DNA of 64,000 bases, taken from contig NW_026782406.1 of the NCBI RefSeq assembly GCF_031769215.1, positions 186,001-250,000 on the forward strand, given 5' to 3'. Below are positions 1 through 64,000 of the stretch, one piece after another; the stretch's first letter is position 1, and every line of letters begins with the position of its first letter. A program made the position numbers and the translations under genes. Below the pieces are notes generated by a model that saw nothing but the letters and a program-made list of their open reading frames with translations, searched no databases and was not told where the DNA came from. This DNA is from Ylistrum balloti (lineage: Eukaryota).

Positions 1-677
1 AATTATTTTATATTTTGATAAAGAGAAACGATTGCCTATTGTTTAAATGTTACTTGATTGGGAGAGTAAGATGCACCCTGAAATTAAAAGTAATGCGAGT
101 ATTTTTGTATACATAAAGTAAAGTTAATGAAAACGTCTGCATACAACAGTGTACTAAACTTGATCTTTTATCTATAGGTGGTGGTGAAGATTCCACAGAA
201 GAATTCGTAAGGCATCGCTTGTGTGTATGAAAGCCGACGATAAGTACATCTGCTGTACAAATATCATCCTGCTTCCTAGTGCGAACTATATGGATCTCAA
301 ATATACACTGGATATGATTTGATAACTTTGTATCGGGCATCCTATATAAAAATCATCATTTTCGTTGCGTAAAGATTTTTTGCAAGCGTTAAATAAAATT
401 ATTGTACCGTCAAAACTTCATACTACTGTCTTGTGTTTCATTGTTAGATGATTTTTCATTAAATATAAAAATGCAGTGACGGATAATATGTCATTCACGT
501 GTCGTTATATTTCGCCCTGTCATTCCTTCATCTGTAACAATTACTCTGCTGATAGAGATAAGTATTGTTTCATTGGTTCATTACTTCCTATTACAAAAAT
601 TTGCATGATTGCACAAAAGTGAATAACATTATATAATACAAATTAAGATACAATAGTGTAAAACAATGGATTAAACT

Positions 678-1035
678 GCATCCTACAGCTGTTTCGTCCT
701 TCTATGACTCGTCAGTGATGCTACATCATACAGCTGTTTCGTCCTTCTAGGACTCGTCAGTGATGCTAAATCATACAGCTGTTTCGTCCTTCTAGGACTC
801 GTCAGTGATGCTAAATCATACAGCTGTTTCGTCCTTCTAGGACTCGTCAGTGATGCTACATCATACAGCTGTTTCGTCCTTCTAGGACTCGGCGGTGATG
901 CTACATCATACAGCTGTTTCGTCCTTCTAGGACTCGTCAGTGATGCTACATCATACAGCTGTTTCGTCCTTCTAGGACTCGTCAGTGATACTACATCATA
1001 CAGCTGTTTCGTCCTTCTAGGACTCGGCAGTGATG
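678..1035 (-). ncRNA. Tandem array (8 x 45 bp) of minimal type I hammerhead ribozymes
   Basis: Minus-strand unit CATCA-CTGACGA-GTCC-TAGAA-GGAC-GAA-ACAGCTGT-A-TGATG-TAG gives stem I / CUGANGA core / stem II hairpin / GAAA / palindromic stem III / GUA cleavage triplet / stem I'. Six of 8 units keep both CUGACGA and GAAA. Units 856-900 (CCGCCGA) and 991-1035 (CTGCCGA) have core mutations. Confidence 0.9.
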
Positions 1036-2269
1036 CTAAGGCCTTGCAATGGTCCTGTAATGCACCAATTTTGTTAATCACATATATCTGATAATTTTAG
1101 ATAAATGTTAAGTACCTTCTATCAATTAATTGGTATTAATTGGTAATTATCATATTTTTATTTATTTATTTTCACGCTTGAATTCTACCCTGAAACATAT
1201 AACATCCCTAAAATCTAACCATCTTCATAGAATGTGTTTTTCTCTCTGAGTTATTGTATTATAGTGTTCAGTTTGGGTGTTATTGGTGTGGAGTTTAACA
1301 ATGACAAAACCAAGTATTTCAAATCTCTGACCATCTTGATTTGAAAATGGCATGTGCAGTTTAAACAGAAGCAGGGTTAGACAATTTTGAAATTGAAAAA
1401 TAAAAGAATAAAAAAAGAGTACAAACAAATAAACATAGCCTTTGTTTAAACCCTATTTGAAGCTGCGAATGTTTAAAAAAAATCAAAAAAATCTCAGTAC
1501 CAGTAAGAAAATCTATTTGGGACGTTTCGATGACTACACTATAAAATTACTGACCTGAAGAGTATGTTTCGCAATTACTTCAACGATGATTGACCTAAAG
1601 ACACGCAGGTGAAAACCACCTTCAGTTAAGATTTTTGTTACAGCTGATGAATAAAGATGGATCCTGTATATAACTGGACAGCTAATCATATCTGTATACA
1701 GTATTTCAACACAGAACATCTGAACCCTTTTAACTCTGTATACCTTACATTGATCCTGCTGAAGGATGGCCATGCTATCTGTAGTTCTCTGTTTGTCAGA
1801 GGTTAGACTATGTGGGGGTACAAGATGAACAGCTGAATAGCATACCACATACACGGATAACTAAGATTTCCCTACCTCCAGCTGACTAAGTAATGCAAAT
1901 ACAACGTTTAGATAAATAACTGACCCTTCTGCTGATTTCAAAAGCAGGTGTACTTTAAAGATATTTTGCACGTATAGAATGAAATAAAATCTAGTATATC
2001 ATATCTTTTGTCTCTGTGTATGTCCTTTATTCTGTGAACCACCAAGTCGTTATAATGTCAATATATAGTAAATTCTTAGGATCTTTATTGACTGCCATTT
2101 TCATATGAACCTTATTATTCACTAATGCTTCTCGCATAATACCAACAACAATTTACACATCAAACAGATCATAATTGTGGCAAATTACGTAAATGTTTCA
2201 CTACAATCCAATAAGAAACATGTGATGTGTTGAACAGACATGAATGATCCAGATTTGGCGATAACAGAA

Positions 2270-2420
2270 TGCAACATGAGATTGCCAACATGTCAACATA
2301 ATCATAATCCAAACCCAAAATCAATAAAACTGGGGTAAAATATTGACAAATGAAATATTTACACGGAAACTCCGGAGGACGAATAGGTGTTCCGACAGGG
2401 TAAAGGTATCCGGCTTTATA
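2270..2420 (-). mobile_element. Penelope-like element 3' tail fragment
   Basis: Reverse complement resembles the tail at 3095-3250 and the copies at 35590-35730 and 37680-37830 (shared ccaacatgtcaacataatc...aaaact[ag]ggg[ct]aaaata...gtgttcc). Confidence 0.55.
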
Positions 2421-2644
2421 GACGACATCTACTATGTAAATCCTGTAAGAAGTTAGAAATTCTAAATAATGACAACACCCACTCACAATATACAAATTCA
2501 TCAACAAATCGTTTTTTAAATGCAATAGGCCATTCCAACATTTAAACATACAAACCCTTGTCTTTTCCGAGCCATTTCCGGGTCAAATAATCATAGAACC
2601 AAAGTAAACTATTTCCCTTTAAATTGTTGACTTAAAATGGTTTA

Positions 2645-3250
2645 AAGACACGACAGACACTTCAATATCAGCTGCTTATCTCGATCTTTCCTTATAACGA
2701 AACAAATATCAAGCTCTATGATAGACGTAATGATTTCAATTTCCTATTTCTAATTTTCCATTTCTGGTTAGCAACATTCCGGCATCTCCAACCTATGGTG
2801 TACATGCCGTAGTTGATTCGATATTCAGGAGCCTGTTCCATCATCACGATTTTTGCGAAAGAAGTCGTCAACTGACAGACCAATTCGTAAATCCATGTTT
2901 CCAGTAATGCAGGTTGAAGAAAATTATGAGGAAATTTTATGGTCGCCACATTAATGTTATTGAGAATTGTTTTATTTATTGTGTGATATGAAGCTGGACA
3001 TGTTTGATGCTCGTTAGTTTGTCTGTTGGTTCAATTATTGTATACCTTGTTCTTATTTGAGAACTTTAATTACTTTCTTGGACTGACCAAGATTTCCATG
3101 GGGAGTGTTGTTGATGAAACAGAAGACACTTACTATTTCGGAACACCTGGTCTTATTATATTTGTGTTTCATATTTTGCCCTAGTTTGATGAAATTTGAC
3201 TTTGGTTTTTGATTTTGATTATATTGATATGTTGGTATTATTTTGTTTTT
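2645..3250 (+). mobile_element. Decayed Penelope-like retroelement, RT C-terminus plus 3' tail
   Basis: Frameshifted translation TTDTSISAAYLDL ... YDRRNDFNF ... SNIPASPTYGV ... LIRYS ... RKFYGRH matches the C-terminal RT region of PLE-type elements common in molluscs (recognised from memory). It is followed by the gatgaaacagaagacacttactatttcggaacacctggtc tail motif that recurs in this window. Confidence 0.75.
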
Positions 3251-4136
3251 CCCTAATAATAATATACAACAGAGCTTGGACTACAAAGACTGTTACAGAT
3301 TATACAAAGTGTTTGTCGTATTTAACGATATCTCCTGCAAAATGCTGACATGTAATGTTCCCATCTGATTGTCATTTTAAGTAGAGTACTGGTTATCTGT
3401 TAGAAGGTAAACAAATCAAGTGCTTATCACAAAACTATATTCTTTACTAAAAACCGAGAAAAAACTCTTCATTTAAAAAGATAAGTCAGAATTCAATGAG
3501 GTACAGAATACGAAAACTGTCGGAATAATGCTGATAAAGCTTGGTAATTACACAAACATAGCAGGAGAATGAAAAAGACATAAATATTTGGTGATAAAAA
3601 TAACAGGAAGGTTTAACGCGCCAGAACGATAAAACCAGCGGTGCAATCAAACGACTGCAGGATAATTTTAGATGTGCCACATGATAAACAGGTATACAGT
3701 GTGTTTAACCCTGTAGAAATACAGTTCTTGTTTTTTTTTAGAAGTTTGTGAGAAATAAACTTGCTCGCCAGGAAGTTAAGTGGTTCCGTTTGGAAATTTA
3801 TTTCATTCTGATCTAGAATGTAAGAAGAGGGGGACCACTTCAATTTAATATCTGAACAATTGAAACTACAGTCTACGTTTTGATTCAGTTGGAGATTATT
3901 AAGAACCATGTTTGAGTGACTTCACTATTTACATGGAGGATTGTATACCCTAGAGCAGTGTTTATACGGCTAGAACTTGGATATAACGTCTATCATATAA
4001 AATACGCTGGGTGATACTGTGGAATAGTAGATTTCTGACAGAACAGTGACTATTTCTGAAAGGTTTCAAATGGGATTATAAGGCACCAATTTTACAGGAC
4101 GAGCGCCACAGATTTACAATTCGTGCAAATACAGTC

Positions 4137-7100
4137 ATGTCTGCAAAGCAACCAAGGCAGGTGAAGGGTTTTACAGTTATTAAAGTACCGATTCATGGTA
4201 AGTGTCATTTCAATACACATTCAAATATTTCAGGCAAGTTCTTTTTAACGTCTATCATACACGTATAATTCTCTAGATTTGTTTACACCGTAGTAGCGGT
4301 CATGTTTAGGATCGTTTGTAAAATTAGAAATCTAAATGAAGAACTGGTGTAGTGTGGAGTACGTTTTCATTCAGTAGAATAGAGGCACGATTCATAATAT
4401 ACACATATACTTGATGGTATAAAAGTAAATTGGTCTAAATCACACACATAAAATTACAAACTTTATTACATTATGGTGCTAGTGTATCTTCACATGTTTT
4501 TTTAATCACTTTGGATTTTCCTCAGTCGCGAGTTTTCGAAGTTAGTATCACTGACAGGTTTTAGAACGAAAACACTTTAGGTATAAATCGTGATATTTGT
4601 CTTGATTACTTGATTTAGAAAGGTGATATAACTTATCAAAGTTATATTGTTAGATATCAAATATTGAATAATTTTATTGCAATACAACCATACAACATTA
4701 AAAATTACCAAGATTATTTGGAAAGTATACATTCTTTGTATTATTGTTGAATATAAATTTAAGTCACTTTTGATTTCCTTCAGTTGATTTCCAAATTAAA
4801 ACATTTCAGTTCTCACTGAATCGCTGACGAATACTAGAAAGACAAAACGGTTATATGATGGAGTTTAATTAATAAATTGTTTTACTCCACTGTATCTGAC
4901 TAATATCTATTCGAAGATTCTGTTACCGATTGTGTCTTTTAATCAATTCTACATTTAATCTAAATTGATGTCATAACTTATACTTATGGTACAAACGTTC
5001 TAAACTAAACCATTAATGCTAACTACCCAGCAAGATAACACAAAAACTAAAAATGAAGTTAACCTTCACTACAGGATTTACTACGTGTGTAATAGATACA
5101 ATGCCATTGTTTGTATTTAAACTGTTATAGATATTCTGTGGAATTAGTTTACCTGAGTTACCAGGTTTAAACATTGAGTTGATAATTAATCTAAACTTTT
5201 ATTTGTGTTTTCGTTAATTGAAAGGTGTCTTTTAACCTTTTTTATTCCTCTGATGTGATGATAAATATAATCAACAGGAGATGACACACAAACTGCTTCC
5301 ACCCTTGCCAGCACCATTCATGGTCAACCACTTGTGATACAGTGGATGAAACGACCCCAGTCATTACCCGGATGTCCACCAGGCCTGGAATACCTCACCA
5401 ACGTGGATAGTCTCGTTGTCAAACAGCAGATGGAGAATCTAGAAGGTGTTGTTATTGCATTTACCTTACACAGGTTAAAGTGTATTGTTATGCATTCAAT
5501 AGTGAATGAAACAGTCATATCACCTTCATGAAACCAGTTATAAGTAAGGAAATGAACCGTAAACTTACAAGTTTCGAGATGGCAATATTTTCTGTAATAT
5601 GCGCTGAAATAATTGATGATTTGATAAAAAAGATATATTAAATTCGTTTCCGTTTCATGTGTCATTAATGAAGCTCGTTTTCTGCGACCTAAAATGAAAA
5701 CTTTTTATACCCGTTACTGATAGTGTATAGTGTCACACAGATCTAGACAAGAACGACTTGTGTTGAGTCCTTAACAATTGTTTGTAAATAGTAGAGAATT
5801 ATGATTTATTGTATTATACGGGTTGTGTCGCTCTTTTATCTGTACTTGCTACACAAAAATAGACATGGGGTTGTGATATAAAACAAAGGATGATCATTTT
5901 AATAGGGCATTTCTTCAACTGCTGTAGAGGTTGGTTTTTTGGAGGTAGCGAACTGCTTAGAAAAAATTGATAAGTTTAAACAAAAGTAAACAATCATTCC
6001 ATAGTATAAATCATACAGAAATAATGTTGTGTAATATGATCCTCTTTGTACAAGGAAAAACTTTACACATTATTAGAGGTATGGTGTTCGGACGATTGGC
6101 TTGTGATCAATGGGTCACAATTCGATTACCGACGCGGACACCTTGTATCTTTAGACAACATACCTGACTCTTATAGTTCCAGCCCACTACGTTGTAAATC
6201 AGTACAAGGTTGGTCAGTCCTGGCCCCATTTGTATAAAACATCTCAACTTGAGATTTCCTCAAGTCGAGATTTTCCTCAGCTGATATCTCCTCAAAATTG
6301 GTTTGTATAAAATTTTCTCAAGGAACAGGAGGAAGTCATCGGCTAGGATGTCCTGAAATTCCTTGAGGAATTTTCATACAAGATATTTTCAAGGAGATAT
6401 TAGCTGAGGAAAATCTCGACTTGAGGAAATCTCAAGTTGAGATGTTTTATACAAGTGGGGCCTGGACATGTTGTTAAGGTTGCAATATGTCAGCGGCAAA
6501 AACATCTCCGGCTTGGACTTTAGGAAGAATACTGCTATTATCACCAAGAAACAAAATTAAGGACCTCGCTAATGATTGATTTATCAACAATGTAATATAT
6601 TTGATAGTAGATCAAAAGTCTATGTAGTATTAGAAAGTTATATAATAACGGAATGTGCAAATCAAGGCAATCATAGAACGAAACTTAAAAGAAATTCAAA
6701 TACACCAGACGTATGACAGCATTAGTCTTGTACCTTTTAATTTTGCAGTTTTCACAGGTTGGGAGGCTGCTAACAAATACAAAATTCTAAATAGCCAAGG
6801 ACAACAAGTATATTTTGCAGCGGAGGGTGAGTAGATGTATTTTTAAAAACACATCCCAAGACAGGTATATCCTCGCTTTTCGCCAGTGTGATATTTTCTT
6901 GTTTAACCCCAAACAGGTATATATCCACGCTTCTCACCAGTGTGAGATTGCCTTGTTTTACCCCAAACAGGTATATAACCACGCTTCTCACCAGTGTGAG
7001 ATTGCCTTGTTTTACTCTAAACAGGTATATAACCACGCTTCTCACCAGTGTGAGATTGCCTTGTTTTACTCTAAACAGGTATATAACCACGCTTCTCACC

Positions 7101-10100
7101 AGTGTGAGATTGCCTTGTTTTACCCCAAACAGGTATATAACCACGCTTCTCACCAGTGTGAGATCGTCTTACCTTAAACAGGTATATCTACGCTTCTCAC
7201 CAGTGTAAGATTGCCTTGTCTCTTGGAATGGTTATCTGATACACCTAGACTTGGATGGTATTTTGCAAAATGGAATGATATGATGGTTATGAGGTTCTTA
7301 CTTAGGAATATGTTATTCAAGATGGCAAATGTAAACGGTAAGACAGCAGTCTTGTCGTTTCTTCGTCACTTACGTGATAATAATGTAACATGTTCCGTAC
7401 ATTTAAACAGAACATTTGGATCGAAATTGCTAACCATTTACTGTAAATGTGGTTATTATCTTTGATTAATATTTGACATTTCCAAATTCATGAGAACAAA
7501 ATCATAAATTGGAAATAATAAAAGCTTACATTCTTCACTGTAATGTTGTTTTTCTCAGTTTTATTCCATACTTGAAAAAGCTATAAGAACATGAATTTAT
7601 AGCGTATCAGGCCCCATAAAATATTAGCCTACTTCTTTAACATTGAACACCTAATACTGTCTTCTTCATATTTCTTGATATCATATTGACAGAGTCTGGC
7701 ATGTGTGAGCGTCAATGCTGTGGGTCGAACCGTGGATTTTCTCTCCATATCACAGACAATACTGGGCAGGTTGGTAGGTTACACGTCTGCACAGCAAGGT
7801 AAACAATTCGTTGACATATGCAAATAGGTGGTATCTCATGAGTGAAGGTCATAGATACAAGCGGGAAAGGGATGTGTGATTTCTTTCCCCTATCCAGTAA
7901 GTTGACCAATCCCTCAGGAAATACATATGAAGATGAAAGTTTCTTGGCAATGCCAAGGAGTAAGACTGTTAATAGTCGGAAACGAATAAATAAATGAATT
8001 TCTTTTTTATTATTAAATTTATGTGGAATCAAGAAAAACACTCGAAGACCGTCTGTGGCTTTATATCATGATTTCCATGTACATTTGTCCTCTAATCTGT
8101 TTATATGAAATGTAATTGCTGTTATGAAAGATTTCGTTGTTTCAATCAACAAGTTCATTACTTTTCTTCATTTTTTCTACTTCCGTTTGTTTCAACGCAT
8201 GCCTTTATGTATGTTGGTAGGAGATCATTAAGTGTGTTCGGGATTTTAAGTGCTGTGTCGGATTCTGCTGGCTGGCTAACTTTGACGCTTGGGCCCATGA
8301 GATAGCAGTCGAGGCCCCAGTGGGGACCGTTGTTGGATATGTCCGTCAGGAGTACGTACCATATAGAAGTCTTTTACAGATTTTGTAGGAACAGTATCAT
8401 TAAAAAAATAGCCAAACAATGTAACGTTTTTTAAAAAACGATTAATTACTTTTTGTAATGTATCAGTAAAAAAAACCCAAGAAAACGCGATGCAACAAGG
8501 ACAAAATATGAACAAAAGAAAGACGGAGACGCTTGAAAAAGTACAAGGAGAACAAGACCAGATGTTCCGTAAGAGTAAGCGTCATTTGCTTCATCGTTGA
8601 CACAAGCCATATAAATCTTGCTCAATCTAAAAAGGTAATGTCACGTTCTCAAATTAGAGCAAACTATATAACAACGGAAACAACAAACAAACACGCCCAG
8701 CTTCACATCGCACAAAGAAATGTAATATTTTCCAATGAGATTACTATGGAGAAAATAAAACCATACCTTTCATCAAATTGTGTTATTTGAAAGTATGGAC
8801 TGACAGGTCTTAGAAGGCTTTAAGTGTTGTTTTATATGCACTACATATAAGAAAGCATTGATTTATGACTTATTCGTACAAAAGCCACACGTCACATCTA
8901 ACCAATGTGTAAACTACCCGTGCCTAAGTCTCTTTAAACACTTACAGAATAGGTGTGAGTGGACGTTGAAACTGTAACCAACAAACCAACTTTAACTATG
9001 TTCTCTTTAAGGAATATCGTGGTACTAACTTCAATTGACAATGATCTTCATGGCGGGTGTCGTCGATGAAGCAGTAGACGCTTACTCTTCCAGAACATTT
9101 TATCTAATTCTTGTATTACTGTCCGTTTAACTCTCCTGTTCTTCATATGTTTCATCGAATGGGTTTGAATGAAGAGTCTGTGGTCTTATAGGTATTTTCT
9201 TTGATACCTATATCCTGTTCACAATCTTTCATTTTGTTTGTGCTTCAGGCGTAGTTTTTGGACTCCACATTACAGCATCAGAGACGCCAATCGGGACTTG
9301 GTGTTCAATATTAAAGGGCCTTGTTGCGTGATGAATGGCTGTTGTTGGGACCAGGAGTTCGTTGTAAGTATTGCTTTAAGTGTAAAGGTCAAATAAGAAT
9401 AAATGTCATAGCATAAGATAGTGTCAACAAGGTAATCAGCATTTTACTTGTATTTTTTCTCTTTATAAACAACTGGAATAGTGCCTGGTCTATGTCGCTC
9501 GATCCATTACTCCTATAGTAAAACTATTGTATACGAGTGTTTGATTAAGAAAGAGGCGCCTGCTAGATGAATATATGATGTCAATTTGAGAAGGTGTGGT
9601 GATCAAAGATAATCTAATCTTAATTTATAACGGTGTTATGGAATCTGATTGAATGCATTAGAAGGTTGATAAAATGATAAATGCCATAGTTCCATATCAG
9701 GTACTGTACGACGGTCATATAAAAGCTTGTTATAAGGTTGTACTTTCAATTTGTTTGAGCTCACCTGGTCTAAAGGATCGGTGTGCTTATGTCATGGCGC
9801 GGCCTCCTTCCGATGACCATCAACTTTTTATTTCCTTAGATCATTGTTAAGGATGACAACAACCATATAAGATATATAAAACTATATTTCTACGCGTTAT
9901 CCTACACACAGGTGTGGTCTAAAGACTGGACGGAAGAAGTTGGAAAGATAAATAAGAAGTGGGGCGGCTTTACGAAAGAACTCTATACAGATGTGGATAA
10001 TTTTGGAATAAATTGTAAGTTTTTTACTTTGCCTTACCATAAATTGGTGATACATACTTGATTTAGTTTGGATGTCATGAACTTGGTCTGATTTAATCTG

Positions 10101-12709
10101 ATTTTAACAAAATACTGAAACAAAATTTAGATTATCGGGAAAAAGTTGACTGTAATTAATTGCTTTTAAAAACTGATTTTAAAAAAAAATCTTTCGAGAA
10201 CCCCGCATGTAACCCATTCTCTGGGACACATACAAAATAATTATATCTGATCTTTAACATCAAGTTCAACAACTTTGAATAACATTACCAACATGACTTA
10301 AATAAAATATTCATTAAAGAAAGAGATTAAAAATAAGGTATTTTGTAAGGGTTAATATCTGTTCAGTAGTCAACGAATACAAAATGTCAGTGAAATTAAA
10401 ATACTTCTTTAATATGTATGAAATATCACGTGAATCATCTTCAGTTCCGATGGATTTGGATGTGAAGTTGAAAGCAGTCATGCTGGGAGCCGTGTTCCTC
10501 ATAGTAAGATTTTACTTCATACAGATTTTAACCTTATGATGAGTTTTACAAAGAATTTAAAGATAAATGGCGTAGATAAAGCAAATGACAAACTGAGAAT
10601 GTATTAATATTTCTGTAGTGGTAACATTAATTTAGTTTTTACTGAATTTAATCTAACTCAGATTATTGTGTGTTAACTTATATATAGCATTAATGCGAAA
10701 TTACCGACTCATTTCATCTTAGTGAAATGATGTTGATATATAGTCAAATCCGTCTATGAAGATCACTGAAGAGAGCAGAGGAAAATGGCAGTTATACACA
10801 GGTGGCCTTTACACAGAGGTTCAGTTACTATGCATTACATATAGGCCTTTATGGACAGGTGAATTTCTATAAAGGTGGTCGTCAAGATAGGTTATACGTT
10901 AGGCTGTATCTAAACTATCAAATTGATAACCAAATCATTTGAATTTAGAGTAAAACTTCACTGTCTTTTGAAAGAAACATGTGTTCAGTGGTGAGATAAA
11001 AGTGTAAAATAAAGATGATCTTTTAATACAAAAAGACAATATTTCTCCTGTGCTACATACATCAGTTATAATGATAATAACAATTATGCACATTAACTTC
11101 AATTGTTACATAGAATTTGCTGTATGATTATAATTGCAGCAGCGTTATGTGCCAAATGGCACATCTTAATCCATGGATGCAAGACACGTAATTTAAGACA
11201 GACAGATTTCGGAAAGATTTCATTAGATTTAATTTTTTCATGAAAAATCATAACTTATTTTGTACAAAAGAGTTATTTAATATATATATATATATATTTT
11301 AAAAATCCGGTCTTCAGTAGTATTTTTGATATGAATGACCTAATTTCAAACTAAAATGGACGTTGCATAACAAAACGATTATTTATCTTGGATTTGAATA
11401 CATATACTAATTTGGACTTGGGTCTTCTTTCTGTGAATAGTATATTTAATCAACATATTATCCAAAACGCAGATAATACAAACCTTTTAAGGTCAACTAT
11501 TTTAGGTAACCACAAGCACATATGACCTGACTCTTCTTCATTATTAAGCATCACCTTTAATGCTTCTGCGAAATCTTCTGCAAAATCTTAACATCATTTT
11601 ATCTGCAATATTTAAACAATGTATACTACGTACTTACACCATCCTCTGGTATTCTCTTGATAAATCAAATAGATAAAGATTATTAAGGATACAACCACTT
11701 CAAATGATGATAAAATTATTACCAGGCCATGAAGTAGAATAAAATATTAAATTTCAGTGAATATATATATGTAGAATGGTGAGCTAGAACACCAGTGGTA
11801 ATACTACTATACTGACATTCCATTTTCATCAAGCAAAGAAATAAATATGTAAAACTATAACGTTATCAGCTCGTATTTGGGACGAGATTCGATACACTCG
11901 TCCTCATAACTCTGTCACCATGTCTGGTAGTAAAGCCAATGTGTTGTTTACGCTTCATGTTTATATCTAATGCTCTAAACTTAGAAGTACAAATGAATAG
12001 ATATATCCATTCAAAATACTTGTATTAGTGTACGAAGGGAGGTAACGTGGTTGAGATTTTGAAACTGATGAAACAGCTGTATGATGCACATTGACTCATT
12101 GCTGGACTCTACTGCATCTTACTCTAAATTATTAAAAGGTCTTATCTACCTATGTATCTTTGGTACATATTAAAATAGCAGATAGTAGACACTGCTGTTT
12201 AATTTCAAGTCCCCGAGGCTTACTGTAACTTGCATGCGACGTTTTAGTTCATTTGAATAGGGTCACGGTTCAGAACATACACGTATACTAAGATATACAC
12301 ATGCACTTAAGAACGAATTTGCTGTATATTACAGTTTAATTCATTGTTTGACTCTGCTATATCTAACTCTAAATTGTTAAAAGATAATATTCACTTGTAT
12401 ATCTTTTGCACAAATTTTAAAACACAGCAGTAAAAACTGAACATTAAAATAAGAGTGTATATCGATAACAAATCAAGTAGCACATCTCACCTTAAACATC
12501 CCCAATAGTATGTAAACGTTTTCATATTTTCTTTCTAGATATGTGAACGCAATAAATGAATATACAATAATCGAAATAAAATACCATTTAAACCACAAAA
12601 TTGTATTTTTTATTACTGCATTTGATAACGTTTATGACGTAGAAGATTTTTCCTCTTTTTTTTCCAGGATTTTATATTTTTTGAACAGAAACAGAACTTA
12701 CATCATTGA
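4137..12709 (+). CDS. Phospholipid scramblase family protein (PLSCR-like), 9 coding exons, 277 aa
   Basis: Exons 4137-4197, 5278-5445, 6749-6826, 7693-7769, 8221-8351, 9249-9363, 9912-10014, 10445-10503 and 12668-12709 all have GT-AG boundaries and consistent phases, total 834 nt. The spliced product contains [97 protein letters not shown], the hallmark scramblase motifs. The first exon (MSAKQPRQ...) is the least certain. Confidence 0.93.
4819..4860 (+). ncRNA. Degenerate single copy of the 45-bp hammerhead unit (inactive)
   Basis: atcgCTGACGAatacTAGAAagacAAAAcggttatatgatg aligns to the array unit. Stem II is disrupted and GAAA is changed to AAAA. It is preceded (4764-4790) by gtcacttttgatttccttcag, also seen upstream of the 48608 array. 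Confidence 0.6.
6223..6461. mobile_element. MITE (239 bp) with about 70-bp terminal inverted repeats and CTG target-site duplication, PIF/Harbinger-like
   Basis: Left gccccatttgtataaaacatctcaacttgagatttcctcaagtcgagattttcctcagctgatatctcct and right aggagatattagctgaggaaaatctcgacttgaggaaatctcaagttgagatgttttatacaagtggggc are near-perfect reverse complements. CTG is at 6220-6222 and 6462-6464. No coding capacity; lies in scramblase intron 2. Confidence 0.88.
6862..7225. repeat. 54-bp minisatellite, about 7 copies, in scramblase intron 3
   Basis: Unit caggtatataaccacgcttctcaccagtgtgagattgccttgttttaccccaaa starts at 6862, 6914, 6968, 7022, 7076, 7130 and 7179. Confidence 0.95.
8495..8610 (-). mobile_element. 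Penelope-like 3' tail fragment (scramblase intron)
   Basis: Reverse complement reads atggcttgtgtcaacgatgaagcaaatgacgcttactcttacggaacatctggtc, the same motif as 3095-3150, 9050-9100 and 39695-39735. Confidence 0.6.
9040..9110 (+). mobile_element. Penelope-like 3' tail fragment (scramblase intron)
   Basis: catggcgggtgtcgtcgatgaagcagtagacgcttactcttccagaaca matches the recurrent tail motif. Confidence 0.6.
9755..9830 (+). mobile_element. Possible 5' end of a Helentron-associated (HINE-like) non-autonomous element
   Basis: gagctcacctggtctaaaggatcggtgtgcttatgtcatggcgcggcc resembles the subterminal hairpin end of bivalve Helentron-type repeats. Recognition is from memory only. Confidence 0.35.
12065..12086 (+). 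ncRNA. Hammerhead-unit relic with stem II deleted
   Basis: CTGATGAAACAGCTGTATGATG is the core CTGATGA fused directly to AACAGCTGTATGATG of the 45-bp unit. Sequence at 12360-12420 resembles the 3' flank of the 49728 array end. Confidence 0.6.
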
Positions 12710-14249
12710 TGTCTCCATTCCATCAGAACCTTCAGCAGTGGAGAAAGATTTCTACGTAGATAAGTTAACCGTATCAAAGTTTTTACCAATACGGTTGGGA
12801 TTGTTGTTAAATAATTAAGTAATGCAATGCAGACATATAAGCATGAAGAAGTTCAGAATTTATCTATATTGCAATCTCACATCATAAGTTTTAATGTAAT
12901 GTGCAAAAAAGCTTTGGCAAAGATATTAAAAATGTTGAATCTCCATTATATACCAATATATACCATTGTAAGCATAGCTACGCAGAATCATCATCTGATA
13001 CAAAATGTAGCGAATTGGAAGACAGTAGTCGTCTATTGAACAAAAACAGTAAGACAAAAGTAAGCTTATTATTATATGTAACATAAGTAATATAAGAACA
13101 GAAGGTTGGCATCCTTTTTTGTCAAAATATCTTGAACATGATATAGTCAAAGAGATGTTCCCACTTTTGTCTAAAAATCATACATATTTTGTATTAGTGC
13201 ATGAAGAAATATAGTGCATAATGCAAAGTCATAGAATAGTTTTCTCTCTCTTAAATGGAACCTACATCTCCGTTTGACCTAGCGTTCAAAAGAGAGTAGT
13301 ATTAGTTGTGACCATTCCGACAATGAAACAAAGAATTGTCAGTTGTAGAAAAACGAATACTCATTTAATGTAAAGTAACATTTAAAATGAATCAGATCCG
13401 TGTAATTATTGTGTCTGTATTTACGCAGCGAGTCTTTCTATCAGAAACTATGTCACCTACTTCGCTCTCTGCTGCTCACATGTATCGTCCCATGAATTAT
13501 TTAGAGGCAAAAGCGAGATAAAAAGTATATACAGCCATGTTTATTTCCATTTTTAATTTCCATCGAGAGTATTGTTATTTAAATTAGGTGATCAGGACAG
13601 GAAAAACCCATAAAAAGCTCCTTACAACTTCGCTAAGATACAGTCATTGAACACAAAGGCAATACAAAGTGTAGATATCAATATCCCCACCAGACCAAAT
13701 ATAGTTATCTTTAAACAAATCCGATTGATATACACTGTTATCGATTTGATTAATTTCTCATCACAGTCATGACATCCATAAAGTAGTATGTTTAGATTTT
13801 TGTGATCATGTTAAGTATCATCGAATTGTATTAGAGAGTTAACACGTGATGGATCAAAGTTGTGCTCATGTAAAACAGCAACTTGCCCTTCTATACACTT
13901 GATTATTGAAATATATCTAGTCGTCCTTAGTAGATAATTTTCATTTTCAGTATGATACATACAAGGCGTTTTCAGCTTTGGAGATTTTTTATGATGAATG
14001 TAAAATATCAATATGAAATTGTTGTTCTTACGTTTATCAGAAAGAGATTCCCAAAAACCCCTTTATTTAATTTATTGAAATTGCTTCATAAAGGTATATC
14101 CTACGTTATATAAATTTGTAAAGGGATATTTCCTGAAATTCGTTTTTAGTTGTTTTAATACATTTAGCCTTTTAAATGCTCTCATATGTATATAAATTAC
14201 ATGATAAGTCTATTCAGAAAAGATATTACCTTACAGTTTTCATTTGTAG

Positions 14250-14540
14250 TGAGGTTTTAAACTTGGCTGCTGTTAATACAAAATATCGGGATGAATGTTT
14301 CCTTTCCTAGTGAATATCATGGATAAATGTTTCGAAGGGTTAAATTTGATATCCCCAGACACTAATATTTGAAGGGTTTTCCTAAACTATTTTAGCTATA
14401 TCAACATTTTCACATATTTCAATGAAATATGTATCATTAGAAAAAATTATCTCACTTCTCGAAGTATCTGCTATATCTTGAATATATAAAAGATATAATA
14501 ACGGACCTAAAACCGATCCCTGTTGAACACGGCAAACAAC
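14250..14540 (-). mobile_element. CR1/L2-type LINE reverse transcriptase relic
   Basis: Minus strand translates RVQQGSVLGPL, then after a frameshift YIQDIADTSRSEIIFSNDTYF, a degenerate version of GVPQGSVLGPLLF.IYINDI...LFADDT. Confidence 0.65.
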
Positions 14541-16389
14541 TTAATCAGTACTCACAGTATCGGCTATTACATAAGTATATGATAGAAATAAAAACAGAAT
14601 TTCAGCTTTTATTGATTTATAAAATGTCATCGGTTAAACAGACTGTGTTTTACCTGACAAATGTATCATTTGTAAACGAACTCTGCAAGTTTCCTTTAAT
14701 AACACAGTATTATAATAAACACCTTTGATGATATATAATTTATATTCATATATGCAATAGTCTATCAGCAAGTTTCCTTTGATATCACATTATTCTAAAT
14801 TATATATTTTTATATATATCTTATATTCATATATGCAACAGTGTATCGAAGGTTTTGACACAAAATAGAGATCGGCCTTGTCCTTTATAAAGGGAATCCA
14901 TAATAGTATGATACATACATGTATATCGATAGAAGTTGATCCAATCATGAATCTCCTGAAATAAAACTTGACAAATTCTTTGAAATGAAGGCTACTTTTT
15001 TCTGTTAATTTGCTAAAGCGGGAGGTACTTAAATGGAACAGTAGTTAGAGACATATTTTTTCACAATTGCCTATGTAAAAAGCGTAAAAAGTATTGATGT
15101 TTGCAGCCTACCAAGACAATGGGATAGAGCCAATTCCCACAGCTTTGTTATAAAGGAAGGTAAGAGGTGGCGTGATAGAGTGTTAGTACTTTTTACAATG
15201 TTTTGGACAAATCCTTCAAGACAAGCGGCCTTTTTCCTGTTTAAAGTAGAAACTTTATCTTAAATATCCTGTTGGTGGAACATAACGGTATCAATTAGGA
15301 AAGGAAAAATGAGGAGGAGGGAAAAGGTCAAGAACGGTTGATGATGTAGAGATAGAAGAATAGGAAGTATTCAGAAATTCTGCTTTATCTAAAGAATATT
15401 GAAACATAAAGCAATTATCGTTTAGAAGGGGACGCTGCTTGAGTATTGTCATCTTTAAAACACAGAATTTGGTATTTTCCAGCACTTAACAGAAGATAAA
15501 CAAATGTTATTCTAAGAATAGTCAGATTTCGAGAGTTATCTTTTTGTTTCTGTAATTGAACAGTTTCGTTTCTAACTACCAATCTATAATTTTCCCAATG
15601 AGTAGCAGAGCACGAATCAGCAGCACTTTTATGTATATATATAATTTCGTTGTCTTTTTTCTAGCATGATAATATTAGTTAACCAAGGTTTGTCATTCGG
15701 TTCTATTGTAACAGAACGATGAGGTATGTATTCCCAACTGTCATTATCACTAATATTCCGAAAAATCCTATCAATGTCTGCGTTATGGGGTCACCGAGTA
15801 CGATCTGGAAAAATAAAATGAATTTTGTTTCGTGTGGTGATAAGTGGAGATGAAGAAGTCCAAACGCTGCTCGGGTGTTAAAGGTTTATTGAGATGTAGG
15901 CTATGGAGAGATGGAACACTCACATGCCTTCAAGAAACCGAGACATACTGGCTAGAAAGGTGGTCGTATTTATACTAGCCATGTTAATTAACTGATAAAG
16001 TAATATTATACATTAGTTAACATGCAAATAAGTATTGAATAATACACGAGTTATTGACATGGTCTTACGCACATAAATGACAATAAATTCGGCTTTTTAC
16101 AACAAGATAAGGTTACACTGACTTTCAGACAAGGGATCGAAACAATACATGAACATATGTAGTAGATCAGCAACGACAGAATATCTCTGGCCACTGGTCA
16201 ATACACAATTCTTCACAGTAGATGTCAGTAATAAATTAATTCTAGCAGATACATTATGATGAAACATGTGACTTACAAAAACCAATGTTACAATTTTGAA
16301 TAATTAGATTAACTTGCATATGAACTTTTAATAATTCAGAAATCGCAAGCGGCCACACGTGACTATGATTACAGTTCTGTTTTCCCGTA

Positions 16390-17450
16390 GTCGCCACCTT
16401 GCGACCTACCCCCATTGTAATCTTTATCCGCTTTGTCCTACCTGTGTCCTACCTGTGTCTACCTGTGTCTACCTGTGACCTACATGTGTCCTACCTGTGT
16501 ACTACCTTTGTCCTACCTGTGTCCTACATGTGTCCTACCTTTGTCCTACCTGTGTTCTATACGCTCTATAGACGCTCTACAAACGTCTATCCACTCGATT
16601 CGACGTGATCAGAACACGACCAAGGCTCGTTCTGTTCTGCGACATAGTGTCGATCTCTCGGCAATCTATCCTCGCAAGCGTGCAAGTTCGGCCGATCAAG
16701 ACTCGATCTCAGCCGATCTAGCTACGTACGAATTGTAACGTACTCTCGACCAGTACGATGTAGATGGGATCAAAAACGTTCTAGCCACGATCTTGATTTT
16801 TCTCAACAGATTCTCGTCCAAGTTACGCGCAAATTTGTCGTGGTTACCTGGATTTACTCTCAAACTCTACAACCGTATCAAAATGCCCGGCGATTGGTGG
16901 CCGGTCATCAGTTTTTCACCAGCCTTCGAAGGGACAACATGTACCCAATCACTTTGCATTATGTTTTTACAGCACCATGCCCTGAAACTGCAGCAACCCT
17001 CTGATAATACTAACTATGCTGAAGATAGGGAGAAAGAAGTATGTCATGAAGAATAATTTGGTTGCTGGCTAGGAAGGCACATCATAGTCAGCACACCTCC
17101 CTCATGAAAGAACTGAGGCTGGAAGACAAAGTTATCTACCGGCCGTATCTACGTATGTTTCCGGAGATGTCTACACCTTGCAAGCGGCAAAGACTACCCA
17201 AACCTGTCCTACGACTGCAGCGCCATACCGTAGCCACCTTCGTTCTTCTGGTGTGTCAAGTTGACGAGTACAAACATGAAGTTATTACCTGCCCTAGCAC
17301 AGCTGCAGCGTGTAAGGTCGTAGAGAACGGTGTTATGTGTCGTGGGCGAAAGCTGAGCGCTTATGATGACTGATTGACTTTCGCCCAATTGATATGGTTT
17401 TCAGTAGGCGTGGCTTAATCGAATCAGGCGCAGGTAGGTCGCAACTTTAG
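16390..17450 (+). mobile_element. Decayed PIF/Harbinger-type DNA transposon
   Basis: GC-rich island. ORF 17062-17373 contains SLMKELRLEDKVIYRPYLRMFPEM and HTVATFVLLVCQVDEYKHEVITCPSTAA, resembling Harbinger transposase N-terminal segments. A perfect 12-bp inverted repeat occurs as ttgcgacctacc (16399-16410) and ggtaggtcgcaa (17433-17444). No intact DDE domain. Confidence 0.6.
16435..16556. repeat. Short-period (about 11 bp) cctacctgtgt repeat inside the Harbinger relic
   Basis: About 11 imperfect copies of (gt)cctacctgtgt; explains ORFs 16399-16608 and 16433-16738. Confidence 0.85.
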
Positions 17451-19487
17451 CGAGGTCGACCTTTATCGTTGCAGCTTAAAAACACGTAAATCGCACTTTA
17501 ATCCTCTTATCTGTATCCAGTCTTGTCCATGGAAAATGTAGGTAGAGAACTGGTCCGGGGAAGGTCTGGGACAGGTCGCGCGGAGCGAGACTTGATTGCA
17601 AAAGAGGGAAAATAGATCGCACGGATCGAGCAGCAAGACAATGTGCGCTATCAGTTATCGGTAGAGAAGACTGAACATCGCTCATCCCCGCCTTAACGTC
17701 GATTGTCCCTCATCCAGTGCGTCCTTTCCTCAACTTTTCACGCTCTTTCCTTTCTACGCCCTCTGTGCGTTTAAGGTCGAAAAAACAGCGCTACGATCTC
17801 CTTTTCGGGAAAACCGTAGTAGACCAAGGCTTGACCAGCTGTCGATCAGTCATCGATTACGTGGGACAAAGTCATGCTCTTAGATCGTCTTTCGTTAAGA
17901 TTTCTGGGTAAAATGATAATTTTATGATAATCACACAAGATTTTCTTACGTGAAATTTACTTAAATACTGTAGACTGCATACAAAACTGTGATCGCATTA
18001 TTTCGGATTACTGTAATAAATGCAGAAACGCTACTGTATGTAGATATGTATATTGCCTATTAATTACAAAGCGTGCTTGCTACGCAGTGACTACCTATGA
18101 GTGCCCTGCGCACGGCTCCTGTGTAACAACGACGATGCTGTCTACACAACATAGTTCTAACTGGGCACTGTTCAAAATTCAGTTTTTCTACAACGATTTT
18201 TTCAATCATTGCTTATTCACCTGTTTAGCATATACTGCTAGCAGTCAGATTCTCCTTCTAGAGTATGACGAACTCTTCTTTTTCATACACTAAGTCCGTA
18301 CCACTTCGGGCTTATTTAGGTAAGATAGATTATTCCATTTTCACATTACGTCACAGCTTCTTCGGTTCTGACGAACGTTTGCTTTATATAACAGATTATA
18401 CATGATAACAAGCAACAGATTACATCTACAACGACAAACTAATACATACTATCTCAGAAAACGTCACTTTCCTGAACGTGATGTATTTTTAGAAAAATAG
18501 AAAGAAACAGCATATGCCCTACGTCAATATTTACAAATGATATATTCATGTTTTATAAAATGAAGATGTAGGTGTTATGTTTGTGTGGAAACAGATTCAT
18601 TGTACACAGACGCCATCTGTGACCATCTGGACGCCGCAGTGTATTAAGTATCCACTATTGCTCGTCCAATATACTAAAAGGCTGTCAGTATGACTTACAA
18701 TCTTCGTGTTTCGTCCTTTGTCGTGAGCCATCCGCCGTGCGTGAACTTTCCACATAACAGAATGCTAATTTTTGGCCCGTAGCATACTAGGATAAAAGAC
18801 TAGCAAATTTGCTAAAATCTTTCAACGACTTCTTCTCAGTTACCAAAAGTCCAAGAGCACTGATATCGGGCCCGTAACAAGCTACAATGAATGGCTATCA
18901 AATTTGTTTAAATGAATTAATTTGATCCACTTTCAATGTCACATGGATCAGAACTTTGAAGGTCACGGGGGCCCATTGTGTCGGGAAATTAAAATTTCTT
19001 CTCTCAAAACAGCAAGAGGCCATAGGACATATGTATGAGGAATAGGATAAGTTTGCAGAAATTAACTTTATGAACCAACAAAGTTTCCTTTGTCTGCTGT
19101 GAAATAAAGGCCCAGTTGACCTCTATAATAGATATAGATGACCGTTAAAGCCCACGTGTCTTTAATTATTATTGCTCTATCCAGGGGTTGTCGCCGTGTT
19201 AATATTTCTCTTGCTCATATTTTAGCCCTAGTTTAATTAAATTTTAGTTTGGATTATCATTTTGTTGACCAATTGGTATTTTCTGGTTGTTTCTATATGC
19301 ATAGATGAACGTTGTTTGCTAATAGACGGAGTGAAAGACAAACGGAAACTTTACAGATATGACAATGACGGTGTGGACATATCACGATTTTCATCACTTA
19401 CAAGCACGAAACAAAATGTGCAAATCCATGTAATGAATACGAATGTGCAATATCAGAGACATAGGGTTATCGCAACCAAATTCTACA

Positions 19488-22400
19488 TCATTTGGCGCTG
19501 TTGGCTTCGCATATGAACGGGTGTTTTTTGTAGCAAAACTTGTCACTGAGCTTGCCGTATATTGTTAATGTGTAGCATGTTTTAGTTCCTGCACCCTCGT
19601 CTATTGGATGTGCAAGCTCACCTGTCGACCATCTCACTTCCCCGTCGGAGTTTTTGGACGCTCCAACCCACCAAGTATATTCTAGAAAAAGAATGAAACT
19701 CTTTGCTAGTTGAATCACAAGATAATATTACATGTTTAAAACAAATCAAAACTACAAGGTAGAACTGGTAAATATTGTCATACTTCATTAGTGAAAGCGG
19801 AAGCAGTTGCCAATGGTTGGAGAATCATCTTTAGAAATATAAGTCACGTGGTCTTTCGGAATGTTTTAGAATTTGTACACTGTGAAAAAGTGGCAAAACA
19901 CGCTAGCCTAAATGTGTTTGTCTACTCAAACAAAGGGCGATGCGTTCATAATCTTCTGATACAAAACATATTTCTATGAGAGAGCATGAGATTTGTTAAT
20001 GGTGAGATACATGACCAACATATTTATATATTAGACCATAAATCTGTGGTCTGCTTTAGCGCCTATTAGATAAAATTGGGATATAGATTATATCTCATAC
20101 CTTCATATTGCTGTATTGAATCAGTCACAACCTTCAATTTCATAGGCGTGTTCAAAACAGCCAGCCTTCCATTGAATACCTCACACATCGTTATGGCTGA
20201 TGTTTCTTTTTCCTTGGTTGGATACAATCCAAAATATGATCCATTAACTCTGATAAAAGTTGCGTCATACAGATTGTATTGAGCTACAACTAAAGCATAT
20301 AAAAAATTTATAGTTTAAACTACTTCTTATTGGCGCTCAGTAAAATGGAAGTCTTTAAAAAAAGGTTGTTTTTTTGGTATTTCCGTTGGTTTTTTTATTA
20401 AACTTTATTTGGAAAAAAAGTCAAGTTATCCTACCATAACATTTAATTTAGATTTGAAAATGAAACGAATCATTATTACAAAACAATAAAACGTTACATG
20501 TATATCCTTGACAAAGAGCAAATACAGTAGTGATGCTATACGTCTTATAACTAAATACATCCCTTACCTCCATCGACAACACATGTATGTCCTCCTCTCT
20601 CCAACTTAACACACATAGATTGCGGACAACCGTTCAGTTTGCAGGTTCCAAAAATTGACTAAAACGAGAGTGAAATAAGAATTTAGCAAGCAGAGAGAAT
20701 GTAATATTTTTATATAAAGAAAATCATTTGTATGAAATATTTGATGCAGTACAAACATCTTCTGTTTTGTACCTGAAACGGAACGAAAACGACTGTCACT
20801 TTCCATAATAGTTCAGTGACACTGATAAAAATTGAATGTTTTAGGACAAAGATTTTTTTTTAGATATCCATTTATTTTCACGGGTCAAAACTAATTTCAG
20901 TAACCTTTCCCAATCCGTATGTAATTGAAGATGTGACGTGAAACGTGCTAGTGTGAAAACAATACCATCTCTAATAGATCTAATGTTGGGGAAGATTGCT
21001 TTGTTGTTCCGGGATCTGACGTGAGAGGAAACAATGAGATAAACAACATTTATGAAGAAAACAATTGCCACTAATATACATTGTAGATTAAGCAAATAAA
21101 TTGCAAGTAAATTGTTTGAAAAAAAAACTGACTCTGTGTAGTACGTATGCTTTAAAGCAAATTGAAATAACCAACATTTAAACTAAATCGTAATTCAAAT
21201 TCGAAATTCATGAAGTATGGGTAGTTTTGAACAAATTGAATTTTACACGTACACGGGCAAAGAACATATCTCAACTCTCTGTCGCAAAAAAGGTAACATA
21301 TTTCTTAACAGTATTGTTGCGACCATAAAAGCTTCATATAGTCCCCGGTATCTCGTGTATTTGTCGTGAGTTTATTGACCAGCTGGCGATACCTTTATCA
21401 GAGAGAAACCATCGAGAATCGAATCAACTGCGACAACGTTGGTCTGGGAAGTCAGAATAGTCATAACATCATACAGAGTAGTAAGAAACTCTCCCTGTTA
21501 GTGATAAAAAAAGGAACCGATATAGGAGAGTCTGTCGCGTCCTTGATTTCAAATCCTGATAAGTGCGCATGATGAGCTTGGTCAAAATATTTCTATTCAT
21601 TTAAAGAAAAGGACATGGTTAATATATCGTAAAGTTATATTAAAATACTTGACAGATGTTGCAGAATTTAGTGTTGTCGTTTAATCTCGTTAACAACGTT
21701 TGTGTTGCAGCATATCAACGGACAATTATGATAGAGATGTAATTACAAGCCACATTCAACCAATAGCCAATAACAAAACACGAAAACTCTTTTCAAGTAT
21801 GTTTCTATAAAAAAGTATGTGTCATTTGAAGAATAATACAAAAAATATATATAAAAATGATTTGTTGAAAAAGCAATTGGCACTAGGATATCCATTTTAT
21901 ACCCGATGATTGTGATAAACATCTGTCGTTCTTTATTTATCAACTTGAAGAAAATATTTGTAGTCAACGTTTCTCAATATTTGTTATTAGTATTTCTTTT
22001 TCTATAATTTTATTAGTGAAATATTCGAAAACCAGCAGATGATCATAATATTCACGAATAGTATAACCAACACGGGATGCCATAACAATTATAGTTATTA
22101 TAATAACAGTGATGAAGACGATATTTTTTGAAAAGACAAGTTTATTCTCGAAGTAAAATCTATTTCATATCCTTTGAAATAAAACATTCTAGATGTTTTC
22201 GTTATTAAAACTATTGAAATTTCATGGAATTGTATTACTTTAAGTTTACCTTTAAGATATTGCTTGTTTTTATCATTATCAAGCAGCTTGGTTAGTGGAT
22301 GGAAACTGTGCATATGAAAAGATGATCATATTTATGATATAGCAGTTACCTTTAAGAAACCACAGATTGAATTTTAATCATGTTTCACTATAAACCTACC

Positions 22401-22705
22401 TGTTTGATGTCAGTTTTCCTCTTGTACAGATTGACAGCAGGTATTTGTGAGGTGGTCACGCAACTAGTGCCAATGTATAGACGACATTCTAGAAGATCTT
22501 TAATGTATTCTAATACATCGCATTCGGAATAACGAACACATTCCTTTTGACAAAGGATGTAGCCGATTGGGTAAAACGTTAGGAAAGGAAATTCACACTG
22601 TAAGTCACTCGCTGATTCCGTCAAAAACGACACAAAATCCTCGGCATCCACATTTGTCAATAGATGGGCAACCAAATACACTTTTATCACGTGAACTAGA
22701 TCCAT
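19488..22705 (-). CDS. Secreted protein with PAN/apple-like domain, short Cys-rich linker and C-type lectin-like domain, 4 exons, 259 aa
   Basis: Exons 22705-22400 (MDLVHVIKVYLVAHLLTNVDA signal-like; CQKECVRYSECDVLEYIKDLLECRLY PAN pattern), 20658-20568 (CKLNGCPQSMCVKLERGGHTCV), 20289-20101 (SAITMCEVFNGRLAVLNT) and 19681-19488 (WWVGAS...RWSTG...CYTL...KFCYKKHPFICE). GT-AG boundaries, phases 0/1/1 consistent, 780 nt. Confidence 0.85.
21345..21575 (-). mobile_element. Internally deleted Penelope-like RT C-terminal relic
   Basis: Minus-strand fragments FEIKDATDS, SQLIRFS and RYRQLVNK correspond to the same PLE RT C-terminus as 2645-2955. Confidence 0.5.
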
Positions 22706-23504
22706 TCTCTCATTTACAATTGACTGTTACATACATAATACGCCAATGGATTTGTTGTTCAATAAATTGTACAAAACAACAAAGAAAATACCGACAGAAT
22801 CTTATATCAAGCAGAAAGTTGATGAAAACTTGGCAAAGTAAGAACAAAAGAAATATTTACATAGACTCCAGATTGAAAATACATTTCCACAAAGAGTATT
22901 TAAAGTTGTGCAATCGATGAACATGCTATTCTTTTCAATCGCACGTACTCAGACATTCCGACGAGAACATTGCTCCATCTTTATAACCTTGTAGCACTAG
23001 TGCGTCTGGTTGGATCATCCTTAATTTGAGGCAGATCTACTCTATAATTTATATGTTATATATTGACGCGGTTACAATATACTGTATGATGCTTGGCGAT
23101 CATCCAAGTCGTGCCAATTTTTAATTTTTTTTGGATACGCTTCACTGGGCTTCCGTAGATGGAGATCAGGATAAAAAAAAATCCGGCCCATTGGTTTTAT
23201 AGTTACTTATCGGCTGCAAACATAGCAAACTCATATCAAGCAAGAAATATATCTAAGAGAGATTTTCGATGGCGACCAGATGACCTTCATAATGACCTTG
23301 TCAATTTGCATCTCCCGAAAATCCTGATTATTCTTAACATATAACTCCATGGTAAACAATCACTGCTGGTTTCGTTGTAAGTATATACCGAAGTAGTTAA
23401 ATTTCAAGCCACGTAGTCTATGATTGTGATCTGTACTGTTTCCTAGTTTGTGAAAAATACATCCGAAACAAAGAGGAAATATATGGAGAACGAAATCATA
23501 TAAA

Positions 23505-23720
23505 TGATCGAGGTTCTAGTTGACAACATTTTCATCGAATTTAGAGGTAAGACGTTCAACAGACTATTGGCTACCTATGGCAACTAACTGTGCCCCTGTA
23601 TTAGCTGACTTGTTTTTGTTTTCATACGAGGTCAGATTTAACAAGGTGCTTATCAAAACAGGTTGCAAAGTCCTTGCAGATTCCTTCAATTTCACTTTCA
23701 GACCTATTGATGACATCATG
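23505..23720 (+). mobile_element. Penelope-like RT core fragment (motifs B and C)
   Basis: VLVDNIFIEFRGKTF, frameshift, then PMATNCAPVLADLFLFSYE ... SFNFTFRPIDDI, a decayed version of PMGTNCAPLLADLFL and FRYIDD. Confidence 0.8.
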
Positions 23721-24779
23721 TGTCGTGGTGAAGAAGACGATGTTAAGTCTTTCGGAAAACCTGGTCTTATTCTTCTCGTACTTTTTAGGAGTGTCCGTGT
23801 AAATCTTAATGGTTATCGTAGTGGTTATTTTTGCTCATTTTGTATATCGCATGTCTTAAGGTTGATCTTGTGTAGATGTACATCTTTCTTTCGTTCATAT
23901 TTTGACCTAGTTTTATTGAATTTGAGCTTGGATTATGTTGATATATTTGTATTGTTGAATGTTATTTACAGATAACATACTTTTGTGATTAAGGTACATA
24001 CAAATAACACCGTGAGGTTTCGTTTATTTCTATTATGTATTATATATCTGCCATTTATGAAGTTCAACAATTAATTATATATATTGATGCTATCAGACGT
24101 TCTTTTTCTCATATCTTTGTTTTTTGTATAATCTCGACCTTTGCCATACAGTTCACCGTACAGGTCACAACTGACAACTGTTTTGCCATCGTTCTCTAAT
24201 CTTCTTAATGCCGTTATAACAAGTAAATTGAAAAGTATGACAAAATCAAAATGGAAGAAAACATTATCAGGAGTGAACAACCAGATCAATTGGCTTTTAT
24301 ATCATCCATGAATGTTCATTAAAAACATACTTCAATAAACTCGATTATCATTTGAGAAGGTGACATGCCTCATTGTGATTGGAATGACGAGTGTCGCTGA
24401 TGAAGCTGGAATCACTTTTCCTTCCAAAACATCTCACTCATCTGTATAATTTCAGGGATATGATGTACACCTTTGTGTGTTTTTTACCTAGAAAAAGTTT
24501 GAACTAAGATATTAATATATTTTACTATCGATTTTTTTCTTCATTTTCATAATATTGATTCCGCACTGCCGATTTTGTTTGCGGTAAGTGGTCCCAAAAC
24601 ATCAATAAGATAATAAATAATTCCTATACAAGATAAAATTTTACTTTTAGTGGTATCTATTTCTGAGCAGCCAATTATGATTCAAGGGACATAACTCGCA
24701 CGTGCTTACACAATGTGCTGTTGTAGATCTCCGTGTTTGAAGGTAAATAAAATTGTCTGTTTTGCATACAATGGAAGAC

Positions 24780-26450
24780 GGCGAAGTTTGGTGATTTGTT
24801 GAGAACTTAATCGGTTACCACGGCAAATTTTCTAGAAATATGAGGTATTCCAAACTTCAACTGTCACGGTGATTCATCAGTAATTTCGCAGATATTGAGA
24901 AAATGGAAACATCATAACAGGGAATAGCATATCTAACGCAAAAGGGGGCACTGTTGAGCTACTGGACGGGAATGAGAACACAGGAAAATTTTAACACTAC
25001 TGGAAACAAAGGAAGAGATGGGTTACGACACGGAGGGAAATTTTCATTCAAGAGCCACCAGTTCTGACAATTTGACACAAGAGTCAAGTCATGTCCTGTG
25101 AGTTTGGAGACGACAAAGATTTTCAGATTCATGACCAAGTCATAGATAAATGTAAATCTGGAAAAAGGAGTAACACTAACACAAGTGAAAATGCTAGAAA
25201 TTAGTAGAGCCTACGAAGACAGGCAGTTGAGATGCAGGACGAAACGTTACCTACTGTTTATGAAACGAAAAAGGACGTAAATCCGATTGTAATGTGTAAA
25301 GTAACCATAGTAACCCAGGTAGCCAGACTGAAAAACGTCCGAGTGTTTCCGACATGGGAGACTTAGCCATTATTCTAAAGATCCAAAATGTTCAGCATGA
25401 ACTAAGACATGCAATAAATGTGTGACATTTCCAGAAACATTGCAGAACTAAAGTTAAAAAAGCTGGGAATGTAAGACAAAAGGGCGTACGGTGAAACCCG
25501 GACAAGAGCAGGTAGTTAGATAGAGAGTACGTATTTGGTGTTTCCAAGGATCCATTTGTTGAACATATTCAACTGTAAGTTGGAGAAGGGTCCACGTCCT
25601 TTCCAATTGACTCTGCAGCAAGGTTAATATTATTGACCGGAATCAATGGGAAAAGTTGAAAAAGGCTCAGATTGACTGTAATAGTTATTGAACAGATCAG
25701 AAACCGTTGGCCTATTGGTTTACTACTCCATTGCTTTTAGTAGGATGCGTTGAGGCAGATATTTCGCTACGTTACAAGATAATACCTCAGGTGAAGTTTT
25801 ATGTCTTGGAAGGTACAGACCAATCATTACTTAGTAAGAATGCAACTATGCATTTGGGAGTCCTTCATGGAGGTACTGAGACTATTTGTAATGTTACACC
25901 AGGTGTCTGTAATAAGGAACTTCTGCGAAGGTGTCCACAATATTTTACAGGTATCGATAAGCTCTTAGACTATCAAAGGACAATTACATTAGTCCAGAAC
26001 GTATAATCAGTTGGTCAGTCGTTAAAATGTACGCCATGCCATGTGTGGGAAATACTTGACTCGAAAATACAAAAATAGAAATTAATATCAAACTTGGACA
26101 AATGTTAGCTTAACGTGCCACAAGTTGAAAGCTGTCGTGAATGAGAGACAATCGTCACATGCTTCAGAAGTAAGAAGATTTACAGGCATAGTTAATTTTA
26201 GATCACGATTTCTGGCAAATCAACAACAACCTTTAGCCAGAAAGGACGCACTATTTACCTGGGCTCAAGAACGATCATTTCAGAAACCTAGGGAGCTGTT
26301 GTCAAATGCAGGTGTATTGGGATTTTTTCAACCCAAAATGTAAGACGCAGGCAATCGCGGATGCTTCGCCTGTAGGATTAGGTTGAGTCTTGATACAGGA
26401 GCAGGAGGGTCACATGCGTATTTCAGACTTCCTGTGTGTGCAAGAAGAAT
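24780..26450 (+). mobile_element. Decayed Ty3/gypsy LTR retrotransposon internal region (gag zinc knuckles, protease, RT-RNase H link)
   Basis: EFGDDKDFQIHDQVIDKCKS (gag); degenerate CCHC knuckles at 25350-25450; protease-like DSAA region and LAYWFTTPLLLVGCVEAD...KFYVLEG...LLSK (ORF 25707-26006); KAVVNERQ..SEVRRFTGIVNF..RF...FTW..ERSFQK..ELLS.A.VLGFF (ORF 26125-26343). Many stops and frameshifts; no LTR pair found. Confidence 0.8.
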
Positions 26451-27163
26451 TTGCTTATAAAACATGTTTTTTCTTTTAAAGCAGCTATATGTTTACTATA
26501 GGTAAATATATTGCTAAAGAAAGCATTGGCATGTCAAAAGAAGCCGAAGACAAACTCATATTCGATGCAAATAGGAAAATTATGAATAATTGCACAAGGG
26601 TAATATTTTTATAGACATTTGCTTTTTCGTTGTTGAACCTTTGTAACAGAAAACATTTCATAGCAGTGATACAGCATACTATGTTTAACATAACAAAAAC
26701 CATACCCCTTCAAAAGAAGCACAGAATATAACCTCAATTTATCGTGTCTGTGTACTAGGGACTATATATATGATAGTAGATATGAAGTTGAACGAGATTT
26801 TCATACATTTTGTTTTTATTTTTGTTTTTTTGTTTTGTTTTCGCCAGAACTATTACTTATATATCAGCATGGAATAAGATAAACAGTATCAGAATGAGTG
26901 AAACTGCTTGTTGTTTACGAACGCACAATGAGCACATGGTGATAGCATGGTGTACTTCTTAACCTCAGGTTAAAATCCACATCATCACATTGTCCTAATG
27001 TAATATTTCATCTAATATCACGAAAATCATAATCTTGCTTTAAGTAGCACTTAAATCTTTTTCCAATTTTTTGTCCAAAAATGTAATAATCAATATATCT
27101 TGGATGTACAAGTTTTTTAGTTTTGCAAGGCATTCAATTCCGTACTACATCACTCACAGAGTG

Positions 27164-28669
27164 TTATTTGTGAACCATTTCCTCACCAAAGTCGTACATT
27201 TGTATAGCATTTCTTGTTCCAATGGCAAAAGTATTGTTATCGAATGCTGTGATGGATACGCCTTCACACTTAATCTTACATGTGTACCCTTTTGAGTGAG
27301 GGTCTTCTATGTCAACCGCAAATAATTTCTTATTATTGCACAGACAAACAACAAATTTATTCATATAACAAATATCGATCGGATTTTCTTGTTCTCTTAA
27401 GGTTACACCGGTAACTGGCTTCAATCTCTCAGTAAAGATGATAATTTCTTTTCTGTCTGCCATTCTTGGCACTTGTTTGATGCGTAGCACTGCAAGATGA
27501 TTCGAAGAACTCTGTAGGATCTTGATCGGGCTAACCGTGGGCATCGTGGGTAAGAATAATGAATCCTCATTGAATTTGTACATTTGCTTTCCATCAGTAG
27601 TATACATGATAATCCCGTAAGCTGTACCAACAACAATGGTTTCTTGTCTGGTGTGGCACAGTGCCATTGGTTTATGTTGTACAAAGAATCGTATGACTAC
27701 TGTTTGTGGCAGAATCACTTCCCGAATACTTTTGTCTCCACCAGAAATCCAAACATTGTTTGTAACAGGGCAAACACACAATCCTGTTATGTGAACAAAA
27801 CAATTAAGGCTGTGAATGACCTTTCCGGTTTTATCAAGTCTAAGAATGGACACTTCGTCTTTGCAAATTATCCAGAATGTACCATTTCTACCAGCACATA
27901 AGCCTATCGATTCAGCCTCGTGTGGTATATGGGACTTAAATGCGAACATCCTTTTTTCTTTGTTTTTCCGCCTAGGTGGAATTTTCTGGGTAGTTGCCGT
28001 GTTTTCAAATGTATCCTCGTTGGTTTCTACAGATAATTCACCACATAATTTTTTAAGCTTGTCTGTTGTATTAGTACATTTTTGAAATGATAGGGAAATC
28101 AGTTTGGACGGCGCTGGAATAACAGGCATGTTGATATCATCTTCCATCCAGAATACTCTAATATCAGTTCCATGCGTAATTGTTTGTTTACATTTTGACA
28201 GATAATCCTGAAATGTCGCAACTTGAGACTGCAATTTAGACTTGCACTGAAGAAGTGCATCTTTGTTCTGTTTTCCAGCAGAAACACAACGAGCAACTTT
28301 CTCCCGGGTGATCTCGTCAATAAGTTTTATGTTGAAACCTGCGTTATGTCGAATTTCCTCCGACATTGACTGCGTTTCTTTTGCATTCTGAAGAAGTTTG
28401 CTGTTAATCTCATCATCAGAAGTCAGATCTTCACACATTAGTTCAAGTGATTCTATGTGGTTCAACAGTTTCTGTTTTCTCTCTATGACTCGTGAGGCAA
28501 GTAGATCGAGACTGTGCCCTTTGTGGATCGAAGTGACACATTCAGTACATGCGAACGGTCGCTTCTCCGATTTACATTCTTCACATACGTATAAAATAGG
28601 TTTCCCGCCATGATGCCTACACCCGGTGGATGTTTTGTCTCCATCAATGTGTCCTGAAGCCTCGGCCAT
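27164..28669 (-). CDS. RING-less TRIM-like protein: B-box zinc finger, coiled coil, C-terminal NHL-like beta-propeller, 501 aa, intronless CDS
   Basis: Long uninterrupted ORF. N-terminal CRHH...YVCEEC...FACTECVTSIHKGH (B-box2 pattern), a helical heptad-rich middle, and C-terminal repeats such as HITGLCVCPVTNNVWISGG, PMALCHTRQETIVVG and PIDICYMNKFVVCL. Confidence 0.88.
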   Translation of the reverse strand: MAEASGHIDGDKTSTGCRHHGGKPILYVCEECKSEKRPFACTECVTSIHKGHSLDLLASRVIERKQKLLNHIESLELMCEDLTSDDEINSKLLQNAKETQSMSEEIRHNAGFNIKLIDEITREKVARCVSAGKQNKDALLQCKSKLQSQVATFQDYLSKCKQTITHGTDIRVFWMEDDINMPVIPAPSKLISLSFQKCTNTTDKLKKLCGELSVETNEDTFENTATTQKIPPRRKNKEKRMFAFKSHIPHEAESIGLCAGRNGTFWIICKDEVSILRLDKTGKVIHSLNCFVHITGLCVCPVTNNVWISGGDKSIREVILPQTVVIRFFVQHKPMALCHTRQETIVVGTAYGIIMYTTDGKQMYKFNEDSLFLPTMPTVSPIKILQSSSNHLAVLRIKQVPRMADRKEIIIFTERLKPVTGVTLREQENPIDICYMNKFVVCLCNNKKLFAVDIEDPHSKGYTCKIKCEGVSITAFDNNTFAIGTRNAIQMYDFGEEMVHK

Positions 28670-29624
28670 ATTACAGAATATGAACTACTGAAACATTCTA
28701 ATCTGATCGTTAGTCAAATAGATATATTTAACGTGTAGACTTTGATATTTATTTAGCACGAGTATCTTTATCACACCCTACAGGCCATCTACAAATGTAT
28801 AACTATATACATTTCTTGATAAGAGCGATATTACTACAAACTATTGGAGTAGTTATTTATTCTTAGCTCGTGTAACTTTTTAAGTGAAACACATCGCAAC
28901 AAAATAGCCTCATTCAACTATCCAACTCGGGAAACGTGTATATCAGCAGTTTAGTTTTTTCTTGTGTGATTTTAAAATTGAGAAAGGAGATTTCTCTTTT
29001 ATATCCATGACGTCATATCAATAACACCAAGTATTCAGATAACAACATCAGATACATAAAAAGACCAAACAGGTTGCATGTTGCAATATTTAGCATGCTT
29101 CGTGTTAAAAACTGCACTTCCATGGGATGGAAGTTATTTTTTTCCCTGTCAGACATGAAAAATGTGTCGGGATTGTGTAGAATTTTACATATGTAATATT
29201 AATGGTTGTTGAGACACTAACGTTTTTATGAAATATTGACCTTCATGTCCTCACAGTAACAAAGTTCATGAAAACCAAATCCATGGGTGATATGAACACA
29301 AAGAGCCACCTACAAAATGATAGATACTGAAGAAAACAAAAGCAGATTCGATCGCTCAGAAACGGAATTCAATGTTTGTTTGATACATACCCAATATTCC
29401 TGACTGCGCACTTTGTAATTGTAATGTAACTATAAACTAGATAACAAACAAATGCATTAGAAAAAAGAAACGTGTAAACAGAAATTCCTAAAAAGTGCTA
29501 GAAGACAAAGTGTCCCGGAAGGGTAAACGTTTTATACTTCATTGATGATAATAAAAAAATGTTAATCTTTGTCAATCTAAGTTATGCAAGGTTCTGAATT
29601 TTTTTCCTGAAATCATTGGTCATG

Positions 29625-30065
29625 TTTGAGATCAACAGGTATAGCAGATTGGTTATGAAAAATACATCATTACCCGTATATATATTTATGAACTACATAA
29701 CAATTACATTAATAGTAGAGAGATGAAATTTGTGTAAATAAAAAATTTCCTCTGATTTCTGACATCTGATTGTCATGGTTACCTACTGAAAAAATGCTAA
29801 AAATGCAAAATTACTGCTAATTCCAACCTGACATTATTACTTCCTGCAAAGCTAGTTTTTGGTGCGCTGACACAGATTCGAGACTGCCCAAATAGTAATC
29901 TTCAACACAAATCTTAGATATTATTCTGAAAAAAAATGAAACCCCAAAATGTCCACTTTAACATGACAAGACCAATTTTAGCAAGGATTTATTTTTTCAA
30001 TTTTAATTTAAACCTTTATAATAGGGTAATCTAATGAACAAAAGAAACCAATGACCACACCGAGG
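29625..30065 (+). repeat. Dispersed repeat, copy 1 (probable non-autonomous DNA transposon)
   Basis: High identity by eye to 46575-47160 (ttggtcatgtttgagat..caggtatagcagattgg ... gtagagagatgaaatttgtgtaaa ... ttttggtgcg..gacacagattcgagac.gcccaaatagtaatct ... ttaacatgaca). Family not identified. Confidence 0.8.
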
Positions 30066-30964
30066 AACTGTGAACTGCTTCCTAGGAAGTTAGCTTTAGC
30101 ATGTGGGAATTCAGGATATATGATGAACCCAACAGCACCGAATACGTTCATCATCATACAAGTTTAAGGAAAGAATAAACTCTAACAAATTCTTTAGATA
30201 GATCACTATCAAAGTTGTAGTAACGTTAATTCATGCCAAAATACTCCCTGACGTGTCAATAACGGGCTCTTATTGACAAAAAAAATGTTATGAAAAGCGT
30301 TTTAGTTGTATATCAAACTAAGAATATTCAGTGTATTTAAACAACAATTATCCCATTTATCTCATTACAAGAACGACTTCTGCAGGATTTTATACGTCAA
30401 GATGATTAAAAACCATACTTATTGATGTTAAAATATAATTTTGCTACGTTATTCAAACTATGGAAGCCCCCTACACTCAGACTGTTTACTTTAAATTGTC
30501 GTTTGTGGTTATGGGACCGCGGCACGTTGTCTACACTGTATCATTTAAGGTGATTCTTCTTCAGGTGTCAGGGTTATTGGTTGATTTTCAAACCTGTGTT
30601 ATTCTATCACACATCTGCAAAAAGACTTATATATCTACATCGTAGTCATGAAAACACCATTTGCCATAATCCACATCAACTGCATCACTCTAATCCATTT
30701 GCGGACGATCTAAACTACAGTTTACCACAGCCATAAAAACATTACATATACAGTAAATAACCACTCCAAGAAATTAATATGTGTGTATTTGTTCATGGCT
30801 ATTGTAAAATCACAAAAGTTCTCCCTACAAACGAAGATATGTTCAATATTTAATACTGAAACCTCCCATGGACAGAATTTATCAATGTAAATACAAACAG
30901 CAAACAAAAGTTTTCCTTACATCGTGCAGCAATGTCTTCATCAATCGATAATTTCTTTTAACTG

Positions 30965-31110
30965 TCTCTCGCAGAACACCCCACCTGGTAACATCATACT
31001 GACAACAGGGGACCCAGTCATTACATGACCAAAATGCTGAATGTCAACCAGGTAATAGTAACGACCATCTTTAATGACCCCGGTATGCTTGTCCCGGTCT
31101 TGAGTCACGG
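30965..31110. mobile_element. Degenerate SINE-like dispersed repeat fragment
   Basis: 30978-31025 matches the 89-bp satellite unit at 43000-44510 at 42 of 48 positions. The ccccacc..gtcacattatactgacaac motif is recalled as part of tRNA-derived bivalve SINEs. Confidence 0.5.
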
Positions 31111-33599
31111 AACAAAGTTTCATTAACACTTAACTAAAGGTCAAAAGTGTTGCACTTTTAGGAGAGACAGTAGGAAGAGGAAAGGTCTTTACAAAGAGAG
31201 AAAAATATAAAGATTCCAAGTTATTTTTTTACAATCATGCATTGGGGACAGTAGGTACTTTTCCTACGTATGCACGTATGTATGTGGATATGAAAACACC
31301 TTATCTAACTGTAAAAGGAATTCCTGGATTGAAGCAAATTTAATACTATCTGAACACATGGCTCATATTGTGTAAGCTAAAATAGTTCGAAAAAACAACG
31401 TGAAAATGAAGCGGGAGTACAAAACAACAGGAAAAAAAGACTGACTGCAGAATATCAATTGAAATTCAAAACTGTAACTGTGGCAAAACATAAACAGATG
31501 AAAAAAGGTCACTCCTGAAAAGGAATAAGAGAAAAAGATCAGGTGTTCTGGATAGGTAAGCATTGACAGAGAACATAGCAACAATTCCGTATAATAAAAA
31601 AATAAAAAAAATAAAATGAAATTATATTTAGCCACAGAAATAGTGTCATTTTGCATGTCATTCACAACATCATTCAGGTGGAATCACTTACATATGAATA
31701 AAGTTCATCCTCGAATTTAACATCATAACACATAAATGTGAGTCGAAGATAATAAATTACACCCGCTATTTCACTGCGTAAATTTCAAGAACCGGCTCAA
31801 GTATAAATGCATTTTTTTTCTCGGTTGGCATCACTTTGCCTCTTTTCTTTAGTGTTCTACAGAATTACCTTCTGATTTCCGTAAATATTTCAATTAAAAA
31901 TATTTCGCTGAAAATATTTAACTTAAATATCGATAGATCCTTAAAGAAACGGTTTTGTTTCTTGTAATAAACAAGTTTAGTGTATTAATATGCATGCCTT
32001 ATTTTGACTCAAATACAATGTGAGTTTTCTGAAGTGAAATATACCTATTGATAATCTGATTCAACATACTGTTATAGCTACATCATTCTGATTGCTTTTC
32101 GAATTTTGAATTGAGTTATACAGTTACAAATCACGTACAAATGATACCCGGTCGACGCATACATTTTCTGTCCTTTCGATGCAATTAAGATAATTACTTC
32201 TCTACTCCGTATTGTATGTGTCAGCATAGTGTTATCAGCAGATAGCATAGTAGGAAACTGTGAGTTACGGAGAGGGACGTTAACTACTTTTCATTTCATA
32301 AAGAAATTAATAGCACAAGTCTGGAATCGTTATTAATTTCACATTTCCTCTAGCGTGATTAAAAGAAAAATTGAAGACGGGATTATGTAATGGTTGTCAT
32401 GCAACTAATAAGGTGTAGTTACGTGATTAAAGAGGAATGATGAAAAAAAGTATTAATCAACAAGGAACCGGAAAGCGTGGGTGGTATGTCTCCTGTTGTT
32501 GGTATCAACGTCCAAACACTGTTTTTGTCACGATTAAACCCTAAACTTCTACCTGGTGTTCCCGAGATTGTCTCCTGTTGTAGTGAAATATCTGATGTGA
32601 CCGTGGCTGCATTTAAGCGGAATATGGTAATACCCATCATACTGAACATTTGAAACAAGATAAACAAATATACTCACAATCGCCATCTTCCTCCAGAGCG
32701 AATTCAAAATACCTAGTAGAATTTCTTATACTGCTTCAACTATGATCACTTGATGTATAAGTTTGTTGATTTTTCTTCTGTAAAATCTAAACGGATATTT
32801 TCTGATGGTGGAAACTTTGATAAAAGAAGCAGTTCATTTATACAAAATTAATGGAAGAATTGAAATTCTGATATAGCTAATATTTTTTTTTATATATATT
32901 TTTTATTTAATCATTTAAAAAATATACCTTTAAGATAAGAAGCATTGGTCAATTATATTTGTTTTTGTTAGTTAGCGTATAAAAGCTATTTCATAAAATG
33001 TCGCCAAACTCTTGTTTCTACAACCTGACTGAGTTGAAATGTGCTGTACGAAATCATGTCCCCTAGCTTTCTCGCGACAACCTGAGTTGAAATGTGCTGT
33101 ACGATAAATGTCCTACCATTGTGTCAACAACCTGAGTTCAAATATGCTGTGCTAAACAATGTCGTCCTAACTTTTTGTTAACAATCAATTTACTGAAGTG
33201 TTAGAATCTGTTCTTTATCTGTAGAAACAATACCCGATAGAACATTTTACCTATTCATGTCTTCAATTAACACCCCTTACATATCCTAACCCATTTCATA
33301 TCATATCATATCATATTCATATATATCAGCTGCTCTTTTAAATAAAGATTTTTCCATCACGTCCATGTGTCGTTGTTTGTGCTGACACATGTCGGTATGT
33401 CAAAAAGAATGATCTACAATGAAAATTCCGAATGAAGCGAACACTTGATTTGGTGCATTTTTCATTGTGTACAATTGTCAAGTTGAAGGTAGGCTAATTT
33501 TACTGACGAATTGCTCATCCGAGTTAGATTTTGACATTTCTTTCAATCACGTTCGTTTTTCCTCTGTCGTCTCCTAGGTTTAAACATTAAGGCCCTTGG

Positions 33600-33630
33600 C
33601 ATCACTGATGAAGCACTCATATGGTGCTGT
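33600..33630 (+). ncRNA. Inactivated hammerhead (stem II variant GCAC-TCATATG-GTGC; GAAAC segment missing)
   Basis: CATCA-CTGATGAA-GCAC-TCATATG-GTGC-TGT. The family 5' flank aggcccttgg is present and GAAACAG is absent. An identical copy is at 48368-48398. Confidence 0.55.
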
Positions 33631-33765
33631 TTTACTGACTATTTGGTTGTACTTTGTCTTGTATGTGTATTAAAAGGTGTTTAATTCACTTGTGTTATTT
33701 AACAAGTACTTGGCACTTTTCTCAAATTATCTTCGCTTTGTAGCCCTCAAAATTTAGGCCCACAA

Positions 33766-33807
33766 CATCACTGATGAGTCCTAGAAGGACAAAACAGCTG
33801 CATGATG
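33766..33807 (+). ncRNA. Single 45-bp-family hammerhead unit (inactive)
   Basis: catcaCTGATGAgtccTAGAAggacAAAAcagctgcatgatg has G12 changed to A and the triplet GCA instead of GUA. Confidence 0.8.
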
Positions 33808-34873
33808 CATTATAATTATTTGGTTCTGCCTATCTAACTAACCGCTTGTGTATCTTTACATGTACTTGACGCTGTTCTAAAATTATCCGAAATATGAAAA
33901 TTATGGGTATGCCTTGTAATTTGTTTAATTAATGTCGTGTACATCCGTTATGATAACCATTACCTCTTTTGTCTGATAACAATGTCGGACTCTACAGAAA
34001 TGTATATGTGATATATATTTCAAAATGATTAAGATATTATTTATGTTATTCATTTATAGATTTATTGGTGAGTTGTCATTTTATCTCTTTGCAAACGTGA
34101 ACAATTGAAAAATCGCAATGAAAACTGATTAAGTCTGATACAATTACATACTGAATATAGCTAGCTATAGAACACCGTGTATATGGTGTGATTAGCGATT
34201 ATTTTCATTTGGAACCTCTCTGTCTTATTCACCTGTTGTATTGTAAACATCCTACAACGTTAGCCTGGAGAACATAATATGGCAGCCCCCACTCCCGGAC
34301 TGTTGACCAAAATTCGCGTCATCTACACAGCATGCTTTAAGGTGACTCTTCGTTGATATTATACTTTAGGTGTTCAGATCATTGTTTGATTTTCGGACCA
34401 GTGTTATTCTATCACACATCTGAAAAAGCCATGTTGATATAGCTATATGTATCAATCTAACCAGTCCACTTGCAGCACAGGGAAGCACATACATATTTGA
34501 GTCAACATCCCAATGAGAACATATGTGTGTCATATGTACCGGTAGGACTAAAAATCAATAATATGTTAAAGCTATCGTCAGCATTACTTCGAGTTATAGT
34601 TCATTTAATGAAACATTCAAGCTAACTAAACTTTCAGAACTACATTATAATAAGTATATGTGTGGCGCATTTCTCTGTATATCTATCAGATGCATTTAAC
34701 AGCTGACATACAGTGTTAAGTTATGTTGTATACTTAGAAAGCAATCATCAAGGTGACTAAACTTATTAGAAGCTCATTGTTATCAGGTACCTAATATGAT
34801 GAAATGCGCGTCCTTTATCTCCAAGCCTTACAGCAAGTTGATAAGACGTCTTACATTTCATCAGTCGAGAAAC

Positions 34874-37800
34874 ATGGCGGAGAAGAGTAACATGACAAGA
34901 CAAATCGTGAAGGAAGGATACACTGATGTAAGTACCTGGATACTAATTTGAACACACAGTTAACTGTTGTCTTTAGTCAGTACTTTAATACATCAGAAGT
35001 CAAATAGTTTTATAAAATGTGTAGAGTAATATTCTAAGCTGTGTGACTTTATCCTTTGAGGAGATTTTGTTTACTTTCTTTTATTTAATTTATCAGTTTG
35101 AGACGTTGAACGATAAATTGTTTCCAGTTGATGTGGAAGCATTGGTGATTACCACAAACGTCTCTTCAGGGTGTCATTGTGGAATGATTCAGATCATGAT
35201 TCAATTTATGACTGATTTCACTAAACACCAGGCGCAATACCCAAAGTTGATCGTATCAGAATTAATTTCACTAAATGCAAACGTTATACCCAGAGTTGAT
35301 AATATCAGAATTTATTTCATTAAATACCAAACACTATACCAAGAGTTGATCATACCATAACTGATTTCATTAAATATCAAACGCCAGAGTTGATCATATC
35401 GTTATATAGGGAAGAGGATTAAGATTATTGGCAGAGAAACATGCCTATTCTTTGTGTACTTACGATATTTCAGATCATAATGATCATCTATCAGATGAAA
35501 TTTGCAAAAGTGTCTACATATGAACACATCTCTGTAAGTGTTACTTTACAATAAAATTTAATGAAGATCGCATTAATAGCAATAACACCAAAAAGATGAT
35601 ACCAACATGTCAACATAATTCAAACTCAAAAGGTAATTTAAAACTAGGGCAAAATATGGACAAGATTTGCTAGGAGAATAAGACAAGGTGTTCTGGAGGA
35701 GTAAGCGTCTTATGTTTCATCGAGGACATCTAGATACTATTAGTGTTGAGTAAACGGTATTACAATAAGACTAACCCAGATTTGCTAGTTATATGAATGG
35801 TAGTAAGTACTTTTGACAAAGGTTTGGTTGAACCGCTAGACGAGCCAGAAATAAAACGTTGTTTATATGGATTCTTGTGAAGTTTAGAATTCCAATATAA
35901 ACAAGCAGGATTCATTTCCTTATCAATAATAGGCAATCTAAATAATTTATTACTTTTTAGCTTGTACTTCTTCATTGGAAAGTTTGCATGATGTATAAGC
36001 GGGGTTTCCTATGTTATTTAGTAAGTTCTTTTTGTATGCAAGAAATGTAATTTGTTTGCAGACAAGAATCCAGCTATTGGACGCCTTACCTGCAGGCACA
36101 ACAATATATCTATCATGTTAAGTGGATTCAACATCAGGATCGAGGAAAGCTGACCTGTGTTCTTTTTAACTAGCTGTCGGTTTGTTAAGATATGTACATC
36201 AATCCATTGTATTTTAATAAAACTTGTACTTTCTTTTTGAAGCGTATGAAGTGCAACATGTGAAGAAACAAAAACTTTTGAAACATAAACCCAAATGAGG
36301 AAAAAATGATTCAATATGTCGGCTGGAAAATGGATGTTTTTTTATATACGATTCTGACTACAGGGGGCCCATTACGACAAATTTAGACCTGACTACACAC
36401 CGGAAACAACGTCAGAAATTGTGCGCATGCTCACTGTTGATTATGAGGCTAATTCAGGTGAGTTTAAACGACATTCAATTTGCTTCAATACTAAATCCAT
36501 CTATTGTCGAAGGATATGGAAATCAGGTACTAAAAGTTTTTGTTGTATAGGTAAATATGTCAATGATAATCCACCATCAATTTCATGTCAAACTCCATCT
36601 GTTCTTTGGAGAAGATTGGTGATTCGCTTCCCAACTAAAGAAGGAATCAGTCACAAATTTCAATAAGGCAAAATAAGAGCAACAGAAAAAATACACTAGC
36701 ATCTTGAAAAATCGTCAGAATAAGACCAGGCATTCCTGAAGGGTAGGACTGTTCTGCTTCATCGCCGGCATCCGCCACGGAAACATAATGTCAAGTTCTC
36801 AAATGAGTAAAGGGTAGACAACAATAAACAACAGCCAGACAAACTATAGTGCATTCAACACGTCCAATGTCACTGATTGTAGAATTTTTTTCTGGTTATC
36901 CGTCAGTGGACAGATCCTGTATGGTTATAATAAACCCAGTTTGAAATATATGTATATTGTCAATGCCATTCGGATGTTTTGGTGTTATATTTGATATTTG
37001 GTAGCTATGAAACGAAGTACTGTAAGTTGATACATGTAAGTCGTAATTCTTCTTTTGGTTTGTAGTTTGCGGAAACACCGGGCTCAGAAGAAAAGTAGGA
37101 ACTATATTTATGTTTACAAATATATACATTGATATGAAATAGGAAAAGAACTAAACAATATAGCCATTTAAGATATTTTTGAAATATACAAATATTTCAT
37201 ATTCTTTTTAATAAATCACTCAATGTTTTTTACTTCTTTGTCAAACTTTTAATTTTAGGTGAAAGATGTGATATTCTTGAACTAGGAGCAGGAACGGGGA
37301 AGCTTACATCGCACTTGCACAAACAACTGCCATCTGTAAGAATAGCATAAATATATAGTGTTACAATTCGGACGTATCTATTATATTTCTTTTAAGCGAA
37401 ACAAACGAGATGGAGACCCCTGATACAGAATTGAATTCGAACATAGATGAATAGATATTTATAACACTACATCTGAGGTTTGTTTAAATATTTGATTCAA
37501 TTTTCGTTGTTTGTAAGCAAAATGCAGCTATCTGATTTGTCGATTTTCCTTTTCATTTTTCAGTGATAAAAGGAAAAAAGCATCAGTTTGAAAAAGGTTT
37601 TTCTTTCATACCACCACGATACTAAAACATATCCCGATCAAACCTTAGATATATGCTGATATGATTTTGTATTAAAACAAAATAATACCAACATGTCAAC
37701 AAAATCATAATCCAAATTAAGATTCAATAAAACTAAGGCAAATCATGAATAAATGGAAGATTAATACGGAGAATTTTGAAAAAACATACAAGGCGAATAA

Positions 37801-40800
37801 GACCAGGTTTTATCAACGACTCCCGCCATGTTAATTATGGTCAATCAAAGTAAGTGATGCACTTCATTAAATGAGAACTTGGTGTATAACAACTGAATCA
37901 ACATACAAACTGACAAAATTCCTAGTTTCATATCAAACAAATAAATAAATAGGAAATTTCTCATTCAGATCGCTTTGACGATAGTGAAACGTCCATATAT
38001 TATCACCAACCTGCATCTTTTGTGACCTGTGTAATGAATTTGTCGGTTGATATCTTGCACCAAAATATATTGGAGCAATCAAATTCATATCTAAAATTCC
38101 TCGTATTATAACTTATACCACGACTAATATATAAATTCTTTTGTTAAAGGACTTGAAATTTGTAGCCACTGAACCGATGGAAGGATTTTTGAAAACCCTG
38201 AGAGAGCAATGCCCGGATGTGACCTCGACCCAGTGCGCCGCCACATCTTTGCCATTTCCTGATAACTCGATTCAGGTGAGTTAAATACCTATATATATTT
38301 TATTATTCCTAGATTAATCAAACAGGCTAGTTAATTAAAGACGGAGTCTACCATTTCCTGATATCTCAATACAGGCCAGTTAATTAAAGACGAAGTCCAC
38401 CATTTTCTGGTAGCTCAATACAGGCCAGTTAATTAAAGACGAAGTCTACCATTTTCTGGTAGCTCAATACAGGCCAGTTAATTAAAGACGGAGTCTACCA
38501 TTTCCTGGTAGGTCAATACAAGCCAGTTAATTAAAGACGGGGTCTACCATTTCCTGGTAGGTCAATACAGGCCAGTTAATTAAAGACGAAGTCTACCATT
38601 TCCTGGTAGCTCAATACAGGCCAGTTAATTAAAGACGAAGTCTACCATTTCCTGGTAGCTTAATACAGGCCAGTTAATTAAAGACGAAGTCTACCATTTC
38701 CTGATAACTCAATAAAGGTCAATGTTTCCGAACAACGTAGCAACTCAGTGTTTTCATGTAATGATATTTCAGAGCGTTGTGGCAGCTCAGTGTTTTCATT
38801 GGTTTATATTTCAGAGCATTGTGTCGGCTCAGTGTTTTCATTGGTTTATATTTCAGAGCGTTGTGGCAGCTCAGTGTTTTCATTGGTTTATATTTCAGAG
38901 CATTGTGTCGGCTCAGTGTTCTCATTGGTTTATATTTCAGAGCGTTGTGGCAGCTCAGTGTTTTCATTGGTTTATATTTCAGAGCATTGTGGTGGCTCAG
39001 TGTTTTCATTGGTTTATATTTCAGAGCATTGTGGTGGCTCAGTGTTCTCATTGGTTTATATTTCAGAGCATTGTGGTGGCTCAGTGTTCTCATTGGTTTA
39101 TATTTCAGAGCGTTGTGGCAGCTCAGTGTTTTCATTGGTTTATATTTCAGAGCATTGTGGTGGCTCAGTGTTTTCATTGGTTTATATTTCAGAGCGTAGT
39201 GGCAGCTCAGTGTTTTCATTGGTTTATATTTCAGAGCATTGTGTCAGCTCGGTGTTTTCATTTGTTTATATTGTAGTGCGTTTAGGCAGCTCACTGTTTT
39301 CATTGGTTTATATTTCAGAGCGTTGTGGCAGCTCAGTGTTTTCATTGGTTCGCTAACGAGACTTCAATGAGAGAAATAACCAGGGTCCTGAAGCCCAATG
39401 GCAATTTCAGTATGTTAGTAGATATATCTGGAAACCTATGTCAATTAATCAGGAGCTATTGCTTTCGCTAAAGATTTGTTAAGTTACCCATAAAAGGTAT
39501 ATAATGATTTTCGTAAAAGATGTCGACAGCTTTCAGTTGAACAACCCCGCAAAGGGATTAGAGAGGTTCATGAGGAATATGGTAAAATTAGATTATCAAC
39601 ACCATTATCTAATATGAAATTCTTCCGTTCGATTGCGCGCATTTGGGAATGTGATATTTCGTTATTGTATTGACCAAGATTTACTTAACACATCTTCTCG
39701 ATGAAGTAGAAGACACTTACTCTTCCGGAACACATTGCCTTGTTATGCTTCTACTACTTCAAAACTCTTTGTGTTAAAATTTCTTTTATTCGTGTATTGG
39801 CCTTATCGCATCAATTTCAATAATGAATGTACTTTTTTTTGTTGTTAATAAGCCCGTTCATTATTACGACCGCTCGAGACAGAAGAATATAAATAATCGT
39901 TTTTACCTCTACTACTATTAAGTTGATAACACTGACATTTAAAAACGCTTCTGCCATGTCTTTGCTACATGTAACTGAGATCTGGTTTATGCAATTGTTA
40001 GAACAAATACATCTGAATGCGTAATGTAGGGTCTACCACTGTGTATTACCTAATCAAGCTCAATGTTTCCTTCTTCACAGTTCTAGTGTGGAACATACAA
40101 GACGTAAGTGTTGACTGGGTTGACGCAGTCACCAAAAAAGCACTGACCTTCTTCGGTGATGAACCACAGTATCTCAAGTTTTGGTGGAAAGACGCAATAG
40201 ATGCCTTTCCTGGGCTTAGACTTAAAATCAGGAAGAAGCTGAACTATCCTACTGCGGAGGTATGAACACATTAACTATTACGAGATCAAAAACCAAATAA
40301 TTTATTGACATTAAGTGATATGGCATATGTGCAATAGGTAAATGAAATATATAGAAACAAAACGGAACGGTACCATTAAATAGCTTCATTAAATATAATT
40401 ATATCTTATAGAAATAATATTTTAAGTTAGTTCTGTACAATATTTTGCAAAGTGTGACGCTTGCGTGCATTATCCATGCTCTTTAATGTTAGCAAATAAA
40501 GCCGACTGAGAGCACTGGAAGTGCCAGAATAAATAAACGTAGATGACTATGCTGGTTTCCAAACATGAAAATATGTAGAGATCTGTATGTTCGCTGTTCC
40601 ATCTTAGACACAAACACTACAGAAGTGTTAGGGTAATGCTACAGTAACATTATGGAAGTACTAGGAAAATGCTACAGATGACTAGGATTACAATCTTGCG
40701 AACCAAACAGTTTATCTATAAACAGACATTATATAACAACCTATGAAACTGGTGTATGTTTATATGGTTATTGTAAAACCATAAAATTTAAAGCAACTCA

Positions 40801-41163
40801 CTTTTCTGTCTACAAACGAAGACCAGTTTGTTATTTGATAATGAAACGTATCATGTACACAGCTTTACCACTGTAAAAACAACCAACAAAATATTTTCCT
40901 TACATCGTACAGCAATGTTTCATCAGTTGAAAATTAATCTTAATTTGATATTCACCATAATTAAATTATGTTCGCAGTACACAATAGAGGACTTGAAAAC
41001 TTTCCATTCTACACTGTCGGCCTTCGCCCGAATGTCACCAGGAGATAAAGAAGAAGCCCTGGGGGAGATAGAGAAGGTGGTGAGGACTCATCCAGCCACA
41101 GCCGGCAAAACAGTCCTCCAGTACCCTAGAATCGTTGATTTGTTGCAATATGTTAAACAATGA
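34874..41163 (+). CDS. Class I SAM-dependent methyltransferase (Methyltransf_11-like), multi-exon
   Basis: Exons 34874-34927 (MAEKSNMTRQIVKEGYTD), an unresolved exon, 37259-37335 (DILELGAGTGKLT, motif I), 38150-38275 (FVATEPMEGF...CAATSLPFPDNSIQ), 39319-39409 (SVVAAQCFHWFAN...EITRVLKPNG), 40081-40259 (ILVWN...DWV...DEPQY) and 40978-41163 (HSTLSAF...YPR*). Phases are consistent from 37259 onward. The exon joining phase 0 at 34927 to phase 1 at 37259 was not identified. Confidence 0.85.
35590..36110 (-). mobile_element. Penelope-like element relic (RT N-terminal part plus tail) in methyltransferase intron
   Basis: ORF 35760-35975 contains ACLYWNSKLHKNPYKQRFISGSSSGSTKPLSKVLT, the LYW.PKLHK.PYKQR motif upstream of PLE RT domains. 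The tail motif is at 35590-35730. Confidence 0.75.
37680..38110 (-). mobile_element. Penelope-like RT C-terminus and tail relic in methyltransferase intron
   Basis: Tail motif at 37680-37830. The minus strand of 37960-38105 gives a degenerate ...KISTDKFITQ... resembling the RT C-terminal segment. Confidence 0.5.
38310..38716 (+). repeat. 49-bp minisatellite (8 copies) derived from the upstream exon end and splice donor
   Basis: Unit accatttcctg[ga]ta[ga]ctcaatacaggccagttaattaaagacgaagtct compares with exon end gccatttcctgataactcgattcag|gtgagttaaata (38251-38287). The last copy shares 17 identical consecutive bases. Confidence 0.92.
38730..39350 (+). repeat. 42-bp minisatellite (about 14 copies) consisting of the splice acceptor plus the first codons of the next exon
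   Basis: Unit tttatatttcag|AGCGTTGTGGCAGCTCAGTGTTTTCATTGG. AG acceptors precede 38773, 38815 and so on to 39319 at exact 42-nt spacing. The last copy is the start of the real exon. Confidence 0.95.
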
Positions 41164-41174
41164 AGAATTATATA

Positions 41175-42490
41175 CAGTCAAACCTCGTTAACTCGAAGTC
41201 GATGGGACCACGAAAATACTTCGAGTTATCCGAGTCTTCGAGATAGCCGAGTTCATGAGTTTGGGTGCAAAGATTTTTAATGTTCCTGACGTTCCTTGTA
41301 CTTTTTGTCACTTTTTGGCTATATACGAGCTTGATGTAGATTCCGGTAATAAGCAAACATATTTTGTTCTTGATCGTTGAAAAACCAGAATTGATAATTA
41401 AATTAGGTGCAGTTTGCTTATTATTTAGAAACCATCAATTTCGTTCTGTCAGTCCTTTTTAATTAACGAGAACTAGATTAGCCTACATGTCAACACGAGT
41501 CTAGGCTACATAAATAACGATGATACGGAAATCAACATTCACAATTTAATAATTTGACATTAATTAAACACATAATACAAACAAAATAGAACCAAATCTA
41601 ACATTTTAAGAAACACATACAATGTGAAAAACTTACGATATCATTCTAAACAGCACTACATATGACCGACTATGAGAACTCTCCTGATTCGATAACATAC
41701 ATAAACTTCCGTTGCGCATGTGCAACAAATGTTACTCAACATCACTGATTTGGCGCGTACACTAGGAAGATTATATTAAAGAGTATGCATGTACACAACA
41801 TGTTAGTTACAATAGCTATGTGACACTCATGACATCTCCTCACTAATTCTGCCCTAAGTACTTTGACGCTAATTAAATAATTGTTTCACTCATTTGTCGG
41901 TTTAATTGAGCACAGGTGACCGTTTCATGCGCACTCCTGTAAAAACATTAAGCCTAGTACCGGGCCGTGTTGTGATTGTTTTCTATAGCTTAGTTCCGCT
42001 TCACTGAGTGTATACACAGGTCGGTGTTTGTTATGGCTGACAGACACGGAAATTACGCAATGTGAGTAGAACTTCACTTTTTATCGCCGATATCTATCAA
42101 TTATAAGATCTAACGGTTACCTTTTATCATTCAATTAAATAACAATAAACACTTTTCTAAAACATGAATATTGTTAATTACAGTATTGTTCATTAATATT
42201 CACTTGTAAAGCCTATTGTCAGTAAAATTGCAAAATGGCGTAGCGCATCAGCAATGTAATTGACCGGCACAAAATTTATACTTCGAGTTTTCCGATCATA
42301 TTCAGTATATGTTTTGTTGTTGGGACCAAATTTTTACTTCGAATTAACAGAGTTTTTCGAGTTTTCCGAATTCGAGTTTTCCGAGTTTTGATTACTAGAA
42401 TAAAGAGAAGATTTTGCTGGGACCGACAAAGTGCTTCGAGTTAAACGGGGTCTTCGAGTTTTCCGAGTTCGAGTTAACGAAGTTCGACTG
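41175..42490. mobile_element. Non-autonomous Tc1/mariner-superfamily (pogo/Tigger-like) element, 1316 bp, TA TSD
   Basis: Left TA|cagtcaaacctcgttaactcgaa and right ttcgagttaacgaagttcgactg|TA (21 of 23 TIR match), with internal ttcgagtt subterminal repeats and no transposase ORF. Confidence 0.88.
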
Positions 42491-42999
42491 TATTTTTCAT
42501 ACTGATTTCAATTCTACAATATCGAGCTTTTCATTGATCATTCATTTATTTAATTGTATTAAAAATATTCATCCTAATTTATTTCTCGTTATTGTGCAAA
42601 AATTGAAATGATCTCTCAAAATCTGAATTAAAAGATAGATAAAAGTTGTACCGCAAGGTAATCATAAAAACCGAATCATGTCGGATGTTCATACTGCAGG
42701 AATCGGAGGCAGCCGAAAACATAAAAGTATCCACTAAAAATAGTCTTACTCCAACCACAATGATTATATATCTTTTTCATTAAAAACAATCTCCTTGTAT
42801 ATATTAAAACAATGTAATGATACCGTGTTATTAATTTACAATTTCTAATGAAACCGACATTAAAGACGGATATACTTGCTTTCTTTGTCGGTGCCTGTGT
42901 AACTTGGAGTAACGGAGTAATGATTATGCTGAATTTAAGACGATAATATCGTGCTATCACAGTGAAGCATACTGCTGAAAGCCCTCCACAAGATACCCC

Positions 43000-44510
43000 A
43001 ACCGGTAACATTACACTGACAACAGGTGTCCCAGTCGTTACTCTACCACACTGATGTATACTTCAGAAGGCCTCTAGCAGGACACCCCACCCTGTCACAT
43101 TACACTGACAACAGGTGTCCCAGTCGTTACTCTACCACACTGATGTATACTTCAGAAGGCCTCTAGCAGGACACCCCACCCTGTCACATTATACTGACAT
43201 CAGGTGTCCCGGTCATTACACTACCACACTGATGTATACTTCAGAAGACCTCCAGCAGCACGCCCCACCCTGTCACATTATACTGACATCAGGTGTCCCA
43301 GTCATTACACTACCACACTGATGTATACTTCAGAAGACCTCCAGCAGCACACCCCACCCTGTCACATTATACTGACATCAGGTGTCCCAGTCATTACACT
43401 ACCACACTGATGTATACTTCGGAAGGCCAGGACACCCCACCCTGTCACATCATACTGACAACAGGTGTCACAGTTGTTACACACCACCCTGTCACATTAT
43501 ACTGACATCAGGTGTCCCTGTCGTTACACTACCACACTGATGTATACTTCAGAAGACCTCCAGCAGCACACCCCACCCTGTCAAATTATACTGAGAACAG
43601 GTGTCCCAGTCGTTACACTACCACACTGATGTATACTTCAGAAGGCCTACATCGGGATACCCCACCCTGTCACATTACACTGATAACAGGTGTCCAAGTC
43701 ATTACACTACTGCCCTGATGTATACTTCAGAAGACCTCCAACAGCACACCCCACCCTGTCACATTATACTGACAGCAGGTGTCCCAGTCATTACACTACC
43801 ACACTGATGTATACTTCAGAAGGCCAGGACACCCCACCCTGTCACATTATACTGACAACAGGTGTCCCAGTCATTACACTACCACACTGATGTATACTTC
43901 AGAAGGCCAGGACACCCCACCCTGTCATATTATACTGACAACAGGTGTCACAGTTGTTACACCACACCCTGTCACATTATACTGACATCAGGTGTCCCAG
44001 TCATTGCACTACCACACTGATGTATACTTCAGAAGACCTCCAGCAGCACACCCCACCCTGTCACATTATACTGACAACAGGTGTCACAGTTGTTACACCA
44101 CACCCTGTCACATTATACTAACATCAGGTGACCCAGTCATTACACTACCACACTGATGTATACTTCAGAAGGCCAGGACACCCCACCCTGTCACATTATA
44201 CTGACAACAGGTGTCCCAGTCGTTACACTACCGCACTGATGTATACTTCAGAAGACATCCAACAGCACACCCCACCCTGTCACATTATACTGACAACAGG
44301 TGTTCCAATCGTTACACTACCACACTGATGTATACTTCAGAAGACCTCGAGCAGGACACCCCACCCTGTCACATTATACTGACATCAGGTGTCCCTGTCG
44401 TTACACTACCACACTGATGTATACTTCAGAAGACCTCCAGCAGGACACCCCACCCTGTCACATTATACTGACAACAGGTGTCCCAGTCGTTACACTACCA
44501 CACTGATGTA
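43000..44510. repeat. About 89-bp satellite (roughly 17 units, with shorter variants) derived from a SINE-like segment
   Basis: Unit caggtgtcccagtcattacactaccacactgatgtatacttcagaagacctccagcagcacaccccaccctgtcacattatactgacat. ORF-track starts recur every 89 nt. The unique flank 42950-43040 is a diverged copy of the same unit. Confidence 0.95.
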
Positions 44511-45285
44511 TATGTATAAGTACTCCTGACTGCCTAGATTTCATGTTTCAAATTAAATTTTTTTTTCAAAATTCAGGCCCTAAGTATCACTGCGAATCCA
44601 AAACGGACGAAACCGCAAGAAAAGTTCTCAGATAGGACTACCATGAAATACGTTTGAAATCTGCGGTAATGAAGTTTCACATTTTGGTTTAGTGTCGGTG
44701 TTTAGCAACCCCCACTCATGTTTTTATTCAGTGATACTTATAAGTTTATATAAATCATGTATTTGATTTCCCCATTTTCATATGACTAAAACCATGCTGT
44801 GTTTCTCATGTTGATCATCATTATGTCTATGTATTAATGCGTTTGCAAAATGCATTAAATGTCACAATTTGAGTTGGCTTTCTAATCGGAAGTGAAATAT
44901 ACCTGTTATACCATGCTGTTACACTATAAAGCTACATTATTGTGATTGCTTTTTTTTATTGGGTTATCCACTTACAAATTGTGTACAAGAATAAATAGGG
45001 CCGGGAGTGTGTAACGGTAACATACAGCATATAACGGTGTTGCTATGTAATGAAAAAGGAAGAATGAAAGAAGTGGTAGTCGACAAGCGTGGGTGGAATG
45101 TCTCCTGTTGTTGGTCTACACTTCCAAACAGACTGTTTTTGTCACGATTAAACCCTAAACTTCTACCTGGTGTTCCCGAGATTGTGTCCTGATGTAGTAG
45201 TGAGATATCTGATGTGACCGTGGCTGCATTAATGCGGAATATGGTAATACCCATCATACTGAACATTTGAAACAAGATAAACAAG

Positions 45286-45329
45286 CATCATCATCATCAT
45301 CATCAGAGAGAGAGAGAGAGAGAGAGAGA
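45286..45329. repeat. Compound microsatellite (CAT)6-(GA)n
   Basis: catcatcatcatcatcat followed by ca and about 12 GA dinucleotides; absent from the paralogous position in copy A. Confidence 0.95.
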
Positions 45330-45479
45330 ACAAAGAAAATTCAAAATATCTAATGAAGAATTCTTATATTATTTGAAATTTGATCAATTGATTTAAGAGT
45401 TTGTTGATATGCAAAGATTTTTTCTTGCATATTTCTGTTTTGTTGTTTATTACTATATAAAAGCTATTTCCTAAAATGT

Positions 45480-45760
45480 CACCAAATTCTTGTCTGAACA
45501 GCCTTAGCTGATTTGTGTTGTACGACAAAATGTCGCCCTACCTTTGTCTCGACATCCTGACTTAGCTGAAATATACTCTACGACAGAATGTCATCCTACC
45601 TTTCTCTCGACAACCTGACTGAGTTGATAGGTACTGTACGAAACCATGTCGCCCTACCTTTGTTTTCAACAACCAGACTGAGTTGAAATGTCCTGTATGT
45701 TAAAATGTTGTTATACTTTTGTCTCAAAACCTGACTGAGTTGAAATATGCTGTACGAAAC
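45480..45760. repeat. About 57-bp degenerate minisatellite (about 5 copies; about 3-4 copies in the paralog at 33000-33190)
   Basis: Recurrent gacaacctgactgagttgaaat.tgctgtacgaaaccatgtcgccctacctttg. Confidence 0.8.
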
Positions 45761-46574
45761 CATATCAGGATCCAGAATGTATTCATTGTTGTAATTATTC
45801 ATTGTGAAAAAATGATTAAAAAGACCTAATCAACATGTTGCTGTTGCATTTTGGTAATCAGACTGTGTTTCACGTGCAACTATGTTTTATTTACAAAGGA
45901 AGGTCAGAGTACACCATCTATCTCCAAATCAGAATTTGAAGATATTCGAATTCAATATTATACATTCTGTGGTGATAAAGACTACCAGGAACCAGCATAA
46001 TATCCTGATTTTCAAAGACGTGGTTTAAACCAAGGAAAGCAATTAATGTACAAGACTGCAGACAATAACATGCATGTGGGAAGTAAGCTTGAGGGATAAG
46101 CTCCAAGTTTTGAACTACATTGCATGTTGATTATTTCGATATAAAAACAAGCTGACAGGATCATGGGAGATTGTTCTATTACACTGTGTGGCTTCCTGTA
46201 ACTTTTTGCACATATCAGTAAGTGAAAGTATTCATTAAATACTGTATGGTTTGTAATATTCGCGAGTGAATTTAATTTCGCTGTAATCATGGTCAATAAA
46301 GATAGCATGAAATTATATGCCCAGTGAGCATTTAGTGAATGAAATTTGAGTGAGATTTGATAACCGTGAAATAGCCTAAATCGGGACAACCGCGGAATAA
46401 TAGCCCCGCAGAAAAAGATAGACATACAGCTTCATCCCTATCAAGTCAAGAATCCAGAAAATAAAAGTTTATCGTATTGTATATTCATTTCCTGTTTTCA
46501 ATTTTAGGTCGTGAATAAATTTTTGATAACAATAAAAGGTAGCAGTAAACAGTTAATATGCATTTTTCCTGAAA

Positions 46575-47160
46575 TTATTTGTCATGTTTGAGATATACAG
46601 GTATAGCAGATTGGTTTTGAAAAATACATCATTACATGTATATATATTTATAAACTACATAACAATTACATTAACAGTAGAGAGATGAAATTTGTGTAAA
46701 AAAAAATTCCTCTGATTTCTGATTGTCATGGTTACCTACTGAAAAAATGCTAAAACTGCAAAAATACTGCCAATTCCAACCTAACACTACAACTTTCTAG
46801 AAGAAATTTAATTCTAAACACCTATATTACAATCAACAACACTGTCATGGTAACAGAGTACTTACTTTTCAGCAAATTCCAACTCGGAAATTCTTCATAA
46901 CATGACCACATGTAAACACTATGAAAATTTCACTTCCTGTAAAGCTAGTTTTTGGTGCGTAGACACAGATTCGAGACAGCCCAAATAGTAATCTCCAACA
47001 CAAAGCTAAAATATTATCCTGAAAAAATGAAACCCCACATTGTCCACTTTAACATGACAGGAACAATTTTAGCAAGGATATTTTTTTTCATTTTTAATTA
47101 AAACCTTTATAATGGGGTGATCTAATGAACAAAAAAATCACCCATGGCCACACCGAGAAA
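46575..47160 (+). repeat. Dispersed repeat, copy 2 (longer than 29625-30065)
   Basis: Matches 29625-30065 with an extra internal segment at about 46785-46930. Confidence 0.8.
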
Positions 47161-47164
47161 CTGT

Positions 47165-47605
47165 GTACTGCTACCAAATGCAATAAAAATAATGTGTCTG
47201 TCAGGACATTGGTGTTACATGTATTTTGCGGACATTACTGTGAGGATGTTGGGTACTTTTTCCTAGAATGTAAGCTTTATGATAGGGTAAGAATATCATT
47301 TTTTCAAAGTATAAACATGTTGAACTTAGATCAAGTGAATTTACATCTATTTTTATTTGGAAATGAAAATCTGTCCCTAACCACCAATACAGAAGTATTC
47401 AGACACGTGCAAATTTTTATCAAATCCAGCAACAGATTTTAAGTAAAATGTACTAAATGTTAAATACATTATGTATGCCTTGTTAATGTTATCATGTAAA
47501 TATTTATCATGTACTGTATTAGAGGAAAAGGCGGTCATAAGTTGAAATAACTTGTGCCTAATCCTCTGCTCAATTTTGGGGCAATAAATATGTTTAAATC
47601 AAATT
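47165..47605 (+). mobile_element. 5'-truncated CR1-type LINE: ORF2 C-terminus and 3' UTR
   Basis: CGHYCEDVGYFFLECKLYDRVR...LFLFGNENLSLTTNTEVFRHVQIFIKSSNRF* is the typical CR1-clade ORF2 terminus. It is followed by a 3' UTR ending cataagttgaaataacttgtgcc...gcaataaaatatgtttaaatcaaa. Confidence 0.78.
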
Positions 47606-48607
47606 ATGTATTTTTGCTTTGTGATAGCCACAATCAACACAATCACATCGTACAAACAATCACTTAAAATTCCGCCGACATAAGCTCATAATCCACATCG
47701 CGTGATAACACTTACATTATACGATGTACAGGTGAATATGAACCACTGGCGAGGCATTAATTAGCTGATATCGCACGGTCCAGGTTATCAGGCCGAGGTC
47801 TACAAGTTATTACCAGCCGTGCGCCAATATGATCGACCAAGATCTCATAACTTTTATGATAGTAAAGCCACTTTCATTAACCAAAGGTGAATATTTTGAC
47901 ACATAAATATTAACGACAATTAATATATATAAAGTCGTTTTTAATAAGTATTTTCCCCCGACTGAACAACACTACGATCATTACTGTAGTTATGAAGGCA
48001 GAGAAGCGCCTATTGCTGGGGGCACAATGTTCTCATCATTCCTATCATTGTTTTGCTGAAGTGTTAGAATTTGTTCTTTATCCGTAGAAATAATACCTGA
48101 TAGAACATGATACCCGTTTATGTCTTCAATAAACACCCCTTACATATCCTTCCACAGTTTTCTATCAGTTGTTCTTTTAAACAAAAAATCTTCTCTCAAG
48201 TCCATGAAGCGAACATTTGATTTGGTGCATTTTTCATTGTGTACAATTGGCGAGTTGAAGGTAGGCTAATTTTACTGACGAATTGCTCATCCGAGATTTT
48301 TACATTTCTTTCAATCAATTTAGTTTTTCCTCTGTCGTCTCCTAGGTTTAAACATTAAGGCCCTTGGCATCACTGATGAAGCACTCATATGGTGCTGTTT
48401 TACTGACTATTTGGTTGTACTGTACTTGTATTAAAAGGAGTTATTCGCTTGTTTATCTAAACTGTTCTTAAATTATCTGATATATAAAAATAACGAAATG
48501 TATTAAATCATTGAGCTAGTGCATCTCCTGTCTAGATTTTGACTTTCCTTTCGGTCACTTTTGATTTTCCTCAGTCGCTTTGTCGCCTTCAAACTTTAGG
48601 CCCTTAA

Positions 48608-49728
48608 CATCACTGCTGATTCATAGAAGGACGAAACAGCTGTATGATATAACATCACCGCTGAGTCCTAGAAGGACAAAACAGCTGTATGATGTAACAT
48701 CACTGATGAATCCTAGAACGACAAAACAGCTGTATGATATAACATCACTGACGAGTCCTAGAAGAACGAGACAGCTGTATGATATAACGTCACTGATGAA
48801 TCCTAGAAGGACAAAACAGCTGTATGATATAACATCACCGCTGAGTCCTAGAAGGACAAAACAGCTGTATGATGTAACATCACTGATGAATCCTAGAACG
48901 ACAAAACAGCTGTATGATATAACATCACTGACGAGTCCTAGAAGAACGAGACAGCTGTATGATATAACGTCACTGATGAATCCTAGAACGACAAAACAGC
49001 TGTATGATATAACATCACTGACGAGTCCTAGAAGGACAAAGCAGCTGTATGATATAACATCACCGCTGAGTCCTAGAAGGACAAAACAGCTGTATGATGT
49101 AACATCACTGATGAATCCTAGAACGACAAAACAGCTGTATGATATAACATCACTGACGAGTCCTAGAAGAACGAGACAGCTGTATGATATAACGTCACTG
49201 ATGAATCCTAGAACGACAAAACAGCTGTATGATATAACATCACTGACGAGTCCTAGAAGGACAAAGCAGCTGTATGATATAACATCACTGACGAGTCCTA
49301 GAAGGACGAGAAAGCTGTATGATATAAGATCACTGATGAGTCCTAGAACGACAAAACAGCTGTATGATATAAGATCACTGATGAGTCCTAGAAGGACAAA
49401 ACAGCTGTATGATATAACATCACTGATGAGTCCTAGAAGGACAAAACAGCTGTATGATATAACATCGCTGATGAGTCCTAGAGGACAAAACAGCTGTATG
49501 ATATAAGATCACTGATGAGTCCTAGAAGGACAAAACAGCTGTATGATATAAGATCACTGATGAGTCCTAGAAGGACAAAGCAGCTGTATGATATAACATC
49601 ACTGACGAGTCCTAGAAGGACGAGACAGCTGTATGATATAAGATCACTGATGAGTCCTAGAACAACAAAACAGCTGTATGATATAACATCACTGACGAGT
49701 CCTAGAAGGACAAAACAGCTGTATGATG
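48608..49728 (+). repeat. Tandem array (25 x 45 bp) of the hammerhead unit, catalytic core mutated in every copy
   Basis: Units start at 48608, 48653 and so on to 49687 (one unit is 44 bp). The first unit has GAAA but CTGCTGA. The remaining units read AAAA, AAAG or GAGA in place of GAAA. A 4-5-unit higher-order periodicity is present. Confidence 0.95.
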
Positions 49729-51189
49729 CAGTGTAATTGTTTGGCACTACCTATATAAAATTAAAGTATTAAAACATGATATTCACTTGTGTCTTTTGTA
49801 CAATCTTCTAAAGGATAAAAAACGAGCCACGATTCTTTGTAAAGAGTACATCAATGTTATCAGATTGATCTCTAAATCACATTCTTTTAATTATTCTCTT
49901 CTGTAAAAACCTTTCCGTAACATGAGTATATACATGTATGTGGTGTCTGATTAGCTTTCTTAATTAAATCCACATGATCTATTTGAGTTTGGATGACTGT
50001 TTATAAATGTTGCATTTCATCGTGGATATACCAGCGCAAATATCCGTCTTACTGGCTCCGCATTATCAATTTAAACCATCAAATTATCTCGTTTTTTATA
50101 AAAAAAAAATAGTTCAAGGCCTCGTCGATTTTTCATTTATCGGTCTTTGTTTTCTAAGTGTTATAGTATTAGATCGTGTCGAGTTCAGAGTTTCTTAGAA
50201 ATATGATATTAAAACAAAAGTAAAACAATTATTAGAAAGCATACCGACATATCGAACAAGAGATAGAAAATCCAAGTAAGAATTCTGGTTTCAACACAGA
50301 TCAAAATGGTTAACAGCATCACCCCTGTAAAGAAGGTACCTTCTCACGGTGACATTCACTGCTTTCATCTTCTTACACATTACTTATAATCATAACAGGG
50401 GGCTTGGAACTTGGGAATTAAGTTTTAAAACGACTTGACTGTTAACTAGATAATCATAAAACTACCTTATGTACATATACAAAATATAAACAAAGGAAAA
50501 ATGTATGTCGATTTTATTGAAAGCAAGTATAAAGCGAGATGTTTGAAAATGACAAGCGTCTTCTTCCCACACACATCCAAATCTTGATCAATATAATGAA
50601 GTGATATCAAGTTGAACTGTACAAGAATACTATATATATTTAAGAGCATCGACTAAATACAAACAAATACCAACCACATATCGACAAAAAATAGAATGGT
50701 TCCCTATGAGATGTTGGTGGGACAAAAACTTCCCCACAGTTTTCAGCCTACATCACTAGAAACGATATACTGTGTATTGACGGTTTATTTTTCAGTTGCA
50801 GTCGTCTTTCCTATCAGTCTAGTACAAGTACCTAGCTAATAAGCCCACGTGTGACACTCTACAAGACTAAGAAAGAATGGACGTCACTATCTAGAAACAG
50901 AACATTCACAATATTAAAAAAAATATATCATCGTCCAACTATGTGGTGAGTTGTCCATGCTAGTTTCACTGCAGGTAAGCAGCTGATTTAGAAGTTTGTT
51001 GTGTGGTCAATAAATCTCTTTTATCTTAATGAGAAGACGTCATTAATATATCTTACAGGGAAACCGAACGAATTGACAAGGTCTGTGTGACATGTTTTGA
51101 TACTTCTATTAATACAGATTCATATGAAATAAAAAAAGTCAGCCACATGAGGGGCAGTTGTGCATTTTCCAAATAACGATTTTTATGGA

Positions 51190-51520
51190 AGATGCCGACA
51201 TTGACGAGTAAACTTGTAACACAGGGTTTTATGAGGACTTACCGGAGAAGTTGTACTGTCTTCGTGAGGATCTCAGTGAGAAATAGTTTTTTTTCCTTGT
51301 GGGATAAGAAGTTGAACATTACTGTGTCTGTTCGTCCGGTTGTTGTTGATATTGTTCTTATATGGGAAAGTAATATTACTGACTTGGAATTCCTAGGATA
51401 AAAGACGCTTACTCTTCTGATACACCTGGTCTTATTTTCCTACATTTCATTGGACTTCTTTTAAGTCTTTCTTTTGTTCATATTTTGATTTTTTTCATCG
51501 GTGTTCTGTTTGAATTAAGA
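51190..51520 (+). mobile_element. Penelope-like RT C-terminus and tail relic
   Basis: LTSKLVTQGF (ORF 51192-51401) is followed by aaaagacgcttactcttctgatacacctggtcttattt. Confidence 0.55.
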
Positions 51521-51639
51521 TTTTGTTTACACGTAACTATTTTCTTGTTACTTTCTTATACCATTGTGATAATGTTACACAAGTGAATAATACTTTTTAT
51601 ACAAGTTTAGAATTTGTAAGTAGTATGGAGATTATACCG

Positions 51640-51692
51640 TATCATACAGCTGTTGCCTCCTTATAGAACCCGCCATTGATGCTAAAGGCCTA
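51640..51692 (-). ncRNA. Highly degenerate hammerhead-unit relic
   Basis: Minus strand aggcctttagcatcaatggcgggttctataaggaggcaacagctgtatgat retains the family flank, stem I and the palindrome; the core is destroyed. Confidence 0.6.
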
Positions 51693-52734
51693 AACTCTTC
51701 ATGCTTCTAAGGCAACTGAGAAAGATTCAAATTCCACGAAATCAAAGTCGGCATCCATTTACCTCAAAATGCATTATAAATCGCGCCGCCAATTCCAATG
51801 AATTAAAACGTGGCATGTTATTAAACATTTCGCTGACTAAACATTCACTACCCACATCTGTCACCTGGAATCGCAAGCATTCTGCAAGGATATACAGATA
51901 AATACCGCCTTCCAATACTAATTTATAATAAGATATAGCGGAGGAAGTGAGGTAGAACAAAAGGGTTTAATTGAATTCGCCAGAAAATGAAACAATATAT
52001 AACTGCTGTGATCGTGTCTTTTACTGCTGACATTCTAAAGCTTCACCTTCTTTGTACAGAATTTACAAAAGACATACAAGTGAATAGCACCTTTCAATAC
52101 AAATTAAAAGGCGAAATCAATAGCGAATCGCGAATGATAATCAGAAATCCATTGCTAGGCGGTGAAATGATTGAAAGCGTGTCGAACTATTGTAATTGTT
52201 ATGGAAATGCTAAAACAAACGTGTACAGACTGTGTATATAATCTAGTAATGTCGACAGTATGGTCCAGTGTTGATACTGAAGCCTTACAAACAAATAATC
52301 ATTGGATACATATTGCTGGAATAAATATATGATCGATGAAATAGTAACGACAATATATATATACATATAAATTCAGTTTAATGTCGGCAGTCATCACTTT
52401 TCAATACTATTGACCCCTATTGGCCGAAAAAACAATAATTAGTAAAGAACGTTTTATTACCTAGATGTTGGTCGATAAACACTAAAGACAATTATCTTTC
52501 TAGAATATATGGCCTCCATATTTTTGTCTAAGCCTGATCAAAAGTCTTTGTTATGTCGTTTGATCGACTTTGAGTTAGATTTATTGATAATTGAGTACAT
52601 TGGCATAATCCTGTCGTTCTCTTATCAACGATCTATTTGATTTAACCCGTTATGGTTGTTCAAACAGATCCTCTGACAAAGGACTGAATCCTTATCCGAA
52701 ACCAGTCTATTTACCTGTAGTATGTTGTAAAAAT

Positions 52735-53725
52735 GGTTGTTTTGGTCCCTGTCTGTATATTTACATGGTAAGGGTTGTTTTGGTCCCTGTCTGTATATTT
52801 ACATGGTAAGGGTTGTTTTGGCCCCTGTCTGTATATTTACATGGTAAGGGTTGTTTTGGTCCCTGTCTGTATATTTACATGGTAAGGGTTGTTTTGGTCC
52901 CTGTCTGTATAGCCTACACGGTAAGGGTTGTTTTGGTCCCTGTCTGTATATTTACATGATAAGGGTTGTTTTCGTCCCTGTCTGTATATCCTACACGGTA
53001 AGGGTTGTTTTGGTCCCTGTCTGTATATTTACATGATAAGGGTTGTTTTGGTCCCTGTCTGTATATCCTACATGGTAAGGGTTGTTTTGGTCCCTGTCTG
53101 TATATTTACACGGTAAGGGTTATTTTGGCCCCTGTCTGTATATCCTACACGGTAAGGGTTGTTTTGGTCCCTGTCTGTATATTTACATGGTAAGGGTTAT
53201 TTTGGCCCCTGTGTGTATATCCTACACGGTAAGGGTTGTTTTGGCCCCTGTCTGTATATCCTACACGGTAAGGGTTGGTTTGGTTCCTGTCTTTATATCC
53301 TACATGGTAAGGGTTGTTTTGGCCCCTTTTTGTATATTTACATGGTAAGCGTCGTTTTGGTCCCTGTCTGTATATTTACATGGTAAGGGTTGTTTTGGTC
53401 CCTGTCTGTATATTTACATGGTAAGGGTTGTTTTGTCCCTGTCTGTATATCCTACATGGTAAGCGGCGTTTTGGTCCCTGTCTGTATATTTACACGGTAA
53501 GGGTTGTTTTGGTCCCTGTCTGTATATTTTCATGGTAAGGGTTGTTTTGGCCCCTGTCTGTATATCCTACACGGTAAGGGTTGTTTTGGTCCCTGTCTGT
53601 ATATTTACATGGTAAGGGTTGTTTTGGTCCCTGTCTGTATATTTACATGGTAAGGGTTGTTTTGGCCCCTGTCTGTATATCCTACACGGTAAGGGTTGTT
53701 TTGGCCCCTTTTTGTATATTTACAT
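52735..53725. repeat. 38/39-bp minisatellite, about 26 copies, partly alternating (77-bp dimer)
   Basis: Units ggtaagggttgttttggtccctgtctgtatatttacat (38 bp) and a variant ending tatatcctacac (39 bp). ORF-track starts recur every 77 nt. Confidence 0.95.
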
Positions 53726-55029
53726 AGAGCTGTGTACATATATGTAGTGGTGGATTATTAAAAATAATGCACGGTTATAAGTTATTATACATATCAGTAT
53801 CAGCGAAATTTGCAATAAGATCACGTTTTTACTGAATAAACACAAATTTGCGATATAACCGGAGAAAAGCAGCTACCACATAGTACTGTTCATTATTTTG
53901 AATACAGATTCCTTTCAACTGTCCAGTTTAATGAACCTGGGAAAATGTTGTGCGGGGACAAGTTTTAGGAGCATGAATGCTGCTCCCAAATTTTGGAACT
54001 CTTCAGTGTTTTCATAGAATAAACAACAACAGTAACTAATAAACTACATAGACTGAACACGGCCTTAATCTCTACCAGAGTTGTCACACACTAACAGTGA
54101 CAATGCTACTGGTTTACTCTGGAAGGGATTAGCACGGCCTAATTAACACCTTTACGTACTGGTAATGGTGATATTGCTAAAACTATATCTCTTATGAATA
54201 CACTAATGAGCCACGGACTTGGGAGTAGCATTAACTCTCATGGACAGAGATTTCATTGTTATCAAAAGTGTTGACAAGTGCTTTCCAGACAAGTCTATCC
54301 GAAACAAATATTTCCGTCTGTTTCTTTTCTACACGTAGTGCGGTGTTATATATCATCTATTTTATTCTAGATAAGTTTATATGTGCGTGATGTTGTGTAT
54401 CTCAATACCTTTGTAATAATCTTGTCGCAGGTGCTCTTTCTAGTCATAATTGCTGTGTTTCCGCCATTAGACATTGACTACTTACCTTGTGAAACATTAT
54501 CCGAAACTTGTTACAATTCAGAAACACGCCATAATAATTATTATTATAAAAAACCCTTTTTATCTACAGAGGCAATGTCCTAAAATAACAAGTCGTAAGA
54601 CTTGCAAATTATCACAGAAAGGGAAATCTCCTTTATTATTTTGTATTAAGCAATAACTTACACTTTTCCATTTCTGAGTAATTCTATCTTAAATATTGTA
54701 ACACAAAAAGTAATTTGACAACAGTTAGAGCCAATGGAAACTATCTCTCCATATAAAAATTAAACAGAATATACACATCAAGTTGACATTGATATCAATC
54801 TAAAAATAACTTTTACGAAATGCACTTTTGAAAATACGACTGTCAGCAAATTACCTGTGACTGTAGTTTTTTGCTTTGTAGCTGAGAACAACATTTACAC
54901 TGTATCCAAAATGTGGTCCGGGTACGGCAAGGTCTTCACAGGTCTATCAACTCCATTTGTGGGAAACTTGTGACCCTAGATCACTGAGACATAACCCAAA
55001 TCATAGAGTAACGTTCCAACAGCTAACCT

Positions 55030-55465
55030 AGAGGTTAAACATTCAAATAACTACAAGGTTAGGCCAACCTTGTGTACCATTAGTCCAACATTAGTGCGAC
55101 AATTACAAGGTTACAATCAACCTAGATGTTTAATAGTCAAATAACTACAAGGTTAGGCCAACCTTGTGTACCATGAGTCCAACATTTGTGCGACAATTAC
55201 AAGGTTACAATCAACCTAGATGTTTAATAGTCAAATAACTACAAGGTTAGGCCAACCTTGTGTACCATTAGTCCAACATTTGTGCGACAATTACAAGGTT
55301 ACAATCAACCTAGATGTTTAATAGTCAAATAACTACAAGGTTAGGCCAACCTTGTGTACCATTAGTCCAACAATAGTGCGACAATTACAAGGTTACAATC
55401 AACCTAGATGTTTAATAGTCAAATAACTACAAGGTTAGACCAACAATGTGTACCATTAGTCCAAT
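55030..55465. repeat. 94-bp tandem repeat, about 4.5 copies
   Basis: caaataactacaaggtt starts at 55044, 55138, 55232, 55326 and 55420. Confidence 0.95.
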
Positions 55466-55902
55466 AGCTACAATATTACGACCAGCCTAATGGACAAACA
55501 ATTTGATAGCTACAAGGTTCCTATAAGACTGCATTATTTGCTTTCCAAAAGGCATTTTATCTACAAGGTACACTTACGGGAACTGAATGACCAGAATTTA
55601 CACGTTCAACCTCCGGGAATGATACACAACAAACAGGTACAATATATCACGTGGTACAAAGCAGCAACAAACCATAGGGACTGGTGTCTTGTAAAATCTA
55701 GAATCTGGTGATATCTGCTTAAAAGAAATAAGAGCAGAAAAAAACTTGTTTGGGGAAAATGAAATGAGGTCGCTACCGACTCGTGGAGAGAAATTATAAA
55801 GAAAAAAAACCATACGGTCTAAATCAGTGGAAATTAACTGATATAGCTGATTGACTTTATTGATGTTGTAATGTTAATTGTCCCATTAGCTACTTACAGT
55901 GT

Positions 55903-56958
55903 TTATATACACGATTCAGTCTGTGTAGAGACCTTGGTTTGTTGTTCTTCTGCAGAATCTCTCTTTTTAATTGTTTGTACTAAAATAATATTTTGCTTTT
56001 TGAAGCAGGGCAGGACCTCTCGATATGCATTTTGTATGTTTTTGTTGAGAAGTCCGTAAATCAAACCATTGATACAACTATTTAGATAGCATAGATATAT
56101 ACCAGCAGCGTGTAGAGAGACTGGCACAGAAGTTCGATCAGAGAAGAACACAGCTGTCACACCAAACGGTATATACAAAACCAGGTAGGCGATAAAAATA
56201 GCGAATTGTGACCTTGTCACAATCAGTTCCTGTTGAATGCGTCTTTTCTGTAAGCCGTTGTTCCAATACCTTTGCATCACCTGGGTACGTTTCTTCATCA
56301 CCACGCGACATACACTACAGTAACAAAACGCGATGATCAGAATTGGCAATGCTAAACATAAGGTTTGGTAAACTGTGGTATACTCTCGATTACCGTAACG
56401 GTCAAATATACACATCTGTAGAGTTTCATCGTAAACAAGAAGATTGTCATCCATAACAAACAGAGGCAATAGGAATATTGGACCCACACTGTATGTATAA
56501 ATGATAATTATAATCACGTTCTTCCTGTTGAATACCACATCATATTTACGGGTACAGCATATTTTAACAAACCGATTGAAGGCTATCACCATTATTGTTT
56601 GAACACTTGTTGTAAAACACACGTGCGCGATAATTCCGTTAATCAGACACATATTTGTAGAAATTGGGCAGGCTCCTCGAAGTAGGGACACGATATTGTT
56701 TGGCAGTAAGTAACCAATGATAACAGTGTCAACAAAGGCAAGAGACACAACGAAAACATTGTGGTTGACGTGAAGGCGTTTAACTTTTAAAAACGTCACA
56801 ATGACCAAGAAGTTTCCTGGAATCCCGATAATCAACAAGAGGAATGAGACGATGAGAATGATCGTCTTCGTACTGTTCGGTAATATTTGTGGAAACGAGC
56901 CATTTGTATCCGCCTCTCTCATTACATCCAAGATTGTTTCATTTAAAAGGAATGTCAT
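55903..56958 (-). CDS. Class A (rhodopsin-like) GPCR, melatonin-receptor-like, intronless CDS
   Basis: Seven hydrophobic segments. Motifs are GIPGNFLVI (TM1), LAFVD (TM2), IAFNRFVKIC (NRF at the DRY position), C-x-FD in ECL2, YIPFG (TM6) and LNSCINGLIYG (TM7). N-terminal N-glycosylation sequons NET, NGS and NST are present. The ORF track starts at a TTG (56964); the first ATG is 56958. Confidence 0.93.
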   Translation of the reverse strand: MTFLLNETILDVMREADTNGSFPQILPNSTKTIILIVSFLLLIIGIPGNFLVIVTFLKVKRLHVNHNVFVVSLAFVDTVIIGYLLPNNIVSLLRGACPISTNMCLINGIIAHVCFTTSVQTIMVIAFNRFVKICCTRKYDVVFNRKNVIIIIIYTYSVGPIFLLPLFVMDDNLLVYDETLQMCIFDRYGNREYTTVYQTLCLALPILIIAFCYCSVCRVVMKKRTQVMQRYWNNGLQKRRIQQELIVTRSQFAIFIAYLVLYIPFGVTAVFFSDRTSVPVSLHAAGIYLCYLNSCINGLIYGLLNKNIQNAYREVLPCFKKQNIILVQTIKKRDSAEEQQTKVSTQTESCI

Positions 56959-58774
56959 TTTCAAGTTTTGTTCAGATCAGATCAAAGGAGTTCCGCCTAA
57001 AGGGGACTATTTTAGAGAGGTTATGTCTTTCGCTACCTTCGTGGATGGCAGAAGGTCCCGGATAGATACACTGAAAGAAAAAAAATGATATAAAGACATT
57101 AATCCGTTTATTTTTTTTTCAGGGAAAAACTAACTCCGTTTTCATTAAGCTGACAGTGAACCCTGGAAATTTGAACCACTGAAAAATATCTTTACAATAT
57201 AAAGTATATGGTAAAATTAATGATTTTTGTGGGATTCTATTTTCGTGGTTTAAGAAATCAAGCAATTTCCTAATGAATGTTTCACAGAATGGTTAATTGT
57301 ACAATGTGCTTTTGTCGAACAAGCACTTTAAACAGTTTAGGAGAAAGTGTTACCATCATCCGATGTAAAAATAGAATTTCTGATCAACTATACATGAGAA
57401 AAGCTGTTTAGTATAACAGCGATAACACTTTGTTTTAATTAATACGCTTGCGCTTGACGTTCTTTAAAAACATCCAATTTTGAAATTTATTAAATGTTAT
57501 TTTTTAATTTATGAATTTTCCCCCATCTTGTTTTGACATTTATTTCGGCCTATTCTAATTCCCTTCAGTTACCTTGTAGGCTTCAAAGATCGCACGCAAC
57601 TAAGAGTGTAATGTTTTTTTCTAGAATAAGCTGTTTTCAGACAAGAATAACCATAAAAATTCTTGAAGAACTTGCTCAAGCCAATAAATGACAAAGATAT
57701 TTTGTTTATTTTTTGTTTCCTTGTCTTAACTGTAGGTGACAAGCTTGGTGACGTCATATCATGATGTTGGGACACTAATAATGATTTTATTATCTGTTTG
57801 ACAATATATGTATTCTGTTATAATTCCGTAGCTTTGTAGATATATCATTATTGCAGTCAATTATTTGACATCAAAATAAAACCAATGTCTCCTGCCGGAT
57901 ATGATTCTTCTAATTTCCCTGAAGGAATGCCATACCTGTGACGTTTGGACACTGTCCGAATATTCAATATTTGATACAACAACTTTTATAAATATCTAAT
58001 TTTCATTTTTTTTCTAACGTTTTGTAAATATAATCAGAGGCATACTACATCATCTTACACGTTGTATTCTCCTATCGGTCAAAGTCCATTAGTCTGTATA
58101 GAAAATTGTTCTGAAAACCCTACAGACTGTTACACTGATACTGAAGTCTGTACATTCAGTTTTTCTATAAATACCCAATCACGTGATACAAACCGCGGTA
58201 ATTAGTTATATATTGTTTAACATCCAATCAACAGCTATGGTTAATTAAGGATAACCGCCCATGTAAGTGAGGTGAGTGTATCTGTTGAAAGTTTATGTAA
58301 ATCTACACCAGTGATGTATATTACCGCCCACCATTCGGACGTCCCACTCGGTCACACCGACGAAGGACAAACCAGTTACATTACCCCGATGCTTAACGTT
58401 AAGCCGGGTATGGTAGTACAAAACTGTCAGCCATTGTGGCAAGCCTAAGACGGTCACACGAGGTGAACGCTCAAATGAAACCCAAATAAAACGGGGAAAA
58501 GGTTTTGTAGAAGAGAAAATATTTATACCGAACCTTGTCGCCTCGAACACATTCTTTAACGAAATTAATAAATATAACACCGGAACGTTGTGTTGTCAAT
58601 GGGAAGAGAACGATCATGCAATTTCAACGATTCTTCTTTAATTGAAAAACCAGGGAATGGTTAACGAGATTCTGTACAAGTCAATTAAATAGTTTACGAG
58701 TGATCAAATTATATTGTATAAATATTGGATATTGTACAAGTCAATCGACAAACTTATTGGTAAGATAGTGTGAC

Positions 58775-59805
58775 CAGTCAAGTTACAAGCTTGTGTCCTA
58801 GTTATCAGTCAAGTTACAAGCTTGTGTCCTAATAACAAGTCAAGTTACAAGCGTGTGTCCTAGTAATCAGTCAAGTTACAAGCTTGTCTCCTAGTTATCA
58901 GTCAAGTTACAAGCTTGTGTCCTAATAACAAGTCAAGTTACAAGCGTGTGTCCTAGTAATCAGTCAAGTTACAAGCTTGTCTCCTAGTTATCAGTCAAGT
59001 TACAAGCTTGTGTCCTAATAACAAGTCAAGTTACAAGCGTGTGTCCTAGTAATCAGTCAAGTTACAAGCTTGTCTCCTAGTTATCAGTCAAGTTACAAGC
59101 TTGTGTCCTAATAACAAGTCAAGTTACAAGCGTGTGTCCTAGTAATCAGTCAAGTTACAAGCTTGTCTCCTAGTTATCAGTCAAGTTACAAGCTTGTGTC
59201 CTAATAACAAGTCAAGTTACAAGCGTGTGTCCTAGTAATTAGTCAGGTTACAAGCTTGTGTCCTTGTAATTAGTCAACCTTATTGGTAAGAGAGTGTGAC
59301 CAGTCAAGTTACAAGCTTGTGTCCTAGTAATCAGTCAAGTTACAAGCGTGTGTCCTAGTAACCACCCAAGTTACAAGCGTGTGTCATAGTAACCAGCCAA
59401 GTTACAGGCTTGTTTCCTAGTAATCAATCAAGTAACAAGCTTGTGTCCTAGTAAACAGACAAGTTACAAGCTTGTGTTCTAGTAATCAATCAAGTAACAA
59501 GCTTGTGTTCTAGTAATCAATCAAGTAACAAGCTTGTGTCCTAGTAAACAGAAAGTTACAAGCTTGTCTCCTAGTACTCAGTTATGTTGCAAGTGTGTGT
59601 CCTAGCAATCAGTCAGGTTACAAGCTTGTGTCCTAGTAATCAGTCAAGTTACAAGCTTCAGTCCTAGTAATCAGTCAAGTTACAAGCGTGTGTCCTAGTA
59701 ACCACCCAAGTTACAAGCGTGTGTCATAGTAACCAGTCAAGTTACAAGCTGGTGTCCTAGTAACCACTCAAGTTATAAGCTTGTGTCCTAGTAATCAGTC
59801 AACTG
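58775..59805. repeat. 31-bp minisatellite, about 33 copies, with a 93-bp (trimer) higher-order repeat
   Basis: Unit cagtcaagttacaagcttgtgtcctagtaat. Variant triplets recur at 58801, 58894 and onward to about 59230. The leading flank cttattggtaaga.agtgtgaccagtc is repeated at about 59278. Confidence 0.95.
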
Positions 59806-60234
59806 ACATGGTTGTGACCGGATCAAAACCTATAACCGAATTGAAGAGCTTTTGTCTATTTTCTTTAAAGATGATCGAGTTCCAAACTAATTGACAAGTT
59901 TCGTGGGGACCAGTTAATGATCAACTCGGCAAGGTTGTTGACGTTACCGGGTAATTAACAGACTTTCGTATGACCTCTGTTTCCAGTAACTTAACCAGAA
60001 ACCGACTTACCGGATGAATGACAAGCAAGCTGATAGATATAGTGTTAGAATTCATAATAATATACCTTCTTAATAACATCTTTTTAAAGACAAAGGTGAC
60101 GACAGTCCCGTAAATCAATATCCACCCGCGTACGTATTGTCGGTATCACATGTTGATATATGTAATACACACAAAACGAACGGTAAACATCACATATCAT
60201 AACAGCAATCATTGACAAGGCTGCCATTGACTGA

Positions 60235-60575
60235 ATTTTACCAGTAACTTAACAAGCATTCTGGTGACTGAATTACTGGTTATTGACAAGCTTACCAGTG
60301 ACCGAGTTGTACCAGTCAATTAACAAACCTTCTGGTGACTGAATTACTGGTTATTGACAAGCTTACCAGTGACCGAGTTGTGCCAGTCAATTAACAAACC
60401 TTCTGGTGACTGAATTACTGGTTATTGACAAGCTTACCAGTGACCGAGTTGTGCCAGTCAATTAACAAACCTTCTGGTGACTGAATTACTGGTTATTGAC
60501 AAGCTTACCAGTGACCGAGTTTTCTGTTAATTGACAAACATACTAGTGATAAAAGTACCAGTTAATTGACAAGAC
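60235..60575. repeat. 71-bp tandem repeat, about 4 copies, built of two 35-36 bp subunits
   Basis: ctggtgactgaattactgg starts at 60261, 60332, 60403 and 60474. Confidence 0.93.
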
Positions 60576-62940
60576 TTTTGGTGATTGAGATTCCTTTCAA
60601 TGAACCAGACTAGTGGTGACAGATATGGTTATGGTTTCACATCGATAGCCACTGTCATTTTGAGTCAAATTTCATGATTCGGAGAAAAATCTAGGGGCTA
60701 AAGAAAATATAAAACGGAAAGAAAAAAATGGGCTCTTGTTCATCACCTGTTACACACTGTAAAAAAATCCTTCATAATGAGAAATTGCGGTTTTACGAAG
60801 ACTGTAGTTATCAAGTACCGGTTGTTCAACGGCTGGTTAGAGGCAACCAATGTTAAGTCAAAATTTCCAAATATGAAGAAAATATAAACGGAAATATTCC
60901 TTATAATTTCATAGCTGTAATTCAATTGAGAAAGGACAGGTTGAAAAAAAATAGCGTTAGTTTTGCCTTTATTTATACATTTTTCAATTTTCATTTTTTA
61001 CCAGTAACTTTGTTAATGACTTTTGAGCAACTACGACCGAATCGGTTCCCCGTTCTCTTATGGATTGTGCTTTAAACTTAAATTTCTTTCCTAATCTGAA
61101 GGTAAATACGGTATACACAGATATACATTAAGTGTACATTATAAAACATTATCTAAACAAATAATTTAAAACGAGCATTTAGGCGTTTCAGATCAACATA
61201 AATATAAAAGGAAATTAATTTAACGCGAACCGTTTTATTTTTTTTTTTTCAAACAGAGAATAGCGTTTTTCTCATTTATAGAATTAGACTCGGCTAAAGA
61301 GTTGATAGAATAGATAAGATCAGTAGGATTGGATCACTCACCTGAACGTTACAGAATACATTTGTCCGGATACATGTTGCATCCACGACACTATCCGACT
61401 GGTTCAGATAGACAAACAGCGTCACACACCTATACGTTGTGCATGTGACTGAAGGATGACGACTGTGTCAAACTGTCGAAAGACACGTTCACTGATTGGC
61501 TGGTTGTCAATGACGCCTCCATGTTGAAATCAATGTTGTTATCGATTTTTCAATTGTGGGTGTGTCGAACGTATATCAAGTTCGAGGTTTCACATCTTCA
61601 TACCGAGATCGTGACGCGAAAAATGTGAAGTCGTCATGAAAATTATCAACTGTTCCAGTCAAATTGCACCGCATTTTCAAATTTAAAACAGAAGTGTTGA
61701 TATCCATCGGAACCACAGGGAGTGACGTTTTAAATTATTCTATAAAAATGAGTGTCGTATCCCACAGAAGGAAACCATGATAGTGAGTGTTATATTGCCT
61801 TATTTTTCATCTAACTACATCTCTTGAAACCATGTGTTTTGATGACCAAGATAAGCTTTCTAGAGAAGGCCAAGGAAATCAATGAAGACAGAAGATGTTT
61901 TCCTATCAGCCCCGTCCTGACCATCTCCATATCCAGTAATCTAAATAATTGCTGACACTGCAGTCCCTGTGTTACGCCATTGTCACACCATATTGATGTC
62001 GATCTATTTATTATTACCATTAATTCTATTGTTTCTCACATGAGTGCAGATATTAGTTACCGATATAACAACACTATCTGTTTAGCTATCTATCGATTAG
62101 ACTGTGACAAGAAATCTCCGGCCCTGTCAGGACAAGGAGAGCGATAAACTAAACACATCTGGTAGGACAGCGAATGTCTAGACTAAGGAATATAGTTATA
62201 CATAAACCAATCAGAGGAAGGATGATTGAGAATGTCTGTAAGACAATAATACAATAATAGTTATAAATCAACCAATCAGATTTCGTAGAATTAAGAATGT
62301 CTATGGTTTAGCCAATATTAGTTAAAAATCAACCAATCAGAATTAGCGGAATTGGGCTTTCTATTATTATAAATAAGTCAAACTTATCTCACGAGCTTCC
62401 CTCAGGTGATGTAACAAGCTCCGAATATCAAACAGCATTTTGATCTGTTCTTAATATGTTTTTATCAATCATTACGCTTAGATTCGGATGCAGATAATTG
62501 GTCTTATTCACCGTGTACATCATGAGACAGAGGACGAGGCCCTAAGTCAGAGGACGGCGACTCAAACTATTAAACGGTGCCTAAACTCTGAGGGCTATAC
62601 CAAAAGTCAGAAGACGGTAGTAAATCCAGCAGATGGTGAATAAATTCAGAGGATGATGATAAAATCCAGGGAACGCTGACTTAAATCAGAGAACGCTGAC
62701 ATAAGTAACACAAGTAAGAGGACGGAAGCTAAAGCAATAGGGTGTTTATTTATACCAGGAGACGATGACTTAATCCAGAGGATAGTGATATAAATCTGGA
62801 GACGGTGACCGCAGCCAGTGGTCAGTAACTGTAAGTCAGAGGAAGGTGACTAAATCCAGAGGACGGTGACTGACGTTAGAGGATGATGAATAACCTCAGA
62901 GGACAGTGACTAAATTCTAAGAATGGCGACATATATGAGA

Positions 62941-63150
62941 GGACAGTGACTAAAGCGTGAGGACGGTGACTAAGGCGTGAGGAAGGTGACTAAAGTGTGA
63001 AGACGGTGACTAAAGCGTGAAGACGGTGACAAAAGCGTGAAGGCGGTGACTAAAGCGTGAAGACGGTGACTAAAGCGTGAAGACGGTGACTAAAGCGTGA
63101 GGACGGTGACTAAAGCGTGAGGACGGTGACTAAAGCGTGAGGACGGCGAC
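62941..63150. repeat. 20-bp minisatellite, about 10 copies, with degenerate copies back to about 62530
   Basis: Unit ggacggtgactaaagcgtga. The upstream region has diverged agaggac[ag]gtgac[t]aaat variants. Confidence 0.93.
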
Positions 63151-63319
63151 ATGTTTCAGGTATACATGTTAAAACGTTACCCCAAACTTCTCTCCTAGCC
63201 GTTTATTTGATGATGGTATTCATTAGCAAGCAAACTTCTCTATACAATATGTTACACATTTTATTACATTATAACGAGCGGACAAGCTTCATTCCAACAC
63301 TTATCATTTCCTCTTACAG

Positions 63320-63700
63320 TTTTTTAGGTCACTTGAGACCTCCCCCCCCCCCCATCCCGGGCCTCTGGGCGGGACTAGAAGTGGACACATTGACTCAATT
63401 TTTTATAATCATCTTCTCAACATTAAGAAATCTTAGACGCCAATGTTCATCATGGATGGAACCATCTTATGGTGCTTTACCAAAATTGTGAATTGCATGG
63501 CCCTAGGATATCACATTTCCCAACAGAGAGGGAGTCAAGTTTACTATAGTTTATATAAGTACAGTTTTGAACATAATATGTTTAATTTCTTTTGGAAATA
63601 TTTCAAACTTGGTTAGAACTAACCCCCACTGGATGTCAATAGCCGAGGAAATTTTGCAGGAATATACCATTATACTTAAATGACATATAATTATGGAAGA
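63320..63700 (+). mobile_element. Possible Helentron-associated (HINE-like) repeat fragment
   Basis: tttttaggtcacttgag start and atcttatggtgctttaccaaaattgtgaattgcatggccc resemble common bivalve Helentron-type interspersed repeats. Recognition is from memory only. Confidence 0.35.
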
Positions 63701-64000
63701 CCTGTTTCCAAGGTTTTATAATCACTTGTATGTTTGTATTGATCCAATTTATACTGCCGCTGTCTGTACCTCAATATGTTCAAACCGTAAGAGTCGAAAA
63801 AACATATGTTTATAAATAAACCTGATCTGACAGGGTCATATGGGGACAAGTTTTATGAGTGAAAGGATGAGTTGACAACAAAATACAGAGATAAAGAGCA
63901 GTGAAGAACGAAAATTCAAGACCCAAGTGTTTTAATGGAGACAATAGATGTCTCTGGTCTCTGCTTGGTCTCAGAAGAAAAAAAACCGATTTGGATCCAA

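Follow-up and report, generated by a model that had tools for sequence, protein, structure and literature searches.

A 45-bp tandem repeat made up almost wholly of a predicted hammerhead ribozyme, carried by a dispersed element in Ylistrum balloti

The window, which is the whole 64-kb stretch of Ylistrum balloti DNA that was analysed (64,000 nucleotides of contig NW_026782406.1), contains five copies of one dispersed element, comprising two tandem arrays and three single decayed hammerheads with flanks and register in common. The first of the arrays, array 1, is placed by Tandem Repeats Finder at positions 679-1038, with a period of 45 bp, 8.0 copies, 96% matches, and no indels. The repeat and its copy number agree with a preliminary description of this DNA, the limits of which (678-1035) are off by 1 to 3 bases. 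The members of the family and their immediate surroundings are as follows:

613-678, minus strand: sequence on the 3' side of array 1 (CAGTTTAAT..ATTGTTTTACACTA..ATTCACTTTTGT), with homologues in the 3' flanks of array 2 and copy D (z 4.9)
679-1038, minus strand: array 1, eight 45-nt hammerhead units, recognised by repeat finding, Rfam, unit splitting, core pattern, and folding
1039-1115, minus strand: 5' flank of array 1, in which AAGGCCT adjoins the first unit (local alignment z 5.6 to 6.7, above all 500 shuffles)
33763-33807, plus strand: single copy B, a 45-nt unit that carries G12A and U16.1C and lies between family flanks
44582-44626, plus strand: single copy E, a decayed unit (TATCA CTGCGAA TCC..GGAC GAAAC) after CAGGCCC, with a diverged 3' part
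48358-48408, plus strand: half hammerhead in the element of array 2; the same piece lies at 33590-33640 (plus strand) in copy B
48605-49728, plus strand: array 2, 25 units of the 45-bp family in the orientation opposite to array 1
51640-51684, minus strand: single copy D, one heavily decayed unit with TTTAGGCCT upstream and ..ATTCACTTGTGT downstream

Two intron-less, gene-like open reading frames (ORFs) are present elsewhere in the window, both on the minus strand. The ORF at 27167-28669 encodes a B-box zinc-finger protein of 501 aa. Among named proteins, its best relative comes from Pecten maximus (27% identity), and a relative with 44% identity is present on a Logan contig of run SRR19746227. 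The ORF at 55903-56964 encodes a 353-aa receptor of the rhodopsin family. The ORF at 2172-2549 looks spurious, and array 1 was not found to have any gene context. A protein search for arrays mis-called as genes, made with the 132-aa ORF that runs through array 1, gave no match. The window is unusually rich in unrelated minisatellites with periods of 20-94 bp and up to 34 copies (6855-7219, 38318-39350, 52735-53725, 55025-55464, 58775-59816, 60211-60521, and 62833-63150), a richness in short minisatellites that resembles repeat-rich mollusc genomes. The 50- and 58-bp tandem repeats at 33029-33163 and 45519-45757 are related to each other (..CTGAGTTGAAAT.TGCTGTACGA.AAATGTC..), and the former ends about 25 bp upstream of the element of copy B. 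An 89-bp satellite with higher-order periods of 219 and 397 bp occupies 42979-44512 and ends about 60 bp upstream of copy E; its unit has AAGGCCTCC and CACTGATG, which are faintly like the AGGCCC..CATCACTGATGA junction of the element.

Read on the minus strand, the unit of array 1 is UAG / CAUCA / CUGACGA / GUCC-UAGAA-GGAC / GAA / ACAGCUGU / A / UGAUG, which gives 45 nt. As had been proposed, each base maps to a part of a hammerhead: splitting of the unit accounts for 45 of 45 nt, 42 of them being ribozyme parts and the remainder a 3-nt linker. Three helices are formed, with the pairs G10.1-C11.1 and A15.1-U16.1. Helix I (CAUCA/UGAUG) has 5 bp, helix II (GUCC/GGAC) has 4 bp and is unbulged, and helix III has 2 bp and an AGCU loop when the unit stands alone or 8 bp when it pairs with the neighbouring unit. 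With its 4-bp helix II, 2-bp helix III, and palindromic loop, the motif matches the canonical type I hammerhead of animals. The term "minimal type I" used in the preliminary description is right for the motif and incomplete for the array, in which it is equally a near-canonical type III hammerhead.

Both core segments (CUGANGA and GAA) are intact in six of the eight units, namely those starting at 679, 724, 769, 814, 904, and 949, a count that was obtained in the unit-by-unit reading and had also been given before. These units carry CUGACGA ... GAA-A ... GUA, with GUA as the cleavage triplet. The other two units, 859-903 (CCGCCGA) and 994-1038 (CUGCCGA), are dead, being mutated at U4/A6 or A6. 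Among the six, unit 679-723 is mismatched in helix II and has G as its base 1.1, units 769 and 814 have a mismatch in distal helix I, and unit 949 has a C-to-U change by which a G-U pair is retained. Cleavage is predicted after GUA, between plus-strand positions 683/684, 728/729, and then every 45 nt; these coordinates, too, are those first proposed. Array 1 is almost certainly a real hammerhead array and, judged by its bases, would be catalytically competent on paper.

Chance does not account for the hammerhead match: 33 sites in the window fit a 31-nt pattern of the core when up to 3 mismatches are allowed, and the number expected on the basis of 100 shuffles is 0.00. A scan of Rfam at the default gathering threshold gave no match at array 1, since the scores of RF00008 and RF00163 fall just under their curated cut-offs; the matches appear when E-value reporting is used instead of the gathering threshold. 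The preliminary description had called for a search with the Rfam hammerhead models, and in this search array 1 comes close to both cut-offs and stays below them. RF00008 (Hammerhead_3) scores 48.4 bits at 871-821 on the minus strand, which is 0.1 bit short of its cut-off of 48.5, with an E-value of 1.2e-9 in the local search and 1.4e-7 in the search of the whole window. A second RF00008 match in array 1 has 45.0 bits (1006-956), and RF00163 (Hammerhead_1) scores 32.7 bits against a cut-off of 34. In the search of the whole window, hammerhead matches are restricted to array 1 and array 2.

The match to the type III model RF00008 is explained by neighbouring ACAGCUGU palindromes, which pair into an 8-bp helix III and make a double hammerhead. 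Helix I of this match is the UGAUG-UAG-CAUCA hairpin across the unit junction. According to the published work on double hammerheads, type I ribozymes of this kind are active only when two copies extend helix III (Forster et al. 1988, as cited in PMC4209133 and PMC6155905). A motif that requires a dimer finds its partner in cis in array 1, because the head-to-tail arrangement supplies the next unit. In a minus-strand transcript of array 1, pairing of neighbouring ACAGCUGU palindromes would give the 8-bp helix III and the double hammerhead, the inner ribozyme of which would have type III topology with the junction hairpin as helix I. The transcript would be cut after GUA each 45 nt, leaving RNAs with 5'-OH and 2',3'-cyclic phosphate ends. 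By this model, the spacing of the array would make the type I motif, which by itself needs a dimer, a ribozyme of type III that is self-sufficient in cis.

Thermodynamic folding, a model that leaves out tertiary contacts, gives the double hammerhead as the minimum-energy fold of an ideal two-unit transcript (-25.4 kcal/mol), and a hammerhead is also the fold of a 53-nt type III permutation (-17.5 kcal/mol). The dimer that array 1 itself contains at 724-813 is stabler than its shuffles (z -2.9), and its minimum-energy fold is a competing long hairpin. In addition, the ensemble of a three-unit transcript favours the core CUG being paired with CAG of the palindrome. Owing to this hairpin and the sequestration of CUG, the active fold is one of several near-equal states; it appears accessible in the model, though not dominant. 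On balance, self-cleavage of minus-strand RNA of array 1, if it is transcribed, is plausible and somewhat more likely than not.

The sequences around the hammerheads tie the five loci together. A segment ..TTTAGGCC(C/T) precedes the hammerhead at all five, and CAGTNTAAT..ACTACCTAT..ATTCACTTGTGT lies downstream of it at four. The module GTACTTGAC..TTCTAAAATTATC.GA.ATAT is upstream of both arrays and downstream of the hammerhead of copy B, and the module GTACTTAAC..TCTAAAATTATCAGATATATG (about 1068-1115) in the 5' flank of array 1 is common to the flanks of other family copies. The 570 bp upstream of copy B are ~90% identical to the flank upstream of array 2. The flanks of array 1 are more diverged yet significantly similar, with local-alignment z values of 4.9 to 6.7, and three of the four flank comparisons involving array 1 are above every one of 500 shuffles. 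Since they have the same flanks and register as three single-copy relatives, the arrays appear to be expansions inside a larger dispersed element. Arms and register are common to the five loci, three of which have one unit, as in a minisatellite borne by a mobile element. The view of array 1 as a satellite with a ribozyme as its unit therefore stands with respect to the hammerhead unit and fails with respect to a free-standing satellite, as all five loci share the flanks of the element. Alternatively, copy B could have arisen through the collapse of an array and would then not represent the ancestral single-copy state.

In two element copies, those of array 2 and copy B, the carrier has a second, incomplete hammerhead. 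This half hammerhead reads AGGCCC-TTGG-CATCA-CUGAUGA, followed by a different 5-bp helix II (AGCAC/GUGCU) and by GUUUUAC in place of GAAAC, is without helix III or a cleavage site, and is kept in both element copies. It sits 170-240 nt upstream of the full hammerhead, and the element therefore looks like two diverged tandem units. As defined from five copies in one 64-kb window, the carrier would be a dispersed element of diverged 170-240-bp units, each apparently headed by a hammerhead or hammerhead-like motif. Tandem hammerhead-headed units would, by analogy, be the architecture of a non-LTR retrozyme or a Penelope-dependent element, and there is about an even chance that the carrier belongs to one of these two types. 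A Pfam search of 13 ORFs, of which three have 150 aa or more and ten, close to the loci, have some 100 aa or more, gave no match to a reverse transcriptase or a GIY-YIG endonuclease around the five loci. Penelope-like elements are therefore linked with the carrier only by analogy. A tRNA-derived SINE head, as in Schistosoma Sm-alpha, was not found with ARAGORN.

None of the 24 full-length units scored in array 2 has an intact core. GAA has become AAA (G12A) in most units and GAG in several, and changes in helix II and the core are present in addition; the first (edge) unit alone keeps GAA and is broken elsewhere. As array 2 reached 25 units with no intact core, array growth would have taken place at the DNA level without catalysis. 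The self-identity of array 2 is 0.930 at a lag of 225 bp, 0.915 at 180 bp, and 0.889 at 45 bp. This 180/225-bp periodicity represents 4- and 5-unit higher-order repeats, a hallmark of unequal exchange. The three single copies have likewise decayed, and copy B, which is a close relative of the carrier of array 2, also has G12A.

Compensatory double changes in helix pairs are absent across 34 units. Most substitutions in the arrays affect the core or helices I and II, and loop 2 and the linker are invariant; this distribution, together with the lack of compensation, points to neutral decay and not to selection on the fold. Selection maintaining the fold within the arrays was considered and rejected on account of the uncompensated core and helix substitutions. 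Both G12A and the C/U change at N7 are located at CpG, in C11.1-G12 and in ACGA of the core, respectively. Because G12 sits in the C11.1-G12 CpG, G12A is expected from CpG decay after insertion, and methyl-CpG decay fits as the source of both the G12A and the N7 changes. CpG decay may be a general death route of genomic hammerheads, each copy of which has the C11.1-G12 CpG built in.

Both arrays have the same boundaries as the single units. The three bases that end the 5' flank reappear as the linker inside the arrays (TAG or TAA), as would be expected of a simple tandem duplication. The favoured explanation, with a probability of roughly 0.6, is that array 1 is a young minisatellite derived by DNA-level expansion of the hammerhead module of a retrozyme-like element. 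Growth at the DNA level inside a mobile element is, taken by itself, somewhat likelier. Tandem amplification would have been confined to the 45-bp hammerhead module within a dispersed, non-coding element, the units of which would measure roughly 170-240 bp, with ..TTTAGGCC(C/T) before the hammerhead and CAGTNTAAT..ATTCACTTGTGT after it. The 45-bp duplication and the later growth would have occurred at the DNA level through replication slippage or unequal exchange, and the ribozyme competence of array 1 would reflect the youth of the array, not selection on it.

The arrays have also been attributed, in the preliminary description, to reverse-transcribed 45-nt circles. Self-cleavage of minus-strand transcripts would release 45-nt RNAs, these would be closed into circles either by an enzyme of the tRNA-ligase type or by the ribozyme, and rolling-circle copying by a Penelope-like reverse transcriptase would yield multimeric cDNA that integrates. 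The same route is the published model for animal retrozymes of 170-400 nt (PMC7229834); moreover, six of eight array 1 units are catalytically complete on paper, and the predicted double-hammerhead fold would release exactly one unit. However, array 2 expanded while dead and has higher-order repeats, and integrated cDNA multimers would be without arms, whereas neither array in the window lacks the flanks and register of the element. The geometry of the palindrome does not favour 45-nt circles either: when two cleaved monomers are held together by the palindrome, the 3' cyclic phosphate of each adjoins the 5'-OH of its partner, so ligation by the ribozyme would be expected, on this geometric ground, to give 90-nt dimers. 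The predicted 45-nt circle is poorly structured (-5.2 kcal/mol), and the 13 ORFs scanned include no reverse transcriptase near the loci. Such circles cannot start an array in any case, since two cleavage sites 45 nt apart are needed, and DNA duplication must come first. The attribution to 45-nt circles does not survive these findings well, and we consider this RNA route improbable. The same judgement applies to a smallest retrozyme in which young arrays would be cut in cis and religated, probably as 90-nt dimer circles, to serve as templates for a Penelope-like reverse transcriptase. If a retrozyme of this kind were true, the replicating genetic element would be the ribozyme alone, and dead arrays would be fossils drifting at the DNA level.

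Alternatively, the carrier itself might be a DNA-level mobile element with conserved left and right arms, either non-autonomous and Helitron/Helentron-like or MITE-like, in which case the hammerhead would be a captured relic that has no role in mobility. Bivalve tandem repeats carried by Helitron/Helentron- or MITE-like elements are known from the oyster satellite literature. The internal array between conserved arms is in line with such a carrier, as is a window full of other short dispersed minisatellites. The two diverged tandem units, each with AGGCCC and a hammerhead or hammerhead-like motif, have instead the architecture of a retrozyme, and a DNA-level carrier is for us a doubtful reading, somewhat less so than the RNA route. 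Host exaptation, by which the arrays would truncate read-through transcripts or feed a small-RNA pathway, is very improbable. Nothing speaks for it directly, although the clean 45-nt product that is predicted would be compatible with it. Four of the five loci in the window are catalytically dead, no compensatory changes are seen, and substitutions have struck the core as well.

The monomers of hammerhead repeats and retrozymes in animals measure 150-400 nt (PMC7229834, PMC7761336), as the preliminary description also stated, and in the tandem repeats that make up retrozymes each unit has one hammerhead (PMC7229834). Array 1 resembles the animal non-LTR retrozymes of Cervera and de la Pena (2020; PMC7229834) in its head-to-tail repeats with one animal-type hammerhead per unit, its GC content below 50% (47% for the unit of the 45-bp family), its occurrence in an invertebrate genome, and its carrier units of 170-240 bp. 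Tandem type I hammerheads are thus present, while a 150-400-nt monomer with a non-ribozyme body is not: non-LTR retrozyme monomers have a long self-paired non-ribozyme body, and the 45-nt unit is a ribozyme plus a 3-nt linker. Another difference is that the sister array 2 shows amplification without catalysis.

Where the helix III of an animal type I hammerhead is short and palindromic, the ribozyme functions as a dimer within tandem repeats (PMC4209133, PMC6155905). Array 1 is similar in this respect to newt satellite 2, Dolichopoda pDo500, and Schistosoma Sm-alpha, all of which combine the type I fold, a 2-bp helix III, and a palindromic loop with tandem DNA. In these classical hammerhead satellites the repeats are a few hundred bp long and the partners are distant or on another molecule, whereas array 1 supplies the partner in the adjoining unit, at a distance of 45 nt, and an intramolecular type III hammerhead results (RF00008, 48.4 bits). 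Minimal hammerheads of Penelope-like elements and Terminons reach a very high copy number in invertebrates (PMC4209133). Array 1 shares with the hammerheads of Penelope-like element pseudo-LTRs and Terminons the palindromic helix III, the dimer requirement, and the association with repeats (PMC4209133). In contrast, Penelope-element hammerheads have a helix II of 6-8 bp with a bulged base, often lack helix III, and adjoin a reverse transcriptase or GIY-YIG ORF (PMC4209133), while helix II of array 1 is 4 bp long and unbulged and no such ORF is near the loci. Among the features of a Penelope pseudo-LTR, the palindromic helix III is the one that fits.

The 45-nt unit is far shorter than any described ribozyme-bearing repeat found in the literature. 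No description of a monomer consisting of a hammerhead alone, or of a 45-nt ribozyme-only monomer, was found there, and an earlier description may exist. The exact unit-junction pattern had 0 matches in metagenome contigs, and the pattern of the 45-bp family had 0 matches in bacterial/archaeal genome contigs and 0 in viral contigs. A relaxed two-core pattern retrieved mostly phage-like ribozyme pairs from metagenome contigs. Many environmental contigs, up to 62 kb in length, have in common two adjacent hammerhead cores at a distance of ~60 nt and, after them, ..GAAATCGAGGATAGCTACCTCG (L002, L003, L006, L007, L009-L011, L015, L016, L018, and L021). This conserved twin-core locus looks phage or bacterial.

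A further metagenome contig, Ga0126336_10171365 (L022:472-811), carries a hammerhead-only array of 56 bp x 6.1. Like that of array 1, its unit is one type I hammerhead plus a linker, here of 6-7 nt, and intact and mutated units alternate. It has a 6-bp helix I and a 4-bp helix II, and the alternation of GGAC and AGAC gives a 112-bp higher-order repeat. In contrast to array 1, with which its sequence is unrelated, its helix III is a self-sufficient 4-bp hairpin and no partner copy is needed. This unrelated 56-bp example suggests that ribozyme-only minisatellites recur in nature.

Tandem repeats that carry hammerheads define both the animal retrozymes and the classical ribozyme satellites. In the published cases consulted, the ribozyme is a small part of a 150-400-nt unit, whereas here the repeat itself is the ribozyme. 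Array 1 thereby offers a minimal system, provided by nature, for asking what the lower size limit is of an RNA unit that processes itself and possibly circularises. The pair of a live and a dead array separates ribozyme activity from array growth, and the growth of dead arrays is a caution against reading every hammerhead repeat as retro-amplified. In addition, the built-in C11.1-G12 CpG offers a simple reason for the death of genomic hammerhead copies through G12A.
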